Positions 1-54,686 of a DNA stretch of 54,686 bases are shown here, one piece after another. This stretch comes from a virus (lineage: Duplodnaviria > Caudoviricetes), in IMG/VR virus record IMGVR_UViG_3300009182_005502, positions 1-54,686 of that record, one strand, 5' to 3'. Each line of letters opens with the position of its first letter. Within the stretch, counting starts at the first letter, position 1. The position numbers were made by a program, and so were the translations under genes. Under the pieces are notes generated by a model. It was given only the letters and a program-made list of their open reading frames with translations, ran no database searches and was not told the DNA's origin.

Positions 1-25
1 AAGACTTCGATGCAATGTCATTCAT
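1..25 (-). CDS. 5' fragment of a gene running off the left edge (MNDIASKS...)
   Basis: ATG at 25-23, 11 nt after the stop of the kinase gene on the same strand; only 8 codons are visible. Confidence 0.5.
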
Positions 26-36
26 GTTAGTTGTAC

Positions 37-594
37 TCATAATTCGTAAAAATCGTTGTTGTGTATTTCTACCTCTTTATCTTGTAAAGCTACAAAGAAT
101 TGTCTAGCACGTTCTTCAACAGAACCACTAAGCCTTACAACAGGTATTGCATATGATTTAATAATACAATCAAAAGATTGCACTACACTATCAAAAAAAT
201 CTTTATTAACTGTTCGTTGACCATCCTCTATAAGAGGTAATTCCGGTTCAACATAAAAAATAATATCATATCTATCAATCATTACCAAAAATAAATCTCT
301 AATAATATCTAATACTTTAATATCTTTTATTAAAGCCATTGAATAAGCATAACCGTCTAAAGCACAACGATCATAAATCGTATCACCTTTTTCGTTAAGA
401 CGTTGAAGATGCTTAGTCATAATTGCAAGTTGAGTTACTTCATCCCCGTCTTCGTTAATATCATACCCCGCTTTCTGCATACCTCTTGTTAAAGAAGTTT
501 TAAACTTAAAATCAGTAAGTACATTTATATCTTGTAAATACTTTACAAGAGTAGTCTTACCTTGACTATGAGCTCCTGAAATAGCTATTTTCAT
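37..594 (-). CDS. P-loop nucleoside/nucleotide kinase-like protein (AAA_28/dNMP kinase type)
   Basis: N-terminal Walker A GAHSQGKTT, DR motif (YDRCALD), YDIIFY and D-G-x-R lid; paralog of 32409..33038. Confidence 0.75.
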   Translation of the reverse strand: MKIAISGAHSQGKTTLVKYLQDINVLTDFKFKTSLTRGMQKAGYDINEDGDEVTQLAIMTKHLQRLNEKGDTIYDRCALDGYAYSMALIKDIKVLDIIRDLFLVMIDRYDIIFYVEPELPLIEDGQRTVNKDFFDSVVQSFDCIIKSYAIPVVRLSGSVEERARQFFVALQDKEVEIHNNDFYEL

Positions 595-1130
595 GTATTA
601 TATACTAAATGCTTTTTCAAAAAAGTAAACCATAAATCCGTAGCATCTTTATGTAATTTTTCTATAACTTCTGATTCTGTCATATCTTCTATAAGAACAG
701 TACTATACTCTTTAATTTCTCCTCCATCAAGCTCAGCTGTACAACGGTGTATTGTATTACCTGACCACTTTAAACGTTCTGCTGCAGCACGCTTCTGAGG
801 ATCTTTTCCTTTAAGGTGAGGGTGAAGAAGTAGGTTAGCAGGATGTAAATTATATATTTCGTACTTTTCACATACTTCTGCTGGTACAATTCTAAGCCAC
901 CCGTGAAGAGTTACAAAAGAATTAAACGGTATATTATGCAGATACTCTCCTAGTGTAGTTTGTTTATTTACTTCAAATATTCTTTCTCCAGCAGAACTAA
1001 GCAATAGTGGATTTACACCTTCTAACTCTTGTTTGTTCGTAACAATAAAATCAGGATACCTACCTAGTTTTTCAGATATATTATATATCTCTGTTCCTGA
1101 TTGACTAAAGAAAGCTACCCAGGGTCTCAT
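591..1130 (-). CDS. PurN-like formyltransferase (candidate DpdN, preQ1 formyltransferase)
   Basis: FFSQSGT, LHGWLRIV, catalytic YNLHP and ELDGG motifs of GAR transformylase; start moved to ATG 1130, which overlaps the upstream stop as ATGA. Confidence 0.8.
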   Translation of the reverse strand: MRPWVAFFSQSGTEIYNISEKLGRYPDFIVTNKQELEGVNPLLLSSAGERIFEVNKQTTLGEYLHNIPFNSFVTLHGWLRIVPAEVCEKYEIYNLHPANLLLHPHLKGKDPQKRAAAERLKWSGNTIHRCTAELDGGEIKEYSTVLIEDMTESEVIEKLHKDATDLWFTFLKKHLVYNT

Positions 1131-1975
1131 TGGCAAAATTTCTTAAAGAGAGATGTATTATAAAAAGCTAATTCTAGCTGTTCGTAGTTAAGATTATGAT
1201 TAATAAATTCAACAAGTTTAACAGACCATTTTTCACTCAATCCATAAACAGGGTTGTATCTTTTACCGAGAATAGCACTTACAATAGGGTTTGACGTATC
1301 TATAGTACTAATAGAATTTTTAAATTGAGTATTATTATACAATTTAAATTCCCACGGAGTAGCACAACCTAGTAGATGATGTGGTTTTTTACTCATTAAA
1401 ACACCATCATTATAAAGACGGGTTAGTAAAGCTACTCTGCCCAGAGTATATCTTACCCAGTTATTAAATCCCATCCAATGTACCCATCTAGGTACAGGTT
1501 CAATTTCCTTTTCAAAAGTATCTATAGAATTCCATTCGTTAAGATAAAACGAATAATCAAATGAAATTGCTATTTTATCAACACGAGGAGCAATATAGTT
1601 ATAACAATCTACTATTTCTTCATACGTCTTGCCCTGTATAACACCTATCTTTTTTCCAGGAAGATTTGTATATTCATTTGTAAATTTTTTAAAGCTCTCA
1701 ATAGTGCCTTTAGAATCCTCTAAAACATCAGGTATAATATACTCTGTAGGACGTAGATCTTTAATCCAATGAGCGTACTCCTTTGAGTCATAAGCCTCTC
1801 CTAACTCAAAAATACTATTATCAAGAAGTACATGTCTGCCCATTTCGACAGACTCTTTATAAAAATTATAATAATCAGTATGAATTGGTAGAAGATGTAC
1901 TAAGCAATAATCGTAATCGTTATACCCTCTTGATGTAGTAAGAAGGCTAATAGGTGTTTCGTGACTAATAAGCAT
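1127..1975 (-). CDS. TGT-fold protein, DpdA3-like 7-deazaguanine insertion enzyme
   Basis: LLDNSIFE, IGVIQG, HHLLG and TIDTS motifs in the order seen in tRNA-guanine transglycosylase folds; start moved to ATG 1975 (MLISHE). Confidence 0.65.
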   Translation of the reverse strand: MLISHETPISLLTTSRGYNDYDYCLVHLLPIHTDYYNFYKESVEMGRHVLLDNSIFELGEAYDSKEYAHWIKDLRPTEYIIPDVLEDSKGTIESFKKFTNEYTNLPGKKIGVIQGKTYEEIVDCYNYIAPRVDKIAISFDYSFYLNEWNSIDTFEKEIEPVPRWVHWMGFNNWVRYTLGRVALLTRLYNDGVLMSKKPHHLLGCATPWEFKLYNNTQFKNSISTIDTSNPIVSAILGKRYNPVYGLSEKWSVKLVEFINHNLNYEQLELAFYNTSLFKKFCQ

Positions 1976-1986
1976 AAATATTGAAT

Positions 1987-2015
1987 ATAATAATGTCAAA
2001 TATAAGAAATGTCAA
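1987..2015 (-). promoter_or_regulatory. Sigma70-type promoter TTGACA-N17-TATTAT
   Basis: Consensus -35, 17-nt spacer, -10 box ending 11 nt before ATG 1975. Confidence 0.7.
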
Positions 2016-2226
2016 GTATATTGTATATAAAAAAAGAATATACGTAGTAAAAGTAGGACCTGTTTATATCTGGAGTACAGCTGCTGCTATAAAAGAAAAC
2101 TGTGTTCACAAAGCTATTGAACATTTTAAAGTAAAATCTGAAAATTATTTAAAATATAAAGGCGCTGAAATTATAAGCTTATACGTTAAAGAAATAAAAA
2201 TTCAGGACAATTCAGGAAATACATAG
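1993..2226 (+). CDS. Hypothetical small basic protein
   Basis: Fills the gap between minus-strand genes; ATG 1993 preceded by late-promoter-like CATAAATA at 1973-1980. Confidence 0.45.
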   Translation: MSNIRNVKYIVYKKRIYVVKVGPVYIWSTAAAIKENCVHKAIEHFKVKSENYLKYKGAEIISLYVKEIKIQDNSGNT

Positions 2227-2852
2227 TTGTTTAAAAAATGCTTAGCATTTTCTTCTCCAACATCTACCGCTAAAGCTTTAAACGTTTTGTCGTTTTTCTT
2301 CTGACCTATACAATAACTATTCTGTTTTTCTATATTTGTTTTGTATCTTTCTTTAAAAGATTCTGAATATTTTAAAAACTCTTTTGTTATTGCTCTAGAA
2401 TTACACTGTAAAAAATCTATTTCTTCTTCTTGTGGAGATACACAAATAAAGTTTTCTCCAAAGAAATTTGCCCATTCAGGAAGTTTCCTTTCTGGGGACT
2501 TTATAGTATTTTTTAACTGAAGTAAGTTCTTTTGAAGAATCTGATTAGCATTAATAGGTGTAAGATCAAAAAAGAAACCTGTAATTTTATTACCGATTTC
2601 AATAAAGTCTAAACCTAATATAGGTATATCAATAGTAGCATTAGGAAAAATATTAGCGTGTACTACCCCTATTCTTTTAGTTTTATAATATTCTAAATGT
2701 ACATGTCTAAAAATAGGACTTGTATAGATATTATTTTGCCAAATTATATCAGTATTATACTGACCCTCGTAAAGAGTAGGACGATCTGGATATCCAAAAG
2801 CGTCTGTAAAATCTTGTGTTAAAAGATCAAAAAATTCTCTTAGCTTGTCCAT
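2202..2852 (-). CDS. pcyA: Ferredoxin-dependent bilin reductase, PcyA-like
   Basis: FRHVHLE, VHANIFP, PILGLD, RKLPEWANFF and QNSYCIGQKKNDKT motifs; adjacent to heme oxygenase. Confidence 0.8.
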   Translation of the reverse strand: MDKLREFFDLLTQDFTDAFGYPDRPTLYEGQYNTDIIWQNNIYTSPIFRHVHLEYYKTKRIGVVHANIFPNATIDIPILGLDFIEIGNKITGFFFDLTPINANQILQKNLLQLKNTIKSPERKLPEWANFFGENFICVSPQEEEIDFLQCNSRAITKEFLKYSESFKERYKTNIEKQNSYCIGQKKNDKTFKALAVDVGEENAKHFLNNYVFPELS

Positions 2853-3406
2853 ATCTCTTCAAACAAATCTATATGAAACTGAAAGAAAGCTTTTGTTTCA
2901 AAAACAATGTTATCATTTAAAGAATCGGGTGTATCTTTATCAAGAAGATATCTAACAGTAGTAATAACAGCCATAGGGTCCTTAGATTGATAAGTTTCAT
3001 TATAAGGGGCTTGAGACTTAGCGAGAATTCTACCTCCGTAGAAATCAGCTAACCACCTAAGATAAAAATCCGCCTTAAGAAGCTCTTCACTCTTTGTCCA
3101 AGAATTTGCAAGCCAGGCACGAGTTACCGTCTTAATCGTGCTCTTTGTATAGTTAGTATCAGCAATAAGCTTGTCAATATCTTTCTGTATAAAAGTACTT
3201 CTCTTTAAATCGTTATTTTCTAAAATTTCTTTTTGAAGAAGTCGTTGTTCAACTACCTGATAGACTGGTAGAAGATTAACAAGCAATTCTAGTAAATGTT
3301 CCTTCTTAAAGGAACCATCTACAAAGGATTGCATTAACGGATGTTGCTCAGAAGCTCTATGAAGTTCTGCCGTTTCTTCTTTTAAACGTGTCTGTAAATT
3401 ACTCAT
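2840..3406 (-). CDS. ho1: Biliverdin-producing heme oxygenase
   Basis: LKEETAELH (proximal His) and YLRWLADFYGGRIL distal helix motif. Confidence 0.85.
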   Translation of the reverse strand: MSNLQTRLKEETAELHRASEQHPLMQSFVDGSFKKEHLLELLVNLLPVYQVVEQRLLQKEILENNDLKRSTFIQKDIDKLIADTNYTKSTIKTVTRAWLANSWTKSEELLKADFYLRWLADFYGGRILAKSQAPYNETYQSKDPMAVITTVRYLLDKDTPDSLNDNIVFETKAFFQFHIDLFEEIWTS

Positions 3407-3439
3407 ATGTTTTATATTATGGTATCTTCTTTAAAGAAA

Positions 3440-5983
3440 TCAAGAAAATAAATCAAATAAATCAGTTTGTACTTCTTTACCAATGATAGGTAGATGCCAA
3501 CCGATAGCATCATAAACAGCTTCAATAGGTGGAGCTACAATCTTACCGAACATCTTATCGTAATCAATTTTTATATTACCAAATTCTTTTGGATAATCTC
3601 CACTAAAAGCAATAGCATCTAAACTATACGGATTTTTTGATGCGTAAAAGAACTTTACCTTCTGTCCTGATTTGATTGATTCGTATTTCTTTGTAAGATT
3701 GAGTTTTTCTAAAAGAAAATTATACGCGAGGGCTGCTTTTACGTGACAGGGTGTTCCTTTATTAAATTTGTTTAAAGACGCACCGGCTGTATACTTGTCA
3801 GGTTCCTTAACAGCCTTTCTAAACGAAGCTTCTGATATACTAAGATTCTTAAAAAGATCATATGCTTCTCTAAATACTTCGTTTGTCTTTTTAACGTCTT
3901 TAGTGAGGAAGGCAGTCTCAATAGTTTTTTGTATAATTGCTTTTACAGGTTTCGGTGTTGTTGATCTAGCAAGCTCTACCCCGACGTACTTAAACTTCTT
4001 CATCGGTACACCTTCTTCATCTAGAATACGAAGAATATAACGCTTTTTCATTAAGAAGGAACCTACATCAGCAATAGCTTCACGCTTAAACACAAATCGA
4101 GGGTCAGCAGAGTTTAAGTCTTCTCGAGCCCAATCTAGAATCTTTTCTCCTAAATGTTTATCAATAGCATCTACAATAGTATGAACTTTAGGATTAATAA
4201 TACAATCTTCAGCAAGTTTAACTCCTAGCTTATCTAAAATAGGCTGTATAGTAATATAAAGGGAATCAGTATCACCGCTTAGAATCAATGACTCATTTAC
4301 TTTAAACGTATCTTTAGCAAATTGATTAATAATATTACCGCCGGCCTTAGCAACAGCTTGACCTGTTAAGGTAATAGAAGAGGCATTATCGATATCCATA
4401 AAGGCAGAATGCTTATTAGCAAACGTACCGTAGATAGAGTTCAAAAGAATCTTCAGCGTATATTGAAGGGTATCAAAGTATTGAATTGAGTCAGTTGTTT
4501 CTTTATCTTCTTTCTTAGTCTTTTTAAGCTCGATCATCTTTTTACGCGCATAGACACGCTCATCGTAAATACTATTAATCAAGTTAGGACAAACCCCTTT
4601 AAATTTTTGTGAGTATAGTACACCTGCTTTAGATAAAGATACATTTTCGTCTTTAAGAAACTTTTTCAGTTTATCGACGGTAAGTGTAAACGATCCACCA
4701 TTAACAAGCTTAATACCAATCTCTTTATCAGTTTCAATATCACCTGTTACAATCTTACCTAGCTTTGTTTCCGGTGAAATATTCAGCGTTATAATTGTAT
4801 TAGGGTATAGAGAGTTAACGTCAAAGCTTACTATAGCTTCTTTGAGTCCACGTTCAGGCTCTCGCACGTAGCCTCCCTCAAGCGCTTCTCTTATTGTTTC
4901 GTTTTTAAACGTAGGAATAACAAAGCCTTGTTTACGAGCTTGCAGAGACATTGCACCTGTAACAATAGATACCTTACCTAAAGCTCTTTCAAAATTAGTA
5001 CATCCTTTATAAGCAAGGAGACGAATAATTTTAAGGTAGTTAAGCTTATCTTCAAGCTTACGAAGCAGATCTACATCCTGAATGTTATAATCAACAAAGT
5101 TTTCCCAGTCTGTATCAGCTAGAGTGGAAAGGTTAGTAGCGTTAATAGCAAGTTTACCTTCATTAAGTTCATACTCAGCAATATAGTTAAGGGAAAACGA
5201 CTCTCTGTCTCCCTTAGAGTATGTTTTATAAATCTCCATGTAGTCCAAGCAACTAATACCTGAGATATACCAACGACCTACGTCTTTACCAAACTTAGAA
5301 AAGTTTTCTCGATAGTTAATTTCTCTTACCGGGGAAAGTTGTTTAATAAACTCATCTCCTAATAAATTTTTAGCACGATTAATAATGTAAGGAATATCGA
5401 ACATCTCTGTATTCCATCCTGTTAAAATATCTGGAGGGTCTTTTTTCCAGAAATTTACAAATTTCTCAAAGAGATCTTCTTCGCAATCACATTTGTAATA
5501 TGTTACGTTAGGTAGTTTCGGTTTATAATCGTTTTTTAAACCCCAGGTATGAATCTTACCGCTAATAGTATCAAGAATTGTAATAAGAGTTACAGGATCT
5601 TTAGCTTTAGCAGGAATAGGAAACTCATTTGGTGAGTAAGTTTCAATATCAATAAAATAAACCTTTAACGGAAACTTACTAAACTCTTCTTTATGCACAT
5701 CCTCCTTGAATGTTTCGATAAGGAATTGCTGATCGACCGGTAAATTACCAAAAAGACGTGTATTCTTTGTTTCGTTTACGAACTTATTGCGTTCAAAAGA
5801 GTTTCTAAAATAATGCTTTTTAAGAGATGTCTTAAAAATTGAAGTTCCATCTCCTGCTTTATCATTTTCTGTATAAAGAAAAGGTGTAAACGGTACTTCA
5901 GTATCTATACGGTCTCCGTCTTCTGTCCAAGTACGAAGATATACAATTCCTTCTTTAGGGTTATAGGTAGCGTTTCTATACAC
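3440..5983 (-). CDS. gp43: Family B DNA polymerase (T4 gp43-like)
   Basis: Exonuclease DIET, GWN..FDIPY, YNIQD; polymerase SFDVNSLYP, KILLNSIYG, GDTDS, KKRY; GTG start. Confidence 0.97.
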   Translation of the reverse strand: MYRNATYNPKEGIVYLRTWTEDGDRIDTEVPFTPFLYTENDKAGDGTSIFKTSLKKHYFRNSFERNKFVNETKNTRLFGNLPVDQQFLIETFKEDVHKEEFSKFPLKVYFIDIETYSPNEFPIPAKAKDPVTLITILDTISGKIHTWGLKNDYKPKLPNVTYYKCDCEEDLFEKFVNFWKKDPPDILTGWNTEMFDIPYIINRAKNLLGDEFIKQLSPVREINYRENFSKFGKDVGRWYISGISCLDYMEIYKTYSKGDRESFSLNYIAEYELNEGKLAINATNLSTLADTDWENFVDYNIQDVDLLRKLEDKLNYLKIIRLLAYKGCTNFERALGKVSIVTGAMSLQARKQGFVIPTFKNETIREALEGGYVREPERGLKEAIVSFDVNSLYPNTIITLNISPETKLGKIVTGDIETDKEIGIKLVNGGSFTLTVDKLKKFLKDENVSLSKAGVLYSQKFKGVCPNLINSIYDERVYARKKMIELKKTKKEDKETTDSIQYFDTLQYTLKILLNSIYGTFANKHSAFMDIDNASSITLTGQAVAKAGGNIINQFAKDTFKVNESLILSGDTDSLYITIQPILDKLGVKLAEDCIINPKVHTIVDAIDKHLGEKILDWAREDLNSADPRFVFKREAIADVGSFLMKKRYILRILDEEGVPMKKFKYVGVELARSTTPKPVKAIIQKTIETAFLTKDVKKTNEVFREAYDLFKNLSISEASFRKAVKEPDKYTAGASLNKFNKGTPCHVKAALAYNFLLEKLNLTKKYESIKSGQKVKFFYASKNPYSLDAIAFSGDYPKEFGNIKIDYDKMFGKIVAPPIEAVYDAIGWHLPIIGKEVQTDLFDLFS

Positions 5984-6025
5984 TACTATATACTATATGT
6001 TCGATTCTTTTTATCAAGATAAAAA

Positions 6026-7270
6026 TTAAGGATTACATTCCTTGAGGTACTTTCTATCTGGAGAACCGAAAGGTGTTGTATATGCTTCAAGATGCTTGTT
6101 AAGATTTCTTTCATCTTCAAGCCAGAATCTTTCAGCATACTCTCTAGACCTCTTACAAAGTTTAGTGTACTTATCTTGATCTTTGAGAGCATACTTAATT
6201 TGATCAATAAACTCATCACCAGTTTTGTATTTGAGCATAGCATCTTTATATGTAACCATATCAGGACAAATACAAGGTAACCCCATAGCACCAGCTTCAA
6301 TAAGCTTAATATTACTTTTAGCGCGGTTAAAGTTGTTATCCTGTAAAGCAGCAAAGGTAAGCTGGGAACCAGAGTTTGCCATAACACCAGGAAAATCAGG
6401 AAGTTGAGCCCACTCTCTAAAGATAATTTCACCGGAATCAATAAACGGCTTAAGAGGTAGAGGGTAGCAACCGTAGAACTGCCATTTAAACATTTTTCTT
6501 GTCTTGATAACAGCGTCAACAACGGCGGAGAAATCATCATTTTGATTTGTTCTATTTGTAACATCAACATGAGTACCAGAAGCAAAAATTGATATAACAG
6601 GACGCTTCTTATTCTTATCATATCCCTTAATAAGATTTTGAAGATTATAATGACGGTCAAACCACCACTTAAGAAGATAATTTGGTATAACAGTAGTATT
6701 CTTATTACCTGTCTTTTCAATAAAGTAATCTCTCATGAAATCGCATGTAACAGTAACCTCGTCACACATATTCATAATATCTAAAATACTTCCGCGAATT
6801 TCATCAGACGTAAATGCGTCTTTATTACGATTAAAATCGGGAATATCTTCTCTAAACACAATATCATCAATTTCGTAAATTAACTTAAAATCAGCCTGCT
6901 TAGAAAGCTCTTTAAGGAATTTAACAAACTCTCTTTGTACGGGGGTTGCTTGTCGTTGAATCTTAACAGCCTTTATACCTGCATAAAATCTTGGATCCAA
7001 TACCATTGTTGTTAGTTCAATAGCTACAGCCTTATTGTACAAATTAAGCATTAGATTAGGAGCCATACAACGATACCAGCTACAACCTCCGTAATCTGCT
7101 AAATAGTTTACAACTCTAGGTAGTCCTTGACCAGGAATTTCAGGGGGAGGTAATTCAAAATTTCCTCTTGCAGGTAATACTTGACAGGAATGCGGTATTC
7201 CTGGGGGGAGGCCTATCGGGGCACCAACGTTATGTTGTATGCCTGAGTAGTTAGTTATAATAGATGACAT
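6026..7270 (-). CDS. GT-B fold glycosyltransferase
   Basis: ADYGGCSWYR, IYEIDD, NNFNRAKSNIKLIEAG motifs; start moved to ATG 7270 (MSSII). Confidence 0.75.
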   Translation of the reverse strand: MSSIITNYSGIQHNVGAPIGLPPGIPHSCQVLPARGNFELPPPEIPGQGLPRVVNYLADYGGCSWYRCMAPNLMLNLYNKAVAIELTTMVLDPRFYAGIKAVKIQRQATPVQREFVKFLKELSKQADFKLIYEIDDIVFREDIPDFNRNKDAFTSDEIRGSILDIMNMCDEVTVTCDFMRDYFIEKTGNKNTTVIPNYLLKWWFDRHYNLQNLIKGYDKNKKRPVISIFASGTHVDVTNRTNQNDDFSAVVDAVIKTRKMFKWQFYGCYPLPLKPFIDSGEIIFREWAQLPDFPGVMANSGSQLTFAALQDNNFNRAKSNIKLIEAGAMGLPCICPDMVTYKDAMLKYKTGDEFIDQIKYALKDQDKYTKLCKRSREYAERFWLEDERNLNKHLEAYTTPFGSPDRKYLKECNP

Positions 7271-7274
7271 AATG

Positions 7275-9068
7275 TTACAATATATAAGTAAAGTTATTTC
7301 TTTTTTCCAGGAAAATTGTATTATCAACCTTAGTTGTTAATGCAGTACCTCGATGAGTTATTATATAACAATTTTCTTGATGCTTTTCTGCTCTCTCTCG
7401 AAGCACATCAAGTACAAGTTCAACTCCTTTATCATCTAGAGATGAATCAAGTAATTCGTCATAAAAAATTGTACTAAAATGTACATCTCCTTGCATACGA
7501 CGAATATCAAGAAAAGCAAATAAGCATGCAAGATCAATACGTTTACGTTCACCTCCGGAAAAATTAAAATACGATTTTACGGTACCTTTTTCATCGGTAA
7601 TTGTTTCGTCAAAGAACTCATTAAATTGACATAGACAATTAGCTTGTAAAACTTCAAGATAATAAGCAAGTCTAGAATTAAGAACTGTTAATACTTTTTT
7701 AACAATATAGGATTTTACCCCTTCTTCTGATACAACAAATTTAACACACTCTAGTACTGATAATTTTTTATCTAAATCGTCGACTTGAGTTTTATTATTA
7801 TTAAATTCTACTTCAAGCTCATTTACTGTTTGTTCTAGAACAGTATTTGTTTCCTCATTAATAATCTGCTGATCTTTAATAAGTTCGTCGATACTTTCTG
7901 TTAAAAAAAGTACCCTCGTTCGTATATTATTGTTATCTGTCTTAATAGTATTAACTTTATTCTTTTTATTATTAATTTCAGTGATTTCATTATCTTTTGT
8001 TGTTTCAAGTTTATTAACAATACTAACTGCTTCTACGGCTAATGCTTCTTCTTTTTGTAAATTTTTTAATTCTTTATTAATTTTCTTTTTATTTTCTTCT
8101 TTATGCTTTAAATCGTCTTCAGGAAAAGGACGCTTACATGTTGTACATAGAGCACCTACTTCCTCAATATCATTAAGTTGCTTCTTTAGCAAGCGAATAC
8201 CGGTTTGAACTTCTGTAACTTTTTTAAAAGCTTCCTTACACTTAGCTTGTATATCGGTATATTCTTCTTTAAGAGAAGCTGCTTTTGTTTCTATAAGCTC
8301 ATCTACATTATCAGGTAACGATACTATTTGTAAATTTAAATTATCAATCTTTACTTTATTATCTTCAATCTTTGTGTTTATTGAATTAATTTTACTCTTT
8401 TTTGTTTCTTCAAAATGTTCTAATTGTTGCTTACTTGTTTTATAACTCTTTTCAACAGCTTGATTGCTTGCAAACAGTACTTCGTAATCTCTCTTAACAG
8501 TGTTATACTCCTCCCGAGTTAAAGAAAGCATATCAGAGAATGCCTCAAGGTTTAAAACACTTTCAATAAATTTACGTTTATCAATTTTTGACTGCGCCAT
8601 GAAAGGTACAGTATTGTTAATTGTCATTATAACAGAATTTTGAAAAACTTTACTCGTTGATCGAAGAAGTTTTTGTATAAATTCATTTGTTTTAGCTAGA
8701 GTGGAATGTGTTATATCTACTCCATCTTTAGAAAGGTAGCATTTTGTAGGTGTTAAAGTACGTACGATTTGATATATATTCGTATTACCGTTATTATTAA
8801 TTTGTAATTCTAACTTTACTTCGCATGTCTTCTTAGTAAAAGAGTTTACAATAAGATCTTTGTTAATTTCCCGTATTGTTGCACCAAACAAAGCAAAATA
8901 AAGAGCATCAATAATTGTTGATTTACCTACACCGTTTTTAGAGTCTTCTTTATCGTAATTAATACCTGTAATTACATTAATGCCTTCTTGAAAGTTAAGA
9001 ACAACAGGTGTTTCTCCAACAGACAAAAAATTACGAATTGATAGATTTTTAAAACTTACTAAACGCAC
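7275..9068 (-). CDS. gp46: Recombination endonuclease ATPase subunit (gp46, SbcC/Rad50-like)
   Basis: NFLSVG, Walker A NGVGKST, coiled coil with CTTC zinc hook, signature FSGGE, YDELLD, ITH. Confidence 0.95.
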   Translation of the reverse strand: MRLVSFKNLSIRNFLSVGETPVVLNFQEGINVITGINYDKEDSKNGVGKSTIIDALYFALFGATIREINKDLIVNSFTKKTCEVKLELQINNNGNTNIYQIVRTLTPTKCYLSKDGVDITHSTLAKTNEFIQKLLRSTSKVFQNSVIMTINNTVPFMAQSKIDKRKFIESVLNLEAFSDMLSLTREEYNTVKRDYEVLFASNQAVEKSYKTSKQQLEHFEETKKSKINSINTKIEDNKVKIDNLNLQIVSLPDNVDELIETKAASLKEEYTDIQAKCKEAFKKVTEVQTGIRLLKKQLNDIEEVGALCTTCKRPFPEDDLKHKEENKKKINKELKNLQKEEALAVEAVSIVNKLETTKDNEITEINNKKNKVNTIKTDNNNIRTRVLFLTESIDELIKDQQIINEETNTVLEQTVNELEVEFNNNKTQVDDLDKKLSVLECVKFVVSEEGVKSYIVKKVLTVLNSRLAYYLEVLQANCLCQFNEFFDETITDEKGTVKSYFNFSGGERKRIDLACLFAFLDIRRMQGDVHFSTIFYDELLDSSLDDKGVELVLDVLRERAEKHQENCYIITHRGTALTTKVDNTIFLEKRNNFTYIL

Positions 9069-9089
9069 GTTATAATTTTATAGTAAAAA

Positions 9090-9950
9090 CTACCAATAGC
9101 AACCACCTTCAATATTTTTATATTTTTGTGGTGTTTCCTCAATAGAGGGACTAATCCAATGTTCATTATAAAAATGTTTACCTATATTTCCTTCACTCCA
9201 TCTTCCTCCTTTAACACCAAATAGAAGTTGTAGAGGTCCTCCAACGTGTATAGCTTTTTTACCGTTTTTTCTAGCATGGGCAACCAACGGTAAGGACGAG
9301 GCACCAGAACCAACAAGCATTATATCGTAGTCAATAGTATCCATCAACGATTTATAATGTCTAACCATATCTAACCAACTATTAAATTCGCTAGGTTTAT
9401 CGATACCTGGAGAATGAGGATGCTTAAGAGTATAGAGATTAAATGTTGGTAAAATTCTAGGATCTTTCCAAATAAGATGTCTTTTATCGTACTGTTTCTT
9501 TATTGATTCTGTAAACGGTGAAATAACTAAAACGTTTTTACCTTCAAGATATTCAGACCAAGGGGATCCTGAATAAAAGGGTTCAATACTTTGAAGATCA
9601 ATTAACTCACAATTTGGTGAATAACTTTTTATATAAGATGCTTCAAAAGACATATTAAACATAGACCACCAAGCAAGAGAGTCTATATGTTTAATACTAT
9701 CTGTAACTTCCTTAATAAAATCAATACGAGCTTGCTCTGTCTGGGGAAATACACCAGCGTTGTTATATATTTCATCAACAACATTAGGCATCCATTGAAC
9801 TGATTGATTATTTTGCTTATACATATAGTAATTGTATATACACATTAATTCGCAATTGCCTATTTTACCGCAACCAAAAGGTTCCTCTTTCTTAAATTTA
9901 TTATAAAGATAAAAAGAACTATCAACAAACTCTTTTTTTAAAAATTGCAT
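9090..9950 (-). CDS. Putative glycosyltransferase (GT-D-like, polysaccharide-cluster protein)
   Basis: PWSEYLEGKNVLVISPF and AIHVGGPLQLLFG..GGRW motifs typical of glycan-locus proteins. Confidence 0.55.
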   Translation of the reverse strand: MQFLKKEFVDSSFYLYNKFKKEEPFGCGKIGNCELMCIYNYYMYKQNNQSVQWMPNVVDEIYNNAGVFPQTEQARIDFIKEVTDSIKHIDSLAWWSMFNMSFEASYIKSYSPNCELIDLQSIEPFYSGSPWSEYLEGKNVLVISPFTESIKKQYDKRHLIWKDPRILPTFNLYTLKHPHSPGIDKPSEFNSWLDMVRHYKSLMDTIDYDIMLVGSGASSLPLVAHARKNGKKAIHVGGPLQLLFGVKGGRWSEGNIGKHFYNEHWISPSIEETPQKYKNIEGGCYW

Positions 9951-9951
9951 T

Positions 9952-11037
9952 TTATAATTGAGAGAAAAGATTTAAAATATCCGACTTTACTTTTTCGTAA
10001 CTATAAAAATTATTATATTTCCAATTAGCTTTAGCTACATATTCTTTATAAAGATTTTTATCTGTTTCAAGTTGTTTCATCCTATTAGCGTAATCATTAA
10101 CATTATTTTCTACAAATCCACATCCTTCAACTTGTTCAACTTGTCCCATATTGCCTGCCTCATGCGTAATAACAGGTAAGTCATTCGATAGTGCTTCAAT
10201 AATAGCTAACGAACAAATCTCTCCATCACTTCTGGCGTGTGTATAGACATTTAAACTACTTAAAAAGTTATGTATATTTTCAGAGTTTGAATCATGCTCA
10301 ATAAATTTAATATTTTTTATATTAAGATGTCTTGCGTATTCTCTATGTTTTAAAGACCCTCCAAGCAATAAAAAGTAATTATTTTCGTTTTCAATTTGCT
10401 TATACGCCTCAAGCGATAAAGGTGAAAAAATACTTTCACTATTTCTTTGATGAAACCCGTATACAAATGTATCTTCAGATATACCAAGTTTTTTGCGAAC
10501 TGTAGAAGGTTTTTTAGGTGGTACTTCAACTACTACAGGTATAACAAGAAGTTTACTTGAATCACCTCCATTATTTACCCAAATATTAGCCTGCCAGCGA
10601 CTTATTAAGGCTTGTTTAAAAAAATTAGGTTGATCGAATGTATAAATACCGTTTTGTATATTAATTACTCTTGTCTTTTTAATAACATTAAACGGGTACT
10701 CTTCAACCCCTCTATTACCTATAACAATAGCATCATATTTACTTTCGTCAAATTTATCCCAAAGATCTGTATCTATCCAGGGTTGTTCATCTCTGCCCCC
10801 GATACGTCCTCCTACTTTAACTTCAATTGTATTAATACCGGCTTCTTGACAAATTTTAAGCATTAAAGGATCATTTTCGGCATGTCTATGACCGTCTGTA
10901 AAAGGGCAGTTGGTTGTGTAGTAATAATCAACATCGTACGAATTATTAACAAGAATTTTAGCTATGGACTGTAAATGTTTTTCAGTACCACCTGCTGCCA
11001 TACCACAAAATTTAATAAACGCAATTTTTTTCGACAT
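9952..11037 (-). CDS. Glycosyltransferase family 4
   Basis: GGTE N-terminal motif; GEICSLAIIEAL (EX7E) followed by LPVIT. Confidence 0.85.
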   Translation of the reverse strand: MSKKIAFIKFCGMAAGGTEKHLQSIAKILVNNSYDVDYYYTTNCPFTDGHRHAENDPLMLKICQEAGINTIEVKVGGRIGGRDEQPWIDTDLWDKFDESKYDAIVIGNRGVEEYPFNVIKKTRVINIQNGIYTFDQPNFFKQALISRWQANIWVNNGGDSSKLLVIPVVVEVPPKKPSTVRKKLGISEDTFVYGFHQRNSESIFSPLSLEAYKQIENENNYFLLLGGSLKHREYARHLNIKNIKFIEHDSNSENIHNFLSSLNVYTHARSDGEICSLAIIEALSNDLPVITHEAGNMGQVEQVEGCGFVENNVNDYANRMKQLETDKNLYKEYVAKANWKYNNFYSYEKVKSDILNLFSQL

Positions 11038-11038
11038 A

Positions 11039-11674
11039 CTATAACGATATTAGCGCAGGTGAATAAAATGTTTTATGCGCAAATATTTGATATCTATTTG
11101 GTTCGTGCTCTGTTATTATATTTTTACATTGCTTATAACCGTGATCGTTAAGATAACTAAAGTCGTCTGTTTTAATAAGTGTGCTTTCATCATACGGATG
11201 TATTTCAAGTAATATAAGATTGAATTTTGTGTAATTAAAATCAATACCTAATAATACATGATGTTCGTATCCTTCTGTATCAAGTGTCAGGAAATCAACA
11301 TGTGTTAAATTATGCTTTCTTAAGAGTGTATCTAAAGGACAGCATGGTACCTGATAACTTCTATATTGTCTTAAATGTAGAGCTGTTACGCCTGACTCTA
11401 GTCCTGAATTAGCGTGACCAAAATCAATAGTGTTATGCGGATAAGTTTTTTCTACTAAGGCATAATTTTCAAGTATACTCTTAGGTCTAGTTGTTTTATA
11501 TATTTCGTTATAATCTGTTATAGGTTCAACTAATAGACCTGACCATCCACAGTTTTCTAAAAAAGAAGTATTATTTTGATCATAAGGGTTGCTTGCTCCT
11601 GCTTCTACAAAAATTCCATCATTTTTTTGATTAAAAATATTATAAACAATACGATCTATTCCATGCTGTGACAT
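11039..11674 (-). CDS. FkbM-family methyltransferase
   Basis: GIFVEAGA, GWSGLLVEP, DFLTLDTEGYE. Confidence 0.9.
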   Translation of the reverse strand: MSQHGIDRIVYNIFNQKNDGIFVEAGASNPYDQNNTSFLENCGWSGLLVEPITDYNEIYKTTRPKSILENYALVEKTYPHNTIDFGHANSGLESGVTALHLRQYRSYQVPCCPLDTLLRKHNLTHVDFLTLDTEGYEHHVLLGIDFNYTKFNLILLEIHPYDESTLIKTDDFSYLNDHGYKQCKNIITEHEPNRYQIFAHKTFYSPALISL

Positions 11675-11681
11675 AACGATA

Positions 11682-11709
11682 ATTATACTATGTATATGTA
11701 ATTGTGCAA
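11682..11709 (-). promoter_or_regulatory. Sigma70-type promoter TTGCAC-N16-TATAAT
   Basis: Perfect -10 box ending 7 nt before ATG 11674. Confidence 0.6.
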
Positions 11710-11720
11710 TAAATTACATT

Positions 11721-12488
11721 TTAACCATAAGCTTCGCTAAATATTTCAACATTGTTTATAAGTGTATCTAATGTTTCATTGTTTAGCAAATTACATTCTA
11801 ATGTAACGTATTTATTATAGTTATATTTTTTAATTACAGAAGATATTTCTTTATTTTTTAATATATCTATACTCTTTAAGTACGGTGAACTAATATGTAT
11901 ATGTTCTATTAAACTTGCTCCGTTTTCAAAAATATGTTCCAAGCTCTCACTATTAAATATAGTCGTACTAATATCTAAAACTAATTTTAGATTTTCATGC
12001 TTAACATTATTAATAAAATTAATTGCTTCTGTTGTATTGGTAATAAAATTACAACCGTATTCTTTTGCATTAGCTTCTAAACAAACTATACAATCAAATG
12101 TTTTAGCCATATCTCCTATTTCTTTAAAAATTTCTATAGCTTTTTCAATTTTAAAATTATTAAAATCTTTAATAAATCTATTTTTTGGTGAACCGAAAAC
12201 TAAAGGTTTAATTTTTAATTTATTTGCTAATTTAAAAACTTCTTTAAGATGATTTAAGATTATTTGTTTTTCTATTTCTCCATCAAACAAAGAAACAGGC
12301 GGGCATGTATATAATAGAGATTGCATACCTACCATTTTTATATCAGCTTTATTATAATCGTTTTCTATCTCGTCGTTTATAAGAGACGGGGAAACATCAA
12401 CATTAGATATTTGATAACTTTTTAAGATATCGATAGCTTTTTTATTTTCAGATTGATTCCACCCTATATTAGATACGCTTAGATTCAT
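11721..12488 (-). CDS. Sugar phosphate isomerase/epimerase (xylose isomerase-like TIM barrel)
   Basis: SNIGW, LVFGSPKNR, CLEANAKEYGCNF, HIHISSP. Confidence 0.8.
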   Translation of the reverse strand: MNLSVSNIGWNQSENKKAIDILKSYQISNVDVSPSLINDEIENDYNKADIKMVGMQSLLYTCPPVSLFDGEIEKQIILNHLKEVFKLANKLKIKPLVFGSPKNRFIKDFNNFKIEKAIEIFKEIGDMAKTFDCIVCLEANAKEYGCNFITNTTEAINFINNVKHENLKLVLDISTTIFNSESLEHIFENGASLIEHIHISSPYLKSIDILKNKEISSVIKKYNYNKYVTLECNLLNNETLDTLINNVEIFSEAYG

Positions 12489-13230
12489 ATTCTTTTTTAA
12501 AATTTTTTAAATCCTCAATAATTTGTTTTTTATTATAAAAATATTTTTGTTTATTAGGGGCGTACTTAGAATGAAAATCGTTTTTAAAAAACGTATTATT
12601 GGGATCTAAATTAATATTAAAAACATCTTTATAAAAATCTCTAATTAGTAACGGTTCAGTAGCTAAGTTAACTAACTTATATTCTTTATCTATAAAGTTT
12701 AATAAATCAGCTCCTAAATTTTTTACATTGTAAATTTGTACAATAGCATTTCCATTTACTTTATGTACTTCATTATTATTCAATGCATCGAATATTATAT
12801 TCTTTTTAAGATCGTGACCGTACATAATAGGTAATCTTACTATTAAACAGGAAGGAAAAATATTTCTTATAGCTTTTTCTAAAAAAAATCTATTTTGACC
12901 ATAATGATTATTATTAATATCCTCTACAAATGTATCCTCATCTACGTCATACGGTTTTTGATAAACATCAATTGTTGAAAGTAATATAAACTTTTTTGCT
13001 TTAATTGTTTTTATATTTTCGATAAAAGATAGTATATTATTAAAATCCTCCTCGGGGTTTTTATTAACTAGCCATCTTGTTGATGAGTTACCCGCTGATA
13101 CAACTAAATCAAATTCTTTATTTTTTATTTCTAATATATTTTTAGAATTATAAAGAAAATTAAAATTAATCTGTTTTATAAGGTTTTGACCTATAAAACC
13201 GGTATAACCTATTAAAGCATTATTACTCAT
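12469..13230 (-). CDS. NAD-dependent epimerase/dehydratase family protein
   Basis: ALIGYTGFIG Rossmann motif, LSTIDVY, YGQNR. Confidence 0.85.
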   Translation of the reverse strand: MSNNALIGYTGFIGQNLIKQINFNFLYNSKNILEIKNKEFDLVVSAGNSSTRWLVNKNPEEDFNNILSFIENIKTIKAKKFILLSTIDVYQKPYDVDEDTFVEDINNNHYGQNRFFLEKAIRNIFPSCLIVRLPIMYGHDLKKNIIFDALNNNEVHKVNGNAIVQIYNVKNLGADLLNFIDKEYKLVNLATEPLLIRDFYKDVFNINLDPNNTFFKNDFHSKYAPNKQKYFYNKKQIIEDLKNFKKEYESKRI

Positions 13231-14299
13231 CTTGTATTATTTTAGCAAACTCAGAGGCCATGAGTGGAGCTGATATTAATTTACCTTCTTTTATAGAATA
13301 AAAATCTATTTCGTAATCATGTTTTACAATTTTTGTTACTCTAGAATCTCCTTTTGCACTTAGGGGTATTGGTCTATTACCGTATAAAGAATATTTGTAT
13401 TTTAATTTGCTAAAGAAAGGATAATACTTTAAACCGTGTTTTAATATTTTTTTCCAATTACTTTTTAAAGCTGTACTCTGTCTATATAGTATACCTGTTT
13501 TTTTCTTAATAACAGAATTAACAACATCGTAAATAAGATAAAGATTTTTGTATCCGGAGTATGGTAATATACTAATAAACGGTCCATCCATTACTGTTAG
13601 TGCAGGTATTTTTGTAGTTGATTCAACAACTGCTATTTCTGTTTCTTCAAAATAATATCTTGTATATCCATCTTTAATACCAAACAGTTTAAGTACATTA
13701 TTACTATTAGTATATGTACAATTTATTATTAAATCTGTGTTTATTGTTATATCTTTGTCAAATGATTTTAAAATAATATTTTTATTAATTTTCTTAACTT
13801 TTTTAATTTTGAAATTTAAAACTATTTTTACTTTTAAATCTTTTAATTCTTTTTTAATTTTTTTTCTAAACTTAGGAACATTAATACAAGCCTCATTAAC
13901 TTTAAAAGAATCTTCTATATCAATTCTATTTAAAAAGTTTTGATCAGGCCAAGAGGTATTGCAACTAAGACCCTCTTTTAGCATTACTTTTTTAAATAAT
14001 TTAGAGTCTATTTTAGATTTTTTTTCTATTACATAATAAAAATCAGGAAATATAAGACAATCTTTATATTTTTTTATAAAAAAATCGTAACCGCTTTTAC
14101 ATTCATGAATTGTTTCTACCGATCTAGGGTAATGATAACCTAAATGTATTCTATTATGCGTGCAATTTGAAGTACCTAATAAAATATCTTTGTTTGTATC
14201 AACTATTACAACATTATTATTTTTCGCTAATTCTAATGCTAAAGTAACTCCGTGAATTCCTGCTCCAATAATTAAAATATTTTTTCTACTATAATTCAT
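13223..14299 (-). CDS. FAD-dependent oxidoreductase (DAO-like)
   Basis: IIGAGIHG, RIHLGYHYPRS, TVMDGPF. Confidence 0.85.
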   Translation of the reverse strand: MNYSRKNILIIGAGIHGVTLALELAKNNNVVIVDTNKDILLGTSNCTHNRIHLGYHYPRSVETIHECKSGYDFFIKKYKDCLIFPDFYYVIEKKSKIDSKLFKKVMLKEGLSCNTSWPDQNFLNRIDIEDSFKVNEACINVPKFRKKIKKELKDLKVKIVLNFKIKKVKKINKNIILKSFDKDITINTDLIINCTYTNSNNVLKLFGIKDGYTRYYFEETEIAVVESTTKIPALTVMDGPFISILPYSGYKNLYLIYDVVNSVIKKKTGILYRQSTALKSNWKKILKHGLKYYPFFSKLKYKYSLYGNRPIPLSAKGDSRVTKIVKHDYEIDFYSIKEGKLISAPLMASEFAKIIQDE

Positions 14300-15147
14300 A
14301 GTATATTCTTAACCATAAATTCAATTAAGGGAGCTATAGTAGGTTCATTACCTTCAAACAAATAACTGGATGTTATAGATTTATATGCAACATCATCATT
14401 ATCCAATTCAATTATCCTCTCAACAAACTTGTCTACGCTTTTAAAGTTATAAAGATTTAAAAACGCATTCTTGTTGTAATCCTTTTCGCAATTATTATCA
14501 GCCCAGTAGAGAGGTAAACATCCGGCAGCTTTAGCATGAGGCATTCGATCTGTATAATAACCAGGAGCAATAGTGTTTTCAAAGCAAATATTAAATTTGT
14601 AATTTGATATTAAGTTTATTTTAACATCTTCACCATAAAACCAATTATTAAATGGCTTACCAAAGCAGTGTACTTGTTTATATTTACCTAATTTTGCAAC
14701 AATTTCATACCTGTGAGGAGAATCAGTATTAAAAACAATAGCACAAAATTCGTTTTTCGGTTTGTGCATTAAAGGGTTATCTTTTATATCTTGAAAAGGT
14801 ATAACATATTGCGGATTTCCGTAATTTACCTTATTAAACCAATCTATTTGTAACATCCAAAGAGGTAGGCGAAAATTCTTACCGTTGTAATCTTCAAAAT
14901 CAAACGTGAGAGAGTAATCACATTCGTTAAAATTTGGTCTATGATTTTCACCTGTATAAAATACTTTTTTTGTTTTAGTGCGATTTGCACGATGATGATC
15001 ATGACCAAAACATGAATATATTAATAAATCTGTCTCATCGTTAAGAGGTGTTATTTCAACATCAGGTCTAATAGATTTAATTAAATCCCTAAAAAAATTA
15101 TTTTCGTGTTGAAACCCTCCCCAAAAATCACAAAATGACAGTTTCAT
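14296..15147 (-). CDS. Glycosyltransferase family 10 (alpha-1,3-fucosyltransferase-like)
   Basis: FYTGEN, YKFNICFEN..PGYYT motif; start moved to ATG 15147 (MKLSFCDFW). Confidence 0.85.
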   Translation of the reverse strand: MKLSFCDFWGGFQHENNFFRDLIKSIRPDVEITPLNDETDLLIYSCFGHDHHRANRTKTKKVFYTGENHRPNFNECDYSLTFDFEDYNGKNFRLPLWMLQIDWFNKVNYGNPQYVIPFQDIKDNPLMHKPKNEFCAIVFNTDSPHRYEIVAKLGKYKQVHCFGKPFNNWFYGEDVKINLISNYKFNICFENTIAPGYYTDRMPHAKAAGCLPLYWADNNCEKDYNKNAFLNLYNFKSVDKFVERIIELDNDDVAYKSITSSYLFEGNEPTIAPLIEFMVKNIL

Positions 15148-15151
15148 AAAT

Positions 15152-15763
15152 TTATTTCTTACAAGCAGCGATATAAGTACCGCACCACCACTCATTCCTA
15201 TTACCTGCACTTGTTAAATATTCAGAATACTCAATTTTTATTTTCTTATCACTTAAGGCCATTTGTGTAGCACTCTGTATTTTTTTCTCATCGTAATCAT
15301 CAACAACTAATATAAATTCATCTGCTAGAGATTCATAAAAGTAAATTATAGAATCGTAGTGTTGTTCCCAGAGATGACCTCCGTCATACAAGTATAAATT
15401 AATATCAGTGATATTATTAGCTTTTAAATCTATAGTAAAAGAGTCTTGATTAATAAAATTAGGTTCTTCTTTTATAATATTTCTAAAATTATTATAAAAT
15501 TCAGTTGTACAATTACCATGACAGCTCCAATCGTCTACTGTAACATAAAATTCAGGTTTATTACCGTAAATAGCCGAAATAACCGTTGAACCTTTCCATG
15601 TACCTATATCTAAATAACGTGTTTTACTATCTACTAAATTATTTAGTAAATGTCTAAATTTTGTTGATGACATACCTTCAACACTTAGTATTTCCGGAGG
15701 TAATTTTGATTTGTGTTGTTTAGCTAAATCAATAGCATTTATTATTTTTGTAATGTTATTCAT
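15152..15763 (-). CDS. Class I SAM-dependent methyltransferase
   Basis: YLDIGTWKGST, YDGGH, VVDD. Confidence 0.8.
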   Translation of the reverse strand: MNNITKIINAIDLAKQHKSKLPPEILSVEGMSSTKFRHLLNNLVDSKTRYLDIGTWKGSTVISAIYGNKPEFYVTVDDWSCHGNCTTEFYNNFRNIIKEEPNFINQDSFTIDLKANNITDINLYLYDGGHLWEQHYDSIIYFYESLADEFILVVDDYDEKKIQSATQMALSDKKIKIEYSEYLTSAGNRNEWWCGTYIAACKK

Positions 15764-15768
15764 AATTT

Positions 15769-16389
15769 TTATCTTATACTTGTTGGAAATTTAAAATAAG
15801 GTGTTTCACCGATAGATCCTTGATGCAAACCAGGCTCTAACCAACATGTCTTAAGGTTATGCTCTGTAATAATATCATTAAGTTTGTGATCGTAACCCCT
15901 ATAAGGTCCTTTATGTAAACTATCTAAAACAATATTAATACTTTTTGCTGTATACATTATAGCGTGTGCACATCGTGTTCTAAACCTTGGTTCATAATAA
16001 ACGTTTGAACCGTTTAATACGGTAGGTCGTTCGTTAAACGCTGTACCTATCATTAATAAATCTCCATTAAGATTTTTAAATTGTGAAAAAAATGTATTAA
16101 AATATTCTTTAAAAGAATTGCAAAGGATTATATCATCTTCAAAAATAATACAATATTCACTATTAGTAGATTGTGCTCTTTTAAGTGCTTGTTCAAATTT
16201 TAAGCAAAGAGAGTACTCTCTTACTGTAATTGTATCACTATCAGGTTTTTGAATTTCTTCAGGAGGAAAGTCTTCCACAAATTCATAATATAAATCTTGT
16301 TTTTTAAATTGTTCTTCTAAAAAAATCTTACGATCAACATTTGGTTTATGATGAACAATATAAATAGGTATTTTATTTTGTATTAACAT
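15769..16389 (-). CDS. Glycosyltransferase family 25-like
   Basis: IYIVH..DRK, SLCLK, IIFEDD. Confidence 0.75.
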   Translation of the reverse strand: MLIQNKIPIYIVHHKPNVDRKIFLEEQFKKQDLYYEFVEDFPPEEIQKPDSDTITVREYSLCLKFEQALKRAQSTNSEYCIIFEDDIILCNSFKEYFNTFFSQFKNLNGDLLMIGTAFNERPTVLNGSNVYYEPRFRTRCAHAIMYTAKSINIVLDSLHKGPYRGYDHKLNDIITEHNLKTCWLEPGLHQGSIGETPYFKFPTSIR

Positions 16390-17194
16390 AATCCAGCCAT
16401 TCTTTAAAGCGCCAGCCTGTACCCTTAGAGGTATCTCCTCCTACAAAGTGTCTTGCTATAACTTTATCTTTTGTCGTTCTAATAATATCGTACGTATCGG
16501 GTACTCCGTTGTTACCTGTTTCTTCAACAAGATGAGTTACATTCCATTCAACTGGTAATATTTCGGTATTATCCATAATTTCGTCTAACTCAAAGATAGT
16601 ATTTTCCTTTCTTGTATGGAACCCGTAATTTGGTAAATCAAAATATGGGACCCAGCTATGAGCGGGTAAACCTACACAATGATAATAGGCATCCTGATCG
16701 TGATCATAAAGAGGGTGATACCCGTTAAAGTTTTCTTTCCAAACAGGGAAGCTTCTAAGTTTCTCATATCTTTCCTTTGAAAGAATTGCGTTAATTAGCT
16801 TCTTTGTATAATCGTTAATCTTTAACGAAAATAAACCTGTATTGTGAGAATTGCCTGAATCAATTGCGTAGGTAAAACTCTTATTTGTAATAAGAGGTTG
16901 ATCTAGCTTAGCAATAAAAACGTCGCAATCAGTATACGTAACTATATCCCCGTCTTTAAGTTTACCTGCCTTAATACCTTCATTAATAAGCCACCAACGG
17001 GAGAACCTCTTATCGTTACTAAGATCGTGCGGTATAACAATAGGTTGAGGAACTGAAGAGGTCTTAGGTGTTACTTCGATAAATTTAAAATCGTGAAGCT
17101 TACAATATTCTCGAATTCTGGGTGCATTATATGTTTCATAGAGATACTGTCTGTTATCAGGGTACTCTGCTAGTGTAATAAAATATTTGTTCAT
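16373..17194 (-). CDS. GT-A glycosyltransferase (GT34-like)
   Basis: DCD (DxD) motif, HNTG, DQ, LPVEWN, RHF. Confidence 0.6.
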   Translation of the reverse strand: MNKYFITLAEYPDNRQYLYETYNAPRIREYCKLHDFKFIEVTPKTSSVPQPIVIPHDLSNDKRFSRWWLINEGIKAGKLKDGDIVTYTDCDVFIAKLDQPLITNKSFTYAIDSGNSHNTGLFSLKINDYTKKLINAILSKERYEKLRSFPVWKENFNGYHPLYDHDQDAYYHCVGLPAHSWVPYFDLPNYGFHTRKENTIFELDEIMDNTEILPVEWNVTHLVEETGNNGVPDTYDIIRTTKDKVIARHFVGGDTSKGTGWRFKEWLDYVNTK

Positions 17195-17979
17195 AATGTT
17201 TGTTTAATAAGATCTCTATAAAAGCCAAATTCTGATTTAGATTTGTTTTTTTGCTGAAGATCACTATATTTACTCAACATATCAATATTATACAAGTCTT
17301 CCCATTTATCAATAAACAAAATTGGACAATCTTTAAAAAAAATCATCGGTACACTTTTTAAAACAATAGGTACTGTACCCACGTAAATTGATTCCCATAT
17401 TCGATGACAATCTATACTATTACCGGGCGGGGAAACAACAAAATTAAATGTTGCTAATGTTTCAAGATAATTTCGATAATTCTTCTTATCTTTTTCAACA
17501 TAGAGACCTTTAACATCCTTTAAGATATTATTAACACCTTGTCTTTGATTGAGATTTGTTCCTTGATCGAAATTAGAATATATTAGCCCTGTTTTTTTAT
17601 TTTCATTATTAGCTATATCAAGTACAGCTTGCTTATTACCGTGAGGCCAGCATTCATTAGCAATACCAATTGGTATTGTTTGTAGCTTGTCATGTATAAT
17701 GTGACAATTCATTCCAAACCAGCGTTTTAGAAAACGATTATTTAATATCGGTGTACATGATTCATTAATAGGTGCATCAGCATCATGTGTTATTAACACA
17801 AAATCGTAATTTATATGTGGTAAATAACGGTGTTGAAATTCTTGTATATAATCTGTCTTAACAAAAAATATATTTTTTTCAGGAGTAATTTGAATACCGG
17901 AATTACGTCTTTCACTCATACAATTATGAGCTAAGGATATAAATTTGTCTGGAGTAATAATATCGTCAACAATTAACAT
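17191..17979 (-). CDS. Exostosin/GT47-like glycosyltransferase
   Basis: IPIGIAN, FVVSPPGNSIDCHRIWES..GTVPI. Confidence 0.7.
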   Translation of the reverse strand: MLIVDDIITPDKFISLAHNCMSERRNSGIQITPEKNIFFVKTDYIQEFQHRYLPHINYDFVLITHDADAPINESCTPILNNRFLKRWFGMNCHIIHDKLQTIPIGIANECWPHGNKQAVLDIANNENKKTGLIYSNFDQGTNLNQRQGVNNILKDVKGLYVEKDKKNYRNYLETLATFNFVVSPPGNSIDCHRIWESIYVGTVPIVLKSVPMIFFKDCPILFIDKWEDLYNIDMLSKYSDLQQKNKSKSEFGFYRDLIKQTL

Positions 17980-18886
17980 TATCTAAGAAAGGTATGATAG
18001 CTTTTTTGTTATGCATATGCAAATTAAAGATGGGTATTTGAGTGTTAGTTGCATTAACAATAACATACGGTTTTTTATTTACAAGAGTAGGAGTAATTTG
18101 TTTATTAATAATTTGCTCTCCTACAAAATGTCTCTGCTCAAAGTAACCTGCAGGATGACCTTGATTGGTACCAAAAAAATACATACCGTAAGGATTAGGA
18201 TCTATAACTGTCTGTAACTTATCAAAATTTTCTGAATACGTACCACTAGGTACGCACGGTAGCATTTTAAAATTTTTCTTATTACGGTAAATAATATCTA
18301 AGAAAGCCATATCTGTTATCCAGTTTGCAAAATGACCTGTATACGAGCGAAGTTCAGCTTCTCCTTTTAAAAAAAGTTTTTTATGTAAATTAAAAAGTGT
18401 TAAAGCTGCTTGTTTGTCTTTTATAAACATAAAGCAAGGAGCACAAGCATTTGGAGCTTCATTACTATACCCAAACTCTACATCATTAAATATAGAATCT
18501 AATTTTGAGACTGGTTCAAATAAAATATTATCAGCTTCGACATGTAACACATTTTTTAAATCATTTTTAATAACACAAATTAATAATAAAATAACTCTTA
18601 TTGTTGTATTAAACCAGAACGGGTCGTTCATATAACGGCTCCATTTTTTATTTAAAATATCAATAATTTCTTTATACTCTTCAGTATCTTTAATTGTATC
18701 TACATTAATACAGGTATCATCAAAACAGTATTTACTTTGAGTAATAAAAAAAGAATTATCTGTTAATTTTTTATTATGCTTATATGTAGCTACGTAGTAA
18801 TCCGGTAAATTAGTATACGTATAAGGATTAACAGCTGCTTCCCTATAAAAATTATTATCTAAAAAAACGTATAAAAGATTATTCAT
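17966..18886 (-). CDS. Putative glycosyltransferase
   Basis: FWFNTTIR, LHVEADN, TDM, FNLHMH; glycan-cluster context. Confidence 0.5.
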   Translation of the reverse strand: MNNLLYVFLDNNFYREAAVNPYTYTNLPDYYVATYKHNKKLTDNSFFITQSKYCFDDTCINVDTIKDTEEYKEIIDILNKKWSRYMNDPFWFNTTIRVILLLICVIKNDLKNVLHVEADNILFEPVSKLDSIFNDVEFGYSNEAPNACAPCFMFIKDKQAALTLFNLHKKLFLKGEAELRSYTGHFANWITDMAFLDIIYRNKKNFKMLPCVPSGTYSENFDKLQTVIDPNPYGMYFFGTNQGHPAGYFEQRHFVGEQIINKQITPTLVNKKPYVIVNATNTQIPIFNLHMHNKKAIIPFLDNVNC

Positions 18887-19682
18887 ATTTACTAACTACA
18901 AACTCCTTTAACCCTTTTTTCTTATCAAACTGATGTATTATTACAAACGGGTTGCTTGTGTACGGGTTATATATAATATTATCTTTTACCCATAAAGAGA
19001 GATCTTGTATTTCATCTTCCTGAGAAAGATGCACAATAAAATCATTACCGTGTGGTAGTAATTTAAAATCTAATTCTTTTGTAATATAAGTAAAGTGATT
19101 TAAGATTACTTGATCATAGGCAAAATAATTCTGACGAGCTAAAACAATTGCTAATTCTTTTGCAACCTTTTTTTGATATTCAATAAGGCTTTCAATAGGG
19201 CCAATAGTTACTCCACAATTAAGAATCTTTTTATCCTTTACCTGATTAAAAGTAGAAGCGTAACCCTGATTATACCAAATACTGTTTGTTTGACAATCTC
19301 TATAGTAATGTCTTTCTTCTCCTAGAACTAATTCATTCTCTGTATAATTTTTTTTGTATACAATAAAAGGATCGTCTTGAAAAATTACATCAACATCGGT
19401 TAATAATGTTTTAGTATATTTTTTATCTTTATTAAGCTCTTTTAAATACAAATAAAAGAGAATAGGTTTAAGATTATAAGGTGTAAGGCTTGCAACATTA
19501 TACTTTTTTGCTAACTCACTAAAATTAACAATATGTAATTTATTAGAAGTAATAGGTATCTGCTCAGATGTAAGATCTGTTATTAAAAATAAATCTGCAT
19601 CAACCTTATCTATAAAACTCTTTAAATATGGCTTAAGATAGGTATATGGAAAATTAAGTGATAGGGCAATTGCAGCGTTCAT
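18879..19682 (-). CDS. GT-A glycosyltransferase
   Basis: TDVDVIFQDDPF, LNCGV, DQVILN, IIHQFD. Confidence 0.7.
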   Translation of the reverse strand: MNAAIALSLNFPYTYLKPYLKSFIDKVDADLFLITDLTSEQIPITSNKLHIVNFSELAKKYNVASLTPYNLKPILFYLYLKELNKDKKYTKTLLTDVDVIFQDDPFIVYKKNYTENELVLGEERHYYRDCQTNSIWYNQGYASTFNQVKDKKILNCGVTIGPIESLIEYQKKVAKELAIVLARQNYFAYDQVILNHFTYITKELDFKLLPHGNDFIVHLSQEDEIQDLSLWVKDNIIYNPYTSNPFVIIHQFDKKKGLKEFVVSKYE

Positions 19683-20482
19683 AGTTTAAAATACTGTTTT
19701 TCGTACTCATCTTCATTAGGTAAAGGCATGTACCATAATATATTATTATGTGTTGGTCTTTTTAGCAATATATTTTGTACATAAGGAAACCATCTTTGAG
19801 GTAAATTATCAGAATCTTCAATAAAATTTTTTTCATTATATGTATTACCAGGCTCTCCTTCCATTGACGTACTTTCATGATCTAAGTGAAAAATAACACC
19901 TGGAGGTTTATTAAGGGTTAAACATTTACCATATAAGTGACATTTTGCATAAAAATATGTATCCCAATAAGCTCTACTTAAAAGCATAGGCTTAAATTTA
20001 TCACTATTAAGTAGCCACCAGTTGTTTTTAATTGCAAAACCATCGAATCCGTGAACACTTAATGACTCAGGCACCGGATTTTTATCGTCAAGGGAATCAA
20101 GTTTAGTAAAATGTAATTTACTTGCTACTAAACTATCATATTTGTTGTTACTTAATATTGACTTAATATATCTATCGGATACGATAATATCGTTATTAAT
20201 AAATAAAAAATAATCTGTTTTTACAACTGCTAAAATATCAAATATTTCATTTACGAACGGTATTTTTTTATCGGTAATATCTTTTGGTATATTTTTAAGA
20301 CTGTGTAAATTAACAAATTTGTCTAAAGTAGCAAAAGTTTCATCTTCAAACGTTACATTAACAAGAAGTATATTATCAGAATAATGTTTTTTTAGTTTGT
20401 GTAGACTTTCAACACACATTTTCTCCCGATTATTAAGATCGGATTCTTTTTTAAAATTGTTAATACCTATCGCAATTTTCAC
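19679..20482 (-). CDS. Putative GT-A glycosyltransferase
   Basis: FINNDI, GFDGFA, YWD, HLDH. Confidence 0.5.
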   Translation of the reverse strand: MKIAIGINNFKKESDLNNREKMCVESLHKLKKHYSDNILLVNVTFEDETFATLDKFVNLHSLKNIPKDITDKKIPFVNEIFDILAVVKTDYFLFINNDIIVSDRYIKSILSNNKYDSLVASKLHFTKLDSLDDKNPVPESLSVHGFDGFAIKNNWWLLNSDKFKPMLLSRAYWDTYFYAKCHLYGKCLTLNKPPGVIFHLDHESTSMEGEPGNTYNEKNFIEDSDNLPQRWFPYVQNILLKRPTHNNILWYMPLPNEDEYEKQYFKL

Positions 20483-21258
20483 GGCTTTCTTAATTTTAAC
20501 ACTTTAAGTACAGTATCTCTACTAACATCCGGTATTTCATTTACCATTAACCCGTGCTTATTAACAAATAGTTTCCACTGTTCTTGTATTCTCTGCTCTC
20601 TGGATCCATCAGGTCTATCGGTCTGTAGGCGACTAACAGCATTAGGATTATTACATATTAACTCGTCGGAATTGGTGATATCAGCAAACCACCAAAAAGG
20701 TGCAGCGTAGTTAGAACAAGATTCTCTATACGCTAGATCAATATCAAAAGGATCTCTAAATTGAGTATCGTATAAACCAGTTTGTTTAAAAGCAGTATAA
20801 TGATGATATGTAAACTCGTTACACATATTTTTATAAAACGACACACTTATATTCTTACTATATTCAACAGTAAGTCGAGGGGTTCTACTACCAGGGGTTC
20901 CTGATTCCCAAGAAGTGCTAACATAGGAAAAATATTTTAAACCAGATGCTTTAGATGCTTGTATATATTTGTCAAATATATTTACATCTTTAATAATCAT
21001 ATCATCTTCAATAAGAAAAATATGTTCACACCCTCTATTCATTAAAAAGTTAACAGCATCATTTCTACAAAATGCAGGGTAGTAATTTTTACTGTGTTGA
21101 ATCCAGTTACACGGTTCGTAGGGATGTTTATATCTATCACCTCCATTTACTACAACAACATCATTAACCTTATCAAAAGGTAGCGACTCATAAAGACTAT
21201 TAAAATAGTTTTCTGAATTATAGGTAATGATTCCAACTCCGATTTTATTTGTTTCCAT
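20479..21258 (-). CDS. Glycosyltransferase family 2
   Basis: IGVGIITYN, HIFLIEDD, GLYD; start moved to ATG 21258 (METNKIG); paralog of 21245..22054. Confidence 0.8.
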   Translation of the reverse strand: METNKIGVGIITYNSENYFNSLYESLPFDKVNDVVVVNGGDRYKHPYEPCNWIQHSKNYYPAFCRNDAVNFLMNRGCEHIFLIEDDMIIKDVNIFDKYIQASKASGLKYFSYVSTSWESGTPGSRTPRLTVEYSKNISVSFYKNMCNEFTYHHYTAFKQTGLYDTQFRDPFDIDLAYRESCSNYAAPFWWFADITNSDELICNNPNAVSRLQTDRPDGSREQRIQEQWKLFVNKHGLMVNEIPDVSRDTVLKVLKLRKP

Positions 21259-22054
21259 ACGTTTTTTTAATTTGTTTAATTTTACTAATAGTTTCTTCTC
21301 TTGAAGGTATAAGCTGATAGGGGCTAGTAACATCTATTTTAGATTTTTCTGCAAACCTTGCTACTGCTTTTCGAAAATTATCTATCCATTTTTCATCTCG
21401 TCTTATCTCACTACCCGAGTGATTTTTATCTAGTTCTTCAATGTACTTGCTACTATCTGCAATATCCGCAAACCATCTAAAAGGTGTTGTCATATCTGCC
21501 TGAGCTATAAAGAAAGTATGATCAACGTGTTCCATAGCGTTATAGTACTCTTCATCCATTAACCCTACAGCGTCTAAGCACTTTTTTGTATAAAAACTAA
21601 ATGCACCGTAAACGTTTGGATAAAAACAAACAGCTATATCTTTACTATATTCTACCCTTAATTTAATAGCAGGAGATCTATCAGGATTGTAATTGTCATT
21701 ACCGTGAAACGCAAAATTTAAATGCTGAATACCTGATATCTTAGAAGCTTCTATATACTTGTTAAATACATCATTATCTTTAATAATAATATCATCTTCT
21801 AGTAAGAAGATATATTCACAATTTTTTTCTAAAAGGTTAATTATTGCTAAATTTTTAGCTCTACCAACACCAATTTTACCACCTGTCTGTCTTATATAAT
21901 TTACCTTGGGATGAGCAGCAAAAGTAGGCTTATTACCGTCATCTATGATTATTAATTCATCAATATTTGATTCTTTTTTATTAATAGTGTCGAGTAATCG
22001 TTTAATATACTCAGGTCTATCACAAGTTATAATCGCTACACCTATTTTACTCAT
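21245..22054 (-). CDS. Glycosyltransferase family 2
   Basis: IGVAIITCDR, IIIDDG, FLLEDD, VGLMDE. Confidence 0.85.
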   Translation of the reverse strand: MSKIGVAIITCDRPEYIKRLLDTINKKESNIDELIIIDDGNKPTFAAHPKVNYIRQTGGKIGVGRAKNLAIINLLEKNCEYIFLLEDDIIIKDNDVFNKYIEASKISGIQHLNFAFHGNDNYNPDRSPAIKLRVEYSKDIAVCFYPNVYGAFSFYTKKCLDAVGLMDEEYYNAMEHVDHTFFIAQADMTTPFRWFADIADSSKYIEELDKNHSGSEIRRDEKWIDNFRKAVARFAEKSKIDVTSPYQLIPSREETISKIKQIKKTYGNK

Positions 22055-23108
22055 TTGTTGTTAAAGATAGTTTATAAAGATCTAAACATTTATCGAGTAT
22101 ATCTTTTTTGTTTACTTCTGTTTCGAGTAGTTCTACAAATTCGTGTAATGCAGTCTCGACATCAATACTAAAATTTTCTGCATCTGTAGCAGATAGCTGA
22201 ACATTTTCAAAAATATTAAAATCTGTTCTAATATGTAAAGGTTTATACTGATTAAATTTTGATATCATTAAATCTAACGCCTGTGGTTTAATATTCTTAT
22301 CAATACATAGGCTAATAAAATTATTTGATATGGTTGAAGATATATCTTCAAGCTTAATATTACCTTCAATAAGATCTGATATCTTAACTTTTTTATGTTT
22401 TGGTGTAACAGTATTTTCTATAAGCTCAACTTCAAATGTATCGGTATTTAAAATTGTTACACCTTTTGCATGATCTCTATCTCCAAAATCTAACTCGTAA
22501 GGTGAACCTAGATAAAGGATACTACCTCCTTCAGGATATGTTCTGTGCTCTCTATAATGAAAATGACCGGAAATAACAAACTTACTTTTATCTAATAACT
22601 GAATTGTTTTAATTCCGTGATCACAAATCTTATGTTGATTCATTCTAAAATGAGTAATTTCAAAATGACCTACAACTATATCACTTTTAGGTATTTTATC
22701 TATTGTTACTCCCCATGGACAAAATGTCCAAGTTTTTCCATTAATAATACACGTTCTTAATTCTTGAAAGATAGTTATATTTTTATAACCGTTTAAAATA
22801 GATATAGAATTAATATCTGATTTATCCTTATAGTAACAGTCATGATTACCTGTTATAGCTACAATATTATAATTCTTAAGTATATCAAAGAATTTATGTG
22901 CAGCATGAATTGTATTAACACCTATTTCGTGTCTATTGTGAAATATATCACCAGCAATAACTATATCTTTAATATTTTTATCCTTTAAGCTACTGTCAAG
23001 CCAGTAAGCAAATTTTATAGCAATGTCATGCCAAGTAGCAGAATTTTGATGTACACCTAAATGTATATCACTAATAAAAGCTACTTTATTACTATTAAAA
23101 TTAAGCAT
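22047..23108 (-). CDS. gp47: Recombination endonuclease nuclease subunit (gp47, SbcD/Mre11-like)
   Basis: Metallophosphoesterase motifs SDIHLG, GDIFH, GNHD, GHFE, SGHFH, YLGSP. Confidence 0.95.
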   Translation of the reverse strand: MLNFNSNKVAFISDIHLGVHQNSATWHDIAIKFAYWLDSSLKDKNIKDIVIAGDIFHNRHEIGVNTIHAAHKFFDILKNYNIVAITGNHDCYYKDKSDINSISILNGYKNITIFQELRTCIINGKTWTFCPWGVTIDKIPKSDIVVGHFEITHFRMNQHKICDHGIKTIQLLDKSKFVISGHFHYREHRTYPEGGSILYLGSPYELDFGDRDHAKGVTILNTDTFEVELIENTVTPKHKKVKISDLIEGNIKLEDISSTISNNFISLCIDKNIKPQALDLMISKFNQYKPLHIRTDFNIFENVQLSATDAENFSIDVETALHEFVELLETEVNKKDILDKCLDLYKLSLTTNE

Positions 23109-23670
23109 CTTCTGTAGTAGGAGTTACTGCGCTTTCATCATAATACGAACTATTACTATCATCTTCTAGGTGAGAGTTCTTTTGATAAGGTATTTGACCT
23201 GATTCTGCCAAAAGCCCGTACACCTCATCTTGATATCTATGAATTGTATCGTGTTCCTTTTTCTCTTTTTTAATTCTATTTTGAAAAGCTCTATAAGCTA
23301 CTTTTGTAAAGTACGAAAAAGGATTATATCCTCTATCACACTTAAACCTCTTACGCGTTAAAGCAGTAATCATTTTAATAATAGCATCTCCGATCATTTC
23401 CTGCTTATAACTATAGTTAATAAAATTCTGTGCGTAACCTAGACGAGTACCTATTTTTTGAATCATGTCAGCAAGTTCATTATTAAGATCCCCTGTTTCG
23501 TAGTACTTCTTAATACATACTTCCATATAGATAGGATCAACATAGTTAGGCTTTAATTCTTCTTTTGTACGTCGTACTCTTTTTTTAGATCTTTGCTTCG
23601 GTAGAGCTTCATCTAAGACAGCGGATAAATCATCCATGTAAAATTCGTCTTTGTTTGTTTTTTTGGCCAT
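23101..23670 (-). CDS. gp55: Late transcription sigma factor (gp55)
   Basis: NYVD, NFINYSYKQEMIGDA, NPFSYFT..AFQNRIKKEK. Confidence 0.92.
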   Translation of the reverse strand: MAKKTNKDEFYMDDLSAVLDEALPKQRSKKRVRRTKEELKPNYVDPIYMEVCIKKYYETGDLNNELADMIQKIGTRLGYAQNFINYSYKQEMIGDAIIKMITALTRKRFKCDRGYNPFSYFTKVAYRAFQNRIKKEKKEHDTIHRYQDEVYGLLAESGQIPYQKNSHLEDDSNSSYYDESAVTPTTEDA

Positions 23671-23706
23671 AAAGTAATAGTTATATTAACTCATTTTATA
23701 ATAAAA

Positions 23707-25155
23707 TCAACCCTCATTAATATTAATGATTTCATGTTCAATACTCTCACTACCATATAGTTCTAAACGCTCTTCTAAGTGGGCACTACCGTAGCGTAGG
23801 CAATCCCCTATATCAAAAATAACAGCTTGTTTTTTAGAAGCGTGCAAACGTAAACTTCTACCGATAGATTGAATAATTTTAATCTTAGCTTTACCAATAG
23901 CAGCAAAAACTATATAATGTAAGTTTTTAATATTAATACCAGTACTAAATATTTTTGATATTGCCACACAGACTACATTATCTGTTGTTTCCATAAGTTG
24001 ACGTATTTTTTCTCTTTCCTCAACTTCAACATCTCCGTGCACAAAATATACTTGTTTGTCTGTTTGTTCAGATAGTACACGAAGAAGCTCCTCACCGTGA
24101 GCTATTCTATCTACCATAATGAGAATGTTATTACTAACACCTTTTATAAGCTTAGATATAATACTGTTTCTAAATTTATTAGTTTGTAAAAATTGTATTT
24201 CCTCTTCGTAACCTGCTGTAGGAGAAGCCATAGATGGTTTAGTAAATTTAGGTAAGTTGTTATACTCTATCTTTAAAACTTTAACTAATACATCTGTAAT
24301 ATATTTTTGCTCTCTAAGGTCAATTGATTTTTTAGCATATATAACTGGTCCTATAAGACCTATTATATTCCAACGATCAATTAAAGTATCAGGTAGGGTA
24401 CCTGTTAAGCCGTAAGTATAGATTGCAGGTATCTTGCTAATAATTTTATTAATTTTGTTACCTGATTTTAATTTATGTACTTCGTCAACTATAAGAACTT
24501 CAATATCATTTAAGATAGAGAGGTCTTGTTTTTTAGATAGTAAAATCTGAGCGTTAGCTACAATAATATTAGCATTTTTATCAGGTTCATATGAACCTGT
24601 CCATTTTGTAATTTTACTCGGTTCAATACCGTACTCTAAAAAATCTCCACATGTTTGCTGTACAAGCTGAATATCAGGGACTAATATTAATGTTTTACGA
24701 GACTGATTTTGTTCAATAGCTGAATACAAAGAAGCCATAACAAGTGTCTTTCCTGCTGATGTAGGAAGTATAATAATACCACCTTTTTGAGCTTTAGCGT
24801 AATTAACAGCTGTTTGCTGATAATCTCTCAAAGCAAATTTAAGATTGTGTTCGTAGGGTACTGTAAAATCAGGTTTTTTATTTGCTGCTTTAAATGCATT
24901 AGTAAATTCAAACTCAAGGGAAGGTATACCTTGCTCTTTTAAAAATGTAATAATTTCTGTTAAAAGATTTGGTGCAAACCTACCTTGAGGCGTAATGGCA
25001 TAAACCCGAGTAGGTGGTCTATAACCTACTGAATAATGTCTTTTAAACACCTGATTTTTATCCTCTACAGAAAAATGTTCTCTTATATTCGGTAAATATT
25101 CTGAAACTATAATACCTTTTTTTCTACCTGGGTCATAATCAAATAAAACTTTCAT
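23707..25155 (-). CDS. uvsW: SF2 DNA helicase UvsW
   Basis: LRDYQ, PTSAGKT, DEVH, GLTGT, FSTGINIKNL, QSIGRSLR. Confidence 0.93.
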   Translation of the reverse strand: MKVLFDYDPGRKKGIIVSEYLPNIREHFSVEDKNQVFKRHYSVGYRPPTRVYAITPQGRFAPNLLTEIITFLKEQGIPSLEFEFTNAFKAANKKPDFTVPYEHNLKFALRDYQQTAVNYAKAQKGGIIILPTSAGKTLVMASLYSAIEQNQSRKTLILVPDIQLVQQTCGDFLEYGIEPSKITKWTGSYEPDKNANIIVANAQILLSKKQDLSILNDIEVLIVDEVHKLKSGNKINKIISKIPAIYTYGLTGTLPDTLIDRWNIIGLIGPVIYAKKSIDLREQKYITDVLVKVLKIEYNNLPKFTKPSMASPTAGYEEEIQFLQTNKFRNSIISKLIKGVSNNILIMVDRIAHGEELLRVLSEQTDKQVYFVHGDVEVEEREKIRQLMETTDNVVCVAISKIFSTGINIKNLHYIVFAAIGKAKIKIIQSIGRSLRLHASKKQAVIFDIGDCLRYGSAHLEERLELYGSESIEHEIININEG

Positions 25156-25580
25156 TACGTTGTTTCAAGCTTTACAATTTCTATTAAATTTTTAATATCA
25201 TAACTTATACTTCTAAAATTTGATTCAATTTTTGAAAGATATTCAACGAGAACTTCATTTTCAGCAATTTGTTCGTCTATTTTTTGTATTACCGGATGAT
25301 TATCTGCAGCCATCTCTCTTGTTCTTATACTAGCCCCTATCGGTAGTTCAGCTTGAATACGATCGGCAATTTTATCCGTAGCTTGTTTACGAAGTTTTTT
25401 AAGTTTTAAGATTTCTTGTTTATGAAACATTAAACGACCTACCCAATAGTGGCGAGTAGAAGGAAGATCCATTTGAATCTGTTTCATATTAAACTCATCT
25501 ACTGTAACATACTTTTTAATCTCTTCGTTATATTTTTCTAAAAGAGATTGTTGTACTGTTTCTTCAGAGTTAGAGTCCAT
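25155..25580 (-). CDS. uvsY: Recombination mediator UvsY
   Basis: Size, helical pattern, C-terminal SYDIKNLIE, position next to uvsW. Confidence 0.75.
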   Translation of the reverse strand: MDSNSEETVQQSLLEKYNEEIKKYVTVDEFNMKQIQMDLPSTRHYWVGRLMFHKQEILKLKKLRKQATDKIADRIQAELPIGASIRTREMAADNHPVIQKIDEQIAENEVLVEYLSKIESNFRSISYDIKNLIEIVKLETT

Positions 25581-25614
25581 AAGGTTATTATAACTGATAT
25601 TTGTTAAAAAACAA

Positions 25615-25622
25615 CATAAATA
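25615..25622 (+). promoter_or_regulatory. T4-type late promoter CATAAATA
   Basis: TATAAATA variant 6 nt before GTG 25629 at a strand switch; gp55 is encoded in the window. Confidence 0.65.
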
Positions 25623-25628
25623 ATCAAA

Positions 25629-25889
25629 GTGATAACTTTAAAAGAAATAATACTACAAGTTTTGGATGAAGATGCTAACGTTGCAGGTGGTTTAGGTAGT
25701 GTTTTGGGTGCAGGTGTTGTTTCAACAGAAAACCCTATGTCGGGGGATAGATATGCTCCTGGAGATGCAAGAGTTGTAAAACCTTTAGGAACAAGAGTTA
25801 CAAAGCGAAGCCGTATACCCTATTCTATCTTTGCAGGAAAAGTTAAATCAAAACGCAAAAAACATAAAAAACGTAAAAAGAAACGTTAA
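25629..25889 (+). CDS. Hypothetical late protein with very basic C-terminus
   Basis: Late promoter upstream; N-terminus ends in VLDE; KSKRKKHKKRKKKR tail. Confidence 0.7.
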   Translation: MITLKEIILQVLDEDANVAGGLGSVLGAGVVSTENPMSGDRYAPGDARVVKPLGTRVTKRSRIPYSIFAGKVKSKRKKHKKRKKKR

Positions 25890-26320
25890 TGGAAACAGGT
25901 CATTGGATTTTAAATGAAGGTGTTGAAATAACTGAAGATGTATTTGGTTTTATATATCTTATAACAAATTTAACAAACAATAAAAAGTACATTGGTAAAA
26001 AACAATGTATATCTAAGTTTAAACGCAAACCTTTAAAAGGCAAAAAAAATAAAAGAATTGAATATAAGGAATCTGATTGGAAAACCTATACAAGTTCCTC
26101 AGTTGATTTAAATGAAGATATAGTTAAAATTGGAAAAAAGAATTTCAGGTTTGAGATTCTAAGAACCTGCGGTTCAAAGTGGGAATTGGCATACGAAGAA
26201 GCCAAAGAACAGATAGGTAGAGAAGTTTTGTTGAGATCTGACTATTATAACGGTATTTTAAACCTTCGTATAGGAAGACCACCTAAAAACCTATTAAATA
26301 ATAAACAAATAATATGTTAA
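25889..26320 (+). CDS. GIY-YIG endonuclease (EndoII/Seg-like)
   Basis: GFIYLITN..KKYIGKK, WKTYTSSS, YYN. Confidence 0.85.
   Translation: METGHWILNEGVEITEDVFGFIYLITNLTNNKKYIGKKQCISKFKRKPLKGKKNKRIEYKESDWKTYTSSSVDLNEDIVKIGKKNFRFEILRTCGSKWELAYEEAKEQIGREVLLRSDYYNGILNLRIGRPPKNLLNNKQIIC
26293..26300 (+). promoter_or_regulatory. T4-type late promoter ATTAAATA
   Basis: TAAATA core 13 nt before ATG 26314. Confidence 0.45.
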
Positions 26321-26913
26321 ACGAATCTAAAAAAACAGGTGTAAGTAGATGCTTATATTGTCAATCAACAAGTTACGGTAAAGGGTGTAGGTACGGACCT
26401 AAGGGAGTTCACTTTCATTCCGATAATCCCTTAAAGTGTGCTTATTGCGGTTCTACAAGTTACGGTCCTGGATGTAAATTTAACCCTATAAGCAAAATAC
26501 ATATTCACGGAATAGATTATAATATTATGTTTAAGGAATCTGCACAAAAAGACTTTTTAATAAACGCCTTATATAAAGAGTTTAAAGATTTTGAATCTTA
26601 CAAATTAGGTATTATAGATGAAGACGGTAATAAGATTAAGGAACCTATAACTGAAGAGGAAAAGGCTGCGTATTCTCCAGCTGTACGTACAATTTTAAAA
26701 GTTAAAAAGTATTTAGGATCAAAAATTGATTTGATGAAACATACTATGGTGCTTGAAAACACTCAAAAGTTAAACTATAATAAGGAAAATCATAAAGAAA
26801 TACTTTTATACGAAGAAAAAATAAATGATATTTTTAGACAACTTCATGAAGCAACAAATAGTGCTTTAGAAAACGGTCTTACATTAGAACAAATAGAATC
26901 AATATTGCAGTAA
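26314..26913 (+). CDS. Protein with two tandem CxxC-x8-C...HxH repeats fused to a conserved T4-like domain
   Basis: CLYCQSTSYGKGC..HFH and CAYCGSTSYGPGC..HIH; YKLGIIDEDG motif recalled from T4-like hypothetical proteins. Confidence 0.7.
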   Translation: MLNESKKTGVSRCLYCQSTSYGKGCRYGPKGVHFHSDNPLKCAYCGSTSYGPGCKFNPISKIHIHGIDYNIMFKESAQKDFLINALYKEFKDFESYKLGIIDEDGNKIKEPITEEEKAAYSPAVRTILKVKKYLGSKIDLMKHTMVLENTQKLNYNKENHKEILLYEEKINDIFRQLHEATNSALENGLTLEQIESILQ

Positions 26914-26914
26914 T

Positions 26915-27397
26915 ATGAAATTTAAAGAGTTTAAAGGTAGCAGAGTATGTGCTATTGACTTTGAACCTTTATTGTTTGATGCGATTAAGGAAACTATACA
27001 AATTTGTAAAAAGTATAATGTACCTTTAAAGTCAATTGACGTATCGAAGTTTTTTTATCATTTTTGTTTAGAGAAGTTTTGTGCAGCCTACCAGAAGTGT
27101 CCTAGTAAATTTCCTAAAGCACTTGTTGTGTACAAAATTTCAAAAAATATTCCGTTTTCAAATAAAAAATTAGAAAAAATCTTAAGAGTTTTACCTATAC
27201 CTTGGTGTACGTGTAGTTCTTTTGATTCTCCGGATATAGAATTAGCAGTAAATAATGCTATAACAAAAAGTAAATCGACGAGCAACAAATTAAACAATTT
27301 TGCTAGTAAGAATCAGTTATATAAGTTCTTAAAGGACTTTAAAAAGATAAAATATTTTTCATCCGGATCAGTTGATTTAAGTCAGTCTACCGAATAA
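26915..27397 (+). CDS. Hypothetical protein
   Basis: ATG 1 nt after the previous stop; no motif recognised. Confidence 0.65.
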   Translation: MKFKEFKGSRVCAIDFEPLLFDAIKETIQICKKYNVPLKSIDVSKFFYHFCLEKFCAAYQKCPSKFPKALVVYKISKNIPFSNKKLEKILRVLPIPWCTCSSFDSPDIELAVNNAITKSKSTSNKLNNFASKNQLYKFLKDFKKIKYFSSGSVDLSQSTE

Positions 27398-27455
27398 GTG
27401 TATTAAAAGCCTTTAAGGCCTTTGCCAAATGTGCCTCAAAAATCTTAGAGTTGAG

Positions 27456-27463
27456 CTTAAATA
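27456..27463 (+). promoter_or_regulatory. T4-type late promoter CTTAAATA
   Basis: TAAATA core 6 nt before ATG 27470. Confidence 0.6.
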
Positions 27464-27469
27464 ATCTAT

Positions 27470-27772
27470 ATGTCTAAATTCGAAACTCTTTTAAATTCTC
27501 TTTTTGAGGATGTAGCTCCTACAGCTAACGTCTCTACTGCTCCTACTACAGGTAGTACAGTTACTAGTAACCCTAACCCTGGAACTCCTGCTACCAACCA
27601 GCCTTCTACTTTCAATCAACAACAGACTCCTAAGCCTGGAACAACTTCTTCACCTATTACTGATCCTAATCACCCTATAGTAAATGCTTTAGCCAGTGCT
27701 AAAACCTCTCAGGATGTTTTAAACGCTTTAAAAGCTAATAATATTCAGCTGCTTCCTACTGCTAAGGCCTAA
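27470..27772 (+). CDS. Pro/Thr-rich late protein, putative internal head protein
   Basis: MSKFETLLNSLFED leader followed by a low-complexity P/T/S region. Confidence 0.7.
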   Translation: MSKFETLLNSLFEDVAPTANVSTAPTTGSTVTSNPNPGTPATNQPSTFNQQQTPKPGTTSSPITDPNHPIVNALASAKTSQDVLNALKANNIQLLPTAKA

Positions 27773-27774
27773 TC

Positions 27775-28143
27775 ATGAATAAGCAGGTAGTTAATCTTTT
27801 AAAACTACAAAACCAATTAAGAATACTTCATTGGCAAGCTGATGGTTACGGTGAACATAAAGCTCTAGGTAAAGCCTATGAAAATTTAGATGGGTTAATA
27901 GATGATGTTGTAGAAGTTTTTCAAGGAAAGTACGGTAAAATTAAATATGAATCTCCTGTTGATTTCGGTTTAGTCAATCGTGAAGAGATTTCTATTATGG
28001 ATGTACTTCAAGAATTTACTGATTATCTTGTTACACGTTTTCCTGAAGGTTTAGATAGTGTTAAAGATTCTGATCTTCTTAATATTAGAGATGAGATAAT
28101 GGCGGTAATAAACAGATTAAAATACCTTCTTACACTTAAGTAA
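27775..28143 (+). CDS. Ferritin/Dps-like four-helix protein (DUF5856-type)
   Basis: LHWQ..GEHKALG..Y..LD..ID..VE and DLLNIRDE..YLLTL. Confidence 0.8.
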   Translation: MNKQVVNLLKLQNQLRILHWQADGYGEHKALGKAYENLDGLIDDVVEVFQGKYGKIKYESPVDFGLVNREEISIMDVLQEFTDYLVTRFPEGLDSVKDSDLLNIRDEIMAVINRLKYLLTLK

Positions 28144-28150
28144 TAGTGTA

Positions 28151-29110
28151 ATGTTTGAACGTTCCTTTAGTTCTTATTTTAATTCTATTTCTCTTCTTAA
28201 GGAAGGAGGTAATGTTTTTGAGGAAACAGCTCCTATAAAGAGAGAACATATAAAGCCTACTCTTCAAGAATTCTTTAAACAATTTGAAGAGGTATTTCCT
28301 GCTGCTAAGCTTCATTTTGAGGGTATACGTACCTTAGGTTCAGTAGGTAAAAAAGAAATATCTGGAGATATTGATTTAGCTCTATCAGAAGATTCTTTTA
28401 AAAATATTAACGATTGGGGTTTAGATAAAAAAGAAGTTGACTATCTGTTTAATACATTTAAAAAGAAAGCAAGATCTGCCTCTAATGAACAGTTAATGAA
28501 AAGAGCAGTTATAGTAGCTATAGCTGAAAAATTACAAGGCTCTAATAAAGATTTTAATGTTGATATTAAAGGATCTTCCGCCGGAGCTCTTTTTTGTAGA
28601 TTTCCTCAATTTGATGAACAAAAGAAACCGGTAGGTACGTTTGTTCAAGTAGATATTAATGTAGGTAATATTGATTGGCTAACATTTGCCTATCATTCGG
28701 CAACTTATAAGGGTAATGTAAAGGGATTACATAGAACTCAATTACTAGTCTCATTATTTTCACAAAAAGGTTATACCTTCTCTCATAACTACGGGGTAAA
28801 AAACAAGGAAACTCAAGAAATTGTTGCTTCAACACCTGAGCAGGCTATCAATCTTTTAAATAAACTTTATAATATAAACTTTACAGAAGATACAATAGGA
28901 GATTATTTTAAATTAATAGAATCTCTTAAGCAAAATTTAAATAAAGAAGATCTTCACGCTGTATACGACACGTATCTTAAAATACTAGATAGTACAAGAG
29001 CAGATATACCTGAAGATTTACAACAATATTGGATAGATAATCAAGAGCGATTAGGTTTAAAGGGTAAATATCTACCAGATAATTCTAATTTAACCAAATA
29101 TAAGTTATGA
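28151..29110 (+). CDS. Pol-beta superfamily nucleotidyltransferase
   Basis: LGS..GDIDLA (hGS-x-DxD) and the third Asp in FVQVD. Confidence 0.75.
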   Translation: MFERSFSSYFNSISLLKEGGNVFEETAPIKREHIKPTLQEFFKQFEEVFPAAKLHFEGIRTLGSVGKKEISGDIDLALSEDSFKNINDWGLDKKEVDYLFNTFKKKARSASNEQLMKRAVIVAIAEKLQGSNKDFNVDIKGSSAGALFCRFPQFDEQKKPVGTFVQVDINVGNIDWLTFAYHSATYKGNVKGLHRTQLLVSLFSQKGYTFSHNYGVKNKETQEIVASTPEQAINLLNKLYNINFTEDTIGDYFKLIESLKQNLNKEDLHAVYDTYLKILDSTRADIPEDLQQYWIDNQERLGLKGKYLPDNSNLTKYKL

Positions 29111-30645
29111 GTGGAGTAGCTGGAGGAAATCGCATTAAAAGAGAAGATATTCAAAAAACATTTAACGATTATATTAACCTAGTACTTAAAAAAATTCCTA
29201 ATTTTATTGAAGCTACTTTATCCGGTAGTATAAAAACAGGAGCGAAGACTGATTTTGGTGATTTGGATATTATTGCATCTTTTAAAGGTGAAAATAAACA
29301 AGAAGTAAAACAACAAATTATTAACTCAATAACATCTTTACCCACCAGTCTCATTGTACCTTTCAAGAGCCCAAAATATAAAGGTAGAAGGTACTATAAC
29401 GCCGGAGAATTAGTATCAGTGCTATTTCCTATAACAGGTCAACCCGGTCAATATATACAGGTTGATAATATTATAGCTCTATCAAAAGAAGAACATAATT
29501 TTAAAAATATGTTCTTAGATTTACCTGCTGAAAAACAAGGACTTCTCATAGGTCTTGTAAAAACTGTACTTCTTGAAGAAGATTCAAAAAATGTTTTTCG
29601 TAAATTAGGTATTAGAAATTTACCTCCTTTAGAGAAAGGAGAAGAATATGAATTTAACTTAAGTTCAGTTAACCTGTCTTTAAGAAAAGTTAAATTAGAA
29701 AATTTTAAAGAACTTTCTAGGGAAATAATCTGGAGTTCTGCTGATTGGAGTCTTGTAGAAAAATTACTTCAGAATTATAACATTAATTCTTCATTTGAAG
29801 AATTGTTAAACGATATATCTAGTAAATTAAAAAACCCTAGATCAAAAAAGCGAGTATCGGGTATTTTTAAAGGAATGGTTAGTGTAAAATCTGGAGAAGT
29901 TGATACACCTAAAGGAGATAATAAAGAAAGAGCTATAAAACTTGTAACCCAACGTCTATCAGAATCTCGAACTAAGACATTTTTTAACAAAAATAAATCT
30001 TTTTCAAAATTCTTTACAGAATCTGAAAACCAGGCATACAATTTAATTGTTATATTTCCTGGACGCTTTCAACCTTTTCATCAAGGACATAAATTGTACT
30101 ACGATAAGGCGAAAGCAGAGTTTCCTACAGCAAAATTTTATATAGCTACAGCGAGCAATACAAGCGGGGCAGCTTTAAAAGAGCCGTACAAGTACCCTTT
30201 TAATTTTGAAGAAAAAAAGCAAATTATGGTAGCTGCAGGAGTACCTGAAAATGAAGTCGTACAAACAGTCAATCCTTATACCCCTATTGAAATACTTCAG
30301 CAATATAATCCTGATGTAGATAAAGTAATATTTCTTGTTGGTAAGAAAGATATGACAGAAAATCCTCGTTTTTCATTTAAAGAAACTAAAAAAGGCAATA
30401 AGTCGTATTTTCAGCCCTATAAAGATGTAAATCAAATGGATCCCTTTAATACAGAGGGCGGACACGGTTATGTGTACGCTCCAGGTACCTTTACTTTTGA
30501 TATTGATGGTAGACCCTGTAAAGGGGCTACAGAGCTTAGACAAGAATTTAAAACAGCAGATGAAAAAAAGCGTCAACGTATTGTAATAGACACTATAGGT
30601 CATCCGGACCAAAATATATACAATCTCTTTGTTAAAAAATTATAA
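29107..30645 (+). CDS. Fusion: Pol-beta nucleotidyltransferase + HxGH cytidylyltransferase-like domain
   Basis: N-terminal LSGS..GDLDII and YIQVD; C-terminal FPGRFQPFHQGH, PFNFEEK, GATELR. Confidence 0.8.
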   Translation: MSGVAGGNRIKREDIQKTFNDYINLVLKKIPNFIEATLSGSIKTGAKTDFGDLDIIASFKGENKQEVKQQIINSITSLPTSLIVPFKSPKYKGRRYYNAGELVSVLFPITGQPGQYIQVDNIIALSKEEHNFKNMFLDLPAEKQGLLIGLVKTVLLEEDSKNVFRKLGIRNLPPLEKGEEYEFNLSSVNLSLRKVKLENFKELSREIIWSSADWSLVEKLLQNYNINSSFEELLNDISSKLKNPRSKKRVSGIFKGMVSVKSGEVDTPKGDNKERAIKLVTQRLSESRTKTFFNKNKSFSKFFTESENQAYNLIVIFPGRFQPFHQGHKLYYDKAKAEFPTAKFYIATASNTSGAALKEPYKYPFNFEEKKQIMVAAGVPENEVVQTVNPYTPIEILQQYNPDVDKVIFLVGKKDMTENPRFSFKETKKGNKSYFQPYKDVNQMDPFNTEGGHGYVYAPGTFTFDIDGRPCKGATELRQEFKTADEKKRQRIVIDTIGHPDQNIYNLFVKKL

Positions 30646-30684
30646 GTAGTTGAACATTGCTAAATGTCATATACTATATAGTGT

Positions 30685-30993
30685 ATGAGTACAACAGTCA
30701 TACAGACAAGTAAAACTACAGATACGGTAACTCTAACTTTAGATAGCGAACAAATAAATTATATAGTTGAAGCACTTTTATTTTCTGCCTCTGTTAATAT
30801 AGGAGCAGTGTGGGAAGAGACGGATTTTAACAAAATGATTGAAATTGCTAAAAATTTAAAGAGTACGTGCAATAATATTAATTTACAAAAAATTTGTTTT
30901 TATAAAGAAGATAATTATGAAGATAATTGGTCTAAAGACATTTTTAATATATTTAAAAAAAATCTAAAGGTATTAAACTTAGAGAAAGCTTAA
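30685..30993 (+). CDS. Hypothetical protein
   Basis: ORF preceded by a TTGAAC...TACTAT promoter-like sequence; first gene of the queD/queE unit. Confidence 0.65.
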   Translation: MSTTVIQTSKTTDTVTLTLDSEQINYIVEALLFSASVNIGAVWEETDFNKMIEIAKNLKSTCNNINLQKICFYKEDNYEDNWSKDIFNIFKKNLKVLNLEKA

Positions 30994-30997
30994 TTTT

Positions 30998-31465
30998 ATG
31001 AACATTAAACAACCTACCTGGCAGAGTACAAAAATTATAACACTCGGTTCATGTGCATTTCGTCAATGGGGTGCTAATCACTCTCATTGTCAGTACCTTC
31101 ATGGCTACCAGCTTAAGGCTAAGTTTTGGTTCAGCGGTAAGGAATTGGATAATAAAAACTGGATGGTTGATTTTGGAGGTTTAAAACCTCTTAAGAAGAT
31201 ATTAGAAGATCAATTTGATCATACCCTTTGTATTGCTGCTAACGATCCATGTCTAGAGCAGTTTAAAGAGCTTGAAAAGCTCGGTGCTTGTGTTCTTCGT
31301 ATTATGCCAGACGGTGTAGGTATAGAAAGAACAGCCGAATGGGTATATAAAACTGCTAATGATTTTATTAATATAGAAACTAACGGTCGTTGCTGGGTAG
31401 ATAAGGTCGAGGTTTTTGAGCACGAAGATAATTCAGCAATTTATTCAGAATGGAAAACAAACTAG
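30998..31465 (+). CDS. queD: 6-carboxy-5,6,7,8-tetrahydropterin synthase
   Basis: HCQYLHGY, WMVDFG, FDH, GIE, terminal EHEDNSA. Confidence 0.9.
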   Translation: MNIKQPTWQSTKIITLGSCAFRQWGANHSHCQYLHGYQLKAKFWFSGKELDNKNWMVDFGGLKPLKKILEDQFDHTLCIAANDPCLEQFKELEKLGACVLRIMPDGVGIERTAEWVYKTANDFINIETNGRCWVDKVEVFEHEDNSAIYSEWKTN

Positions 31466-31659
31466 AAGTTATAGATACTAAATTTGAAAAACTAGTATCA
31501 TCTAATGACGGTAAAATAACTTTTTTTACCTTATTAGCTCTTTTTGGTATATTAATATATGCTTTAATATATAATGTAATTACATTAATTTTTACACCTC
31601 AAGGATTAACAACCATTGTAATCGTAGCCCTTTTATATAAACTCATTTATGCCCATTGA
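31450..31659 (+). CDS. Small membrane protein
   Basis: Two hydrophobic segments; coupled between queD and queE. Confidence 0.6.
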   Translation: MENKLEVIDTKFEKLVSSNDGKITFFTLLALFGILIYALIYNVITLIFTPQGLTTIVIVALLYKLIYAH

Positions 31660-32407
31660 TATTAATACCGAAACATTATTTCTTTCAGACGATAAAGTAT
31701 TTTACACTATAGAAGGTGAAGGTGAATACGTAGGTGTACCGTCTGTGTTTATGAGGATGTCAATGTGTAACCTTACGTGTAAAGGATTTGCATCAGAAGA
31801 TTCTCCTAATGGTTGTGATTCTTTTATTTCTTGGTCAGTAAAGAACAAGATGACATTTGCTGAGATATTTCAGCTTATGGAAGACAACAACTATATTGAA
31901 CATCTTAGAAATAAAGTTATTTTAAAGCTTACAGGAGGTGAACCTCTTATTCAGGAAAAGCAATTGCTAAAGTTTATTGCAGCGTTTCAAGATCGTTACA
32001 ATTTTGTACCTCGTATTGATTTTGAAACTAATGCTACTCTTATTCCTAGTGATGAATGGGAAAAGTATTTTGCTACGTTTACAACTTCACCTAAGCTTAT
32101 TTCTAACGGAGATCCGGAAGAAAAGACATACAAGCCTGATGCTCTTCGCTGGCATGTAGCTGCTGGGTCAGGGTTTAAATTTGTAATCAATCGATCAGAA
32201 GATATTGATGAAATTTGGCGTAAGTATGTTAATGACTCTGAAAATATTAATATACCTTTAAGTCGTATTTGGCTTATGCCTTGTTGCGGTTCTAGAGAAG
32301 AGCACGTCGCTAATGCCCCTGCTGTAGCAGAATACGCTAAAGCTTTACACGTTAATTTTAGTCCTAGATTACAGTTGTTAATTTGGAATAGAGCTCTTAA
32401 AGTATAA
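31649..32407 (+). CDS. queE: 7-carboxy-7-deazaguanine synthase (radical SAM)
   Basis: FYTIEGEG..G.PSVF.R..CNLTC...CDS, TGGEP, ETN, SPK, FSPRLQ. Confidence 0.92.
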   Translation: MPIDINTETLFLSDDKVFYTIEGEGEYVGVPSVFMRMSMCNLTCKGFASEDSPNGCDSFISWSVKNKMTFAEIFQLMEDNNYIEHLRNKVILKLTGGEPLIQEKQLLKFIAAFQDRYNFVPRIDFETNATLIPSDEWEKYFATFTTSPKLISNGDPEEKTYKPDALRWHVAAGSGFKFVINRSEDIDEIWRKYVNDSENINIPLSRIWLMPCCGSREEHVANAPAVAEYAKALHVNFSPRLQLLIWNRALKV

Positions 32408-32408
32408 T

Positions 32409-33038
32409 ATGAAAATTGCTTTTATAGGTACCCAATGTAACGGTAAGACTACTCTTATTGAACAATTTCTAGAAACCTGGCCGATGTATAAGAAGCCAGA
32501 AAAAACATACAGAGATTTAATTTCTGAAAAAAAATTAAAGTTAAATCAAAAAGGAGATGAAAAAAATCAGCGTATTATTTTAGATGCTTTAATTGATGAA
32601 TCTCAGCTTGCTAGCGGTTCTGGTGAAGAAAATTTAATTTTTGATCGCTGTGTATTAGATAATATTGTTTATAGTCTTTGGCTTAATGCTAAAGAAAAGG
32701 TAAGTGATAATTTTATTATGGATTGTAAGTTTCTTGTTATGGAGACTTTAAAGAGTTTAGATATTATATTTTATTTACCTTTGAGACGGGAAATACAACT
32801 CGAAAAGCGTAAAGGCAGAGATATTGATCCTGTTTATAGAGAAGAAATTGATAATATCTTTAGAGCTATAGCTACTTCATATGAAAAAGGTACATCACCA
32901 TTCTTTCCAAAAGAGGATTGTCCTGTTTTAATTACTCTTGAAGGACCTCCGGATTTAAGATTAGAACAAATAAAACTTTATATTAAACCATCTGGTAAAT
33001 GCTTTGATGAATCTGACGGATCTTTAATATCTACATAA
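32409..33038 (+). CDS. P-loop nucleoside/nucleotide kinase-like protein
   Basis: GTQCNGKTT, FDRCVLD, LDIIFY; paralog of 37..594. Confidence 0.75.
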   Translation: MKIAFIGTQCNGKTTLIEQFLETWPMYKKPEKTYRDLISEKKLKLNQKGDEKNQRIILDALIDESQLASGSGEENLIFDRCVLDNIVYSLWLNAKEKVSDNFIMDCKFLVMETLKSLDIIFYLPLRREIQLEKRKGRDIDPVYREEIDNIFRAIATSYEKGTSPFFPKEDCPVLITLEGPPDLRLEQIKLYIKPSGKCFDESDGSLIST

Positions 33039-33044
33039 AAACTG

Positions 33045-33052
33045 TATAAATA
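33045..33052 (+). promoter_or_regulatory. T4 late promoter TATAAATA
   Basis: Perfect consensus 10 nt before ATG 33063. Confidence 0.8.
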
Positions 33053-33062
33053 ATATATAGTT

Positions 33063-33833
33063 ATGTTAGATTTTAATAGTATTACTTTAAGCTATCTTAC
33101 AGAGGCAGGAGTACCAACCAGTTCGTGGTTTTACCCTGTCATTAAGCAACATATTAATTTGTTTAATACTACAGATTTAAACAACGATGTTTTATTAAAC
33201 AACCTGTTTAGGTTGAGTACAAAAGGGTATATAACCCCGGAAGAGATACAACCGTATGAAAAGTACGTACATGTTATTGATTTTATAGCAAATACAGATT
33301 TTTCAAAAGGAAAGCCTAAAACTTTTGAAGAGTTTTTAAAAAATTATGGGGATGCTACAAATGTTAATAGAGCTGATCAGACGTTATCACTTACAAAATA
33401 TAATTGGTCTGTTACTAACAGATTTGTTTTAGGAGCTTTAACAGGTTATGATAAGAGAGCTGAAATAAATGCTGAACCGTATAAGAATCTACCTCCATTA
33501 GCAGCAATTATAAAATTACTTACCGATCAAAAAGGTTACGATGTTAAATTAGCACAACAAATTATTCAATATCCGTTAAGTGTTAACAAGAACTTTACTA
33601 AAAATAAATATGCAATGACAAGTATATATAATATTGCTTTAGATTTATTACTTTTCTTCAGAAAAAGTGTAATAGATAATAATGAATATTATTTAAATAT
33701 GAAGGAATTAGGATTAAAAGATGTTAATGAACTTGAAAAATGTCTTGAACAATTTGCAGGAAATGAAAAAGCAAATACCCCTGCGGGTTTATTTTTTAAG
33801 CAATTATATATAAACTTTGTTAACGGAAAATAA
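33063..33833 (+). CDS. Hypothetical late protein, putative internal head protein
   Basis: Late promoter; leader MLDFNSITLSYLTEA. Confidence 0.7.
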   Translation: MLDFNSITLSYLTEAGVPTSSWFYPVIKQHINLFNTTDLNNDVLLNNLFRLSTKGYITPEEIQPYEKYVHVIDFIANTDFSKGKPKTFEEFLKNYGDATNVNRADQTLSLTKYNWSVTNRFVLGALTGYDKRAEINAEPYKNLPPLAAIIKLLTDQKGYDVKLAQQIIQYPLSVNKNFTKNKYAMTSIYNIALDLLLFFRKSVIDNNEYYLNMKELGLKDVNELEKCLEQFAGNEKANTPAGLFFKQLYINFVNGK

Positions 33834-33836
33834 TAT

Positions 33837-34196
33837 ATGAAAAACAATTTTTTAACAATAGTGGAAGATGTACTTAATGAAGCACCTACACCAGCACTCG
33901 GGCACGGTGTAAATAGTAGTACTATGAATCCATGGGCTCCTCCAACACCAGCAGCTCCGGCTACCTCTACTACCCCGGCAACGCCAATTACACCTATAAA
34001 AACAGTATATGAATTAAGTGCTCCTGATAAAGCTCCACGTATATGGCAAGAGTTTACTGTTTTATGTACAACGGTTAGAGCGAGTGTAGGTGAAATACCC
34101 TCTAAATGGGCTACCGTCGGTAAAGGATTACTAAATGTAGGGTCGGGACTATTGAAAGGTCTTGAAGGAGCAAGTGGAGCATTAAGTAAATTTTAA
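33837..34196 (+). CDS. Pro/Thr/Ala-rich late protein
   Basis: Leader MKNNFLTIVEDVLNEA; PTPAAPATSTTPATP tract; Gly-rich C-terminus. Confidence 0.7.
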   Translation: MKNNFLTIVEDVLNEAPTPALGHGVNSSTMNPWAPPTPAAPATSTTPATPITPIKTVYELSAPDKAPRIWQEFTVLCTTVRASVGEIPSKWATVGKGLLNVGSGLLKGLEGASGALSKF

Positions 34197-34197
34197 T

Positions 34198-34434
34198 ATG
34201 TGTACAAAGTTTGATACAATTTTAGAAGGATTTTATCCCGCTACAATGAAGCTCATTACAAGAGTTCGTTACCCTAAGCAAATTAAGTTTAGTGAAGAGT
34301 TTCATGAAGCTCTTAATAAAGAGTTTGCACGTCTTCAGACATTAGAAGAAAACGAAACTGAAGCTCCTCAGCCAATTAGAAATTACAAAGAAAAGTTTCT
34401 TAAAGCAGTAAATTTTTGCGTTAGTTCGCTTTAA
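34198..34434 (+). CDS. Hypothetical late protein
   Basis: Leader MCTKFDTILEG; coupled to the previous gene. Confidence 0.65.
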   Translation: MCTKFDTILEGFYPATMKLITRVRYPKQIKFSEEFHEALNKEFARLQTLEENETEAPQPIRNYKEKFLKAVNFCVSSL

Positions 34435-35431
34435 ACTTTAATTTAGCTTCAATACCGCTAAATGAATTATCAATAATAAACTTATACGGAAATTCGTTTA
34501 TATCTAGCTGACAGCATATTTCATTTATATCTTTATATTTACGCAACTCCTTGGGCCATACAAAGAGTTTCTTACCTCTATCTATAAGAGTTCTAATCTT
34601 CTTATCCATTTCTTTATTATCTTTATCGTTATCGTAAACGTAAATAATTTCTTGTCCGAAGCATTTATTTAAAAACGTCTCTTGTTTTTCTGTTAGTGTA
34701 GAGCCACCAATCGCTACTCCGTTTCTTACAAACATAGCATCAATAGGTCCTTCAAATACAAATATATAAGGTATAGATAAATCTATATTATTTTCTCCGT
34801 ATAAACATTTATCACCAAACTTTGTAAGATATTTTGGATATGAATCCCCTGTTAAGCTTCTACTTTGATAGGATTCAATTTTATTATCTTGAGAGTAAAA
34901 AGGTATAATAAGTCTATTCTTATGTACGTAATCAGAAAATGAAATATATAAAGAAGAAGGTCTATTTACTGCAGTAAACAACTTTCGTTTATTACAATAA
35001 TCTAAAGCTTGTTGTATAAACTTATATTGACTAGCCCCTTTATAATAATCACACTGATTACTATCAAACAAGTCAACACTATCTTCTGGTATTGAAGGAA
35101 CCTTAAATTCTTTTTTATCCTCCATACTTGATAGCACAGTTACTAGGTTAACAGCCCCGTCAAATGCTCTAGAGTCTCGTAATACCTCATGATAGGACTT
35201 ACCAGTTACCTCTTGTAACCAGTTTATTTCATTCCACGATCTACTGCAGTTAAAACAGTAAAAATATCTTTCAGAGGTAAAGTAAAATAATCTTCTCTTA
35301 CTACCTGCAGAACTACCTTCGTGACATATACAGCATTCAGCATTATAAGAGTTTTGATATTTTTTATATATCGGTCTCTTACAATAACTATATATGTTTT
35401 GAATTATATAATCTTGAGGTAGTCCTTCCAC
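34421..35431 (-). CDS. gp61: DNA primase (gp61)
   Basis: Zinc finger CCIC..CFNC, RLIIPF, Toprim FEGPIDAMF, YDND, KDINE; GTG start. Confidence 0.93.
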   Translation of the reverse strand: MEGLPQDYIIQNIYSYCKRPIYKKYQNSYNAECCICHEGSSAGSKRRLFYFTSERYFYCFNCSRSWNEINWLQEVTGKSYHEVLRDSRAFDGAVNLVTVLSSMEDKKEFKVPSIPEDSVDLFDSNQCDYYKGASQYKFIQQALDYCNKRKLFTAVNRPSSLYISFSDYVHKNRLIIPFYSQDNKIESYQSRSLTGDSYPKYLTKFGDKCLYGENNIDLSIPYIFVFEGPIDAMFVRNGVAIGGSTLTEKQETFLNKCFGQEIIYVYDNDKDNKEMDKKIRTLIDRGKKLFVWPKELRKYKDINEICCQLDINEFPYKFIIDNSFSGIEAKLKFKAN

Positions 35432-35449
35432 CCCTATATTATATACTCT

Positions 35450-35917
35450 TTATCGCTGATTACCAGAACCACCGGCTGCTATATCTCTTGAACGCTTAGC
35501 AGAATTAATAACAAAACCTTTTATAATCTCTGAAAGTTCAGCAACTTGACTTGCTATACGGATAATTTCCGGGCTTGTTTCTCTGGAAATACCTTGAAAT
35601 AAGCTACCAGGACGATCCATATCATTCACAAGCTTTTGAAGAGACTCGCTGTCAACACCGTTAAGGGCATCAGCAAATTCATCAAGCTTTGATATTTGAG
35701 CCTTTAAAGAACTGGCGTCACCGCCAGGGGAACCTACCGGATTAGGTTCTACATCATAATTATCAGGGGTTGGTACACCATCGGTTACATCTGCAGCAGG
35801 TTCAACGTTAGTATCGTTGTGTACATTTATATCAGCTGCTTCTCCCTCATTAGGAGGTGTCATATAATCATCAGCTTCGGTTAAAAAAACTTGAGTAAAA
35901 AGAGTGTCGAATTTCAT
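35450..35917 (-). CDS. Acidic late protein, putative internal head/core protein
   Basis: Leader MKFDTLFTQVFLTEA; late promoter upstream. Confidence 0.7.
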   Translation of the reverse strand: MKFDTLFTQVFLTEADDYMTPPNEGEAADINVHNDTNVEPAADVTDGVPTPDNYDVEPNPVGSPGGDASSLKAQISKLDEFADALNGVDSESLQKLVNDMDRPGSLFQGISRETSPEIIRIASQVAELSEIIKGFVINSAKRSRDIAAGGSGNQR

Positions 35918-35934
35918 ACAATATTGTTATAATA

Positions 35935-35942
35935 TATTTATG
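35935..35942 (-). promoter_or_regulatory. T4-type late promoter CATAAATA
   Basis: Minus-strand motif 17 nt before ATG 35917. Confidence 0.55.
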
Positions 35943-36298
35943 TGAATATGTTGTATTTCTTTAGTTTATTATGTTTAATTACAAGTATTCTTTTAACATG
36001 GTTTAAAACTAATGCTTTTATTGATTATTGTAAGCTTTTTAATGTGTTTACTAGCATTGTCAAAAGCTTTGAATTTACCGATTCTTTAAGCTTCCCACAG
36101 TTTTTATTTATAACATATAAGAATAGTGTAAAAAATAGATTAAACGTGTTCTTACTTAAACTAGTAACCTGTCCAATATGTTTATCAGCGTGGCTGTGTA
36201 TTGTATTAGGTACTTTATTCGGTTATTTTCTTTATATACCGATATTATACATCGGTAGCTTGTTTTTTTACTTCAAGCTTATCAAGTTTATTGACTAA
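35942..36298 (+). CDS. Membrane protein (DUF1360-like)
   Basis: Hydrophobic segments flanking LVTCPICLSAW; start may be ATG 35948. Confidence 0.6.
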   Translation: MNMLYFFSLLCLITSILLTWFKTNAFIDYCKLFNVFTSIVKSFEFTDSLSFPQFLFITYKNSVKNRLNVFLLKLVTCPICLSAWLCIVLGTLFGYFLYIPILYIGSLFFYFKLIKFID

Positions 36299-37075
36299 AA
36301 AGTCGTTTAAAATTAACTCTACCTCTTCTCTTAGATAGGGTAACTCAATAAGCTGATAGTTATCGTTTTTTTGATTGAACCAGATTATTGTTAATTTACT
36401 AATTTCAATTGTAGAGTATTTCTCAATAAAATATTTGTAAATACTCAACTGTAAGGCATATGTATTGTATTCACACTCATGCAAATGCTCCAAAGGAGGA
36501 AGCATATATTTTTTAAAGTTATTTGTTTGCTTTATATCCTTATTAGTTTTATAATCGTAAATTTCAAACGTATTATCTTTTGTATTAAACGCAAGCATAT
36601 CTAGCATTCCACATATCTTAGAACCAGAAATATCTCCAACAGGAAATTCACTCTTTACTGGTAAAATATAAGAATGATCCTTATAAAAATTGTTAAACTG
36701 TTTAATGAGAATTAAAATTTCTTCTCTTAATCTTATATGTTCTTCAGGACCTAACTCCTTCTCTACTTGTTCTTTATTATACTGAACTACTTTATTATTA
36801 TAAAAATTTTCAATATAATTGTGAAGTATTGTACCTCTTGTAGTTGAATAAACATTATTCAATGCCCAAATACTTTGAATAACATCTGGTGTAGTACCTT
36901 GTTTTTTAGCAGTAATGGCAGACCATTTTTCTTTATCAAACTTTTCCTTATAAAGACCGAGTAAACCAGTAACAGAAAGAGGGGCACCAGGTTTATTATC
37001 AATTAAATATTTGTGCGTTGAACTTAAAAACGTTATGCTGTTAAAAACTGTTAATTCTTTTAGTTTATTAAGCAT
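36245..37075 (-). CDS. PD-(D/E)XK exonuclease (RecB/Cas4-like)
   Basis: SVT, RGTILH, GMLD, YDYKT, YALQLSIY; start moved to ATG 37075. Confidence 0.85.
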   Translation of the reverse strand: MLNKLKELTVFNSITFLSSTHKYLIDNKPGAPLSVTGLLGLYKEKFDKEKWSAITAKKQGTTPDVIQSIWALNNVYSTTRGTILHNYIENFYNNKVVQYNKEQVEKELGPEEHIRLREEILILIKQFNNFYKDHSYILPVKSEFPVGDISGSKICGMLDMLAFNTKDNTFEIYDYKTNKDIKQTNNFKKYMLPPLEHLHECEYNTYALQLSIYKYFIEKYSTIEISKLTIIWFNQKNDNYQLIELPYLREEVELILNDFLVNKLDKLEVKKQATDV

Positions 37076-37680
37076 TACTTTAATCTCCTTATAGGACAGC
37101 AACAATGCTTATAGATATTACAACCGTTACAATTTCTACCGTTATCTAGATATATATGAGGCCGGGCACAAGAAAACTCTGTTAGGGACTTTACGTGATC
37201 GGGGTTTGTCATATCTAGAAATTTACTCTCCGTCTTTGGCTTAAGCATGTACCTAGCCTTAGGATCAGGGTTATTAATATATTCATTAAGTGCTTTGCGC
37301 TTTTCTCTCTTTATGATAGCTGCTCTGTTTTTAATCTTCTTTGCGTAACACTTTAAAATTACAATAGGTAAATCAGTTTTATCTTTGCAGTTATATTTCG
37401 CTCTAATTTGAGATTCGGTGTAACCCTCTTTAAGAAGAATTCGTGCTTCCTTACATACATAGTACATTACATACTGTGCTGTAGTAGGTATTTTTAATTT
37501 AAAGGCTTCTTTCTCAAGCCTTGCATTACGAATTTTAAAGGTTTGACCGGTTAAGATACAAGTTACTAAAGGTACACGAGGAGGCTTAACCGCTTTTACT
37601 TTTTTCGGTTTAACCTTTACAGGTAACTTTTTAACAGCTTTTACTTTTGTTTTGGTAATTTTCTTTTTAACTGCTTTCAT
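37075..37680 (-). CDS. Basic protein with Lys-rich N-terminal tail and Cys-rich C-terminus
   Basis: KVKAVKK repeats; CARP..CNGC..CCC. Confidence 0.7.
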   Translation of the reverse strand: MKAVKKKITKTKVKAVKKLPVKVKPKKVKAVKPPRVPLVTCILTGQTFKIRNARLEKEAFKLKIPTTAQYVMYYVCKEARILLKEGYTESQIRAKYNCKDKTDLPIVILKCYAKKIKNRAAIIKREKRKALNEYINNPDPKARYMLKPKTESKFLDMTNPDHVKSLTEFSCARPHIYLDNGRNCNGCNIYKHCCCPIRRLK

Positions 37681-37699
37681 TGTTTGTATAGAGTTTATT

Positions 37700-37707
37700 A
37701 ATAAATA
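37700..37707 (+). promoter_or_regulatory. T4-type late promoter AATAAATA
   Basis: TAAATA core 6 nt before ATG 37714. Confidence 0.55.
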
Positions 37708-37713
37708 AATTAT

Positions 37714-37896
37714 ATGCCAGCTAAATCAGAAAAACAACGCAAGTTCTTTGGTGCTGTTATGAGCGCTAAGAAGGGTCAAAAGAATGTTACAGGTGCTGCT
37801 AAAAAAGCATCTAAAGAAATGTCTAAAGAAACTATTAAAGACTTTCTTAAGAAAGAATCTTTTGATTCTATTGTTGATAACATACTTAACGACTAA
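37714..37896 (+). CDS. Small basic protein (DUF3008-like MPAKS..Q N-terminus)
   Basis: MPAKSEKQRKFFGAV..AKKG..AKKASKEMS. Confidence 0.7.
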   Translation: MPAKSEKQRKFFGAVMSAKKGQKNVTGAAKKASKEMSKETIKDFLKKESFDSIVDNILND

Positions 37897-37929
37897 AAAA
37901 GAAAACGACCGATCTATTAAATCGGCCGT
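37895..37929 (-). terminator. Rho-independent terminator
   Basis: On the minus strand ACGGCCGAT/ATCGGTCGT stem followed by TTTCTTTTTT, between convergent genes. Confidence 0.75.
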
Positions 37930-37957
37930 AATCTTTGATACAATTAACGTTTGTTAA

Positions 37958-38188
37958 TTAACGACGAACTCCCTTTACACGGCTAAAACGGCCCATGGTA
38001 TCACGGACGTTATAGAAACGCTCACGAAGGAGAGCGGTGTTGGAGCGATCAACAAAACCAATGAACTCGTACTTGGTGTTATCGATGTAGTTAGCAACAA
38101 TAGACTCCTTGAGGTTACGAGGAGCAGTTGCAGGGATGTCGAAATTAGCGATCTCGCTAATTGTGCGTGTTGTGATGTTGGTATTCAT
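37958..38188 (-). CDS. Hypothetical small protein, probably highly expressed
   Basis: Codon usage richer in C-ending and CGT codons; own promoter-like region and terminator. Confidence 0.75.
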   Translation of the reverse strand: MNTNITTRTISEIANFDIPATAPRNLKESIVANYIDNTKYEFIGFVDRSNTALLRERFYNVRDTMGRFSRVKGVRR

Positions 38189-38233
38189 ATCGCTTTTAAT
38201 ATTACTATAATAGAATATGATTGCAACTAGTTT

Positions 38234-39385
38234 TTAACGGAAACCCATCCTTTTTTCTTCAACTAGGTCTTTTGAATTTAATATTTCAGTAGAATTTAAG
38301 TTATAGATATCGGCTATAGTCATAGGTTCTTCAACCTCGTGTCCAGGTTTAATTTTATCGACAATCTTTTGAGCTGTCTCTACTTTTAGCTTATCAAACC
38401 TATATTCTCCCTTGAGTCTACCTCTACGAAGAAGTGCTTTATCAACGGATTGACGAGAGGAGTTGTAGGTAGCGATAACAGCAATGTTAAACACGTTCGC
38501 CATAATACCATCAGTAATATTTAAAATGGTAGAAACTACAGAAGAGGAATCACCAGGCTCTCTTGCAAGTAGTGCTTTCTCTGCATCTTCAATAATCAGT
38601 ATTGATTGTTTTTTATGAAGTAAAGCAGGTAAAAAAGACGGATCGGCAATAAAATCAACAAAACTTGTCGGTACATAGATCATATCTCTCTTCAGTAAAG
38701 ACGATAGATACTTTATATATGTTGTTTTACCAGTACCGGGATCTCCGTGAAAAAGATATAAACCAGACTCATTCTTATTAAGACTTTCAATTAACTGATT
38801 GTGAACTTTTTCAAATTCTGGCTCATAACATTCTTTTATGTCATAATTTTCAGGTATTGATACTTCAAAAGGATCAAAGCGAATACCGCCGTGTTCATCC
38901 TTTATAATAGTAAAAATAACATTTTTAACTTCTTCTTTAATAAAGAACTTTTCAAAATCTTCTATATAAGAAGGCTCTCCAGGCTTATAAGATATACAAA
39001 TACTATAATGACTTTCTTCTTTTTTAACTCTACGAGACGAAACCGTTCTTAAATGAATAATAGTTTCTCTATATGCAAAAACTTTTGTTTCTGTAGTTTC
39101 AGACTCATCCCAGTAATTACCTGTATCGTATACGGCACTTGCTGCAGAATTAACCGAAGGCATATGAGTATGTTCAAATATTAACTCTCCGTTTTTAGCA
39201 AGAAAAGGAACTATATCTTTTGATACCTCTCTATCTGTATCAAAGGTACAGGGAGCTGTTCCATATTTATTAGTAAAATAAACTCCTACCGGGAAGTGAT
39301 TTTGACTTTGAGATGCTTCGTAGTACTTAGCCCCTACAGGTAGAACATGAGGCTTATAACTTGTTTTTTTATTTGAGCGTGACAT
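38234..39385 (-). CDS. AAA+ ATPase
   Basis: HGDPGTGKT, IIEDAE, LNITDG, DKALLRRGR. Confidence 0.9.
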   Translation of the reverse strand: MSRSNKKTSYKPHVLPVGAKYYEASQSQNHFPVGVYFTNKYGTAPCTFDTDREVSKDIVPFLAKNGELIFEHTHMPSVNSAASAVYDTGNYWDESETTETKVFAYRETIIHLRTVSSRRVKKEESHYSICISYKPGEPSYIEDFEKFFIKEEVKNVIFTIIKDEHGGIRFDPFEVSIPENYDIKECYEPEFEKVHNQLIESLNKNESGLYLFHGDPGTGKTTYIKYLSSLLKRDMIYVPTSFVDFIADPSFLPALLHKKQSILIIEDAEKALLAREPGDSSSVVSTILNITDGIMANVFNIAVIATYNSSRQSVDKALLRRGRLKGEYRFDKLKVETAQKIVDKIKPGHEVEEPMTIADIYNLNSTEILNSKDLVEEKRMGFR

Positions 39386-40310
39386 GATTTACATATTTTA
39401 AGCTAGAAAGCGTTGTACCGCCAGCATAACTAATGGAGCTTTGCAAAGCTTGTTTAATTTCTTTTAATTTTTCTTCTAATGTCATACTCTGCTCAAGTTC
39501 TAAAAGAGTACCTTCTACGTGTTTATTTTCTTTCTTAGCAGCAAAACTAGCTGAACCATAATAAACTTTTCTACCGTTAACCGTAGGAGCTGGAGAATCA
39601 CTGCAAGAAGCAAATAAAGCACCAGACATTACCATATGAGCTCCAGCTACTAAAGCCTTAGCAATATCCCCGTAATACTTTACTCCTCCATCTGCTATAA
39701 GGGGGACCCTAGCAGTTTCCGTACACCATCTTACTGCTGTAAACATAGGAGTATGAAAACCGGTTTGAAGTCTTGTTGTACAAGCTCTTCCAGGACCTAT
39801 GCCAACTTTTATAGCGTTAGCGCCCCAATTCTGTAAATCCTTTACAGCATCAGGTGTTGTAATGTTTCCAGCGATAATAAAAACTTCTGGTAAAAGCTCT
39901 CGAATAAAGGATATCATTTCTTTTATTTTAGAATGATGACCGTGGGCAATATCAATTGTAATGTAATCAACTTTTAAATCTTTTTCTTGTATTTCTTTTA
40001 ATTCATTATAACTATCTTCGTTAACACCAACAGAGATACTAATTGTATTCCAATTTTCATCATTTGCCCTTTGTACAAAAGGAACTGTTACACTATTAAA
40101 ACGATGCATAACATAAAAAAAATTGTTTTCTGACATCCATTGAGCCCATTTGCTATCAATAACCGTTTCCATATTTGAAGGCATAATAGGTAGTTTAAAA
40201 TTGCGGTAACCTAAGGTAACCGTTGTATCTGCCTGAGAACGAGATTCTAATTCAGAATAATTTGGAATTAAATAAACATCGTCGTAATTTAATGCTGGTT
40301 TTTCGTACAT
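39369..40310 (-). CDS. guaC: GMP reductase
   Basis: YDDVYLIP, SNM, YITIDIAHGH, KVGIGPGRACTT, IADGG, YYGSAS, LQSSISYAG; no CBS domains. Confidence 0.88.
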   Translation of the reverse strand: MYEKPALNYDDVYLIPNYSELESRSQADTTVTLGYRNFKLPIMPSNMETVIDSKWAQWMSENNFFYVMHRFNSVTVPFVQRANDENWNTISISVGVNEDSYNELKEIQEKDLKVDYITIDIAHGHHSKIKEMISFIRELLPEVFIIAGNITTPDAVKDLQNWGANAIKVGIGPGRACTTRLQTGFHTPMFTAVRWCTETARVPLIADGGVKYYGDIAKALVAGAHMVMSGALFASCSDSPAPTVNGRKVYYGSASFAAKKENKHVEGTLLELEQSMTLEEKLKEIKQALQSSISYAGGTTLSSLKYVNHVTLK

Positions 40311-40328
40311 AATATTTTATTATTACAT

Positions 40329-40523
40329 ATGATGTTAAAGTATATTTGTATTATATCAACTTTCTTTATCACCAGTTGTCTTTCTATTCGAGAAAACGAA
40401 CAACATATAAAATATCTTGGCTATAAAAATTTTGAATTGAAGGGTATTGTCAATACTGATGACCTGAAAACAATACCGCAAAAACCACCCGGTTTAGATA
40501 ATGCTGCAGTGTTTTGGTTTTAA
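40329..40523 (+). CDS. Putative lipoprotein
   Basis: Short signal peptide ending FITS-C. Confidence 0.5.
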   Translation: MMLKYICIISTFFITSCLSIRENEQHIKYLGYKNFELKGIVNTDDLKTIPQKPPGLDNAAVFWF

Positions 40524-40744
40524 TCTCTTTCTTTTACGTTTGTAAGTAAAAACAAACCATCAACTATATTACCCTGTACCCGTAAAACCCCTCGGTACTT
40601 TTTACTATCCCAACTCCAGAGAACCATATCACCATCTTCGTATCCCTGAGTGTTTACAGTACCTGTCTCGTAATTTTCAAAGTCAGCATAAAAAACATCA
40701 CTATCATCTGACTCTTTATAGATAAAACTTGTTATATCATTCAT
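40520..40744 (-). CDS. Hypothetical protein
   Basis: ATG directly after the stop of 40745..40924. Confidence 0.65.
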   Translation of the reverse strand: MNDITSFIYKESDDSDVFYADFENYETGTVNTQGYEDGDMVLWSWDSKKYRGVLRVQGNIVDGLFLLTNVKERD

Positions 40745-40924
40745 TTAGTTAACACCCGATAAAATATCATTTAACTCTTTCTTTATTTCTTTTTTTGTCT
40801 TTAATCTATACTTTTTACCTTCTTTTAAAACTACACCTTCTTCTATCAAATATTTTAGAGAAAGCTGAATAGCTTCTTTTAATTCTTTTTTAGAAAAAAT
40901 ATTATCGGCTTCATTGTTACTCAT
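40745..40924 (-). CDS. 59-aa protein missing from the ORF track (winged-helix-like fragment)
   Basis: MSNNEADNIFSKKELKEAIQLSLKYLIEEGVVLKEGKKYRLKT...; fills the gap and abuts the next ATG. Confidence 0.65.
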   Translation of the reverse strand: MSNNEADNIFSKKELKEAIQLSLKYLIEEGVVLKEGKKYRLKTKKEIKKELNDILSGVN

Positions 40925-41005
40925 CGCTTTTGATAATATATTAACATATATATTTTACAAGTGTTTTTATAAAAAATATTTTAGTTGATATATTATTTAT
41001 GTTTA

Positions 41006-41013
41006 TCTAAATA
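41006..41013 (+). promoter_or_regulatory. T4-type late promoter TCTAAATA
   Basis: TAAATA core 7 nt before ATG 41021. Confidence 0.5.
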
Positions 41014-41020
41014 ATTTACT

Positions 41021-41209
41021 ATGCCAAACACATCTACAACATTAACAGAACTCGTTAACAGCTTTGCCACTGAGGCAGAAAAGTTTTATAACGGCAATAA
41101 TGCAGCAGGAGCTCGTGCTCGCAAGGCTCTTCAGGAAATTATCAAGTACGGTAGAGAAGAGCGTAAGCGCATTCAGGAAGAAAAGAATTCCCGTAAGACC
41201 GCTAAGTAA
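41021..41209 (+). CDS. Histone H1-like (Hc1-type) small DNA-binding protein
   Basis: EKF..GNNAAGARARKALQEI..RK motif. Confidence 0.75.
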   Translation: MPNTSTTLTELVNSFATEAEKFYNGNNAAGARARKALQEIIKYGREERKRIQEEKNSRKTAK

Positions 41210-41217
41210 TAGCGTTT

Positions 41218-41370
41218 TTACTTTATCCTATCTTTGCAGTTCCTTAGTAGAAAGCTACTAGGGTGATGCCTCTTCTTAGGGCAATGGCACTTATTCACAT
41301 GAACAGGGCAACTAGGTTTTGTATTTACAATTTTATTGTATGCTATAAAGATGGAACGTAAAATGGACAT
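41218..41370 (-). CDS. 50-aa basic Cys/His-rich ORF missing from the ORF track
   Basis: MSILRSIFIAYNKIVNTKPSCPVHVNKCHCPKKRHHPSSFLLRNCKDRIK; AATAAATA at 41407-41400 upstream. Confidence 0.4.
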   Translation of the reverse strand: MSILRSIFIAYNKIVNTKPSCPVHVNKCHCPKKRHHPSSFLLRNCKDRIK

Positions 41371-41436
41371 CGAGGTTATAGCAATATGGGTTCGAGTTAT
41401 ATTTATTCTATAACCTAATTTTGCTTTGATATATTG

Positions 41437-43110
41437 CTAACTTTCTTTACGTTCTTCAGATTTGTAATGCTCGAATCTATTGTGACTAGTAGGAGTAGCT
41501 AATAAAATACCGCTTGTTATTTCCTTGCTTATAGTTTTTTGATATATGTAAGACATCCAGGTTTGCTCAAAAGGATGAGCCCAGGTAGTTTCAAGAAACA
41601 TTTTTCTATTACCAATTTTAGTTACAACTTGCGGCCAGTTGCAATAATAAACTTCTCCTAAAGCGTAAGGAATTCTTTCATAGCTTTTAATCTCTTTAAA
41701 AAGAGTCTTCGGTGCATTAGGATCAAGTCCAAGCTCAGGCAATCTCTTATTATTTGGCCATTGAGCCTCTCTAATAACTTGCGGTACGTTATACCAGGCC
41801 CATTGAGTACTATTATCCCCGTAAAACTCAGTAAAGTTTAACTTGATAAAATCGAGTTTTTCCTGTTTTACAATTTTTAAAGTATTTGTATATAAATCAG
41901 CTATTTTTCTTATAAATCCGTTAGAGCAGGTCTTATCTTGCCCTGTATAAAAAAACATATCATCTTCAAAAAATAACATAAAATCAAGACCTGTTTTATC
42001 AAAATGTTCTGCTATAAATTGTCTACCTCCACAAATACCTAAATTATCTTTCTTTATATGTTCAAAATTGTACTGTTTACATAAAGAACTATACTTTTCA
42101 AAAGTTGTTTCATCACTTGAATTATCTAATAAAAACTTTTGTGTTTTACTAATATAGTTAGTATCATACGCTAACATTGATTCTATTAATGTTTCAAACT
42201 GTTTAGGGCTATTATATGTTATAACATAAAGACCTACCTTATTAATATCAAAACCTTCTATGATTGTGTCTTGTACAAATTCTATTTTTAAATTGTCGTT
42301 TTTTAAGTTTTCAAAAAATGTACCTATTAACCCGTTAGATTCGATTTCAAAATAATTAATAATACTAGAAAATTTATAACACATTATACTAAAAAGAGAT
42401 TCTTCAGTACCCATAAGGGAATTACCTAATGTTGTTGTTAACAGATCGTAATATATAGAATTTATATCTTGTATAGTATTTTTTGGACCTCCAAAAAAGC
42501 CTCCTCTAGCCACTCTTTCTATTTTTGTACCCGCTATTTCATTTATTTTTTCGTAATTAAAACCGTGTATCTCGTTGTTTGCTTCGTACGGGAAACAAAT
42601 AAAAGAAAACTTTTTTATATATTTTTCTATTTTTTCTAAAACATTATCGTGAGTAAAATAGCCAGGATGTACTGTATTCGTTATACCTGCATCTAACCAA
42701 AACATATATTCAGAATTAAATGCATCCATTAATCTAGCATCATTTAGAAGAAACATTTTAGACATAACTAGAGGGTTATACATCTCAAGTCTTGCTTGAG
42801 TAGAATCAACTAACCACCCTGCCTGCTCTACCCAACTAGAAGTATTTCTTATATCTTGTATTTTTTGATAGTAATCATTATTCTTAAACCACTCTAAATT
42901 TCTATTAATAAATTGAGTATTATGAAGTTGTCTTCTTTCAAAAACAAACTTTTCAAGCTCAGCATCACCGAAAATAATTAAATTAACATCTATTTTTAAA
43001 AGTTCTTCAAACTTATTTAAATAATGCTGATACGATCTTGACCAACCTTCTTGCAAAGTGTCTCTACCTATATTCCAAAGACCTGTTACAATTGTTATTT
43101 TATTACTCAT
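41437..43110 (-). CDS. HtrL/YibB-like glycosyltransferase fused to a GT2-like domain
   Basis: TIVTGLW, FWLDAG, GGFFGG, GTEE; second domain YVITYN, FFEDD. Confidence 0.75.
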   Translation of the reverse strand: MSNKITIVTGLWNIGRDTLQEGWSRSYQHYLNKFEELLKIDVNLIIFGDAELEKFVFERRQLHNTQFINRNLEWFKNNDYYQKIQDIRNTSSWVEQAGWLVDSTQARLEMYNPLVMSKMFLLNDARLMDAFNSEYMFWLDAGITNTVHPGYFTHDNVLEKIEKYIKKFSFICFPYEANNEIHGFNYEKINEIAGTKIERVARGGFFGGPKNTIQDINSIYYDLLTTTLGNSLMGTEESLFSIMCYKFSSIINYFEIESNGLIGTFFENLKNDNLKIEFVQDTIIEGFDINKVGLYVITYNSPKQFETLIESMLAYDTNYISKTQKFLLDNSSDETTFEKYSSLCKQYNFEHIKKDNLGICGGRQFIAEHFDKTGLDFMLFFEDDMFFYTGQDKTCSNGFIRKIADLYTNTLKIVKQEKLDFIKLNFTEFYGDNSTQWAWYNVPQVIREAQWPNNKRLPELGLDPNAPKTLFKEIKSYERIPYALGEVYYCNWPQVVTKIGNRKMFLETTWAHPFEQTWMSYIYQKTISKEITSGILLATPTSHNRFEHYKSEERKES

Positions 43111-43990
43111 ATATACCGTTTAATTCCTCTAATATTTTATAAAAACTTTTATTGTTTTTTGTATGTTCAATAATATCCAAACCAGGCACTCGTTCATCTT
43201 CATGCCACCAAGTATCAAAGTGTAATAACTTAAATTTTTCTTCATGGTTTCTAAACATAAGTGTCATTATATCTTCTTCATGATAAATTCTTTTATCAAG
43301 GTCGCATACAATATAAACATACTCTTTAAATTTTTCGACAATAAAGGTCCACAAATTTGTTTTACCGCCAAACATACCCCCTATAATATGAATACTACTA
43401 TCATATTTGTTAAATAATTCCGGATTAACAGTACCTGACCAATAGTTTCTTACATTATCTTTTCCTATTAAAACAAACTTATCTTCAGAAAACGTTATTA
43501 AGTTATCTAACATTGTATTATTAAACATCGTGCTGTCATAATATTGACTGTTATGTTTTCCAGTTGTAGCTAAATATTTACTAGGTATTAAACCGCAATG
43601 AGATAACCCAGCATCTATCCAATAACAATAGTCATAATTTTGAAGCTCTTGTAAGCACCAAATAAATTTCATATATTGTATTTCTGTACATCTATCAGAT
43701 AATTTAGACTCTTCATAATTTTTATATGTTTTAAAAACATTAAAAAAATAATGATCTGCTAGATTAAACATCTTTATTGCTAATCTATTTCTATTAATTT
43801 CGTACTCTTTATAAAAAAAATTACATAAATCTTCATACTCTTCCTCACTTGTATAACAAACAAAATCCGCATTTGTCATTCTAAGTAAGGATATTAAACT
43901 AAATTTATAATGACCTCCACGGCTAGATCTACCACCGAATATCGTTCCGGCTAAATTACTATAAATTGCTGTTACAAATTTTGTTTTCAT
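43103..43990 (-). CDS. HtrL/YibB-like glycosyltransferase
   Basis: FVTAIY, YWIDAG, GGMFGG, HEE; start moved to ATG 43990. Confidence 0.7.
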   Translation of the reverse strand: MKTKFVTAIYSNLAGTIFGGRSSRGGHYKFSLISLLRMTNADFVCYTSEEEYEDLCNFFYKEYEINRNRLAIKMFNLADHYFFNVFKTYKNYEESKLSDRCTEIQYMKFIWCLQELQNYDYCYWIDAGLSHCGLIPSKYLATTGKHNSQYYDSTMFNNTMLDNLITFSEDKFVLIGKDNVRNYWSGTVNPELFNKYDSSIHIIGGMFGGKTNLWTFIVEKFKEYVYIVCDLDKRIYHEEDIMTLMFRNHEEKFKLLHFDTWWHEDERVPGLDIIEHTKNNKSFYKILEELNGIYE

Positions 43991-44709
43991 TTTTCTACAA
44001 ATCTTTTTGCATAATTTTCGTTTCCCCAATCAGAAAAATGTGGAAGATGAAAAGGTGCAAAATTTCTAACAGGTTTAAAGGTATGTTCTATATTAGAAGC
44101 CCAAATTCTACCAAACATATCTCCATCTTCTCCTCCCCAGCCTTCATACTTTTCATCAAATCCTCCTAATTTTAAAAGTAAGTCAGTATCACAAATATAT
44201 ACCCCTCCTAAACCTCCAGAATGATGATGCAAAGGACCATTCTTTTTATCTCCTGCATAAGCATATGACCACTCTATATTGTTTATATCAAAATTATCTT
44301 CATCAATAGTTTTACTAATATCACTTTCTAATTTAGCCAAATCAAATGTACAAACATCTCCTTTATTTAAATTTGTAATTAAACTTAAGAGATTATTATA
44401 GTCGTTTTTATAAAAAAAAGCATCACAGTCAATCATCATAAAAAAATCATAAACTTTTTGATCTTTTAAAATAATATTTGTTTTTTCCGCTTTTTTATAA
44501 ACACCTAAAGGGTAAGCTACATGTTTTGAATCAGGTATTATTTTTTTAACAGAAAAATCGTACAAAGTGGTATTAATTTTAACATTTTGATTTGTTAAAA
44601 ACAAAGATAATTTTTTTAATTCTTTCCACGTAAAATTTACATTCCTAACTCGAGTAGAATCACGCTGCCCATCATCCCAAAATTTCATATTTAGAGATAT
44701 AGTCGTCAT
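43987..44709 (-). CDS. GT-A glycosyltransferase with GT7 C-terminal motif
   Basis: IDCD and GGFDEKYEGWGGED, FHLPH. Confidence 0.8.
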   Translation of the reverse strand: MTTISLNMKFWDDGQRDSTRVRNVNFTWKELKKLSLFLTNQNVKINTTLYDFSVKKIIPDSKHVAYPLGVYKKAEKTNIILKDQKVYDFFMMIDCDAFFYKNDYNNLLSLITNLNKGDVCTFDLAKLESDISKTIDEDNFDINNIEWSYAYAGDKKNGPLHHHSGGLGGVYICDTDLLLKLGGFDEKYEGWGGEDGDMFGRIWASNIEHTFKPVRNFAPFHLPHFSDWGNENYAKRFVEK

Positions 44710-45642
44710 TTATTCAATAAGTTCCTTTATTTTTTCCCAAACATTGTATTTTGCATTTTTAAAAAAATCATTTTTAAGATTTATAATGTTTTTATAATAC
44801 GTATAATAGTAGTCCTCCCAATTAGAAACAACATCATAAATTTTATCAGTCATTTGTTTCATATCAAGTCCGTATAAATTTATGTAAGAATCCGGGGAAA
44901 TCAATTTATCAATGTTGGAGCAACCTAGATAAATCGGTATTGTTTCTGTTATTACAGCATCCCAAAATTTTTCACTTATATAATTTTTTTGTATAGTGTT
45001 CTCACAGCAAATTGAAAATCTATAATCATCTAAACCTATATGTTTATTCCAAATTTCCCCCTTAATATTTTTATTATTTTTTTCCCAAAAATTACCATAT
45101 ATATCAATTTCAGTATTTTTAGCTAAATCAATACCTAGAAATGTTCTTGTATTATAAATTATTTCTGAAGTTTCTGGATTTGATAAATGACCGTAATGCA
45201 TATTTGCATCTTTTTTAACAATCATAGATATTAATTTTGTTTTTGTATAAGACTTATCTTTTATTTTTAAAGACCAGTCCCACTCTTCTCTATGATCATT
45301 TTCACCTCGACCTGCATAAAACATAGGTATTAACGTTTCAATATATTCATCTCTATCAGGATAATTTCTTTTATCCGATATTAAAATTTTAGAACAGTAA
45401 TGATGAATATCGTTTCGTGGTTGATTAGGAGACCATAAAGGTTCTTGAGAAATATAAAACGTTTTTTCTTTTACAGTTTCAATTTTTTCCCAATCTGTTT
45501 TACCAAAAACTATAGTAAAATCAGGTTTTTCGGTAACAAACTGATATTTTTCTATATCAATATTATTTACAAACTGTCTAATTAGGCGCAAATTAATAAA
45601 TTCGGTATTACACCACCAACACTCTAATTTTATTTTAATCAT
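44710..45642 (-). CDS. Glycosyltransferase family 10-like
   Basis: QEP, YRFSICCEN..NYISEKFWDA..PIYLG. Confidence 0.8.
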   Translation of the reverse strand: MIKIKLECWWCNTEFINLRLIRQFVNNIDIEKYQFVTEKPDFTIVFGKTDWEKIETVKEKTFYISQEPLWSPNQPRNDIHHYCSKILISDKRNYPDRDEYIETLIPMFYAGRGENDHREEWDWSLKIKDKSYTKTKLISMIVKKDANMHYGHLSNPETSEIIYNTRTFLGIDLAKNTEIDIYGNFWEKNNKNIKGEIWNKHIGLDDYRFSICCENTIQKNYISEKFWDAVITETIPIYLGCSNIDKLISPDSYINLYGLDMKQMTDKIYDVVSNWEDYYYTYYKNIINLKNDFFKNAKYNVWEKIKELIE

Positions 45643-45644
45643 AA

Positions 45645-46241
45645 TTATGTAATTTCTAATGACAACGCATTATATGTTACATATTTATCAATAAAGTATT
45701 TATAGTTGTACTTACACACTGTTTTTTTCAAATCATCAGCCATACGACCATCAGCACTTCTCGTATTTATATATGTAATTACATTATTTTTTAAAACTTT
45801 ATATTTTATTAAAAAAGAACCAATATCACAATTTCCATTTGATAATTTATTTTCTGTTCCGTATAAACGTATTATATTTGTTAATCCCTTTTTTTGAGAG
45901 AATAAAATAAAATCAGTATCATTTTGTTTTTCTTCATTATAAACTTCTACTAAATCCGGAGTAACGATATTATCATCATCTAAAAAATAGCACCAATCCT
46001 CATCATCCGCTTTTATATCTGTTATAAAGTAATTTCTTTGTTCATGTCCCCATGCAAATTGTGTTTCAATTTTATAATATTTTATTCTTTTATCATCAAA
46101 TAAAAACGATATATTCGTATCCCCTATTTTTTTACTACCTTCAATTAAATGCCATTGAAAATCCTCTAATTGATGCTTTATTGTCGAATAAACAATAGGA
46201 ATGTTATTATACCTATATAACGGTGTTATAAAATGAATCAT
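45645..46241 (-). CDS. GT-A glycosyltransferase
   Basis: FITPLYR, QRN, YFLDDDN, ADG. Confidence 0.7.
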   Translation of the reverse strand: MIHFITPLYRYNNIPIVYSTIKHQLEDFQWHLIEGSKKIGDTNISFLFDDKRIKYYKIETQFAWGHEQRNYFITDIKADDEDWCYFLDDDNIVTPDLVEVYNEEKQNDTDFILFSQKKGLTNIIRLYGTENKLSNGNCDIGSFLIKYKVLKNNVITYINTRSADGRMADDLKKTVCKYNYKYFIDKYVTYNALSLEIT

Positions 46242-46987
46242 AGTAAATGTTTATTTGTATGAAAAAACCTTTCATAAGGGTATAGTTGTATGTCTTCCAT
46301 AACTTTAATACATTTTATACCTTCTGGAAAGAAGTAAATATCACCATCACATTTATATTTTTGTTTAAACATATAATTTCTATTAAACAAAGAATACTTT
46401 CCAATACCCGGTTTAACATACTGATGTCTTATGTCTGAAACTATATTTTCAACACCACTAACATTTAACCGGTAGATATCTTTACCCTTATCGCTCTTTA
46501 AACGGTGCATTATATCACCGTCCTCTTCTCCAAAACCGATTAACCTTTCATCAAAATAGCCCAAACTATCTATAAAATTACGATTTGCAATAAAAAATGA
46601 AAAAGTATCATTTATTTTTGTTAAACCGAAATATTCTTGCGCTTCAACATGAGCTGATGTTACCTCAAATATATTATTACTAGTAATTGATATATCATCA
46701 TTCAATATTAACATATCATTTTTAGATGAATGCACCAATAGGGTATTCCACATCTTTGATAAACCTCTTGTTTCGATAAAAAAAATAGGATAAACATTCT
46801 TATTATTACTACAAAGATTTAATATTTTTTTTCTATATTCTTCATCAAATAATCCATCCTTTTCTCCGTTAATACATAAAACTATATTATTTTCAATGTT
46901 TAAGTTCCGTATTTGTTTTATTAAAGACTCAATAAAATTAAATCTTAACGAAAACGTTGTTATACCTATATCAAAATTATTTTTCAT
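46238..46987 (-). CDS. Glycosyltransferase family 2
   Basis: GLSKMWN, ILNDD, GYFDER..GEEDGD. Confidence 0.8.
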   Translation of the reverse strand: MKNNFDIGITTFSLRFNFIESLIKQIRNLNIENNIVLCINGEKDGLFDEEYRKKILNLCSNNKNVYPIFFIETRGLSKMWNTLLVHSSKNDMLILNDDISITSNNIFEVTSAHVEAQEYFGLTKINDTFSFFIANRNFIDSLGYFDERLIGFGEEDGDIMHRLKSDKGKDIYRLNVSGVENIVSDIRHQYVKPGIGKYSLFNRNYMFKQKYKCDGDIYFFPEGIKCIKVMEDIQLYPYERFFHTNKHLL

Positions 46988-47513
46988 ATATCAAAAGTTT
47001 TTCATTACAATATAATAAAAACGGTATATTTTTTTCCTTAAACCATTGTTTTGTTTGAAAACAATCAAACGCGTGTAAATCTTCAATAATATAATATCCC
47101 CCTTTTTTAAGATACGGACAGAGTGTTACAAAACTGGTTACGTGATGGGAATGTATATGAGCTCCGTCGTCTATAATAACATCATACTCCCCTCCATATT
47201 CATTTATACATTCATTTAAACTATCTACATTACTTTGATCTCCAACAAATATTTTTATATTATCTGTTTCTAAAATTTTAGCTTCAGGGTTTATATCTAA
47301 ACCTATTAAAGTTAAATCATTAAAATATGTAGTCCAAAGTTTTACAGAAGCTCCAGGAAATCTAGGATCATATACCCCGATTTCAAGCATTTTTATTTTT
47401 TGTTTTTTATATTTTTCAAAAAAAAACTCGTACACATTTGCATATGAATGTTGTTCAAAATGTTTATCTCCTTTATCTGTTCCTACGTTATTAGCTAGGT
47501 CATTAAGATTCAT
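46977..47513 (-). CDS. Sugar O-methyltransferase (MycE/TylE-like class I SAM methyltransferase)
   Basis: GTDKG..HSY, LEIGV, GDQS, IIDDGAH, YIIED. Confidence 0.85.
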   Translation of the reverse strand: MNLNDLANNVGTDKGDKHFEQHSYANVYEFFFEKYKKQKIKMLEIGVYDPRFPGASVKLWTTYFNDLTLIGLDINPEAKILETDNIKIFVGDQSNVDSLNECINEYGGEYDVIIDDGAHIHSHHVTSFVTLCPYLKKGGYYIIEDLHAFDCFQTKQWFKEKNIPFLLYCNEKLLIYEK

Positions 47514-48369
47514 CGATGGTATTTAATACATTTAATGATAGTTGTCTTTTAAAATTAATGTACCAATCAATTACCCTGTTTTGTAACACATTATAATCAA
47601 AATCATTAATACTACTATATTTAGAAACTTCATTCCAAGACTCAACAACCGGTAGAGGCGTATCTCCCCAAACTTTCTTTATGTAATCTAGCTGATTATA
47701 ATTTTTTAAAATAGGTATAGCACCCCACTCTAAACACTCCATTAATCTAAAAGAATCAGGATGACACCACCCCATAGGGCATGGTACAAATTTAGTCTTT
47801 CTATATATGTCAATACATTCTTGTTGAGAAAGTGAAGTAGAACAATTCCAGTTAGAAGTTTTATGTATAAAAACATTATTCATCTTTTCAAGTTGTTCTA
47901 TCAAATCGTTTCTATCAGATTTAGGTTGACCTATAAAAGATGCATTATATGTTTTTGTTTTTGACTCACTATAGTCATTAGCTTTATTAATAAACCCACT
48001 CTTAACCCCTAGGGGTACAAATGTTACATTAGTATTAACAATATTAGAGTCATAATAATTTCTAAAAACGTGTTTAGCTTTAGAATAATAATTACAATTA
48101 TGATTTAAATCTTCGTTAGAAAAATGTAAAAGGTAAAATGTATAGTTGTTTTTAACAAACTTATCTAGATAGCTGTTAAATTCATCAGAAATACCTCCTG
48201 AGTTATTAGAGTAAATAATTACCGAATTATCTAATACGGTATTGTAAGTGTTATTATCAAAAATTTTATTTTGTTTAAAATTTTTAAACAAAACTTCTGT
48301 AGTATACTCGTATTCAAAATTAGTTTGATCCCCGTCACATGTTTGCCATATAAGATTCAAGTCTGACAT
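47503..48369 (-). CDS. Exostosin/GT47-like glycosyltransferase
   Basis: FRNY, PLG, SFIG, FVPCPMG..DSFRLMECLE.GAIP. Confidence 0.75.
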   Translation of the reverse strand: MSDLNLIWQTCDGDQTNFEYEYTTEVLFKNFKQNKIFDNNTYNTVLDNSVIIYSNNSGGISDEFNSYLDKFVKNNYTFYLLHFSNEDLNHNCNYYSKAKHVFRNYYDSNIVNTNVTFVPLGVKSGFINKANDYSESKTKTYNASFIGQPKSDRNDLIEQLEKMNNVFIHKTSNWNCSTSLSQQECIDIYRKTKFVPCPMGWCHPDSFRLMECLEWGAIPILKNYNQLDYIKKVWGDTPLPVVESWNEVSKYSSINDFDYNVLQNRVIDWYINFKRQLSLNVLNTIDES

Positions 48370-48370
48370 G

Positions 48371-49627
48371 TTAACTAACGTGATTAGGTGTTATCTCACC
48401 TGTCAGGCGTTCGCACCAGCCCTTAGATCTTGAATGCGGCCAAACAACCCAGTGATGAGGTATTTCAGCACACTGAAACTCTCTCCACACCTTACAATAC
48501 CCATCAGGATCTCTAAAGTATTGTTGAATCTCCTCTTCATTAGCGTCTTTTCGATAAAGATCTTTATTATCTTTATCATGAAAGGCAACAACCCAGAAGT
48601 CGTAATCTTTTTCTGGTACACTATCATATCCAACATCTATACAATGTTTAAATATACTTAAAAACGATTCCTCGTATGCCTTTTTATTTACATATCTCGG
48701 ATTAGGAGGAAGTTCATGTGAAAGGGTATATTGTTGTACTGACCTCTTTTTAAAGGATAATCCAGCATACGCTTCATAATCCTCCAAGGTTCTTACTTTA
48801 CCGAATCCGTACACTCCAAAGCTAGTATCTCTTACTTCACCATCCATTCCAAATAACTTTCTATTTTTTAAATGACAAAAAGCATTTCTTGCACCCCACT
48901 CCTTGTCGTCATCCCACTGCTTTGTTCTTCCTTTTCTAGTATACTCATGCCAGGCAATAACCTTATGAGGATGAAATAGGTCGTAACCGTTAGTAAATGC
49001 TCGTACAGCTATAGAAATTTCTTCACCATGAAAGTAATAATCAGGATCATGAGGTACTTCCTTACAAAATTGTCCAAGTGTAAAACAAAAATGGGCTGAA
49101 TAGAATCTTGAAGGAATTGGAGATTTAAGTTCTTTAAAATTGTCTATCGACGCTGGTAAGAAAAAAACAGCACCTTCAGGTATAAACCGATCAAAGGTCA
49201 TCTTCCAAGGTACATGTATTCTTTCAGCAGGATCGTTTTCAGGGTTATAACTTGGTATATAACCAGTGAGTAAAGGTTTTTTGTGACCCTTCTTCTGTAA
49301 ATCCTTTATCATCTTAATAAGCTCAGCATCCCAATTTTTTGTAAATCTATGATGACTATCTAACTGTAGAGTATATTTTTCTCCATTATACTTTTGCTGA
49401 ATTAAACTTCTAGCCCAACAGGCTCCCTTACTATCCTTAAAAGGTACATCAATTATCTTAAATCTTGGATCTTTACGATATTTGTTTAATGCCTTTTTAT
49501 CATCGTATTGATTACAAATACATATTACTAAATTGTCAGGATACTTAGCGTTTGCTAACATGTCCTTTAACGTTGGAAGTAATTCAGGATCTCTATAAGC
49601 TGCTATTTGTACAAAAATTTTGTTCAT
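48371..49627 (-). CDS. GT60-family GlcNAc transferase (Skp1/mucin-type O-GlcNAc transferase-like)
   Basis: IFVQIAAYRD, SKGACWAR, LQLDSHHRF..WD, YFHGEEI..R.FT.GYD, WHEY. Confidence 0.85.
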   Translation of the reverse strand: MNKIFVQIAAYRDPELLPTLKDMLANAKYPDNLVICICNQYDDKKALNKYRKDPRFKIIDVPFKDSKGACWARSLIQQKYNGEKYTLQLDSHHRFTKNWDAELIKMIKDLQKKGHKKPLLTGYIPSYNPENDPAERIHVPWKMTFDRFIPEGAVFFLPASIDNFKELKSPIPSRFYSAHFCFTLGQFCKEVPHDPDYYFHGEEISIAVRAFTNGYDLFHPHKVIAWHEYTRKGRTKQWDDDKEWGARNAFCHLKNRKLFGMDGEVRDTSFGVYGFGKVRTLEDYEAYAGLSFKKRSVQQYTLSHELPPNPRYVNKKAYEESFLSIFKHCIDVGYDSVPEKDYDFWVVAFHDKDNKDLYRKDANEEEIQQYFRDPDGYCKVWREFQCAEIPHHWVVWPHSRSKGWCERLTGEITPNHVS

Positions 49628-49636
49628 ATTTTTATC

Positions 49637-49644
49637 TATTTATA
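49637..49644 (-). promoter_or_regulatory. T4 late promoter TATAAATA
   Basis: Perfect consensus 9 nt before ATG 49627, heading the glycosylation operon. Confidence 0.75.
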
Positions 49645-49674
49645 ATTGTGTTTAAATAGTTGCTACTGTAAAAG

Positions 49675-49746
49675 TGGAACCGGTGGGACTCGAACCCACA
49701 ACCAATAGATTAAAAGTCTACTGCTCTACCATTGAGCTACGATTCC
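49675..49746 (-). tRNA. tRNA-Lys(TTT)
   Basis: Cloverleaf GGAATCG..GTAGA-CTTTTAA-TCTAT..GTTCGA..CGGTTCC-A; CCA not encoded. Confidence 0.95.
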
Positions 49747-49751
49747 TCTTC

Positions 49752-49825
49752 CGGAGTTGACGGGGCTCGAACCCGCAACCCCCGCCGTGACAGGGCGGTG
49801 CTCTGACCAATTGAGCTACAACTCC
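49752..49825 (-). tRNA. tRNA-Asp(GTC)
   Basis: GGAGTTG..CCGCC-CTGTCAC-GGCGG..CAACTCC-G; CCA not encoded. Confidence 0.95.
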
Positions 49826-49834
49826 AAAAATTTG

Positions 49835-49910
49835 TGGTACACCCGGCAGGGATCGAACCTGCGACCAAGGGTTTAGAAAACCCCTGCTCTATCCACTGAG
49901 CTACGAGTGC
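49835..49910 (-). tRNA. tRNA-Arg(TCT)
   Basis: GCACTCG..GGGGT-TTTCTAA-ACCCT..CGGGTGT-ACCA. Confidence 0.92.
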
Positions 49911-50113
49911 TTTTTAAAAAGATTTAAAATGCCTTTTTGACGATCAATTTCTTGTATAAAGCCCTCGTCTTCAAGATAGTTACGAAGAACTTCGTATTCT
50001 GTTTCTTCTATAATACCTTTACTTTCGATAGATACGTTTGTACCTTCTACACTGCAGACAAATTCGTGACCTTTAAATTTTATATAAAATGCGTAATCAG
50101 AATGTTGTTTCAT
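49901..50113 (-). CDS. Hypothetical protein inside the tRNA array
   Basis: 70-aa ORF filling the inter-tRNA gap; its last 10 nt overlap the 5' end of tRNA-Arg. Confidence 0.6.
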   Translation of the reverse strand: MKQHSDYAFYIKFKGHEFVCSVEGTNVSIESKGIIEETEYEVLRNYLEDEGFIQEIDRQKGILNLFKKHS

Positions 50114-50123
50114 TTGTTTAAAT

Positions 50124-50199
50124 TGGTACCTGTGGTCGGATTCGAACCGACACTGGAAGGATTTTAAGTCCTCTGTCTCTGCCGTTGGACTACACAGGC
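50124..50199 (-). tRNA. tRNA-Leu(TAA) with short variable loop
   Basis: GCCTGTG..GAGGA-CTTAAAA-TCCTT-CCAGT-GTCGG-TTCGAAT-CCGAC-CACAGGT-ACCA. Confidence 0.9.
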
Positions 50200-50205
50200 A
50201 TATTG

Positions 50206-50376
50206 TTAGGGAAGCTCTTCTTCAGGAGGATCAATCAGATCTTTAATCTCAGATTGTATTCTTTTAATTTCTTCATTAAAGCTCTTTGCAGATGCTTTTT
50301 TACGTGTTTTCATTTCTTCCAAATCAATACAGAGTTGAAATACTTTTGCTTCAGTTGATGTTATTGTTTCTTCCAT
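50206..50376 (-). CDS. Small coiled-coil protein
   Basis: Start moved to ATG 50376 (MEETITS) because the longer ORF overlaps a tRNA. Confidence 0.65.
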   Translation of the reverse strand: MEETITSTEAKVFQLCIDLEEMKTRKKASAKSFNEEIKRIQSEIKDLIDPPEEELP

Positions 50377-50390
50377 AATTTTTTTATTAG

Positions 50391-50463
50391 TGCCCCCGGA
50401 GGGATTTGAACCCCCAACCAATCAGTTATGAGCCGACTGCTCTGACCATTGAGCTACAAGGGC
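50391..50463 (-). tRNA. tRNA with CAT anticodon (Ile2 more likely than Met)
   Basis: GCCCTTG..GTCGG-CTCATAA-CTGAT..CGGGGGC-A; lacks the initiator C1 mismatch and GGG/CCC anticodon stem. Confidence 0.88.
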
Positions 50464-50477
50464 GTTATTGTTAAAAT

Positions 50478-50506
50478 ATAGTATATAATACTCCTGAAGT
50501 AAGCAA
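50478..50506 (-). promoter_or_regulatory. Sigma70-type promoter TTGCTT-N17-TACTAT
   Basis: Ends 14 nt upstream of the tRNA(CAT) 5' end. Confidence 0.6.
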
Positions 50507-50581
50507 GAGAATAAGCAAAATAATTACAAAATAATTTTGAATAAAGATTCTAATGCAGTTTAGTTTAATCATTACAGTATA

Positions 50582-50623
50582 CTCCGGGAACTAAAAGTTG
50601 ACGCAAGACTTCTGTCCCCGGAG
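50582..50623 (-). other. GC-rich hairpin of about 16 bp just downstream of tRNA-Asn
   Basis: CTCCGGGGAC-AGAAGT pairs with ACTTTT-A-GTTCCCGGAG; no U-tract follows. Confidence 0.55.
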
Positions 50624-50640
50624 CTGGCGCACTGGTTGAG

Positions 50641-50715
50641 TGGCTCCCAAAGCTGGATTCGAACCAACAACATGCGCATTAACAGTGCGCTGCTCTACCG
50701 TTGAGCTATTTGGGA
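50641..50715 (-). tRNA. tRNA-Asn(GTT)
   Basis: TCCCAAA..GCGCA-CTGTTAA-TGCGC..TTTGGGA-GCCA. Confidence 0.95.
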
Positions 50716-50722
50716 TCATAAA

Positions 50723-50995
50723 TTAGCCTCCTGCTATGGCTGGCACAATGGAAATAATGTCAGTGGCTTGAATGGGAGTTTCTTTATTTTGAAGAAAACG
50801 AATGTCTTCATCATTTACAAAAATATTAATAAATCTACGAACATCGCCGTTTTCATCAAAAATTCTTTCCTGAATATCAGGATACGAAAGACAAAGAAGC
50901 TGTAAACACTCATCAAGTGTTTTACCAAAAGACTTTATCTCCTCGCTTCCTCCTACAAGTTTACGAAGTGGTACTGGTATTCTTATTGTTGACAT
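50723..50995 (-). CDS. MoaD/ThiS-family ubiquitin-like sulfur carrier
   Basis: IRIPVPLR, RRFINIFVNDEDIRFL, C-terminal IVPAIAGG. Confidence 0.92.
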   Translation of the reverse strand: MSTIRIPVPLRKLVGGSEEIKSFGKTLDECLQLLCLSYPDIQERIFDENGDVRRFINIFVNDEDIRFLQNKETPIQATDIISIVPAIAGG

Positions 50996-51007
50996 ATTTT
51001 TTAAAAT

Positions 51008-51101
51008 TGGTACTGGGTGTGGGAATCGAACCCACGCTCGTCGCTAATCTGGCGAACACAGTTTATAAGGCTGTCGGTGCTTCCATTTACACTAACCCAG
51101 T
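51008..51101 (-). tRNA. 94-nt tRNA with TAT anticodon (nominally Ile) and long variable arm
   Basis: ACTGGGT/ACCCAGT-ACCA acceptor, GTGT/GCAC D stem, ACAGC-CTTATAA-ACTGT, TCGC/GCGA variable stem, GTGGG-TTCGATT-CCCAC. Confidence 0.85.
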
Positions 51102-51150
51102 GTAAAGAAGTCATATTCGTTCAGCTATTATAATACTGTGATTAGTCATC

Positions 51151-51651
51151 TTAATAATTAAAATATAGCTGATTATCGTCCATATTGCAAGAGCCATTAT
51201 CGTTCTCCCATGGAAATACTAACCATTCCTCGGTACTATACTCACGGACATACAAGTTTGGAACAAAAGATGTACCTGTCTTGATATAAAGAGTAGCAAA
51301 CCGTAGATTGACCTTTTTATGAGTAAAATAACGCTTAATAAAATCTAATGTCTTACCCTTATCGGCAAGATCGTCAACAATTAAAATAGTAGCATTACCT
51401 GAAAATGTTTTTACAAAATGCTCTTCAGGTACTTGCCACAATTTAAACGCTTCTGGAATATCTCTATCATCGTAAGATTGTAATTGAAAATTATTAATAA
51501 CCTTAACACCTAGTTTATAGCTAAGAAGGGTAGCAGGAATAAGACCACCTCTGCCTACCCCAATTATAGCATCAACGTTTTTTATATTACTTGCAAGTAC
51601 ATCAATATCTTCGTGTACTTGATTCCAACTAATATAAGTTCGCATTATCAA
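51151..51651 (-). CDS. Purine phosphoribosyltransferase (Gpt-like)
   Basis: RGGLIPA, PRPP-binding ILIVDDLADKGKT, WLVFPWE. Confidence 0.88.
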   Translation of the reverse strand: MIMRTYISWNQVHEDIDVLASNIKNVDAIIGVGRGGLIPATLLSYKLGVKVINNFQLQSYDDRDIPEAFKLWQVPEEHFVKTFSGNATILIVDDLADKGKTLDFIKRYFTHKKVNLRFATLYIKTGTSFVPNLYVREYSTEEWLVFPWENDNGSCNMDDNQLYFNY

Positions 51652-51872
51652 TTACTGCGCTCTCGGTTTGCCCGAGCTTCAGCTTTCATAAATTTCCAAG
51701 CTTTAGTAAGCTTCTTAGCCTTACGTTTTTGAACTTGTGCAGCTGTTTCAAAGGATCGCTTCCGGCGAACATCATCGATGATGCCTTCCTTATCAACTTT
51801 AGCCTTTAAGCGTTTAAGAGCTCGATCAATAGGCTCTCCTTTACGAACGTGTACGGTAATATTTACAGACAT
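51648..51872 (-). CDS. rpsU: Ribosomal protein bS21
   Basis: VRKGEPIDRALKRLK..V..EGII.DVRRKRSFE followed by a basic tail. Confidence 0.9.
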   Translation of the reverse strand: MSVNITVHVRKGEPIDRALKRLKAKVDKEGIIDDVRRKRSFETAAQVQKRKAKKLTKAWKFMKAEARANRERSN

Positions 51873-51892
51873 ATTATTATATTATATCAGTA

Positions 51893-52963
51893 TTACTTTT
51901 TTGCAAATGGATCTGGTGCACGATAGGCAAAATCAGGTCCCTTGAAGAAGATTTCTGAAGCTCCGTGATTGAGCTGTAGACGTGTAATGTCATCAAGTGA
52001 TGCGTGTGAAGTGCAGTGGGTCAGACGATTAAAGAAGTCGTAAGCATTCACGTTAGAGTTAGCAGAGGCCAACCAACGCTTGTTCTTATAACGAAGCTTT
52101 TCCTCACGATATGCTTCCTTAATCTCTCCATCATCAAAATAAGTCTTAGCAAGCTCAGCCGAGCGACCCATAAGGATGTTACGAGCATTATAGAACTCAC
52201 GAAGTGATGCATTCGTATTCTTAAGACGTCCGCAATTAGCACGAACTGTTCCTGTAAGATCTTCATCAAGAACCTTATTAATAAGCTTAGTAAACGAGTT
52301 CTGCTTAAGTTCACGACTCTGGAAATAACGCTGATTAACCATATGGGTTGCTGTCATTCCGTTTGTACAAATCAAACGAAGGAAGTAAGGAAGAATTTGA
52401 GTCTTACCTTCCCCGTAATTAAAACCAAATCCAGAATCCCAAAGATCTTGACCGTCTCCAAAAGTATCAATCTTGTTTTCAAGATGACGAATTTGAGTCT
52501 CAATTTGAAGAGTCTGAGGATTAAAATAAAGCCCTTGAAGCTTAATGTCGTCACTCTTGTCAGCAAGATATGAATGCATCAACTCAAGACCTTTATTAAG
52601 CTCAAGAGGACGCTCCTCTTCAATAGCAGAATCAATAAAGCGTACAATTGTACCACTATTATTTTCTCCACAACGAACAGCTGTAATAGTGGAACGATCT
52701 TTCTTAATATTAGCCAAGCAGTGCTGGAGAGGCTCCCACTGATCCTTATCATCCTTAATCTCTTCGACAAGCTTCTCTTTAATTGAGAAAATGTTGAGAA
52801 GGTCTTTAAGAGCGGTTTCAGCTACTGGAGTCTGCCCGTAGTAAAAACTCTGACCGGATTTACGTACCTCACCAAGATGTACGGGCGTCTTGCGATACTG
52901 ATTAATTTGTTGATTTACAATTGTGGTGCTAGACTCGAAGTCTTGAAGTAGTTGTGTATTCAT
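51893..52963 (-). CDS. DUF932-like phage protein
   Basis: LRLICTNGM motif; N-A-Y-D-F-F-N..T..SH C-terminal motif; highly-expressed-type codon usage. Confidence 0.65.
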   Translation of the reverse strand: MNTQLLQDFESSTTIVNQQINQYRKTPVHLGEVRKSGQSFYYGQTPVAETALKDLLNIFSIKEKLVEEIKDDKDQWEPLQHCLANIKKDRSTITAVRCGENNSGTIVRFIDSAIEEERPLELNKGLELMHSYLADKSDDIKLQGLYFNPQTLQIETQIRHLENKIDTFGDGQDLWDSGFGFNYGEGKTQILPYFLRLICTNGMTATHMVNQRYFQSRELKQNSFTKLINKVLDEDLTGTVRANCGRLKNTNASLREFYNARNILMGRSAELAKTYFDDGEIKEAYREEKLRYKNKRWLASANSNVNAYDFFNRLTHCTSHASLDDITRLQLNHGASEIFFKGPDFAYRAPDPFAKK

Positions 52964-52973
52964 TTCGTTATTG

Positions 52974-53001
52974 ATTATGGCGAGTTAAATTAGGAATGCA
53001 A
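52974..53001 (-). promoter_or_regulatory. Sigma70-type promoter TTGCAT-N16-CATAAT
   Basis: -10 box ends 10 nt before ATG 52963. Confidence 0.55.
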
Positions 53002-53008
53002 GAAGAAT

Positions 53009-53281
53009 TTAGGAAATCTTTTTAAATTTCTTTTTTGCTTCATCGAGGTTTTGAAATGTCCAGCCTTGAACACCCCAAAGGGAAGTACTTGGATAAGTTT
53101 CAGCAGCAGCAATTTTTGAACCATTAAGTTCGTATCCATTGTGACTGCCGATTTTTACAACTTCGTACGAAACGTTAGTCTGACCTGTTTTACTTTGCTT
53201 GTATATAGCCTTGTTTTTTTCACGTACAATTTCTGTATACGTAAAACCCTTTTTATTGAATTTTTTATCTAGTTTTTTCAT
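53009..53281 (-). CDS. Hypothetical phage protein
   Basis: ORF with AAGGAG Shine-Dalgarno; ETYPS...WG..GWT motif. Confidence 0.75.
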   Translation of the reverse strand: MKKLDKKFNKKGFTYTEIVREKNKAIYKQSKTGQTNVSYEVVKIGSHNGYELNGSKIAAAETYPSTSLWGVQGWTFQNLDEAKKKFKKIS

Positions 53282-53290
53282 TACTCCTTA

Positions 53291-53319
53291 ATTGTAGAGA
53301 GTATTGTAGGAACCGGCAA
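53291..53319 (-). promoter_or_regulatory. Sigma70-type promoter TTGCCG-N17-TACAAT
   Basis: -10 box ends 9 nt before ATG 53281. Confidence 0.6.
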
Positions 53320-53327
53320 ATACAAAA

Positions 53328-53714
53328 TTAACTATTACAAATACTAGTATCGTTGTTAGTGAAGTTAGGATCTATACTGGCGTTATACAGATAATCCTTT
53401 TCTAATAAAAGTTCCTTAGCTTGTTTTAAATTTTCATCTGTTGGATATTTTTCTAAAGACTCTTTCAACAGATTATTAATAACATCGTTAGCAGAAATAT
53501 CTTCTTCACAAGACATCTTAATAATCATTTCAAGAACTTCTTTAGGCCAATCTGCCATATCTAGTTCAATTCCAACATAAGGACGAAGCTCAATAGAACC
53601 GTCATCATGTATCTTAGTTTCAAATTTAGTTCCAGGGCCTGCTCCAATAGAGCTTAGCTCTTCTTTAGTAAACTGAATATAAACATCGTTAGTTAGTTGT
53701 AGTACTTTTTTCAT
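53328..53714 (-). CDS. Putative AbrB/MazE-like DNA-binding protein
   Basis: YIQFTKEEL..IG..PGTKF......GSIELRP matches the AbrB/SpoVT pattern. Confidence 0.55.
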   Translation of the reverse strand: MKKVLQLTNDVYIQFTKEELSSIGAGPGTKFETKIHDDGSIELRPYVGIELDMADWPKEVLEMIIKMSCEEDISANDVINNLLKESLEKYPTDENLKQAKELLLEKDYLYNASIDPNFTNNDTSICNS

Positions 53715-53721
53715 GTATCTT

Positions 53722-53750
53722 ATTATAGATTTCTTTTACCGAATAATCAA
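53722..53750 (-). promoter_or_regulatory. Sigma70-type promoter TTGATT-N17-TATAAT
   Basis: Perfect -10 box ending 7 nt before ATG 53714. Confidence 0.75.
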
Positions 53751-53764
53751 CAGTAGGCTTCATA

Positions 53765-53881
53765 TTAATATTCAATTCTAAACCAAAGCCATTCAATAAA
53801 CTTTCTCAGCTTATTACATCTTGTATCCATTACATAGTAAGAGTCTAGCTTTAATCTAAAGTCTGATCTATAAAATTTCAT
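53765..53881 (-). CDS. 38-aa ORF missing from the ORF track
   Basis: MKFYRSDFRLKLDSYYVMDTRCNKLRKFIEWLWFRIEY; ATGA overlap with the upstream stop. Confidence 0.5.
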   Translation of the reverse strand: MKFYRSDFRLKLDSYYVMDTRCNKLRKFIEWLWFRIEY

Positions 53882-54108
53882 ATATCAAAATCAACATGAT
53901 AAGATTCCATTAACTTATGAAGATCTTCTCTTACTCGAGCCATAGTATCAGTAAAAATTGGATCTTCATGATCTGATGGGTATTTGATAAAGTTTCTAAG
54001 ATACTGATCTAAATCCCAAAGAATAGAATAATACTTTCCAGCATTATTTGCAATATCAAATTCACTTTGCTCCTCAGGGAGATCAAATGTTAGGGTTGCT
54101 TTTGGCAT
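53878..54108 (-). CDS. Conserved hypothetical phage protein
   Basis: KATLTFDLPEE..F..A..LWDLDQYLR pattern common in phage ORFs. Confidence 0.7.
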   Translation of the reverse strand: MPKATLTFDLPEEQSEFDIANNAGKYYSILWDLDQYLRNFIKYPSDHEDPIFTDTMARVREDLHKLMESYHVDFDI

Positions 54109-54677
54109 ACTTTAATTAGTGTAAGCTCTTTTATTTGCTTTTCAAGCTTTACTACTCTTAAAGCTAAATCAGATGCTGCTTCTTCCCAAGAAGTCCCTTT
54201 CTTCACTTCCTTACATTTATTACAAGGACACTTCCAAGGCTTTTCTATTGTGTTGCCTTTCCAGTCAACAGGCTCTTCAACCCAAGATGTCTTCTTTCTA
54301 ACCTTATCTATAGTCTCTTCAATAGTAAGATCCTTTGCTTGTTCATGAATTAATGGATCGAGTCCCATCCAGTGAAGAGGGTACATAGGATGTTTTTGAG
54401 CTTTGAGTACAGCATAGTCATTCTTAAGAGTAAAGAGCTGATCTTGTAAATTTCTATTCACATCACTATCAATCTCATTAACTCTATCTATTAACTCAAC
54501 ATTTTCTTTCTTTAGCTTTTCAATCTCATCATCTTTCTCAAGAACATAATCTACAATATCTTTTTTTAGCTTTTCATTCTCTTCTTTCAAAGGTCTTAAC
54601 TGCAAAACTTCCTTTAAAAGCTCATTCCATTCTGCAGTTATATTAATCTTAGGCTTTGAGCCTTCTACTGTGATCAT
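54090..54677 (-). CDS. Hypothetical coiled-coil protein
   Basis: Heptad-rich N-terminal half, CPCNKC motif, duplicated TSW.E. Confidence 0.65.
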   Translation of the reverse strand: MITVEGSKPKINITAEWNELLKEVLQLRPLKEENEKLKKDIVDYVLEKDDEIEKLKKENVELIDRVNEIDSDVNRNLQDQLFTLKNDYAVLKAQKHPMYPLHWMGLDPLIHEQAKDLTIEETIDKVRKKTSWVEEPVDWKGNTIEKPWKCPCNKCKEVKKGTSWEEAASDLALRVVKLEKQIKELTLIKVCQKQP

Positions 54678-54686
54678 TATTACCTA

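Follow-up and report, generated by a model that had tools for sequence, protein, structure and literature searches.

[quoted passage not shown] 2023, PMC10516641). In the Campylobacter phage CP220 (Firehammervirus), dADG replaces 100% of dG, and a free nucleoside form of ADG was found in infected cells. According to the same paper, 100% replacement of guanine has been reported for DpdA3 phages only, the values for bacterial DpdA and phage DpdA1 and DpdA2 being 0.1–30%. The authors, who defined DpdA3, propose that insertion is post-replicative, and the reconstitution of DpdA3 in E. coli failed (PMC10516641). The formyltransferase function of DpdN is a prediction of that paper, which requires for its group 1 that DpdN be encoded together with DpdA and the pathway as far as QueF, and which already lists three uncultured phages with DpdN (PMC10516641). 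Its main text does not mention a kinase as a partner of DpdA3, and in our search for literature on DpdA3 with a kinase or a nucleotide-level route, only this 2023 NAR paper and its preprint treated DpdA3.

Here, we analyzed IMGVR_UViG_3300009182_005502, a stretch of 54,686 nt (hereafter the window) from an uncultured, low-GC (approximately 30%) phage with a T4-like backbone. The window very likely carries the DpdA3/DpdN module, and its gene cluster is as such an ordinary case, one more carrier of a described system.

Organization of the operon

Positions 37..1975 hold, on the minus strand, three genes chained by ATGA overlaps, in line with the translational coupling described in the first-pass annotation. 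The first, dpdA3 (1127..1975), encodes a predicted minimal TGT-fold protein of 282 aa and begins with an ATG at 1975, the start Met being common to all 26 aligned homologues. Its TGA is overlapped by the ATG at 1130 of dpdN (591..1130), which encodes a PurN-like formyltransferase of 179 aa, and the TGA of dpdN is overlapped in turn by the ATG of a gene for a P-loop nucleoside/nucleotide kinase of 185 aa (37..594). A fourth coupled gene, predicted to be queF (1..40, minus strand), had been missed; it starts with an ATG at 40..38 that overlaps, again as ATGA, the stop codon of the kinase gene, and 13 codons (MSTTNMNDIASKS) can be read before the contig ends. These codons are identical to the start of a 303-aa ORF in a relative (L003), in which the same DNA continues, and the product of this ORF has 39% identity with QueF of immuto. 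Positions 37..1975 and the first 13 codons of queF are the start of a translationally coupled operon, dpdA3-dpdN-kinase-queF.

The consensus promoter proposed previously is present as a sigma-70-like motif, TTGACA-17-TATTAT, at 1987..2015 on the minus strand upstream of dpdA3, with agreement at 11 of 12 positions and a core that is invariant in 9/9 close relatives aligned. Its function as the dpdA3 promoter is plausible and should be put no more strongly, because this AT-rich stretch has many promoter-like sites (28 observed versus 17.2 ± 3.8 in shuffles), the −10 box ends approximately 11 nt before the dpdA3 ATG, and the same region is coding on the opposite strand.

In the phage collection, the three operon proteins and the DpdA3, DpdN and "thymidylate kinase" of immuto are closest relatives. 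The four genes have the same order in immuto, with 42.7% identity for DpdA3, 45% for DpdN, 37% for the kinase and 38–39% for the QueF of our phage's relatives, and the QueD proteins are 47% identical with CxxxHGY common to both. The two loci differ in that here the genes overlap as ATGA and dpdA3 and dpdN are not separated by a small ORF, in that immuto has PolA whereas this phage has a T4-like backbone with PolB, and in that the pathway is scattered here, queD and queE lying 30 kb away and folE2 and queC being seen only in a complete relative (G001, see below). Furthermore, no MazG-like gene adjoins the operon here, and a second kinase and a GMP reductase are found; bilin genes are also present in this phage. 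CP220 likewise has DpdA3 (40% identity) followed by an orthologous kinase (33%), but differs by the lack of DpdN and QueF, by an HD plus AAA_33 gene upstream and by its end product.

The DpdA3 protein

In tblastn searches of the phage collection, the dpdA3 product was 42.7% identical to immuto DpdA3 with 99% coverage (E 1e-60) and 40% identical to gp056 of CP220 (E 1e-46), while Pfam gave no match. The alignment of the DpdA3 family with E. coli Tgt by hhalign reached a probability of 1.5% over 24 columns. A profile of 26 DpdA3 sequences retrieved four PDB sequences, all with E ≥ 0.18 and none of them a TGT, and therefore the link to TGT rests on structure. The AlphaFold model (pLDDT 93.0, pTM 0.90) matched TGT entries in all 50 Foldseek rows listed (E 1.4e-7 to 1.7e-6), and in VIA-align it matched ArcTGT (Z 16.9), DpdA 7ui4 (Z 16.4), TGT (Z 15.3) and QTRT2 (Z 14.7), other TIM barrels reaching at most 14.2, which is a modest margin of the TGT family over generic barrels. 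The TGT fold suggested in the first-pass annotation was thus recovered by structure search, and the protein is predicted from its model and its homologues to belong to the TGT-fold DpdA3 subfamily.

Three aspartates, D52 (LLDNSIFE), D83 (IPDVL) and D226 (IDTSNP), are invariant in 26/26 DpdA3 sequences, and their motifs resemble, as judged by eye only, LTDSGGFQ, IFDEC and MFDCVMP of E. coli Tgt. No Cys is invariant among the 26 aligned members, including at the positions where TGT has its Zn site. A search for fused forms returned DpdA3-QueF fusions as two of three longer relatives, one further relative with an N-terminal extension, and no DpdA3-kinase fusion.

The TGT-superfamily fold is shared with bacterial DpdA/DpdB and with phage DpdA1 and DpdA2, which insert preQ0 after replication. 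The DpdA, DpdA1 and DpdA2 proteins are 317–413 aa long, as compared with 262–295 aa in the 26 aligned members of DpdA3, which have no conserved Cys motif. The position of DpdA 7ui4 among the top fold matches speaks for the published explanation, in which the module and its product are the same as assumed here and DpdA3, as a DNA guanine transglycosylase, exchanges all Gs once the DNA has been replicated. The failure of DpdA3 to modify DNA in E. coli (Cui et al. 2023, PMC10516641) speaks against it, and we consider this explanation a serious contender that falls noticeably short of an even chance. The isoelectric point, used as a proxy for DNA binding, is uninformative in this respect, since the values of DpdA3 (5.87) and E. 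coli Tgt (5.97) are nearly equal.

The PurN-like formyltransferase DpdN

DpdN matched PF00551 at 2.9e-9 and was 45% identical to DpdN of immuto (YP_010114479, E 2e-47). Comparison with E. coli PurN by hhalign gave a probability of 96.9% and an E-value of 1.9e-10 and placed N94, H96 and D135 on the NIHPS and DELDGG motifs of PurN; the three residues are invariant in 24/24 aligned members, which agrees with the earlier description of a PurN paralog with intact N-x-H/D residues. The part of PurN that aligns is its catalytic C-terminal half (PurN 80-171), with Asn, His and Asp kept, while no match to the N-terminal 79 residues of PurN was detected by hhalign. DpdN, with its 179 aa, differs from PurN by an insert, GKDPQ, that is invariant in and specific to its family, and by an N-terminal loop with the sequence FFSQTGSE. 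The gene sits between dpdA3 and the kinase gene, with queF downstream.

Among the 83 sources searched, immuto and the window included, DpdN was found beside DpdA3 in 61 (about 60 of the best 80 IMG/VR loci). In the 55 IMG/VR loci (from the best 80 of 434) where dpdA3 is followed by 3 kb or more of sequence, the kinase was present in every case, and DpdN and QueF occurred together in 45, QueF only in 6 and neither in 4; DpdN was never found alone. We predict that the product of the module is probably fdPreQ1 DNA. A replacement of G by a 7-deazaguanine whose final form is another one, e.g., dPreQ1 or a further derivative left in the DNA if DpdN formylates something else, is unlikely. The formyltransferase function of DpdN being a prediction in Cui et al. 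2023 (PMC10516641) leaves some room for it, as do the second kinase and the many further ORFs of the phage, which could provide more chemistry. It is opposed by the lack of detected dPreQ1 and the 324-Da nucleoside of immuto (PMC10516641), by the 45% identity of the two DpdN proteins with N, H and D kept, and by the presence of QueF in all 45 of the 55 loci that have DpdN.

The kinase as a constant partner of DpdA3

The product of the third gene matched AAA_28 at 4.9e-13 (50.1 bits versus a cut-off of 27) and PHROG 2107 at 6.9e-23, and its Walker A motif, GAHSQGKT, is that of the P-loop kinase noticed in the first-pass annotation. Eight residues, G7, G12, K13, T15, D75, R76, D124 and R127, are invariant in 25/25 sequences and cover the Walker A P-loop, a DR motif and an Arg-bearing lid. 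The protein is 37% identical to the "thymidylate kinase" of immuto and 33% identical to gp057 of CP220 (2e-29). Its profile found dNK 8puu as the best PDB match (4.3e-7), followed by NadR, dGK and TMPK, and the model (pLDDT 87.7, Foldseek E approximately 1e-6) gave VIA-align Z-scores in the range of 18.1–14.0, with NadR-RNK at 18.1/16.5, TMPK at 15.8, dNK at 15.7 and dGK at 15.5, as compared with 9.8 for PSTK and 9.2 for Kti12, two P-loop proteins that act on tRNA. As the NCBIfam models for dTMP kinase and NadR both scored far below their cut-offs, the protein is not an orthologue of either; it is predicted to be a nucleoside/nucleotide kinase of the NadR-RNK/TMPK/dNK fold. A paralogue from the same BLAST cluster is encoded directly after queE (32409..33038, plus strand; AAA_28 at 4.5e-12) and has a 71% identical syntenic copy in G001.

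The kinase gene follows dpdA3 on the same strand in 66/66 IMG/VR loci whose downstream sequence spans 1.9 kb or more, corresponding to 31/31 clusters at 90% and 13/13 at 70% DpdA3 identity. These loci come from a census of the best 80 of 434 found with the family alignment, a single DpdA3 protein as the query having found none; as the 80 all have 49% or more identity to the query, the DpdA3 family is under-sampled. The 14 Campylobacter and 4 Flavobacterium records of the phage collection that matched DpdA3 also matched the kinase family. This family was further matched by 52 Streptomyces phage records at 24–27% identity, and in the one examined, that of phage LukeCage, DpdA3 is lacking and the kinase gene is coupled to an annotated methyltransferase gene in which an FkbM-like motif was noticed by eye; the kinase family is therefore not exclusive to DpdA3.

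Beside DpdA3-like genes of more distant lineages (hmmsearch E 1.5e-21 to 2.2e-14), the neighbouring kinases belong to other families. In Aeromonas phage Ahp1, the DpdA3-like gene lies beside a dNMP kinase gene of the T4 gp1 type (PF21448, 1.7e-17), which is followed by a gene of the dCTP-deaminase/dUTPase fold (1.6e-12), and in Chryseobacterium phage MA9V-3 it lies beside an AAA_18 gene (1.5e-7). P-loop ORFs are also found beside it in Weizmannia phage Youna2 and Bacillus phage BSTP12, where the links are weaker (hhalign 88.5% and 37%). Genes of the dNTP-pyrophosphatase type recur beside DpdA3 modules: immuto gp208 is PRA-PH/MazG-like (3.1e-10), gp055 of CP220 is HD plus AAA_33, and a lineage represented by G002 has a DCD-fold gene (2e-16) inside the cluster. 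In the Cellulophaga phage phiST, a dUTPase/MazG-like gene adjoins DpdA3 (PMC10516641); the phiST DpdA3 was not retrieved by our sequence searches, and what is said here of its neighbours is taken from Cui et al. 2023.

As a DpdA1 control, we used the single phage 9g. In its 12-kb cluster, kinase HMMs gave no match (E > 1 throughout) and the gene strand bears no ORF with a Walker A motif, as opposed to the kinase neighbour of DpdA3 in 66/66 loci. The control is limited to this phage because a tblastn search of phages with E. coli Tgt gave tRNA-type Tgt genes rather than DpdA1 or DpdA2. The linkage to FolE, QueD, QueE, QueC and polymerase genes is shared by 9g, and since a DNA polymerase gene adjoins DpdA1 in this phage too, polymerase adjacency does not discriminate between the two types.

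If guanine were swapped in DNA after replication, the kinase would be an accessory and DpdN would formylate the free base or DNA. The kinase could then serve to recycle the released guanine to GMP (by a phosphoribosyltransferase, PRTase), GDP (by the kinase) and GTP for new preQ1, or it could be an ATP-using helper, like DpdB for bacterial DpdA. The dNMP-kinase family of the Ahp1 partner would not be expected of a helper ATPase, and the folds nearest to the operon kinase are nucleoside and nucleotide kinases (Z 15.5–18.1) rather than PSTK or Kti12. The lack of a kinase in 9g, a single control, points in the same direction.

Remaining pathway and genome context

The module is part of the replication block, with PolB and UvsX on either side. 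Its upstream neighbour, a T4-type family B DNA polymerase gene (PolB, 3440..5983, minus strand), encodes a protein 31–35% identical to polymerases of T4-like cyanophages, and in 49/83 sources the distance from dpdA3 to PolB is no more than 8 kb. As noted previously, queD and queE are found some 30 kb away: queD (30998..31465, plus strand) encodes a 6-carboxytetrahydropterin synthase type protein (PTPS 3.9e-17, TIGR03367 1.1e-9) with the CxxxHGY motif, and the queE-like radical-SAM gene (31649..32407, plus strand) a protein with a Fer4_12 match at 1.3e-5 and with TIEGEG and GGEP motifs, for which five QueE NCBIfam models gave 4e-11 to 1.3e-7, all below their cut-offs.

The relative G001 is complete (218.4 kb), collinear with the window and 85% identical in PolB, and it encodes FolE2, QueC, QueD, QueE and QueF. 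Of the three further pathway genes named in the first-pass annotation, queF begins in the window and all are present in G001 (folE as FolE2), while folE and queC were not found in the window. Family searches of the window for FolE-I, QueC, FolE2, MazG, PRA-PH and DCD gave no match, and as the window is approximately 25% of the genome, these absences say little. In G001, no MazG, PRA-PH or HD protein was found, and the only DCD-like match was below the threshold (2.8e-5). Megablast of positions 1-6000 against phages gave no match. Part of the sequence occurs in 7 of the 8 sequencing runs listed, from freshwater metagenomes, and no RNA run was among the runs listed as containing it.

Two further genes could act on guanine nucleotides. 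A GMP reductase (39369..40310, minus strand; NF003966 387.8 bits versus a cut-off of 344) is present in G001 and in none of the other four DpdA3 phage genomes searched (1/5), and it is a possible accessory that drains guanine nucleotides. A PRTase of the xanthine/guanine type (51151..51651, minus strand; PF00156 5.9e-10; NF006613 87 bits, below the cut-off of 138) was found in 2/5 of these genomes and is a possible accessory for guanine salvage. The presence of PRTase in the window, immuto and G001 would fit the recycling of guanine after post-replicative exchange; its occurrence in only 2/5 genomes stands against the kinase in 66/66 loci.

These genes could also be taken as auxiliary metabolic genes for queuosine in host tRNA, for purine or for NAD salvage, the phage DNA being untouched. 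In favour of this are the kinase fold, nearest to the NadR ribosylnicotinamide kinase, an NMNAT-like gene at 29107..30645, and the fact that PurN, GMP reductase and PRTase are families of purine metabolism. However, the three operon proteins are orthologous to those of a module found in phages with fully modified DNA, the genes lie in the replication block between PolB and UvsX, DpdN has no match to the N-terminal 79 residues of PurN, and DpdA3, with 282 aa, has no Tgt parts beyond the barrel. We therefore regard such a role as very improbable.

Proposed pathway

The hypermodification of guanine suggested in the first-pass annotation is supported at the gene level by the immuto-type module, the TGT fold and the FolE2, QueC, QueD, QueE and QueF genes of G001, and the precedent it named, DpdA3 with DpdN in a Flavobacterium phage with fdPreQ1 DNA, is indeed that of immuto. 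From gene identities, folds, conserved residues, coupling and synteny, we infer the chemical steps, the product and the substrate level as follows. GTP would be converted to preQ0 by FolE2, QueD, QueE and QueC (FolE2 and QueC seen only in G001), and QueF would reduce preQ0 to preQ1. DpdA3, using its putative TGT-type Asp triad, would swap the guanine on deoxyribose for the 7-deazaguanine, and its substrate would be free dGMP, or possibly dG, rather than DNA. DpdN would formylate the aminomethyl group from formyl-folate, acting on a 5'-phospho-deoxyriboside as PurN does on GAR. Phosphorylated by the kinase, the modified dNMP would then move back towards the pool of dNTPs and be incorporated by the phage PolB.

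T4 makes hydroxymethyl-dC with gp56 dCTPase, gp42 dCMP hydroxymethylase and gp1 dNMP kinase, and S-2L makes dZ with MazZ, PurZ and DatZ. As a functional analogy, the logic proposed here would be alike, i.e., a dNMP is made and modified, re-phosphorylated by a phage kinase and polymerised, and the T4 combination of a dNMP-modifying enzyme with a dNMP kinase would be applied to guanine. Accordingly worded, the complete replacement of G in DpdA3 phages (by fdPreQ1, dADG or dDG) would be made before replication, like hmC of T4 and dZ of S-2L. A kinase of the gp1 family also adjoins the DpdA3-like gene of Ahp1. The proposal differs from T4 and S-2L in that modification would fall to a TGT-fold protein that exchanges bases, for which no precedent is known at the level of nucleotides, and in that no dGTP-excluding enzyme was found in this lineage (window and G001).

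Exchange at the nucleotide level, before replication, may well be what happens, with a probability close to even, and we favour it over the published exchange in DNA because the kinase is constant, because other types of kinase adjoin DpdA3-like genes in distant lineages, and because dNTP-pyrophosphatase-like genes recur. It is further supported by the relationship of the kinase, in sequence and fold, to kinases of small-molecule nucleosides and nucleotides, by the small DpdA3 barrel with no invariant Cys at the TGT Zn site, and by the lack of a kinase in the DpdA1 control 9g. The restriction of 100% replacement to DpdA3 phages, the failed reconstitution in E. coli and the free ADG nucleoside in CP220-infected cells also support it, and exchange at the nucleotide level would explain why the reconstitution failed.

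On the other hand, exchange of free nucleotides is weakened in several ways. To our knowledge, all characterised TGT-family transglycosylases act on a polymer. Replacement of 100% before replication would need dGTP exclusion, and no MazG or PRA-PH was found in the window or G001; that no dGTPase was found in this lineage (window and G001) likewise favours modification after replication. The post-replicative insertion proposed by the authors who defined DpdA3, the occurrence of the kinase family in Streptomyces phages, the match of the aspartates to Tgt by eye only and the under-sampling of the family by the 80 loci also count against it. GMP reductase and PRTase occur in only 1/5 and 2/5 DpdA3 phage genomes. 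Furthermore, post-replicative modification can be complete, as in the glucosylation of hmC in T4, which counts for the published explanation. On balance, we tentatively regard DpdA3 as a deoxynucleotide (or deoxynucleoside):7-deazaguanine base-exchange enzyme with a dedicated kinase, and not as a DNA transglycosylase. The explanation taken as a whole, in which the operon is an immuto-type module, the product is fdPreQ1 and the exchange takes place on a free deoxynucleotide, is a little short of an even chance.

The findings place the fdPreQ1 module in the replication block of abundant freshwater T4-like phages. Sequencing by standard methods, restriction and the calling of modified bases may all be affected in such phages. 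The comparison of the kinases bears on how DpdA3 phages reach 100% replacement and on why DpdA3 alone is inactive in a heterologous host. If the nucleotide-level route is true, DpdA3 would be the first enzyme with a TGT fold to use a free nucleotide as its substrate, and it would offer a new enzymatic route to 7-substituted 7-deaza-dGTPs.

Operon Organization

The window, an entire IMG/VR virus record, comprises 54,686 bases, approximately 25% of a genome as estimated by CheckV. At its left end, the minus strand carries dpdA3 (1127..1975, 282 aa), dpdN (591..1130, 179 aa), and a kinase gene (37..594, 185 aa). The coupling of these three genes noticed in the first-pass annotation was confirmed, each start codon overlapping the preceding stop codon in an ATGA. 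At 40..38 on the same strand a fourth gene begins, again coupled through an ATGA, and runs for 13 codons until the contig ends. In a relative (L003), the same DNA contains a 303-aa ORF that opens with the identical 13 residues and is 39% identical to QueF of Flavobacterium phage immuto. This continuation points to a predicted four-gene operon, of which three genes and a stub lie inside the window.

The consensus promoter claimed for the operon is plausible. The motif TTGACA-17-TATTAT (2015..1987, minus strand) upstream of dpdA3 matches at 11 of 12 positions, and its core is unchanged in all nine aligned relatives. However, promoter-like sites are frequent in this DNA (28 found, 17.2 +/- 3.8 expected), the -10 box is located only some 11 nt from the dpdA3 ATG, and the region is also coding, as the motif is overlapped by a small divergent ORF (1993..2226, plus strand, 77-81 aa) between dpdA3 and PolB. 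This ORF is conserved in 10 of 83 compared sources and had no Pfam match.

DpdA3 and DpdN

The dpdA3 product had no Pfam or NCBIfam match. By tblastn it came nearest to the immuto 'DNA guanine transglycosylase' (1e-60; identity 42.7%, coverage 99%) and to a protein that CP220-type Campylobacter phages carry as hypothetical (1e-46; identity 40%), the proteins named DpdA3 in the NAR 2023 paper (PMC10516641). The AlphaFold model, with 26 homologues as input, reached a pLDDT of 93.0 and a pTM of 0.90. All 50 matches listed by Foldseek were tRNA-guanine transglycosylases (E 1.4e-7 to 1.7e-6, TMq 0.55-0.64). VIA-align gave Z scores of 16.9 for ArcTGT, 16.4 for the DNA preQ0 insertase DpdA (7ui4), 15.3 for bacterial TGT, and 14.7 for QTRT2, while generic TIM barrels scored 14.2 or less, so the TGT fold first proposed from sequence is borne out by structure search. 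D52, D83, and D226 are invariant in all 26 DpdA3 sequences, in motifs that, compared by eye, look like those around the three catalytic-site aspartates of E. coli Tgt; hhalign of the family against E. coli Tgt reached a probability of only 1.5%. Since no Cys is invariant in these 26 sequences and only about 55 residues follow D226, DpdA3 lacks the TGT zinc subdomain.

Among the longer relatives P0121, P0122, and P0123 are natural DpdA3-QueF fusions of 531 and 568 aa and one DpdA3 with a 318-aa N-terminal extension of no recognised family. At the stretch reading LRSNCEITNQPDWG in the fusion P0121, QueF of L003 (1989..2900) reads LRSRCRHTKQKDTG.

The dpdN product is a PurN-type formyltransferase by PF00551 (2.9e-9) and 45% identical to immuto DpdN (2e-47), which, together with the DpdA3 match, upholds the Flavobacterium phage precedent named earlier. 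An hhalign alignment to residues 80-171 of E. coli PurN has 96.9% probability and places N94/H96 on NIHPS and D135 on DELDGG. All 24 family members keep the three residues, and an insert specific to the family, GKDPQ, is likewise invariant in them. The N-x-H/D site is intact, as had been claimed.

The 7-Deazaguanine Pathway

Genes queD (30998..31465) and queE-like radical-SAM (31649..32407), both on the plus strand, were found where the first-pass annotation had placed them, some 30 kb away, and the latter is directly followed by a paralogue of the kinase gene (32409..33038, plus strand). Of the genes folE, queC, and queF proposed for checking, only the queF stub was present: family searches found no FolE, FolE2, or QueC in the window, about a quarter of the genome. 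The closest complete relative, G001 (218.4 kb, rated 100% complete), has a PolB 85% identical to that of the window, is collinear with it at 157.5-188.6 kb, and encodes QueC (2e-66) and FolE2 (1.5e-73) in addition to QueD, QueE, QueF, and both kinases. With a TGT fold and the pathway genes in G001, neither a foreign fold nor a missing pathway stands against the earlier reading. Its observation is confirmed, and its interpretation, in which guanine would be hypermodified by a DpdA3-type module, is supported.

QueD reads CxxxHGY in place of its signature CxxxHGH, a change common to immuto, G001, and two other T4-like relatives and not seen in the QueDs of Bacillus and Weizmannia phages. The QueE-like gene shares just 28% identity with the G001 gene at the same place, whereas its neighbours are 67-71% identical, which suggests that a QueE of another type has been swapped in. 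As a gene (29107..30645, plus strand) whose 512-aa product has an NMN-adenylyltransferase-like domain lies 2 kb upstream, the second kinase could instead act in NAD salvage. CP220 has a second kinase copy too, adjoining a DCD-like ORF.

Phage Background and Prevalence

The backbone is T4-like; PolB shares 31-35% identity with the polymerases of T4-like cyanophages, and relatives' loci carry UvsX, gp41-type helicase, gp32, UvsY, and gp23. In this lineage the module is located between PolB and UvsX, and the GC content is about 30%. Part of the stretch was present in seven sequencing runs from six studies, five of the seven being labelled freshwater metagenome. The protein database held 4003 DpdA3 relatives at E <= 1e-3 and IMG/VR held 434, of which the best 80 were examined. 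Among these, 55 loci had at least 3 kb downstream: 45 with DpdN and QueF, six with QueF only, and four with neither. The cluster itself belongs to an already known system, and three uncultured phages with DpdN are listed in PMC10516641.

Two genes between dpdA3 and PolB (2202..3406, minus strand) encode a bilin reductase of the ferredoxin-dependent type (PF05996, 1.2e-21) and a heme oxygenase (1.6e-12); the collinear G001 has neither. With cyanophage PcyA/PebS genes the reductase shares no more than 25-30% identity, and a match to one Pelagibacter phage record was found as well. Otherwise collinear replication genes are interrupted by two islands on the minus strand, one of about 11 kb (9090..20482) and one of about 8 kb (41437..49627). 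They are dense in glycosyltransferases (GT1, GT2, GT10 fucosyltransferases, GT25, GlcNAc transferase) and methyltransferases, with an oxidoreductase, and G001 holds a counterpart to just one (46977..47513) of the 23 island ORFs. Seven tRNA genes (49674..51101, minus strand) encode Lys-UUU, Asp-GUC, Arg-UCU, Leu-UAA, Met-CAU, Asn-GUU, and Ile-UAU (94 nt); those for Asp and Asn belong to the GUN type, in which TGT introduces queuosine. In relatives (L080 7004..8461; L045 9926..12561), Hint/intein domains occur in the gp41-type helicase, and one locus has a 356-aa ORF interrupting UvsX. The window also encodes a SegE-type GIY-YIG endonuclease (25889..26320).

The Kinase and Its Linkage to DpdA3

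The product of the third gene matched AAA_28 (4.9e-13), and its model (pLDDT 87.7) has a kinase fold, in agreement with the P-loop kinase first annotated. It is 37% identical to the immuto 'thymidylate kinase' and 33% to CP220 gp057, and falls below every NCBIfam dTMP-kinase and NadR cut-off. In the PDB, the family profile matched deoxynucleoside kinase, NadR ribosylnicotinamide kinase, deoxyguanosine kinase, and thymidylate kinase (best E 4.3e-7), and the model matched NadR-RNK (Z 18.1 and 16.5), vaccinia TMPK (15.8), Drosophila dNK (15.7), and human dGK (15.5). Every comparison thus points to a small-molecule nucleoside or nucleotide kinase.

The terms 'kinase', 'phosphoribosyl', and 'pre-replic' do not occur in the main text, supplements apart, of the paper defining DpdA3 (PMC10516641). 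Among the best 80 of 434 loci, the kinase lies 3' of dpdA3 on the same strand in all 66 with at least 1.9 kb downstream, which holds for 31/31 DpdA3 clusters at 90% identity and 13/13 at 70%, and it is retained in the four loci without DpdN and QueF. In the phage collection, the family occurred in exactly the 14 Campylobacter and four Flavobacterium DpdA3 records and, beyond these, in 52 records of Streptomyces phages. At a greater distance, four DpdA3-like genes (hmmsearch E 1.5e-21 to 2.2e-14) in other phages' 7-deazaguanine clusters each have a P-loop ORF as direct neighbour. Aeromonas phage Ahp1 has a T4 gp1-type dNMP kinase there (PF21448, 1.7e-17), with a gene of the dCTP-deaminase/dUTPase fold (1.6e-12) next in line. 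The neighbour is an AAA_18/AAA_33 kinase-like protein in Chryseobacterium phage MA9V-3, and in Weizmannia Youna2 and Bacillus BSTP12 ORFs more weakly linked to the kinase family (hhalign 88.5% and 37%). The single DpdA1 control, phage 9g, in which roughly one G in four is modified, had no kinase in its 12-kb cluster.

In Streptomyces phage LukeCage (L101 4210..5621; 52 similar records), a kinase of the same family (E 1.6e-27) overlaps start to stop with a 263-aa gene that carries a methyltransferase annotation and, judged by eye, an FkbM-like motif; this may be another pair of base modifier and kinase.

Enzymes of the dNTP-pyrophosphatase type were found repeatedly beside the module: a PRA-PH/MazG-like gene (3.1e-10) upstream of dpdA3 in immuto, an HD plus AAA_33 gene upstream of it in CP220, and a DCD-fold gene (2e-16) within the cluster of another lineage (G002). 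For phiST, a dUTPase/MazG-like gene next to DpdA3 is reported in PMC10516641.

Possible Mechanism

Taken as a parts list, a base exchanger, a PurN-like enzyme, a nucleotide-type kinase, and, in several lineages, a dNTP-pyrophosphatase-like gene have the shape of classical pre-replicative pathways such as T4 gp56/gp42/gp1 and S-2L MazZ/PurZ. PurN relatives act on a 5'-phosphoriboside. From this parts list and three reports, we tentatively favour a route in which DpdA3 would exchange the guanine of dGMP (or dG), and the product would then be formylated, phosphorylated, and lastly polymerised into DNA. The reports, in PMC10516641, are of 100% replacement in DpdA3 phages only, free ADG nucleoside in CP220-infected cells, and failed reconstitution of DpdA3 in E. 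coli.

The published model, with exchange on finished DNA, is a serious contender close behind. In its favour, searches for MazG and PRA-PH in the window and G001, for DCD in the window, and for HD in G001 found no dGTP-excluding enzyme in this lineage, G001 giving just a sub-threshold DCD-like match (2.8e-5), and the kinase family also occurs without DpdA3, as in Streptomyces phage LukeCage beside the annotated methyltransferase. To our knowledge, moreover, all characterised relatives of DpdA3 act on polymers. In this model the kinase may instead recycle released guanine together with a phosphoribosyltransferase; a xanthine/guanine-type enzyme is encoded in the window (51151..51651, minus strand), immuto, and G001. 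A GMP reductase gene (39369..40310, minus strand; 387.8 bits, NCBIfam equivalog cut-off 344), whose product would help drain guanine nucleotides, is limited to this lineage, being found in one of five DpdA3 phage genomes searched (G001); like the phosphoribosyltransferase, it is lacking in most of the other DpdA3 phage genomes that were searched. The linkage of the kinase to DpdA3 provides a testable lead on how DpdA3 works.

Follow-up and report, generated by a model that had tools for sequence, protein, structure and literature searches.

The stretch of DNA analysed here (the window, 54,686 nt, the whole of IMG/VR record IMGVR_UViG_3300009182_005502) comes from an uncultured T4-like myovirus with cyanophage-type genes (heme oxygenase, bilin reductase), and it contains both halves of a DpdA3-type guanine-replacement system. 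One half is a minus-strand operon a short way downstream of gp43, with the order dpdA3–dpdN–K1–queF and with overlapping stop and start codons. The gp43-type family B DNA polymerase gene (3440..5983, minus strand) is the ORF directly upstream of the block formed by ho1, the bilin reductase gene and dpdA3. The dpdA3 gene (1127..1975, minus strand) codes for 282 aa from the ATG at 1975, while the TTG at 1999 would give 290 aa. It is followed by a gene for a DpdN-like formyltransferase of the PurN superfamily (591..1136, minus strand; Formyl_trans_N, 37.4 bits; best NCBIfam match, PurN), whose product is 45% identical (E 2e-47) to immuto26A_67, the DpdN of Flavobacterium phage immuto_2-6A. DpdN is recognised as a PurN-type formyltransferase encoded beside DpdA3, and 591..1136 is such a gene. 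It overlaps by 4 nt with K1 (37..594, minus strand), which encodes a DpdA3-linked AAA_28 protein of P-loop kinase fold with 185 aa. The K1 stop codon in turn shares an ATGA overlap with the 5′ end of queF, of which 13 codons are present (1..40, minus strand) before the gene continues beyond the window; their translation, MSTTNMNDIASKS, matches exactly the beginning of the QueF-like ORF that follows K1 in a relative (L007). QueF comes after the kinase in 72 of the 82 IMG/VR loci with at least 900 nt downstream, among the matches listed.

The other half lies on the plus strand. It begins with p102 (30685..30993), a conserved gene for a 102-aa product, located ahead of QueD in 56 of 80 K2 loci (the best 80 of 356 K2 matches) and, in three loci (L159, L166, and L167), directly before K2 without intervening queD and queE. 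It is followed by a queD-like gene of PTPS fold (30998..31465; Pfam PTPS, 62.8 bits; best NCBIfam match QueD, below the equivalog cut-off), an ORF for a 69-aa hydrophobic protein (31450..31659), and a queE-like gene for a radical SAM enzyme (31649..32407; Fer4_12, 26 bits; the best NCBIfam matches are five QueE models, all below cut-off). Phage immuto has the same small gene separating queD from queE, and so do some IMG/VR loci. The last gene of the block is K2 (32409..33038, 209 aa; Pfam AAA_28, 46.9 bits), a paralogue of K1 starting 1 nt past the queE-like stop codon. The earlier note had placed the two kinases in just these positions, after the dpdA3/dpdN-like genes and 1 nt past queE, and had concluded that a kinase ends each half of the pathway; in the dpdA3 half, however, queF comes after K1. 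Among the matches listed, QueE ends at most 400 nt upstream of K2 in 55 of the 76 loci with room for it and is nowhere in the locus in 15 of the 76. The adjacency of K2 and queE may reflect a queD–queE cassette inserted next to a pre-existing K2. In L160 and L170, which carry distant K2 relatives, a Pfam scan of the neighbouring genes gave one weak RNA-ligase match and nothing more, and the 256-aa gene that follows K2 in the window has no counterpart in these two loci. Elsewhere in the window, a GMP reductase gene (39369..40310, minus strand; NF003966 equivalog, 387.8 bits, cut-off 344) might be an accessory that lowers the guanine nucleotide pool. It is present in two complete relatives (G015 and G002) and absent from immuto, CP220, and phiST; being confined to the T4-like clade, it was rejected as a general part of the system.

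The paralogy of the two kinases, proposed in the earlier note from their common motifs, is borne out. The ORFs are as described, both proteins contain MKIA..G....GKTT at the N-terminus together with DRC.LD and DIIFY, the two share 34% identity over 131 residues when aligned by BLASTP (E 6e-12), and both match Pfam AAA_28 (PF13521; 50.1 bits for K1, gathering score 27). Neither matches Pfam Thymidylate_kin (PF02223) or the dNK models at E ≤ 0.01; K1 shares the fold alone with thymidylate kinases, the name that its relatives bear in phage records. The predicted structure of K1 (pLDDT 88.3) has its best fold matches among thymidylate kinases, the NadR kinase domain and deoxynucleoside kinases (E about 1e-6, TMq 0.60–0.68; 0.68 for NadR 6gyf), with identities of 14–21% to any one solved kinase, and the ParB-like NTPase fold of the DpdB type is not among these best folds. 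K1 has a Walker A motif, a DRC motif and a lid arginine, and the invariant residues of its family are G7, G12, K13, T15, R37, Q55, D75, R76, C77, R127, and R162. The DRC motif presumably takes the place of the DR(Y/H/F) or ERS motif of NadR, thymidylate, and deoxynucleoside kinases. For K2, whose clade has 100/99 support in the tree, the best solved relative of the family profile is the deoxyguanosine kinase 2jaq (E 8.5e-5). AAA_28 includes the NadR kinase domain, and many relatives are named 'nicotinamide riboside kinase' by JGI; both window chains are stand-alone, with no NMNAT or HTH domain in either. As regards the acceptor, the loose profile alignments with TMP and deoxynucleoside kinases do not allow R37 or E48 to be located, and so do not tell nucleoside from monophosphate. 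A nucleoside kinase would be as possible as a monophosphate kinase for K1 and K2, because the fold matches the NadR ribosylnicotinamide kinase and deoxynucleoside kinases besides TMP kinases.

The DpdA3 of the window is 43% identical to that of immuto (E 4e-73) and 40% to gp056 of phage CP220 (E 3e-57), with the phiST-type members more distant (23–26%). Its model (pLDDT 94.1) finds tRNA-guanine transglycosylases as best folds in Foldseek (E 3e-7, TMq 0.59–0.65). Across 21 sequences, D52, D83, H200, and D226 are invariant, and the region of D226 gives a weak profile match (E 0.064) to the nucleophile region of Salmonella DpdA (7ui4). As aligned, this active site would not discriminate between an action on DNA and one on free nucleotides, because its Asp and His residues are expected of any transglycosylase. 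Salmonella DpdA has been described as carrying a 128-residue insertion, Ins8, which is pinned by a CXCX2CX22H zinc site and contacts DNA, both elements being conserved in its family, that is in bacterial DpdA and in phage DpdA1 and DpdA2 (PMC10164549). DpdA3 shares the TGT-type barrel with these enzymes but has neither element. The zinc site is absent from the 21 sequences, which have no CxCxxC and a single nearly invariant cysteine (C124), and in the model some 36 residues separate strand 8 (222–227) from the terminal helix (264–281), so that there is no large Ins8. The protein is also short (about 265–290 aa, vs. 436 aa for the solved DpdA chain) and acidic in 20 of the 21 sequences. As modelled, DpdA3 is a bare TGT barrel without the parts by which TGT and DpdA hold nucleic acid. 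We know of no TGT-fold enzyme that acts on free nucleotides.

A blastn search of the phage collection with the two blocks gave no match, and all comparisons were therefore made at the protein level. In IMG/VR, the surveys covered the best 80 of 207 K1 matches and the best 80 of 356 K2 matches. DpdA3 lies on the same strand and at most 1.3 kb upstream in 79 of 86 K1 loci, with K1 relatives of 36–100% identity, and in the remaining seven the contig ends at most 925 nt upstream (among the matches listed). Among these same matches, DpdN separates DpdA3 from the kinase in 49 of the 86 loci, and an 853-aa PolB homologue stands beside the module in 33. The 86 loci belong mostly to one broad T4-like clade and are thus not independent. 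Of 19 K1 matches among 185,579 species genomes, only two have at least 35% identity, and these show the order DpdA3–DpdN–K1–QueF, while in 50,697 phage records K1 and K2 matches are confined to phages of Flavobacterium, Campylobacter, and Streptomyces. With regard to K2, DpdA3 or phiST-type DpdA3 was found in six of 14 K2-bearing records searched as a whole; the eight others are fragments at most 61% complete. All three complete K2-bearing genomes contain it, two of them (G001 and G002) belonging to that set and the third, G015, having its DpdA3 in locus L019. The co-occurrence check suggested in the earlier note therefore gives a strong positive result for the orthologous groups of K1 and K2. 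That note had also named, as evidence against its proposal, kinases that occur independently of que and dpd genes and act only on canonical dNMPs. More distant members of AAA_28 do occur away from dpd and que genes, both in phages of Streptomyces and in cellular genomes including marine Synechococcus chromosomes.

The kinase that flanks DpdA3 belongs to different families in different lineages. For example, the order in immuto is MazG-like, hypothetical, DpdA3, hypothetical, DpdN, kinase, and QueF; in Campylobacter phage CP220 it is HD+AAA_33, DpdA3, and AAA_28, and in Campylobacter phage CC_R7 a kinase also follows the DpdA3-like gene. Bacillus phage BSTP12 and Weizmannia phage Youna2 have a P-loop protein of 183–187 aa, a DpdA3-like gene and PolA in succession. 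In phiST, the order is MazG-like, hypothetical, P-loop protein (PF13238, AAA_18, in the record annotation), DpdA3, and PolIII alpha, and two phiST relatives (G001 and G003) have a homologous P-loop protein of 138–143 aa followed by phiST-type DpdA3; of the two proteins, that of G001 alone was scored by Pfam, as AAA_18. Because different kinase families fill the same place beside DpdA3, it is kinase activity as such that these arrangements point to. As a control, DpdA1 (9g-type) loci were scanned for small ORFs within 2.5 kb that encode a Walker A motif at the N-terminus, with none in 17 loci (phage 9g itself has no K1-family match), whereas the same scan was positive in eight of nine DpdA3 loci, the ninth (phiST) having a GKD variant. 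Natural fusions have also been observed, one joining DpdN to the kinase (L069) and another joining the kinase to a weak GNAT match (L085). In the literature consulted, a conserved DpdA3–kinase pairing was not found mentioned, and the word kinase has no occurrence in the main text of the paper that defines DpdA3 and DpdN (PMC10516641). Should the pathway proposed below be wrong, the kinase would still be an unrecognised obligatory partner of DpdA3.

Among the closest known systems is that of immuto. Like the window, this phage has the order DpdA3, DpdN, AAA_28 protein, and QueF, together with queD, a small ORF and queE, and its kinase is 37% identical to that of the window; given this likeness, the window phage probably also makes a formylated preQ1 base. 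Unlike the window, immuto has one kinase (annotated 'thymidylate kinase', with a PF02223 score of 17.3 bits against a cut-off of 27), a MazG-like protein, a phosphoribosyltransferase and a family A polymerase, whereas in the window there are two kinases and a gp43 polymerase, and the searches gave neither MazG nor HD. The CP220 group resembles the window in that an AAA_28 kinase (gp057, with 33% identity to K1) comes after DpdA3 (gp056) and in having two paralogous kinases per genome, the second AAA_28 copy (gp006) adjoining a dUTPase gene. It differs by the lack of DpdN and QueF and by the HD+AAA_33 protein before DpdA3. In the tree, gp006 shows no firm grouping with K2 (support 80/50). In the CP220 group, dADG replaces all G (PMC10516641), and complete replacement in virion DNA has been reported for CP220, phiST, and immuto (Table 1 and text of PMC10516641); DpdA3 phages are described as replacing 100% of G, compared with 0.01–30% for other DpdAs.

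These observations can be accommodated in a pathway in which the base is exchanged on a free deoxynucleoside or deoxynucleotide, and phosphorylation and incorporation by the polymerase follow. From gene context, we give this reading about an even chance of being correct. The earlier note had proposed a route of this kind, with synthesis at the monophosphate level, and the present results support it in part. The Que enzymes would make the free base preQ1; DpdA3 would then exchange guanine for preQ1 on free deoxyguanosine or dGMP rather than on finished DNA, and the PurN-like DpdN would formylate the side chain. The substrate of PurN is itself a ribose-5-phosphate compound. The modified deoxynucleoside or deoxynucleotide would be phosphorylated by K1, with K2 providing a second phosphorylation step or serving a second substrate, and the modified dNTP would finally be built into DNA by a polymerase, presumably the gp43-type enzyme, which would explain complete G replacement. 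While gene identities, paralogy, folds, and linkage across lineages are observations, every substrate and the order of steps in this scheme are inferred. The scheme resembles known pre-replicative base replacements. In T4, these involve dCMP hydroxymethylase, the gp1 dNMP kinase and a dCTPase. Another example is the PurZ pathway for diaminopurine (PMC12783734). Mononucleotide modification, phosphorylation, polymerase incorporation, and complete replacement are common to all three, but T4 and PurZ pathways modify by means of a thymidylate-synthase or PurA homologue and the proposed route by a base-exchanging TGT barrel. Candidates for dGTP removal stand beside DpdA3 in phiST and immuto (MazG-like) and in CP220 (HD). 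In the window and in its complete relative G015, searches for MazG (PF03819), MazG-like (PF12643), and HD (PF01966) domains gave none, leaving this lineage with no candidate of these families for keeping dGTP out.

The main alternative is that DpdA3 acts on finished DNA and that its P-loop neighbour is an ATP-using helper, either a stand-in for DpdB or a DNA kinase resembling 5-HMUDK, the 5-hydroxymethyluracil DNA kinase of thymidine-hypermodifying phages. The earlier note had assumed that DpdA needs no helper, which is too strong, since base exchange by bacterial DpdA requires the ATPase DpdB (PMC10164549). Moreover, 5-HMUDK is, like K1, a P-loop kinase within a DNA-modification cluster, acts on DNA, and in some cases forms fusions with partner enzymes (PMC8989533). 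A tightly linked operon and the DpdN–kinase fusion suit a protein partner as well as a pathway step; linkage or fusion alone is thus no proof of a small-molecule substrate, because bacterial DpdA needs an ATPase and P-loop kinases acting on bases in DNA exist, also in fused form. The authors who defined DpdA3 favoured a post-replicative route (PMC10516641). However, the fold and motifs of K1 are those of a nucleoside or nucleotide kinase, and not the ParB-like fold described for DpdB (PMC10164549). The swapping of unrelated kinase families beside DpdA3 would be unusual for a specific protein partner. The target of 5-HMUDK is a hydroxyl on a base in DNA, whereas fdPreQ1, dADG, and dDG share no base hydroxyl that a kinase could activate, as far as can be inferred from the structures named in PMC10516641. 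K1 shows no sequence similarity to 5-HMUDK at E ≤ 1e-3, and its search at this threshold reaches no phage bearing that enzyme. Finally, DpdA3 lacks the DNA-contacting Ins8 and the zinc site. Overall, this alternative appears somewhat unlikely; the missing elements and the swapped kinase families are compatible with a small-molecule substrate of DpdA3.

The kinases could alternatively be supply or salvage enzymes for ordinary metabolites, with DpdA3 acting on DNA, for example a GMP or dNMP kinase that channels the liberated guanine back towards GTP for FolE, or a ribosylnicotinamide kinase of NadR type that, with an NMNAT-like gene, keeps up NAD(P)H for QueF. The membership of the NadR kinase domain in AAA_28 and the JGI name would agree with this, as would the dpd- and que-free distant relatives and a small phosphoribosyltransferase that recurs in many K1 loci (among the matches listed). 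In addition, an NMNAT-like domain with the HxGH motif is part of a 512-aa protein encoded 1.8 kb upstream of K2; among the matches listed, 23 of 80 K2 loci have this domain, as against none of 86 K1 loci. K1 follows DpdA3 even where QueF is missing (L023–L032, L069, and CP220), so a link to NADPH cannot be general, and supply enzymes are rarely tied to a single partner gene, as the kinase is here in 79 of 79 informative loci (among the matches listed). We regard a supply role as unlikely. A very improbable reading is that the linkage represents inherited gene order without common function. It is true that most IMG/VR loci come from one T4-like clade with gp43, UvsX, gp32, and gp23 as neighbours (among the matches listed), and that K2 stays beside p102 and the primase where queD and queE are missing. 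Against this, unrelated types of phage, with other polymerases and other kinase families, show this adjacency too, genes overlap by 4 nt, a DpdN–kinase fusion exists, and DpdA1 loci have no such gene.

The recurrent link with a kinase in every examined phage lineage of the DpdA3 type suggests that the base enters nucleotides before DNA is copied. A wider claim, advanced tentatively, is that DpdA3 may not be a DNA transglycosylase and that, with a lineage-specific cognate kinase, it could form a widespread pre-replicative route for every known complete G replacement in phage DNA. When all G in a phage genome is substituted by a 7-deazaguanine, the DNA is resistant to most restriction enzymes, and the route to complete replacement is a matter of debate. 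A route through modified dGTP was proposed in 2019 for Campylobacter phages (PMC6884629) and set aside in 2023 upon the discovery of DpdA3 (PMC10516641), and deazaguanine was still listed in 2025 as a modification at the nucleic-acid level (PMC12783734). Synthesis before replication contradicts the published post-replicative proposal (PMC10516641), and the pairing with a kinase may explain why heterologous tests of DpdA3, in E. coli, have been unsuccessful (PMC10516641). If true, the wider claim would overturn the published view of all 7-deazaguanine DNA modification as post-replicative, and DpdA3 would be the first TGT-fold enzyme to put a 7-deazaguanine in the place of guanine on free deoxynucleosides or deoxynucleotides, a new activity for this fold and an enzymatic route to 7-substituted 7-deaza-dNTPs.

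The window record is a 54.7-kb fragment of a T4-like phage (31% G+C, 25% complete according to CheckV) that encodes a gp43 polymerase, UvsW- and UvsY-like proteins, a primase and a clamp-loader-like ATPase, together with heme oxygenase, bilin reductase, GMP reductase and two large glycosyltransferase islands. These islands are two long minus-strand runs of glycosyltransferase, methyltransferase and sugar-modifying genes (6026-23670 and 41437-48369) comprising GT1, GT2, GT10 fucosyltransferase-like, GT25, FkbM, epimerase-like and RXYLT1-like members, an extent unusual for a T4-like phage. The existence of two paralogous kinases, one for each deazaguanine half, as claimed by the earlier note, has been confirmed by open reading frames, BLASTP and AAA_28 matches. 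Both K1 (37..594, minus strand, 185 aa) and K2 (32409..33038, plus strand, 209 aa) pass the Pfam AAA_28 threshold, and a stretch of 131 residues is 34% identical between them (E 6e-12). The minus-strand block consists, in this order, of dpdA3 (1127..1975), coding for a TGT-fold protein, dpdN (591..1136), coding for a PurN-like formyltransferase, K1, and the first 13 codons of queF (40..1), every junction being an overlap. The one correction to the earlier note is that this block ends in queF and not in K1. DpdA3 and DpdN have been identified by their identity (43 and 45%, respectively) to proteins of the Flavobacterium phage immuto_2-6A, and DpdA3 is also 40% identical to gp056 of CP220. On the plus strand, the conserved 102-aa gene p102 (30685-30993) is followed by a queD-like gene, a 69-aa hydrophobic ORF (31450-31659), a queE-like gene, a 1-nt spacer and K2. 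This small ORF is also kept between queD and queE in immuto (L001 3885-4094) and in some IMG/VR loci, which would place a membrane protein within a base-synthesis operon.

The co-occurrence of K1 kinases with dpdA3 across phage genomes, which the earlier note proposed to check, has been found in 79 of the 86 listed IMG/VR loci, with DpdA3 on the same strand and at most 1.3 kb upstream of the kinase. These 86 loci combine 14 from a scan with K1 alone and the best 80 of 207 that the family alignment confirmed, some loci being in both sets. Those seven without DpdA3 have at most 925 nt upstream, and DpdN is still seen in five of them. The kinase is separated from DpdA3 by DpdN in 49 of the 86 listed loci and is succeeded by QueF in 72 of the 82 listed loci with room for it. 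Since T4-type genes are recurrent neighbours in these 86 loci (PolB in 33, RecA-like in 41, gp32 in 23 and gp23 in 25), they represent one broad clade and not 86 trials. Another recurrent neighbour, within 10 kb of the DpdA3-kinase pair, is a small phosphoribosyltransferase like immuto26A_60 (L001 5357-5752; IMG/VR loci L028, L030-L032, L044, L071, L073, L081-L087 and L091), which could recycle the released guanine or make the deaza-base ribonucleotide.

Among 50,697 phage records, relatives of K1 and K2 are confined to three groups, namely immuto phages of Flavobacterium (4 records), CP220-type phages of Campylobacter (17) and phages of Streptomyces (42 for K1, 19 for K2), and DpdA3 matches fall in the same four Flavobacterium records, 14 Campylobacter and 7 Bacillus/Weizmannia ones. 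Regarding the three remaining Campylobacter records, in CC_R7 a gene of the K1 family comes immediately after a divergent DpdA3, and the other two are a separate contig of a phage whose DpdA3 is on another record. When 185,579 species were searched, one genome each, 19 loci matched. Only two of them reach at least 35% identity, both with the order DpdA3-DpdN-K1-QueF on MAG contigs; the remaining 17 are distant cellular AAA_28 genes, including some of marine Synechococcus chromosomes, without dpd or que neighbours. The cellular AAA_28 genes of the Synechococcus chromosomes L194, L196 and L197 match K1, and that of L196, like the MAG-contig loci L191 and L195, matches K2 (27-29% identity, E about 1e-17 to 1e-18); the phage kinase may derive from host genes such as these of marine Synechococcus. 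Heme oxygenase and ferredoxin-dependent bilin reductase (2202-3406, minus strand, between gp43 and dpdA3), which are cyanophage-type auxiliary genes, point to a picocyanobacterial host.

The weight of the linkage case is carried by lineages that are unlike in polymerase and gene order. For example, immuto presents the order MazG-like, hypothetical, DpdA3, hypothetical, DpdN, AAA_28 and QueF, with PolA further on, and CP220 presents HD plus AAA_33, DpdA3 and AAA_28. In Bacillus phage BSTP12 and Weizmannia phage Youna2, a P-loop protein of 183-187 aa, matching the K1 profile at E 0.013 only, is followed by a DpdA3-like gene and then by PolA. Another example is phiST, the founding DpdA3 phage, with the order MazG-like, hypothetical, P-loop protein annotated as PF13238 (AAA_18), DpdA3, hypothetical and PolIII alpha. 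A P-loop protein of 138-143 aa followed by a phiST-type DpdA3 has been found in two T4-like records, G001 and G003. The former protein, the only one of the two scanned against Pfam, is AAA_18 and shares 29% identity with that of phiST (E 6e-14); the G001 DpdA3 is 42% identical to phiST DpdA3, and that of G003 was grouped with it by alignment. A crude scan for ORFs of 110-260 aa with an N-terminal Walker A motif within 2.5 kb was positive at eight of nine DpdA3 loci, the ninth (phiST) having a GKD variant, and at none of 17 loci of the 9g-type DpdA1, which are closely related to one another. In phage 9g itself, neither a K1-family match nor an annotated kinase beside DpdA was found. The linkage is conserved far more than chance would give, and in more than one clade.

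The K2 family is larger (472 proteins vs. 143 for K1 at E <= 0.001). Within the best 80 of 356 K2 loci in IMG/VR, 76 have at least 800 nt upstream; QueE ends at most 400 nt upstream of K2 in 55 of these 76, lies elsewhere in the locus in six and is lacking in 15, namely L115 and the 14 most distant ones (at most 53% identity). In the same best 80, p102 precedes queD in 56. In the distant loci L159, L166 and L167, p102 stands directly before K2 without queD or queE, so that queD-queE looks like a cassette inserted into an older pair, which suggests an insertion between p102 and K2 near the primase gene. Among 14 K2-bearing records searched whole, DpdA3 or phiST-type DpdA3 is present in six, including both complete ones, and the eight records without it are fragments (17-61% complete); a third complete record, G015, has both kinases and DpdA3. 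In the tree, K2 forms a clade (100/99 support) loosely nested within the K1-like radiation, and CP220 gp006 and the Streptomyces protein, on long branches, are placed with uncertainty. One K2-like protein (L158 10001-10630) may be inactive because its P-loop is degenerate, with GR for GK. Streptomyces phage Jay2Jay has a distant kinase, with neither DpdA3 nor QueD found. A tie to deazaguanine is thus no property of the AAA_28 family at large, but it is seen for the K1 and K2 groups in all that could be examined. In addition to K1, K2 could carry out another phosphorylation step, act on another substrate, or supply GTP or NAD. Upstream of p102 there are two adjacent plus-strand genes (28151-29110 and 29107-30645), the second coding for 512 aa and ending in an HxGH cytidylyltransferase/NMNAT-like domain, for which NAD salvage and nucleotidyl transfer within the pathway are candidate roles. 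In 23 of the best 80 of 356 K2 loci, this domain precedes p102-queD-queE-K2, and in G001 a CTP_transf_like gene is located 4 kb upstream of the kinase-DpdA3 pair. Finally, GMP reductase (39369-40310, minus strand; NCBI equivalog, 387.8 bits vs. a cut-off of 344), also present in the complete relatives G015 and G002 and not found in immuto, CP220, phiST, BSTP12, 9g or Jay2Jay, could lower the supply of guanine nucleotides in a phage whose DNA may be kept free of G.

The K1 model (pLDDT 88.3) matches thymidylate kinases, the NadR kinase domain and deoxynucleoside kinases (E about 1e-6, TMq 0.60-0.68). Against solved structures, the K1 profile recovers TMP kinase (8e-7), deoxynucleoside kinase (1e-6) and NadR (3e-4), and the K2 profile deoxyguanosine kinase (8.5e-5). 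These matches fix the class as a predicted small-molecule nucleoside or nucleotide kinase, a fold that leaves the acceptor unfixed. In L069 (9458-10546), DpdN and the kinase are fused into a single protein of 362 aa, encoded right after DpdA3. The C-terminal region of the kinase in L085 (6123-7079) matches GNAT weakly (E 0.0023), which hints that the preQ1 base is acetylated instead of formylated in that phage. The nearest named family of DpdN is PurN, whose substrate is a ribose-5-phosphate compound. The same comparison is made in PMC10516641.

The DpdA3 model (pLDDT 94.1) matches tRNA-guanine transglycosylases (E 3e-7), and D52, D83, H200 and D226 are invariant in 21 sequences, which have a single nearly invariant Cys. 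The DNA-binding surface of Salmonella DpdA is formed by Ins8, an insertion of 128 residues held in place by a CXCX2CX22H zinc site; the DpdA family is described as keeping the insertions and the zinc site, and TGT grips the tRNA stem with its equivalent of this part (PMC10164549). In contrast, DpdA3 has only about 36 residues from strand 8 to the last helix and no conserved zinc Cys; therefore, it lacks the polymer-holding parts used by its relatives. Acidity of 20 of the 21 DpdA3 sequences lends slight support to a non-polymeric substrate.

According to the pre-replicative interpretation, base exchange would occur on dG or dGMP in the nucleotide pool and would be followed by side-chain tailoring, phosphorylation and polymerisation. 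Replacement of G in the pool, to which we give a probability of about one half, would explain four facts most simply: the base-exchange barrel has no polymer-binding parts, the adjoining kinase is obligatory and its family varies by lineage, MazG-like/HD and polymerase neighbours are frequent, and replacement reaches 100% in each of the three DpdA3 phages analysed vs. at most 30% elsewhere (PMC10516641). It also fits the failure of DpdA3 in E. coli, where DpdA2 worked (PMC10516641), the detection of the ADG nucleoside in infected cells (cited in PMC10516641), and the acceptance of 7-substituted 7-deaza-dGTP by polymerases (cited in PMC6884629). For the window phage, replacement of G is a prediction from sequence.

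Several points count against replacement in the pool. TGT-fold enzymes are not known to use free nucleotides, and neither MazG, MazG-like nor HD genes were found in the window's lineage, a complete relative included. Moreover, bacterial DpdA needs an ATPase (PMC10164549), and a known P-loop kinase acts on a base in DNA and is fused to partner enzymes (PMC8989533). The pre-replicative interpretation, still a hypothesis, is nevertheless the best supported among the readings, ahead of a DNA-level helper, a supply enzyme and inherited gene order without shared function. No paper linking a kinase to DpdA3 was found among the main texts searched, although supplements or Crippen et al. (2019) may mention the genes. 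Neither PMC10516641 nor PMC6884629 uses the word "kinase" in its main text, and in the CC_R7 paper a "thymidylate kinase" is listed only under nucleotide-metabolism genes. With its kinase, the system would be a further form of the 7-deazaguanine DNA-modification systems already known, and one that is directly testable.
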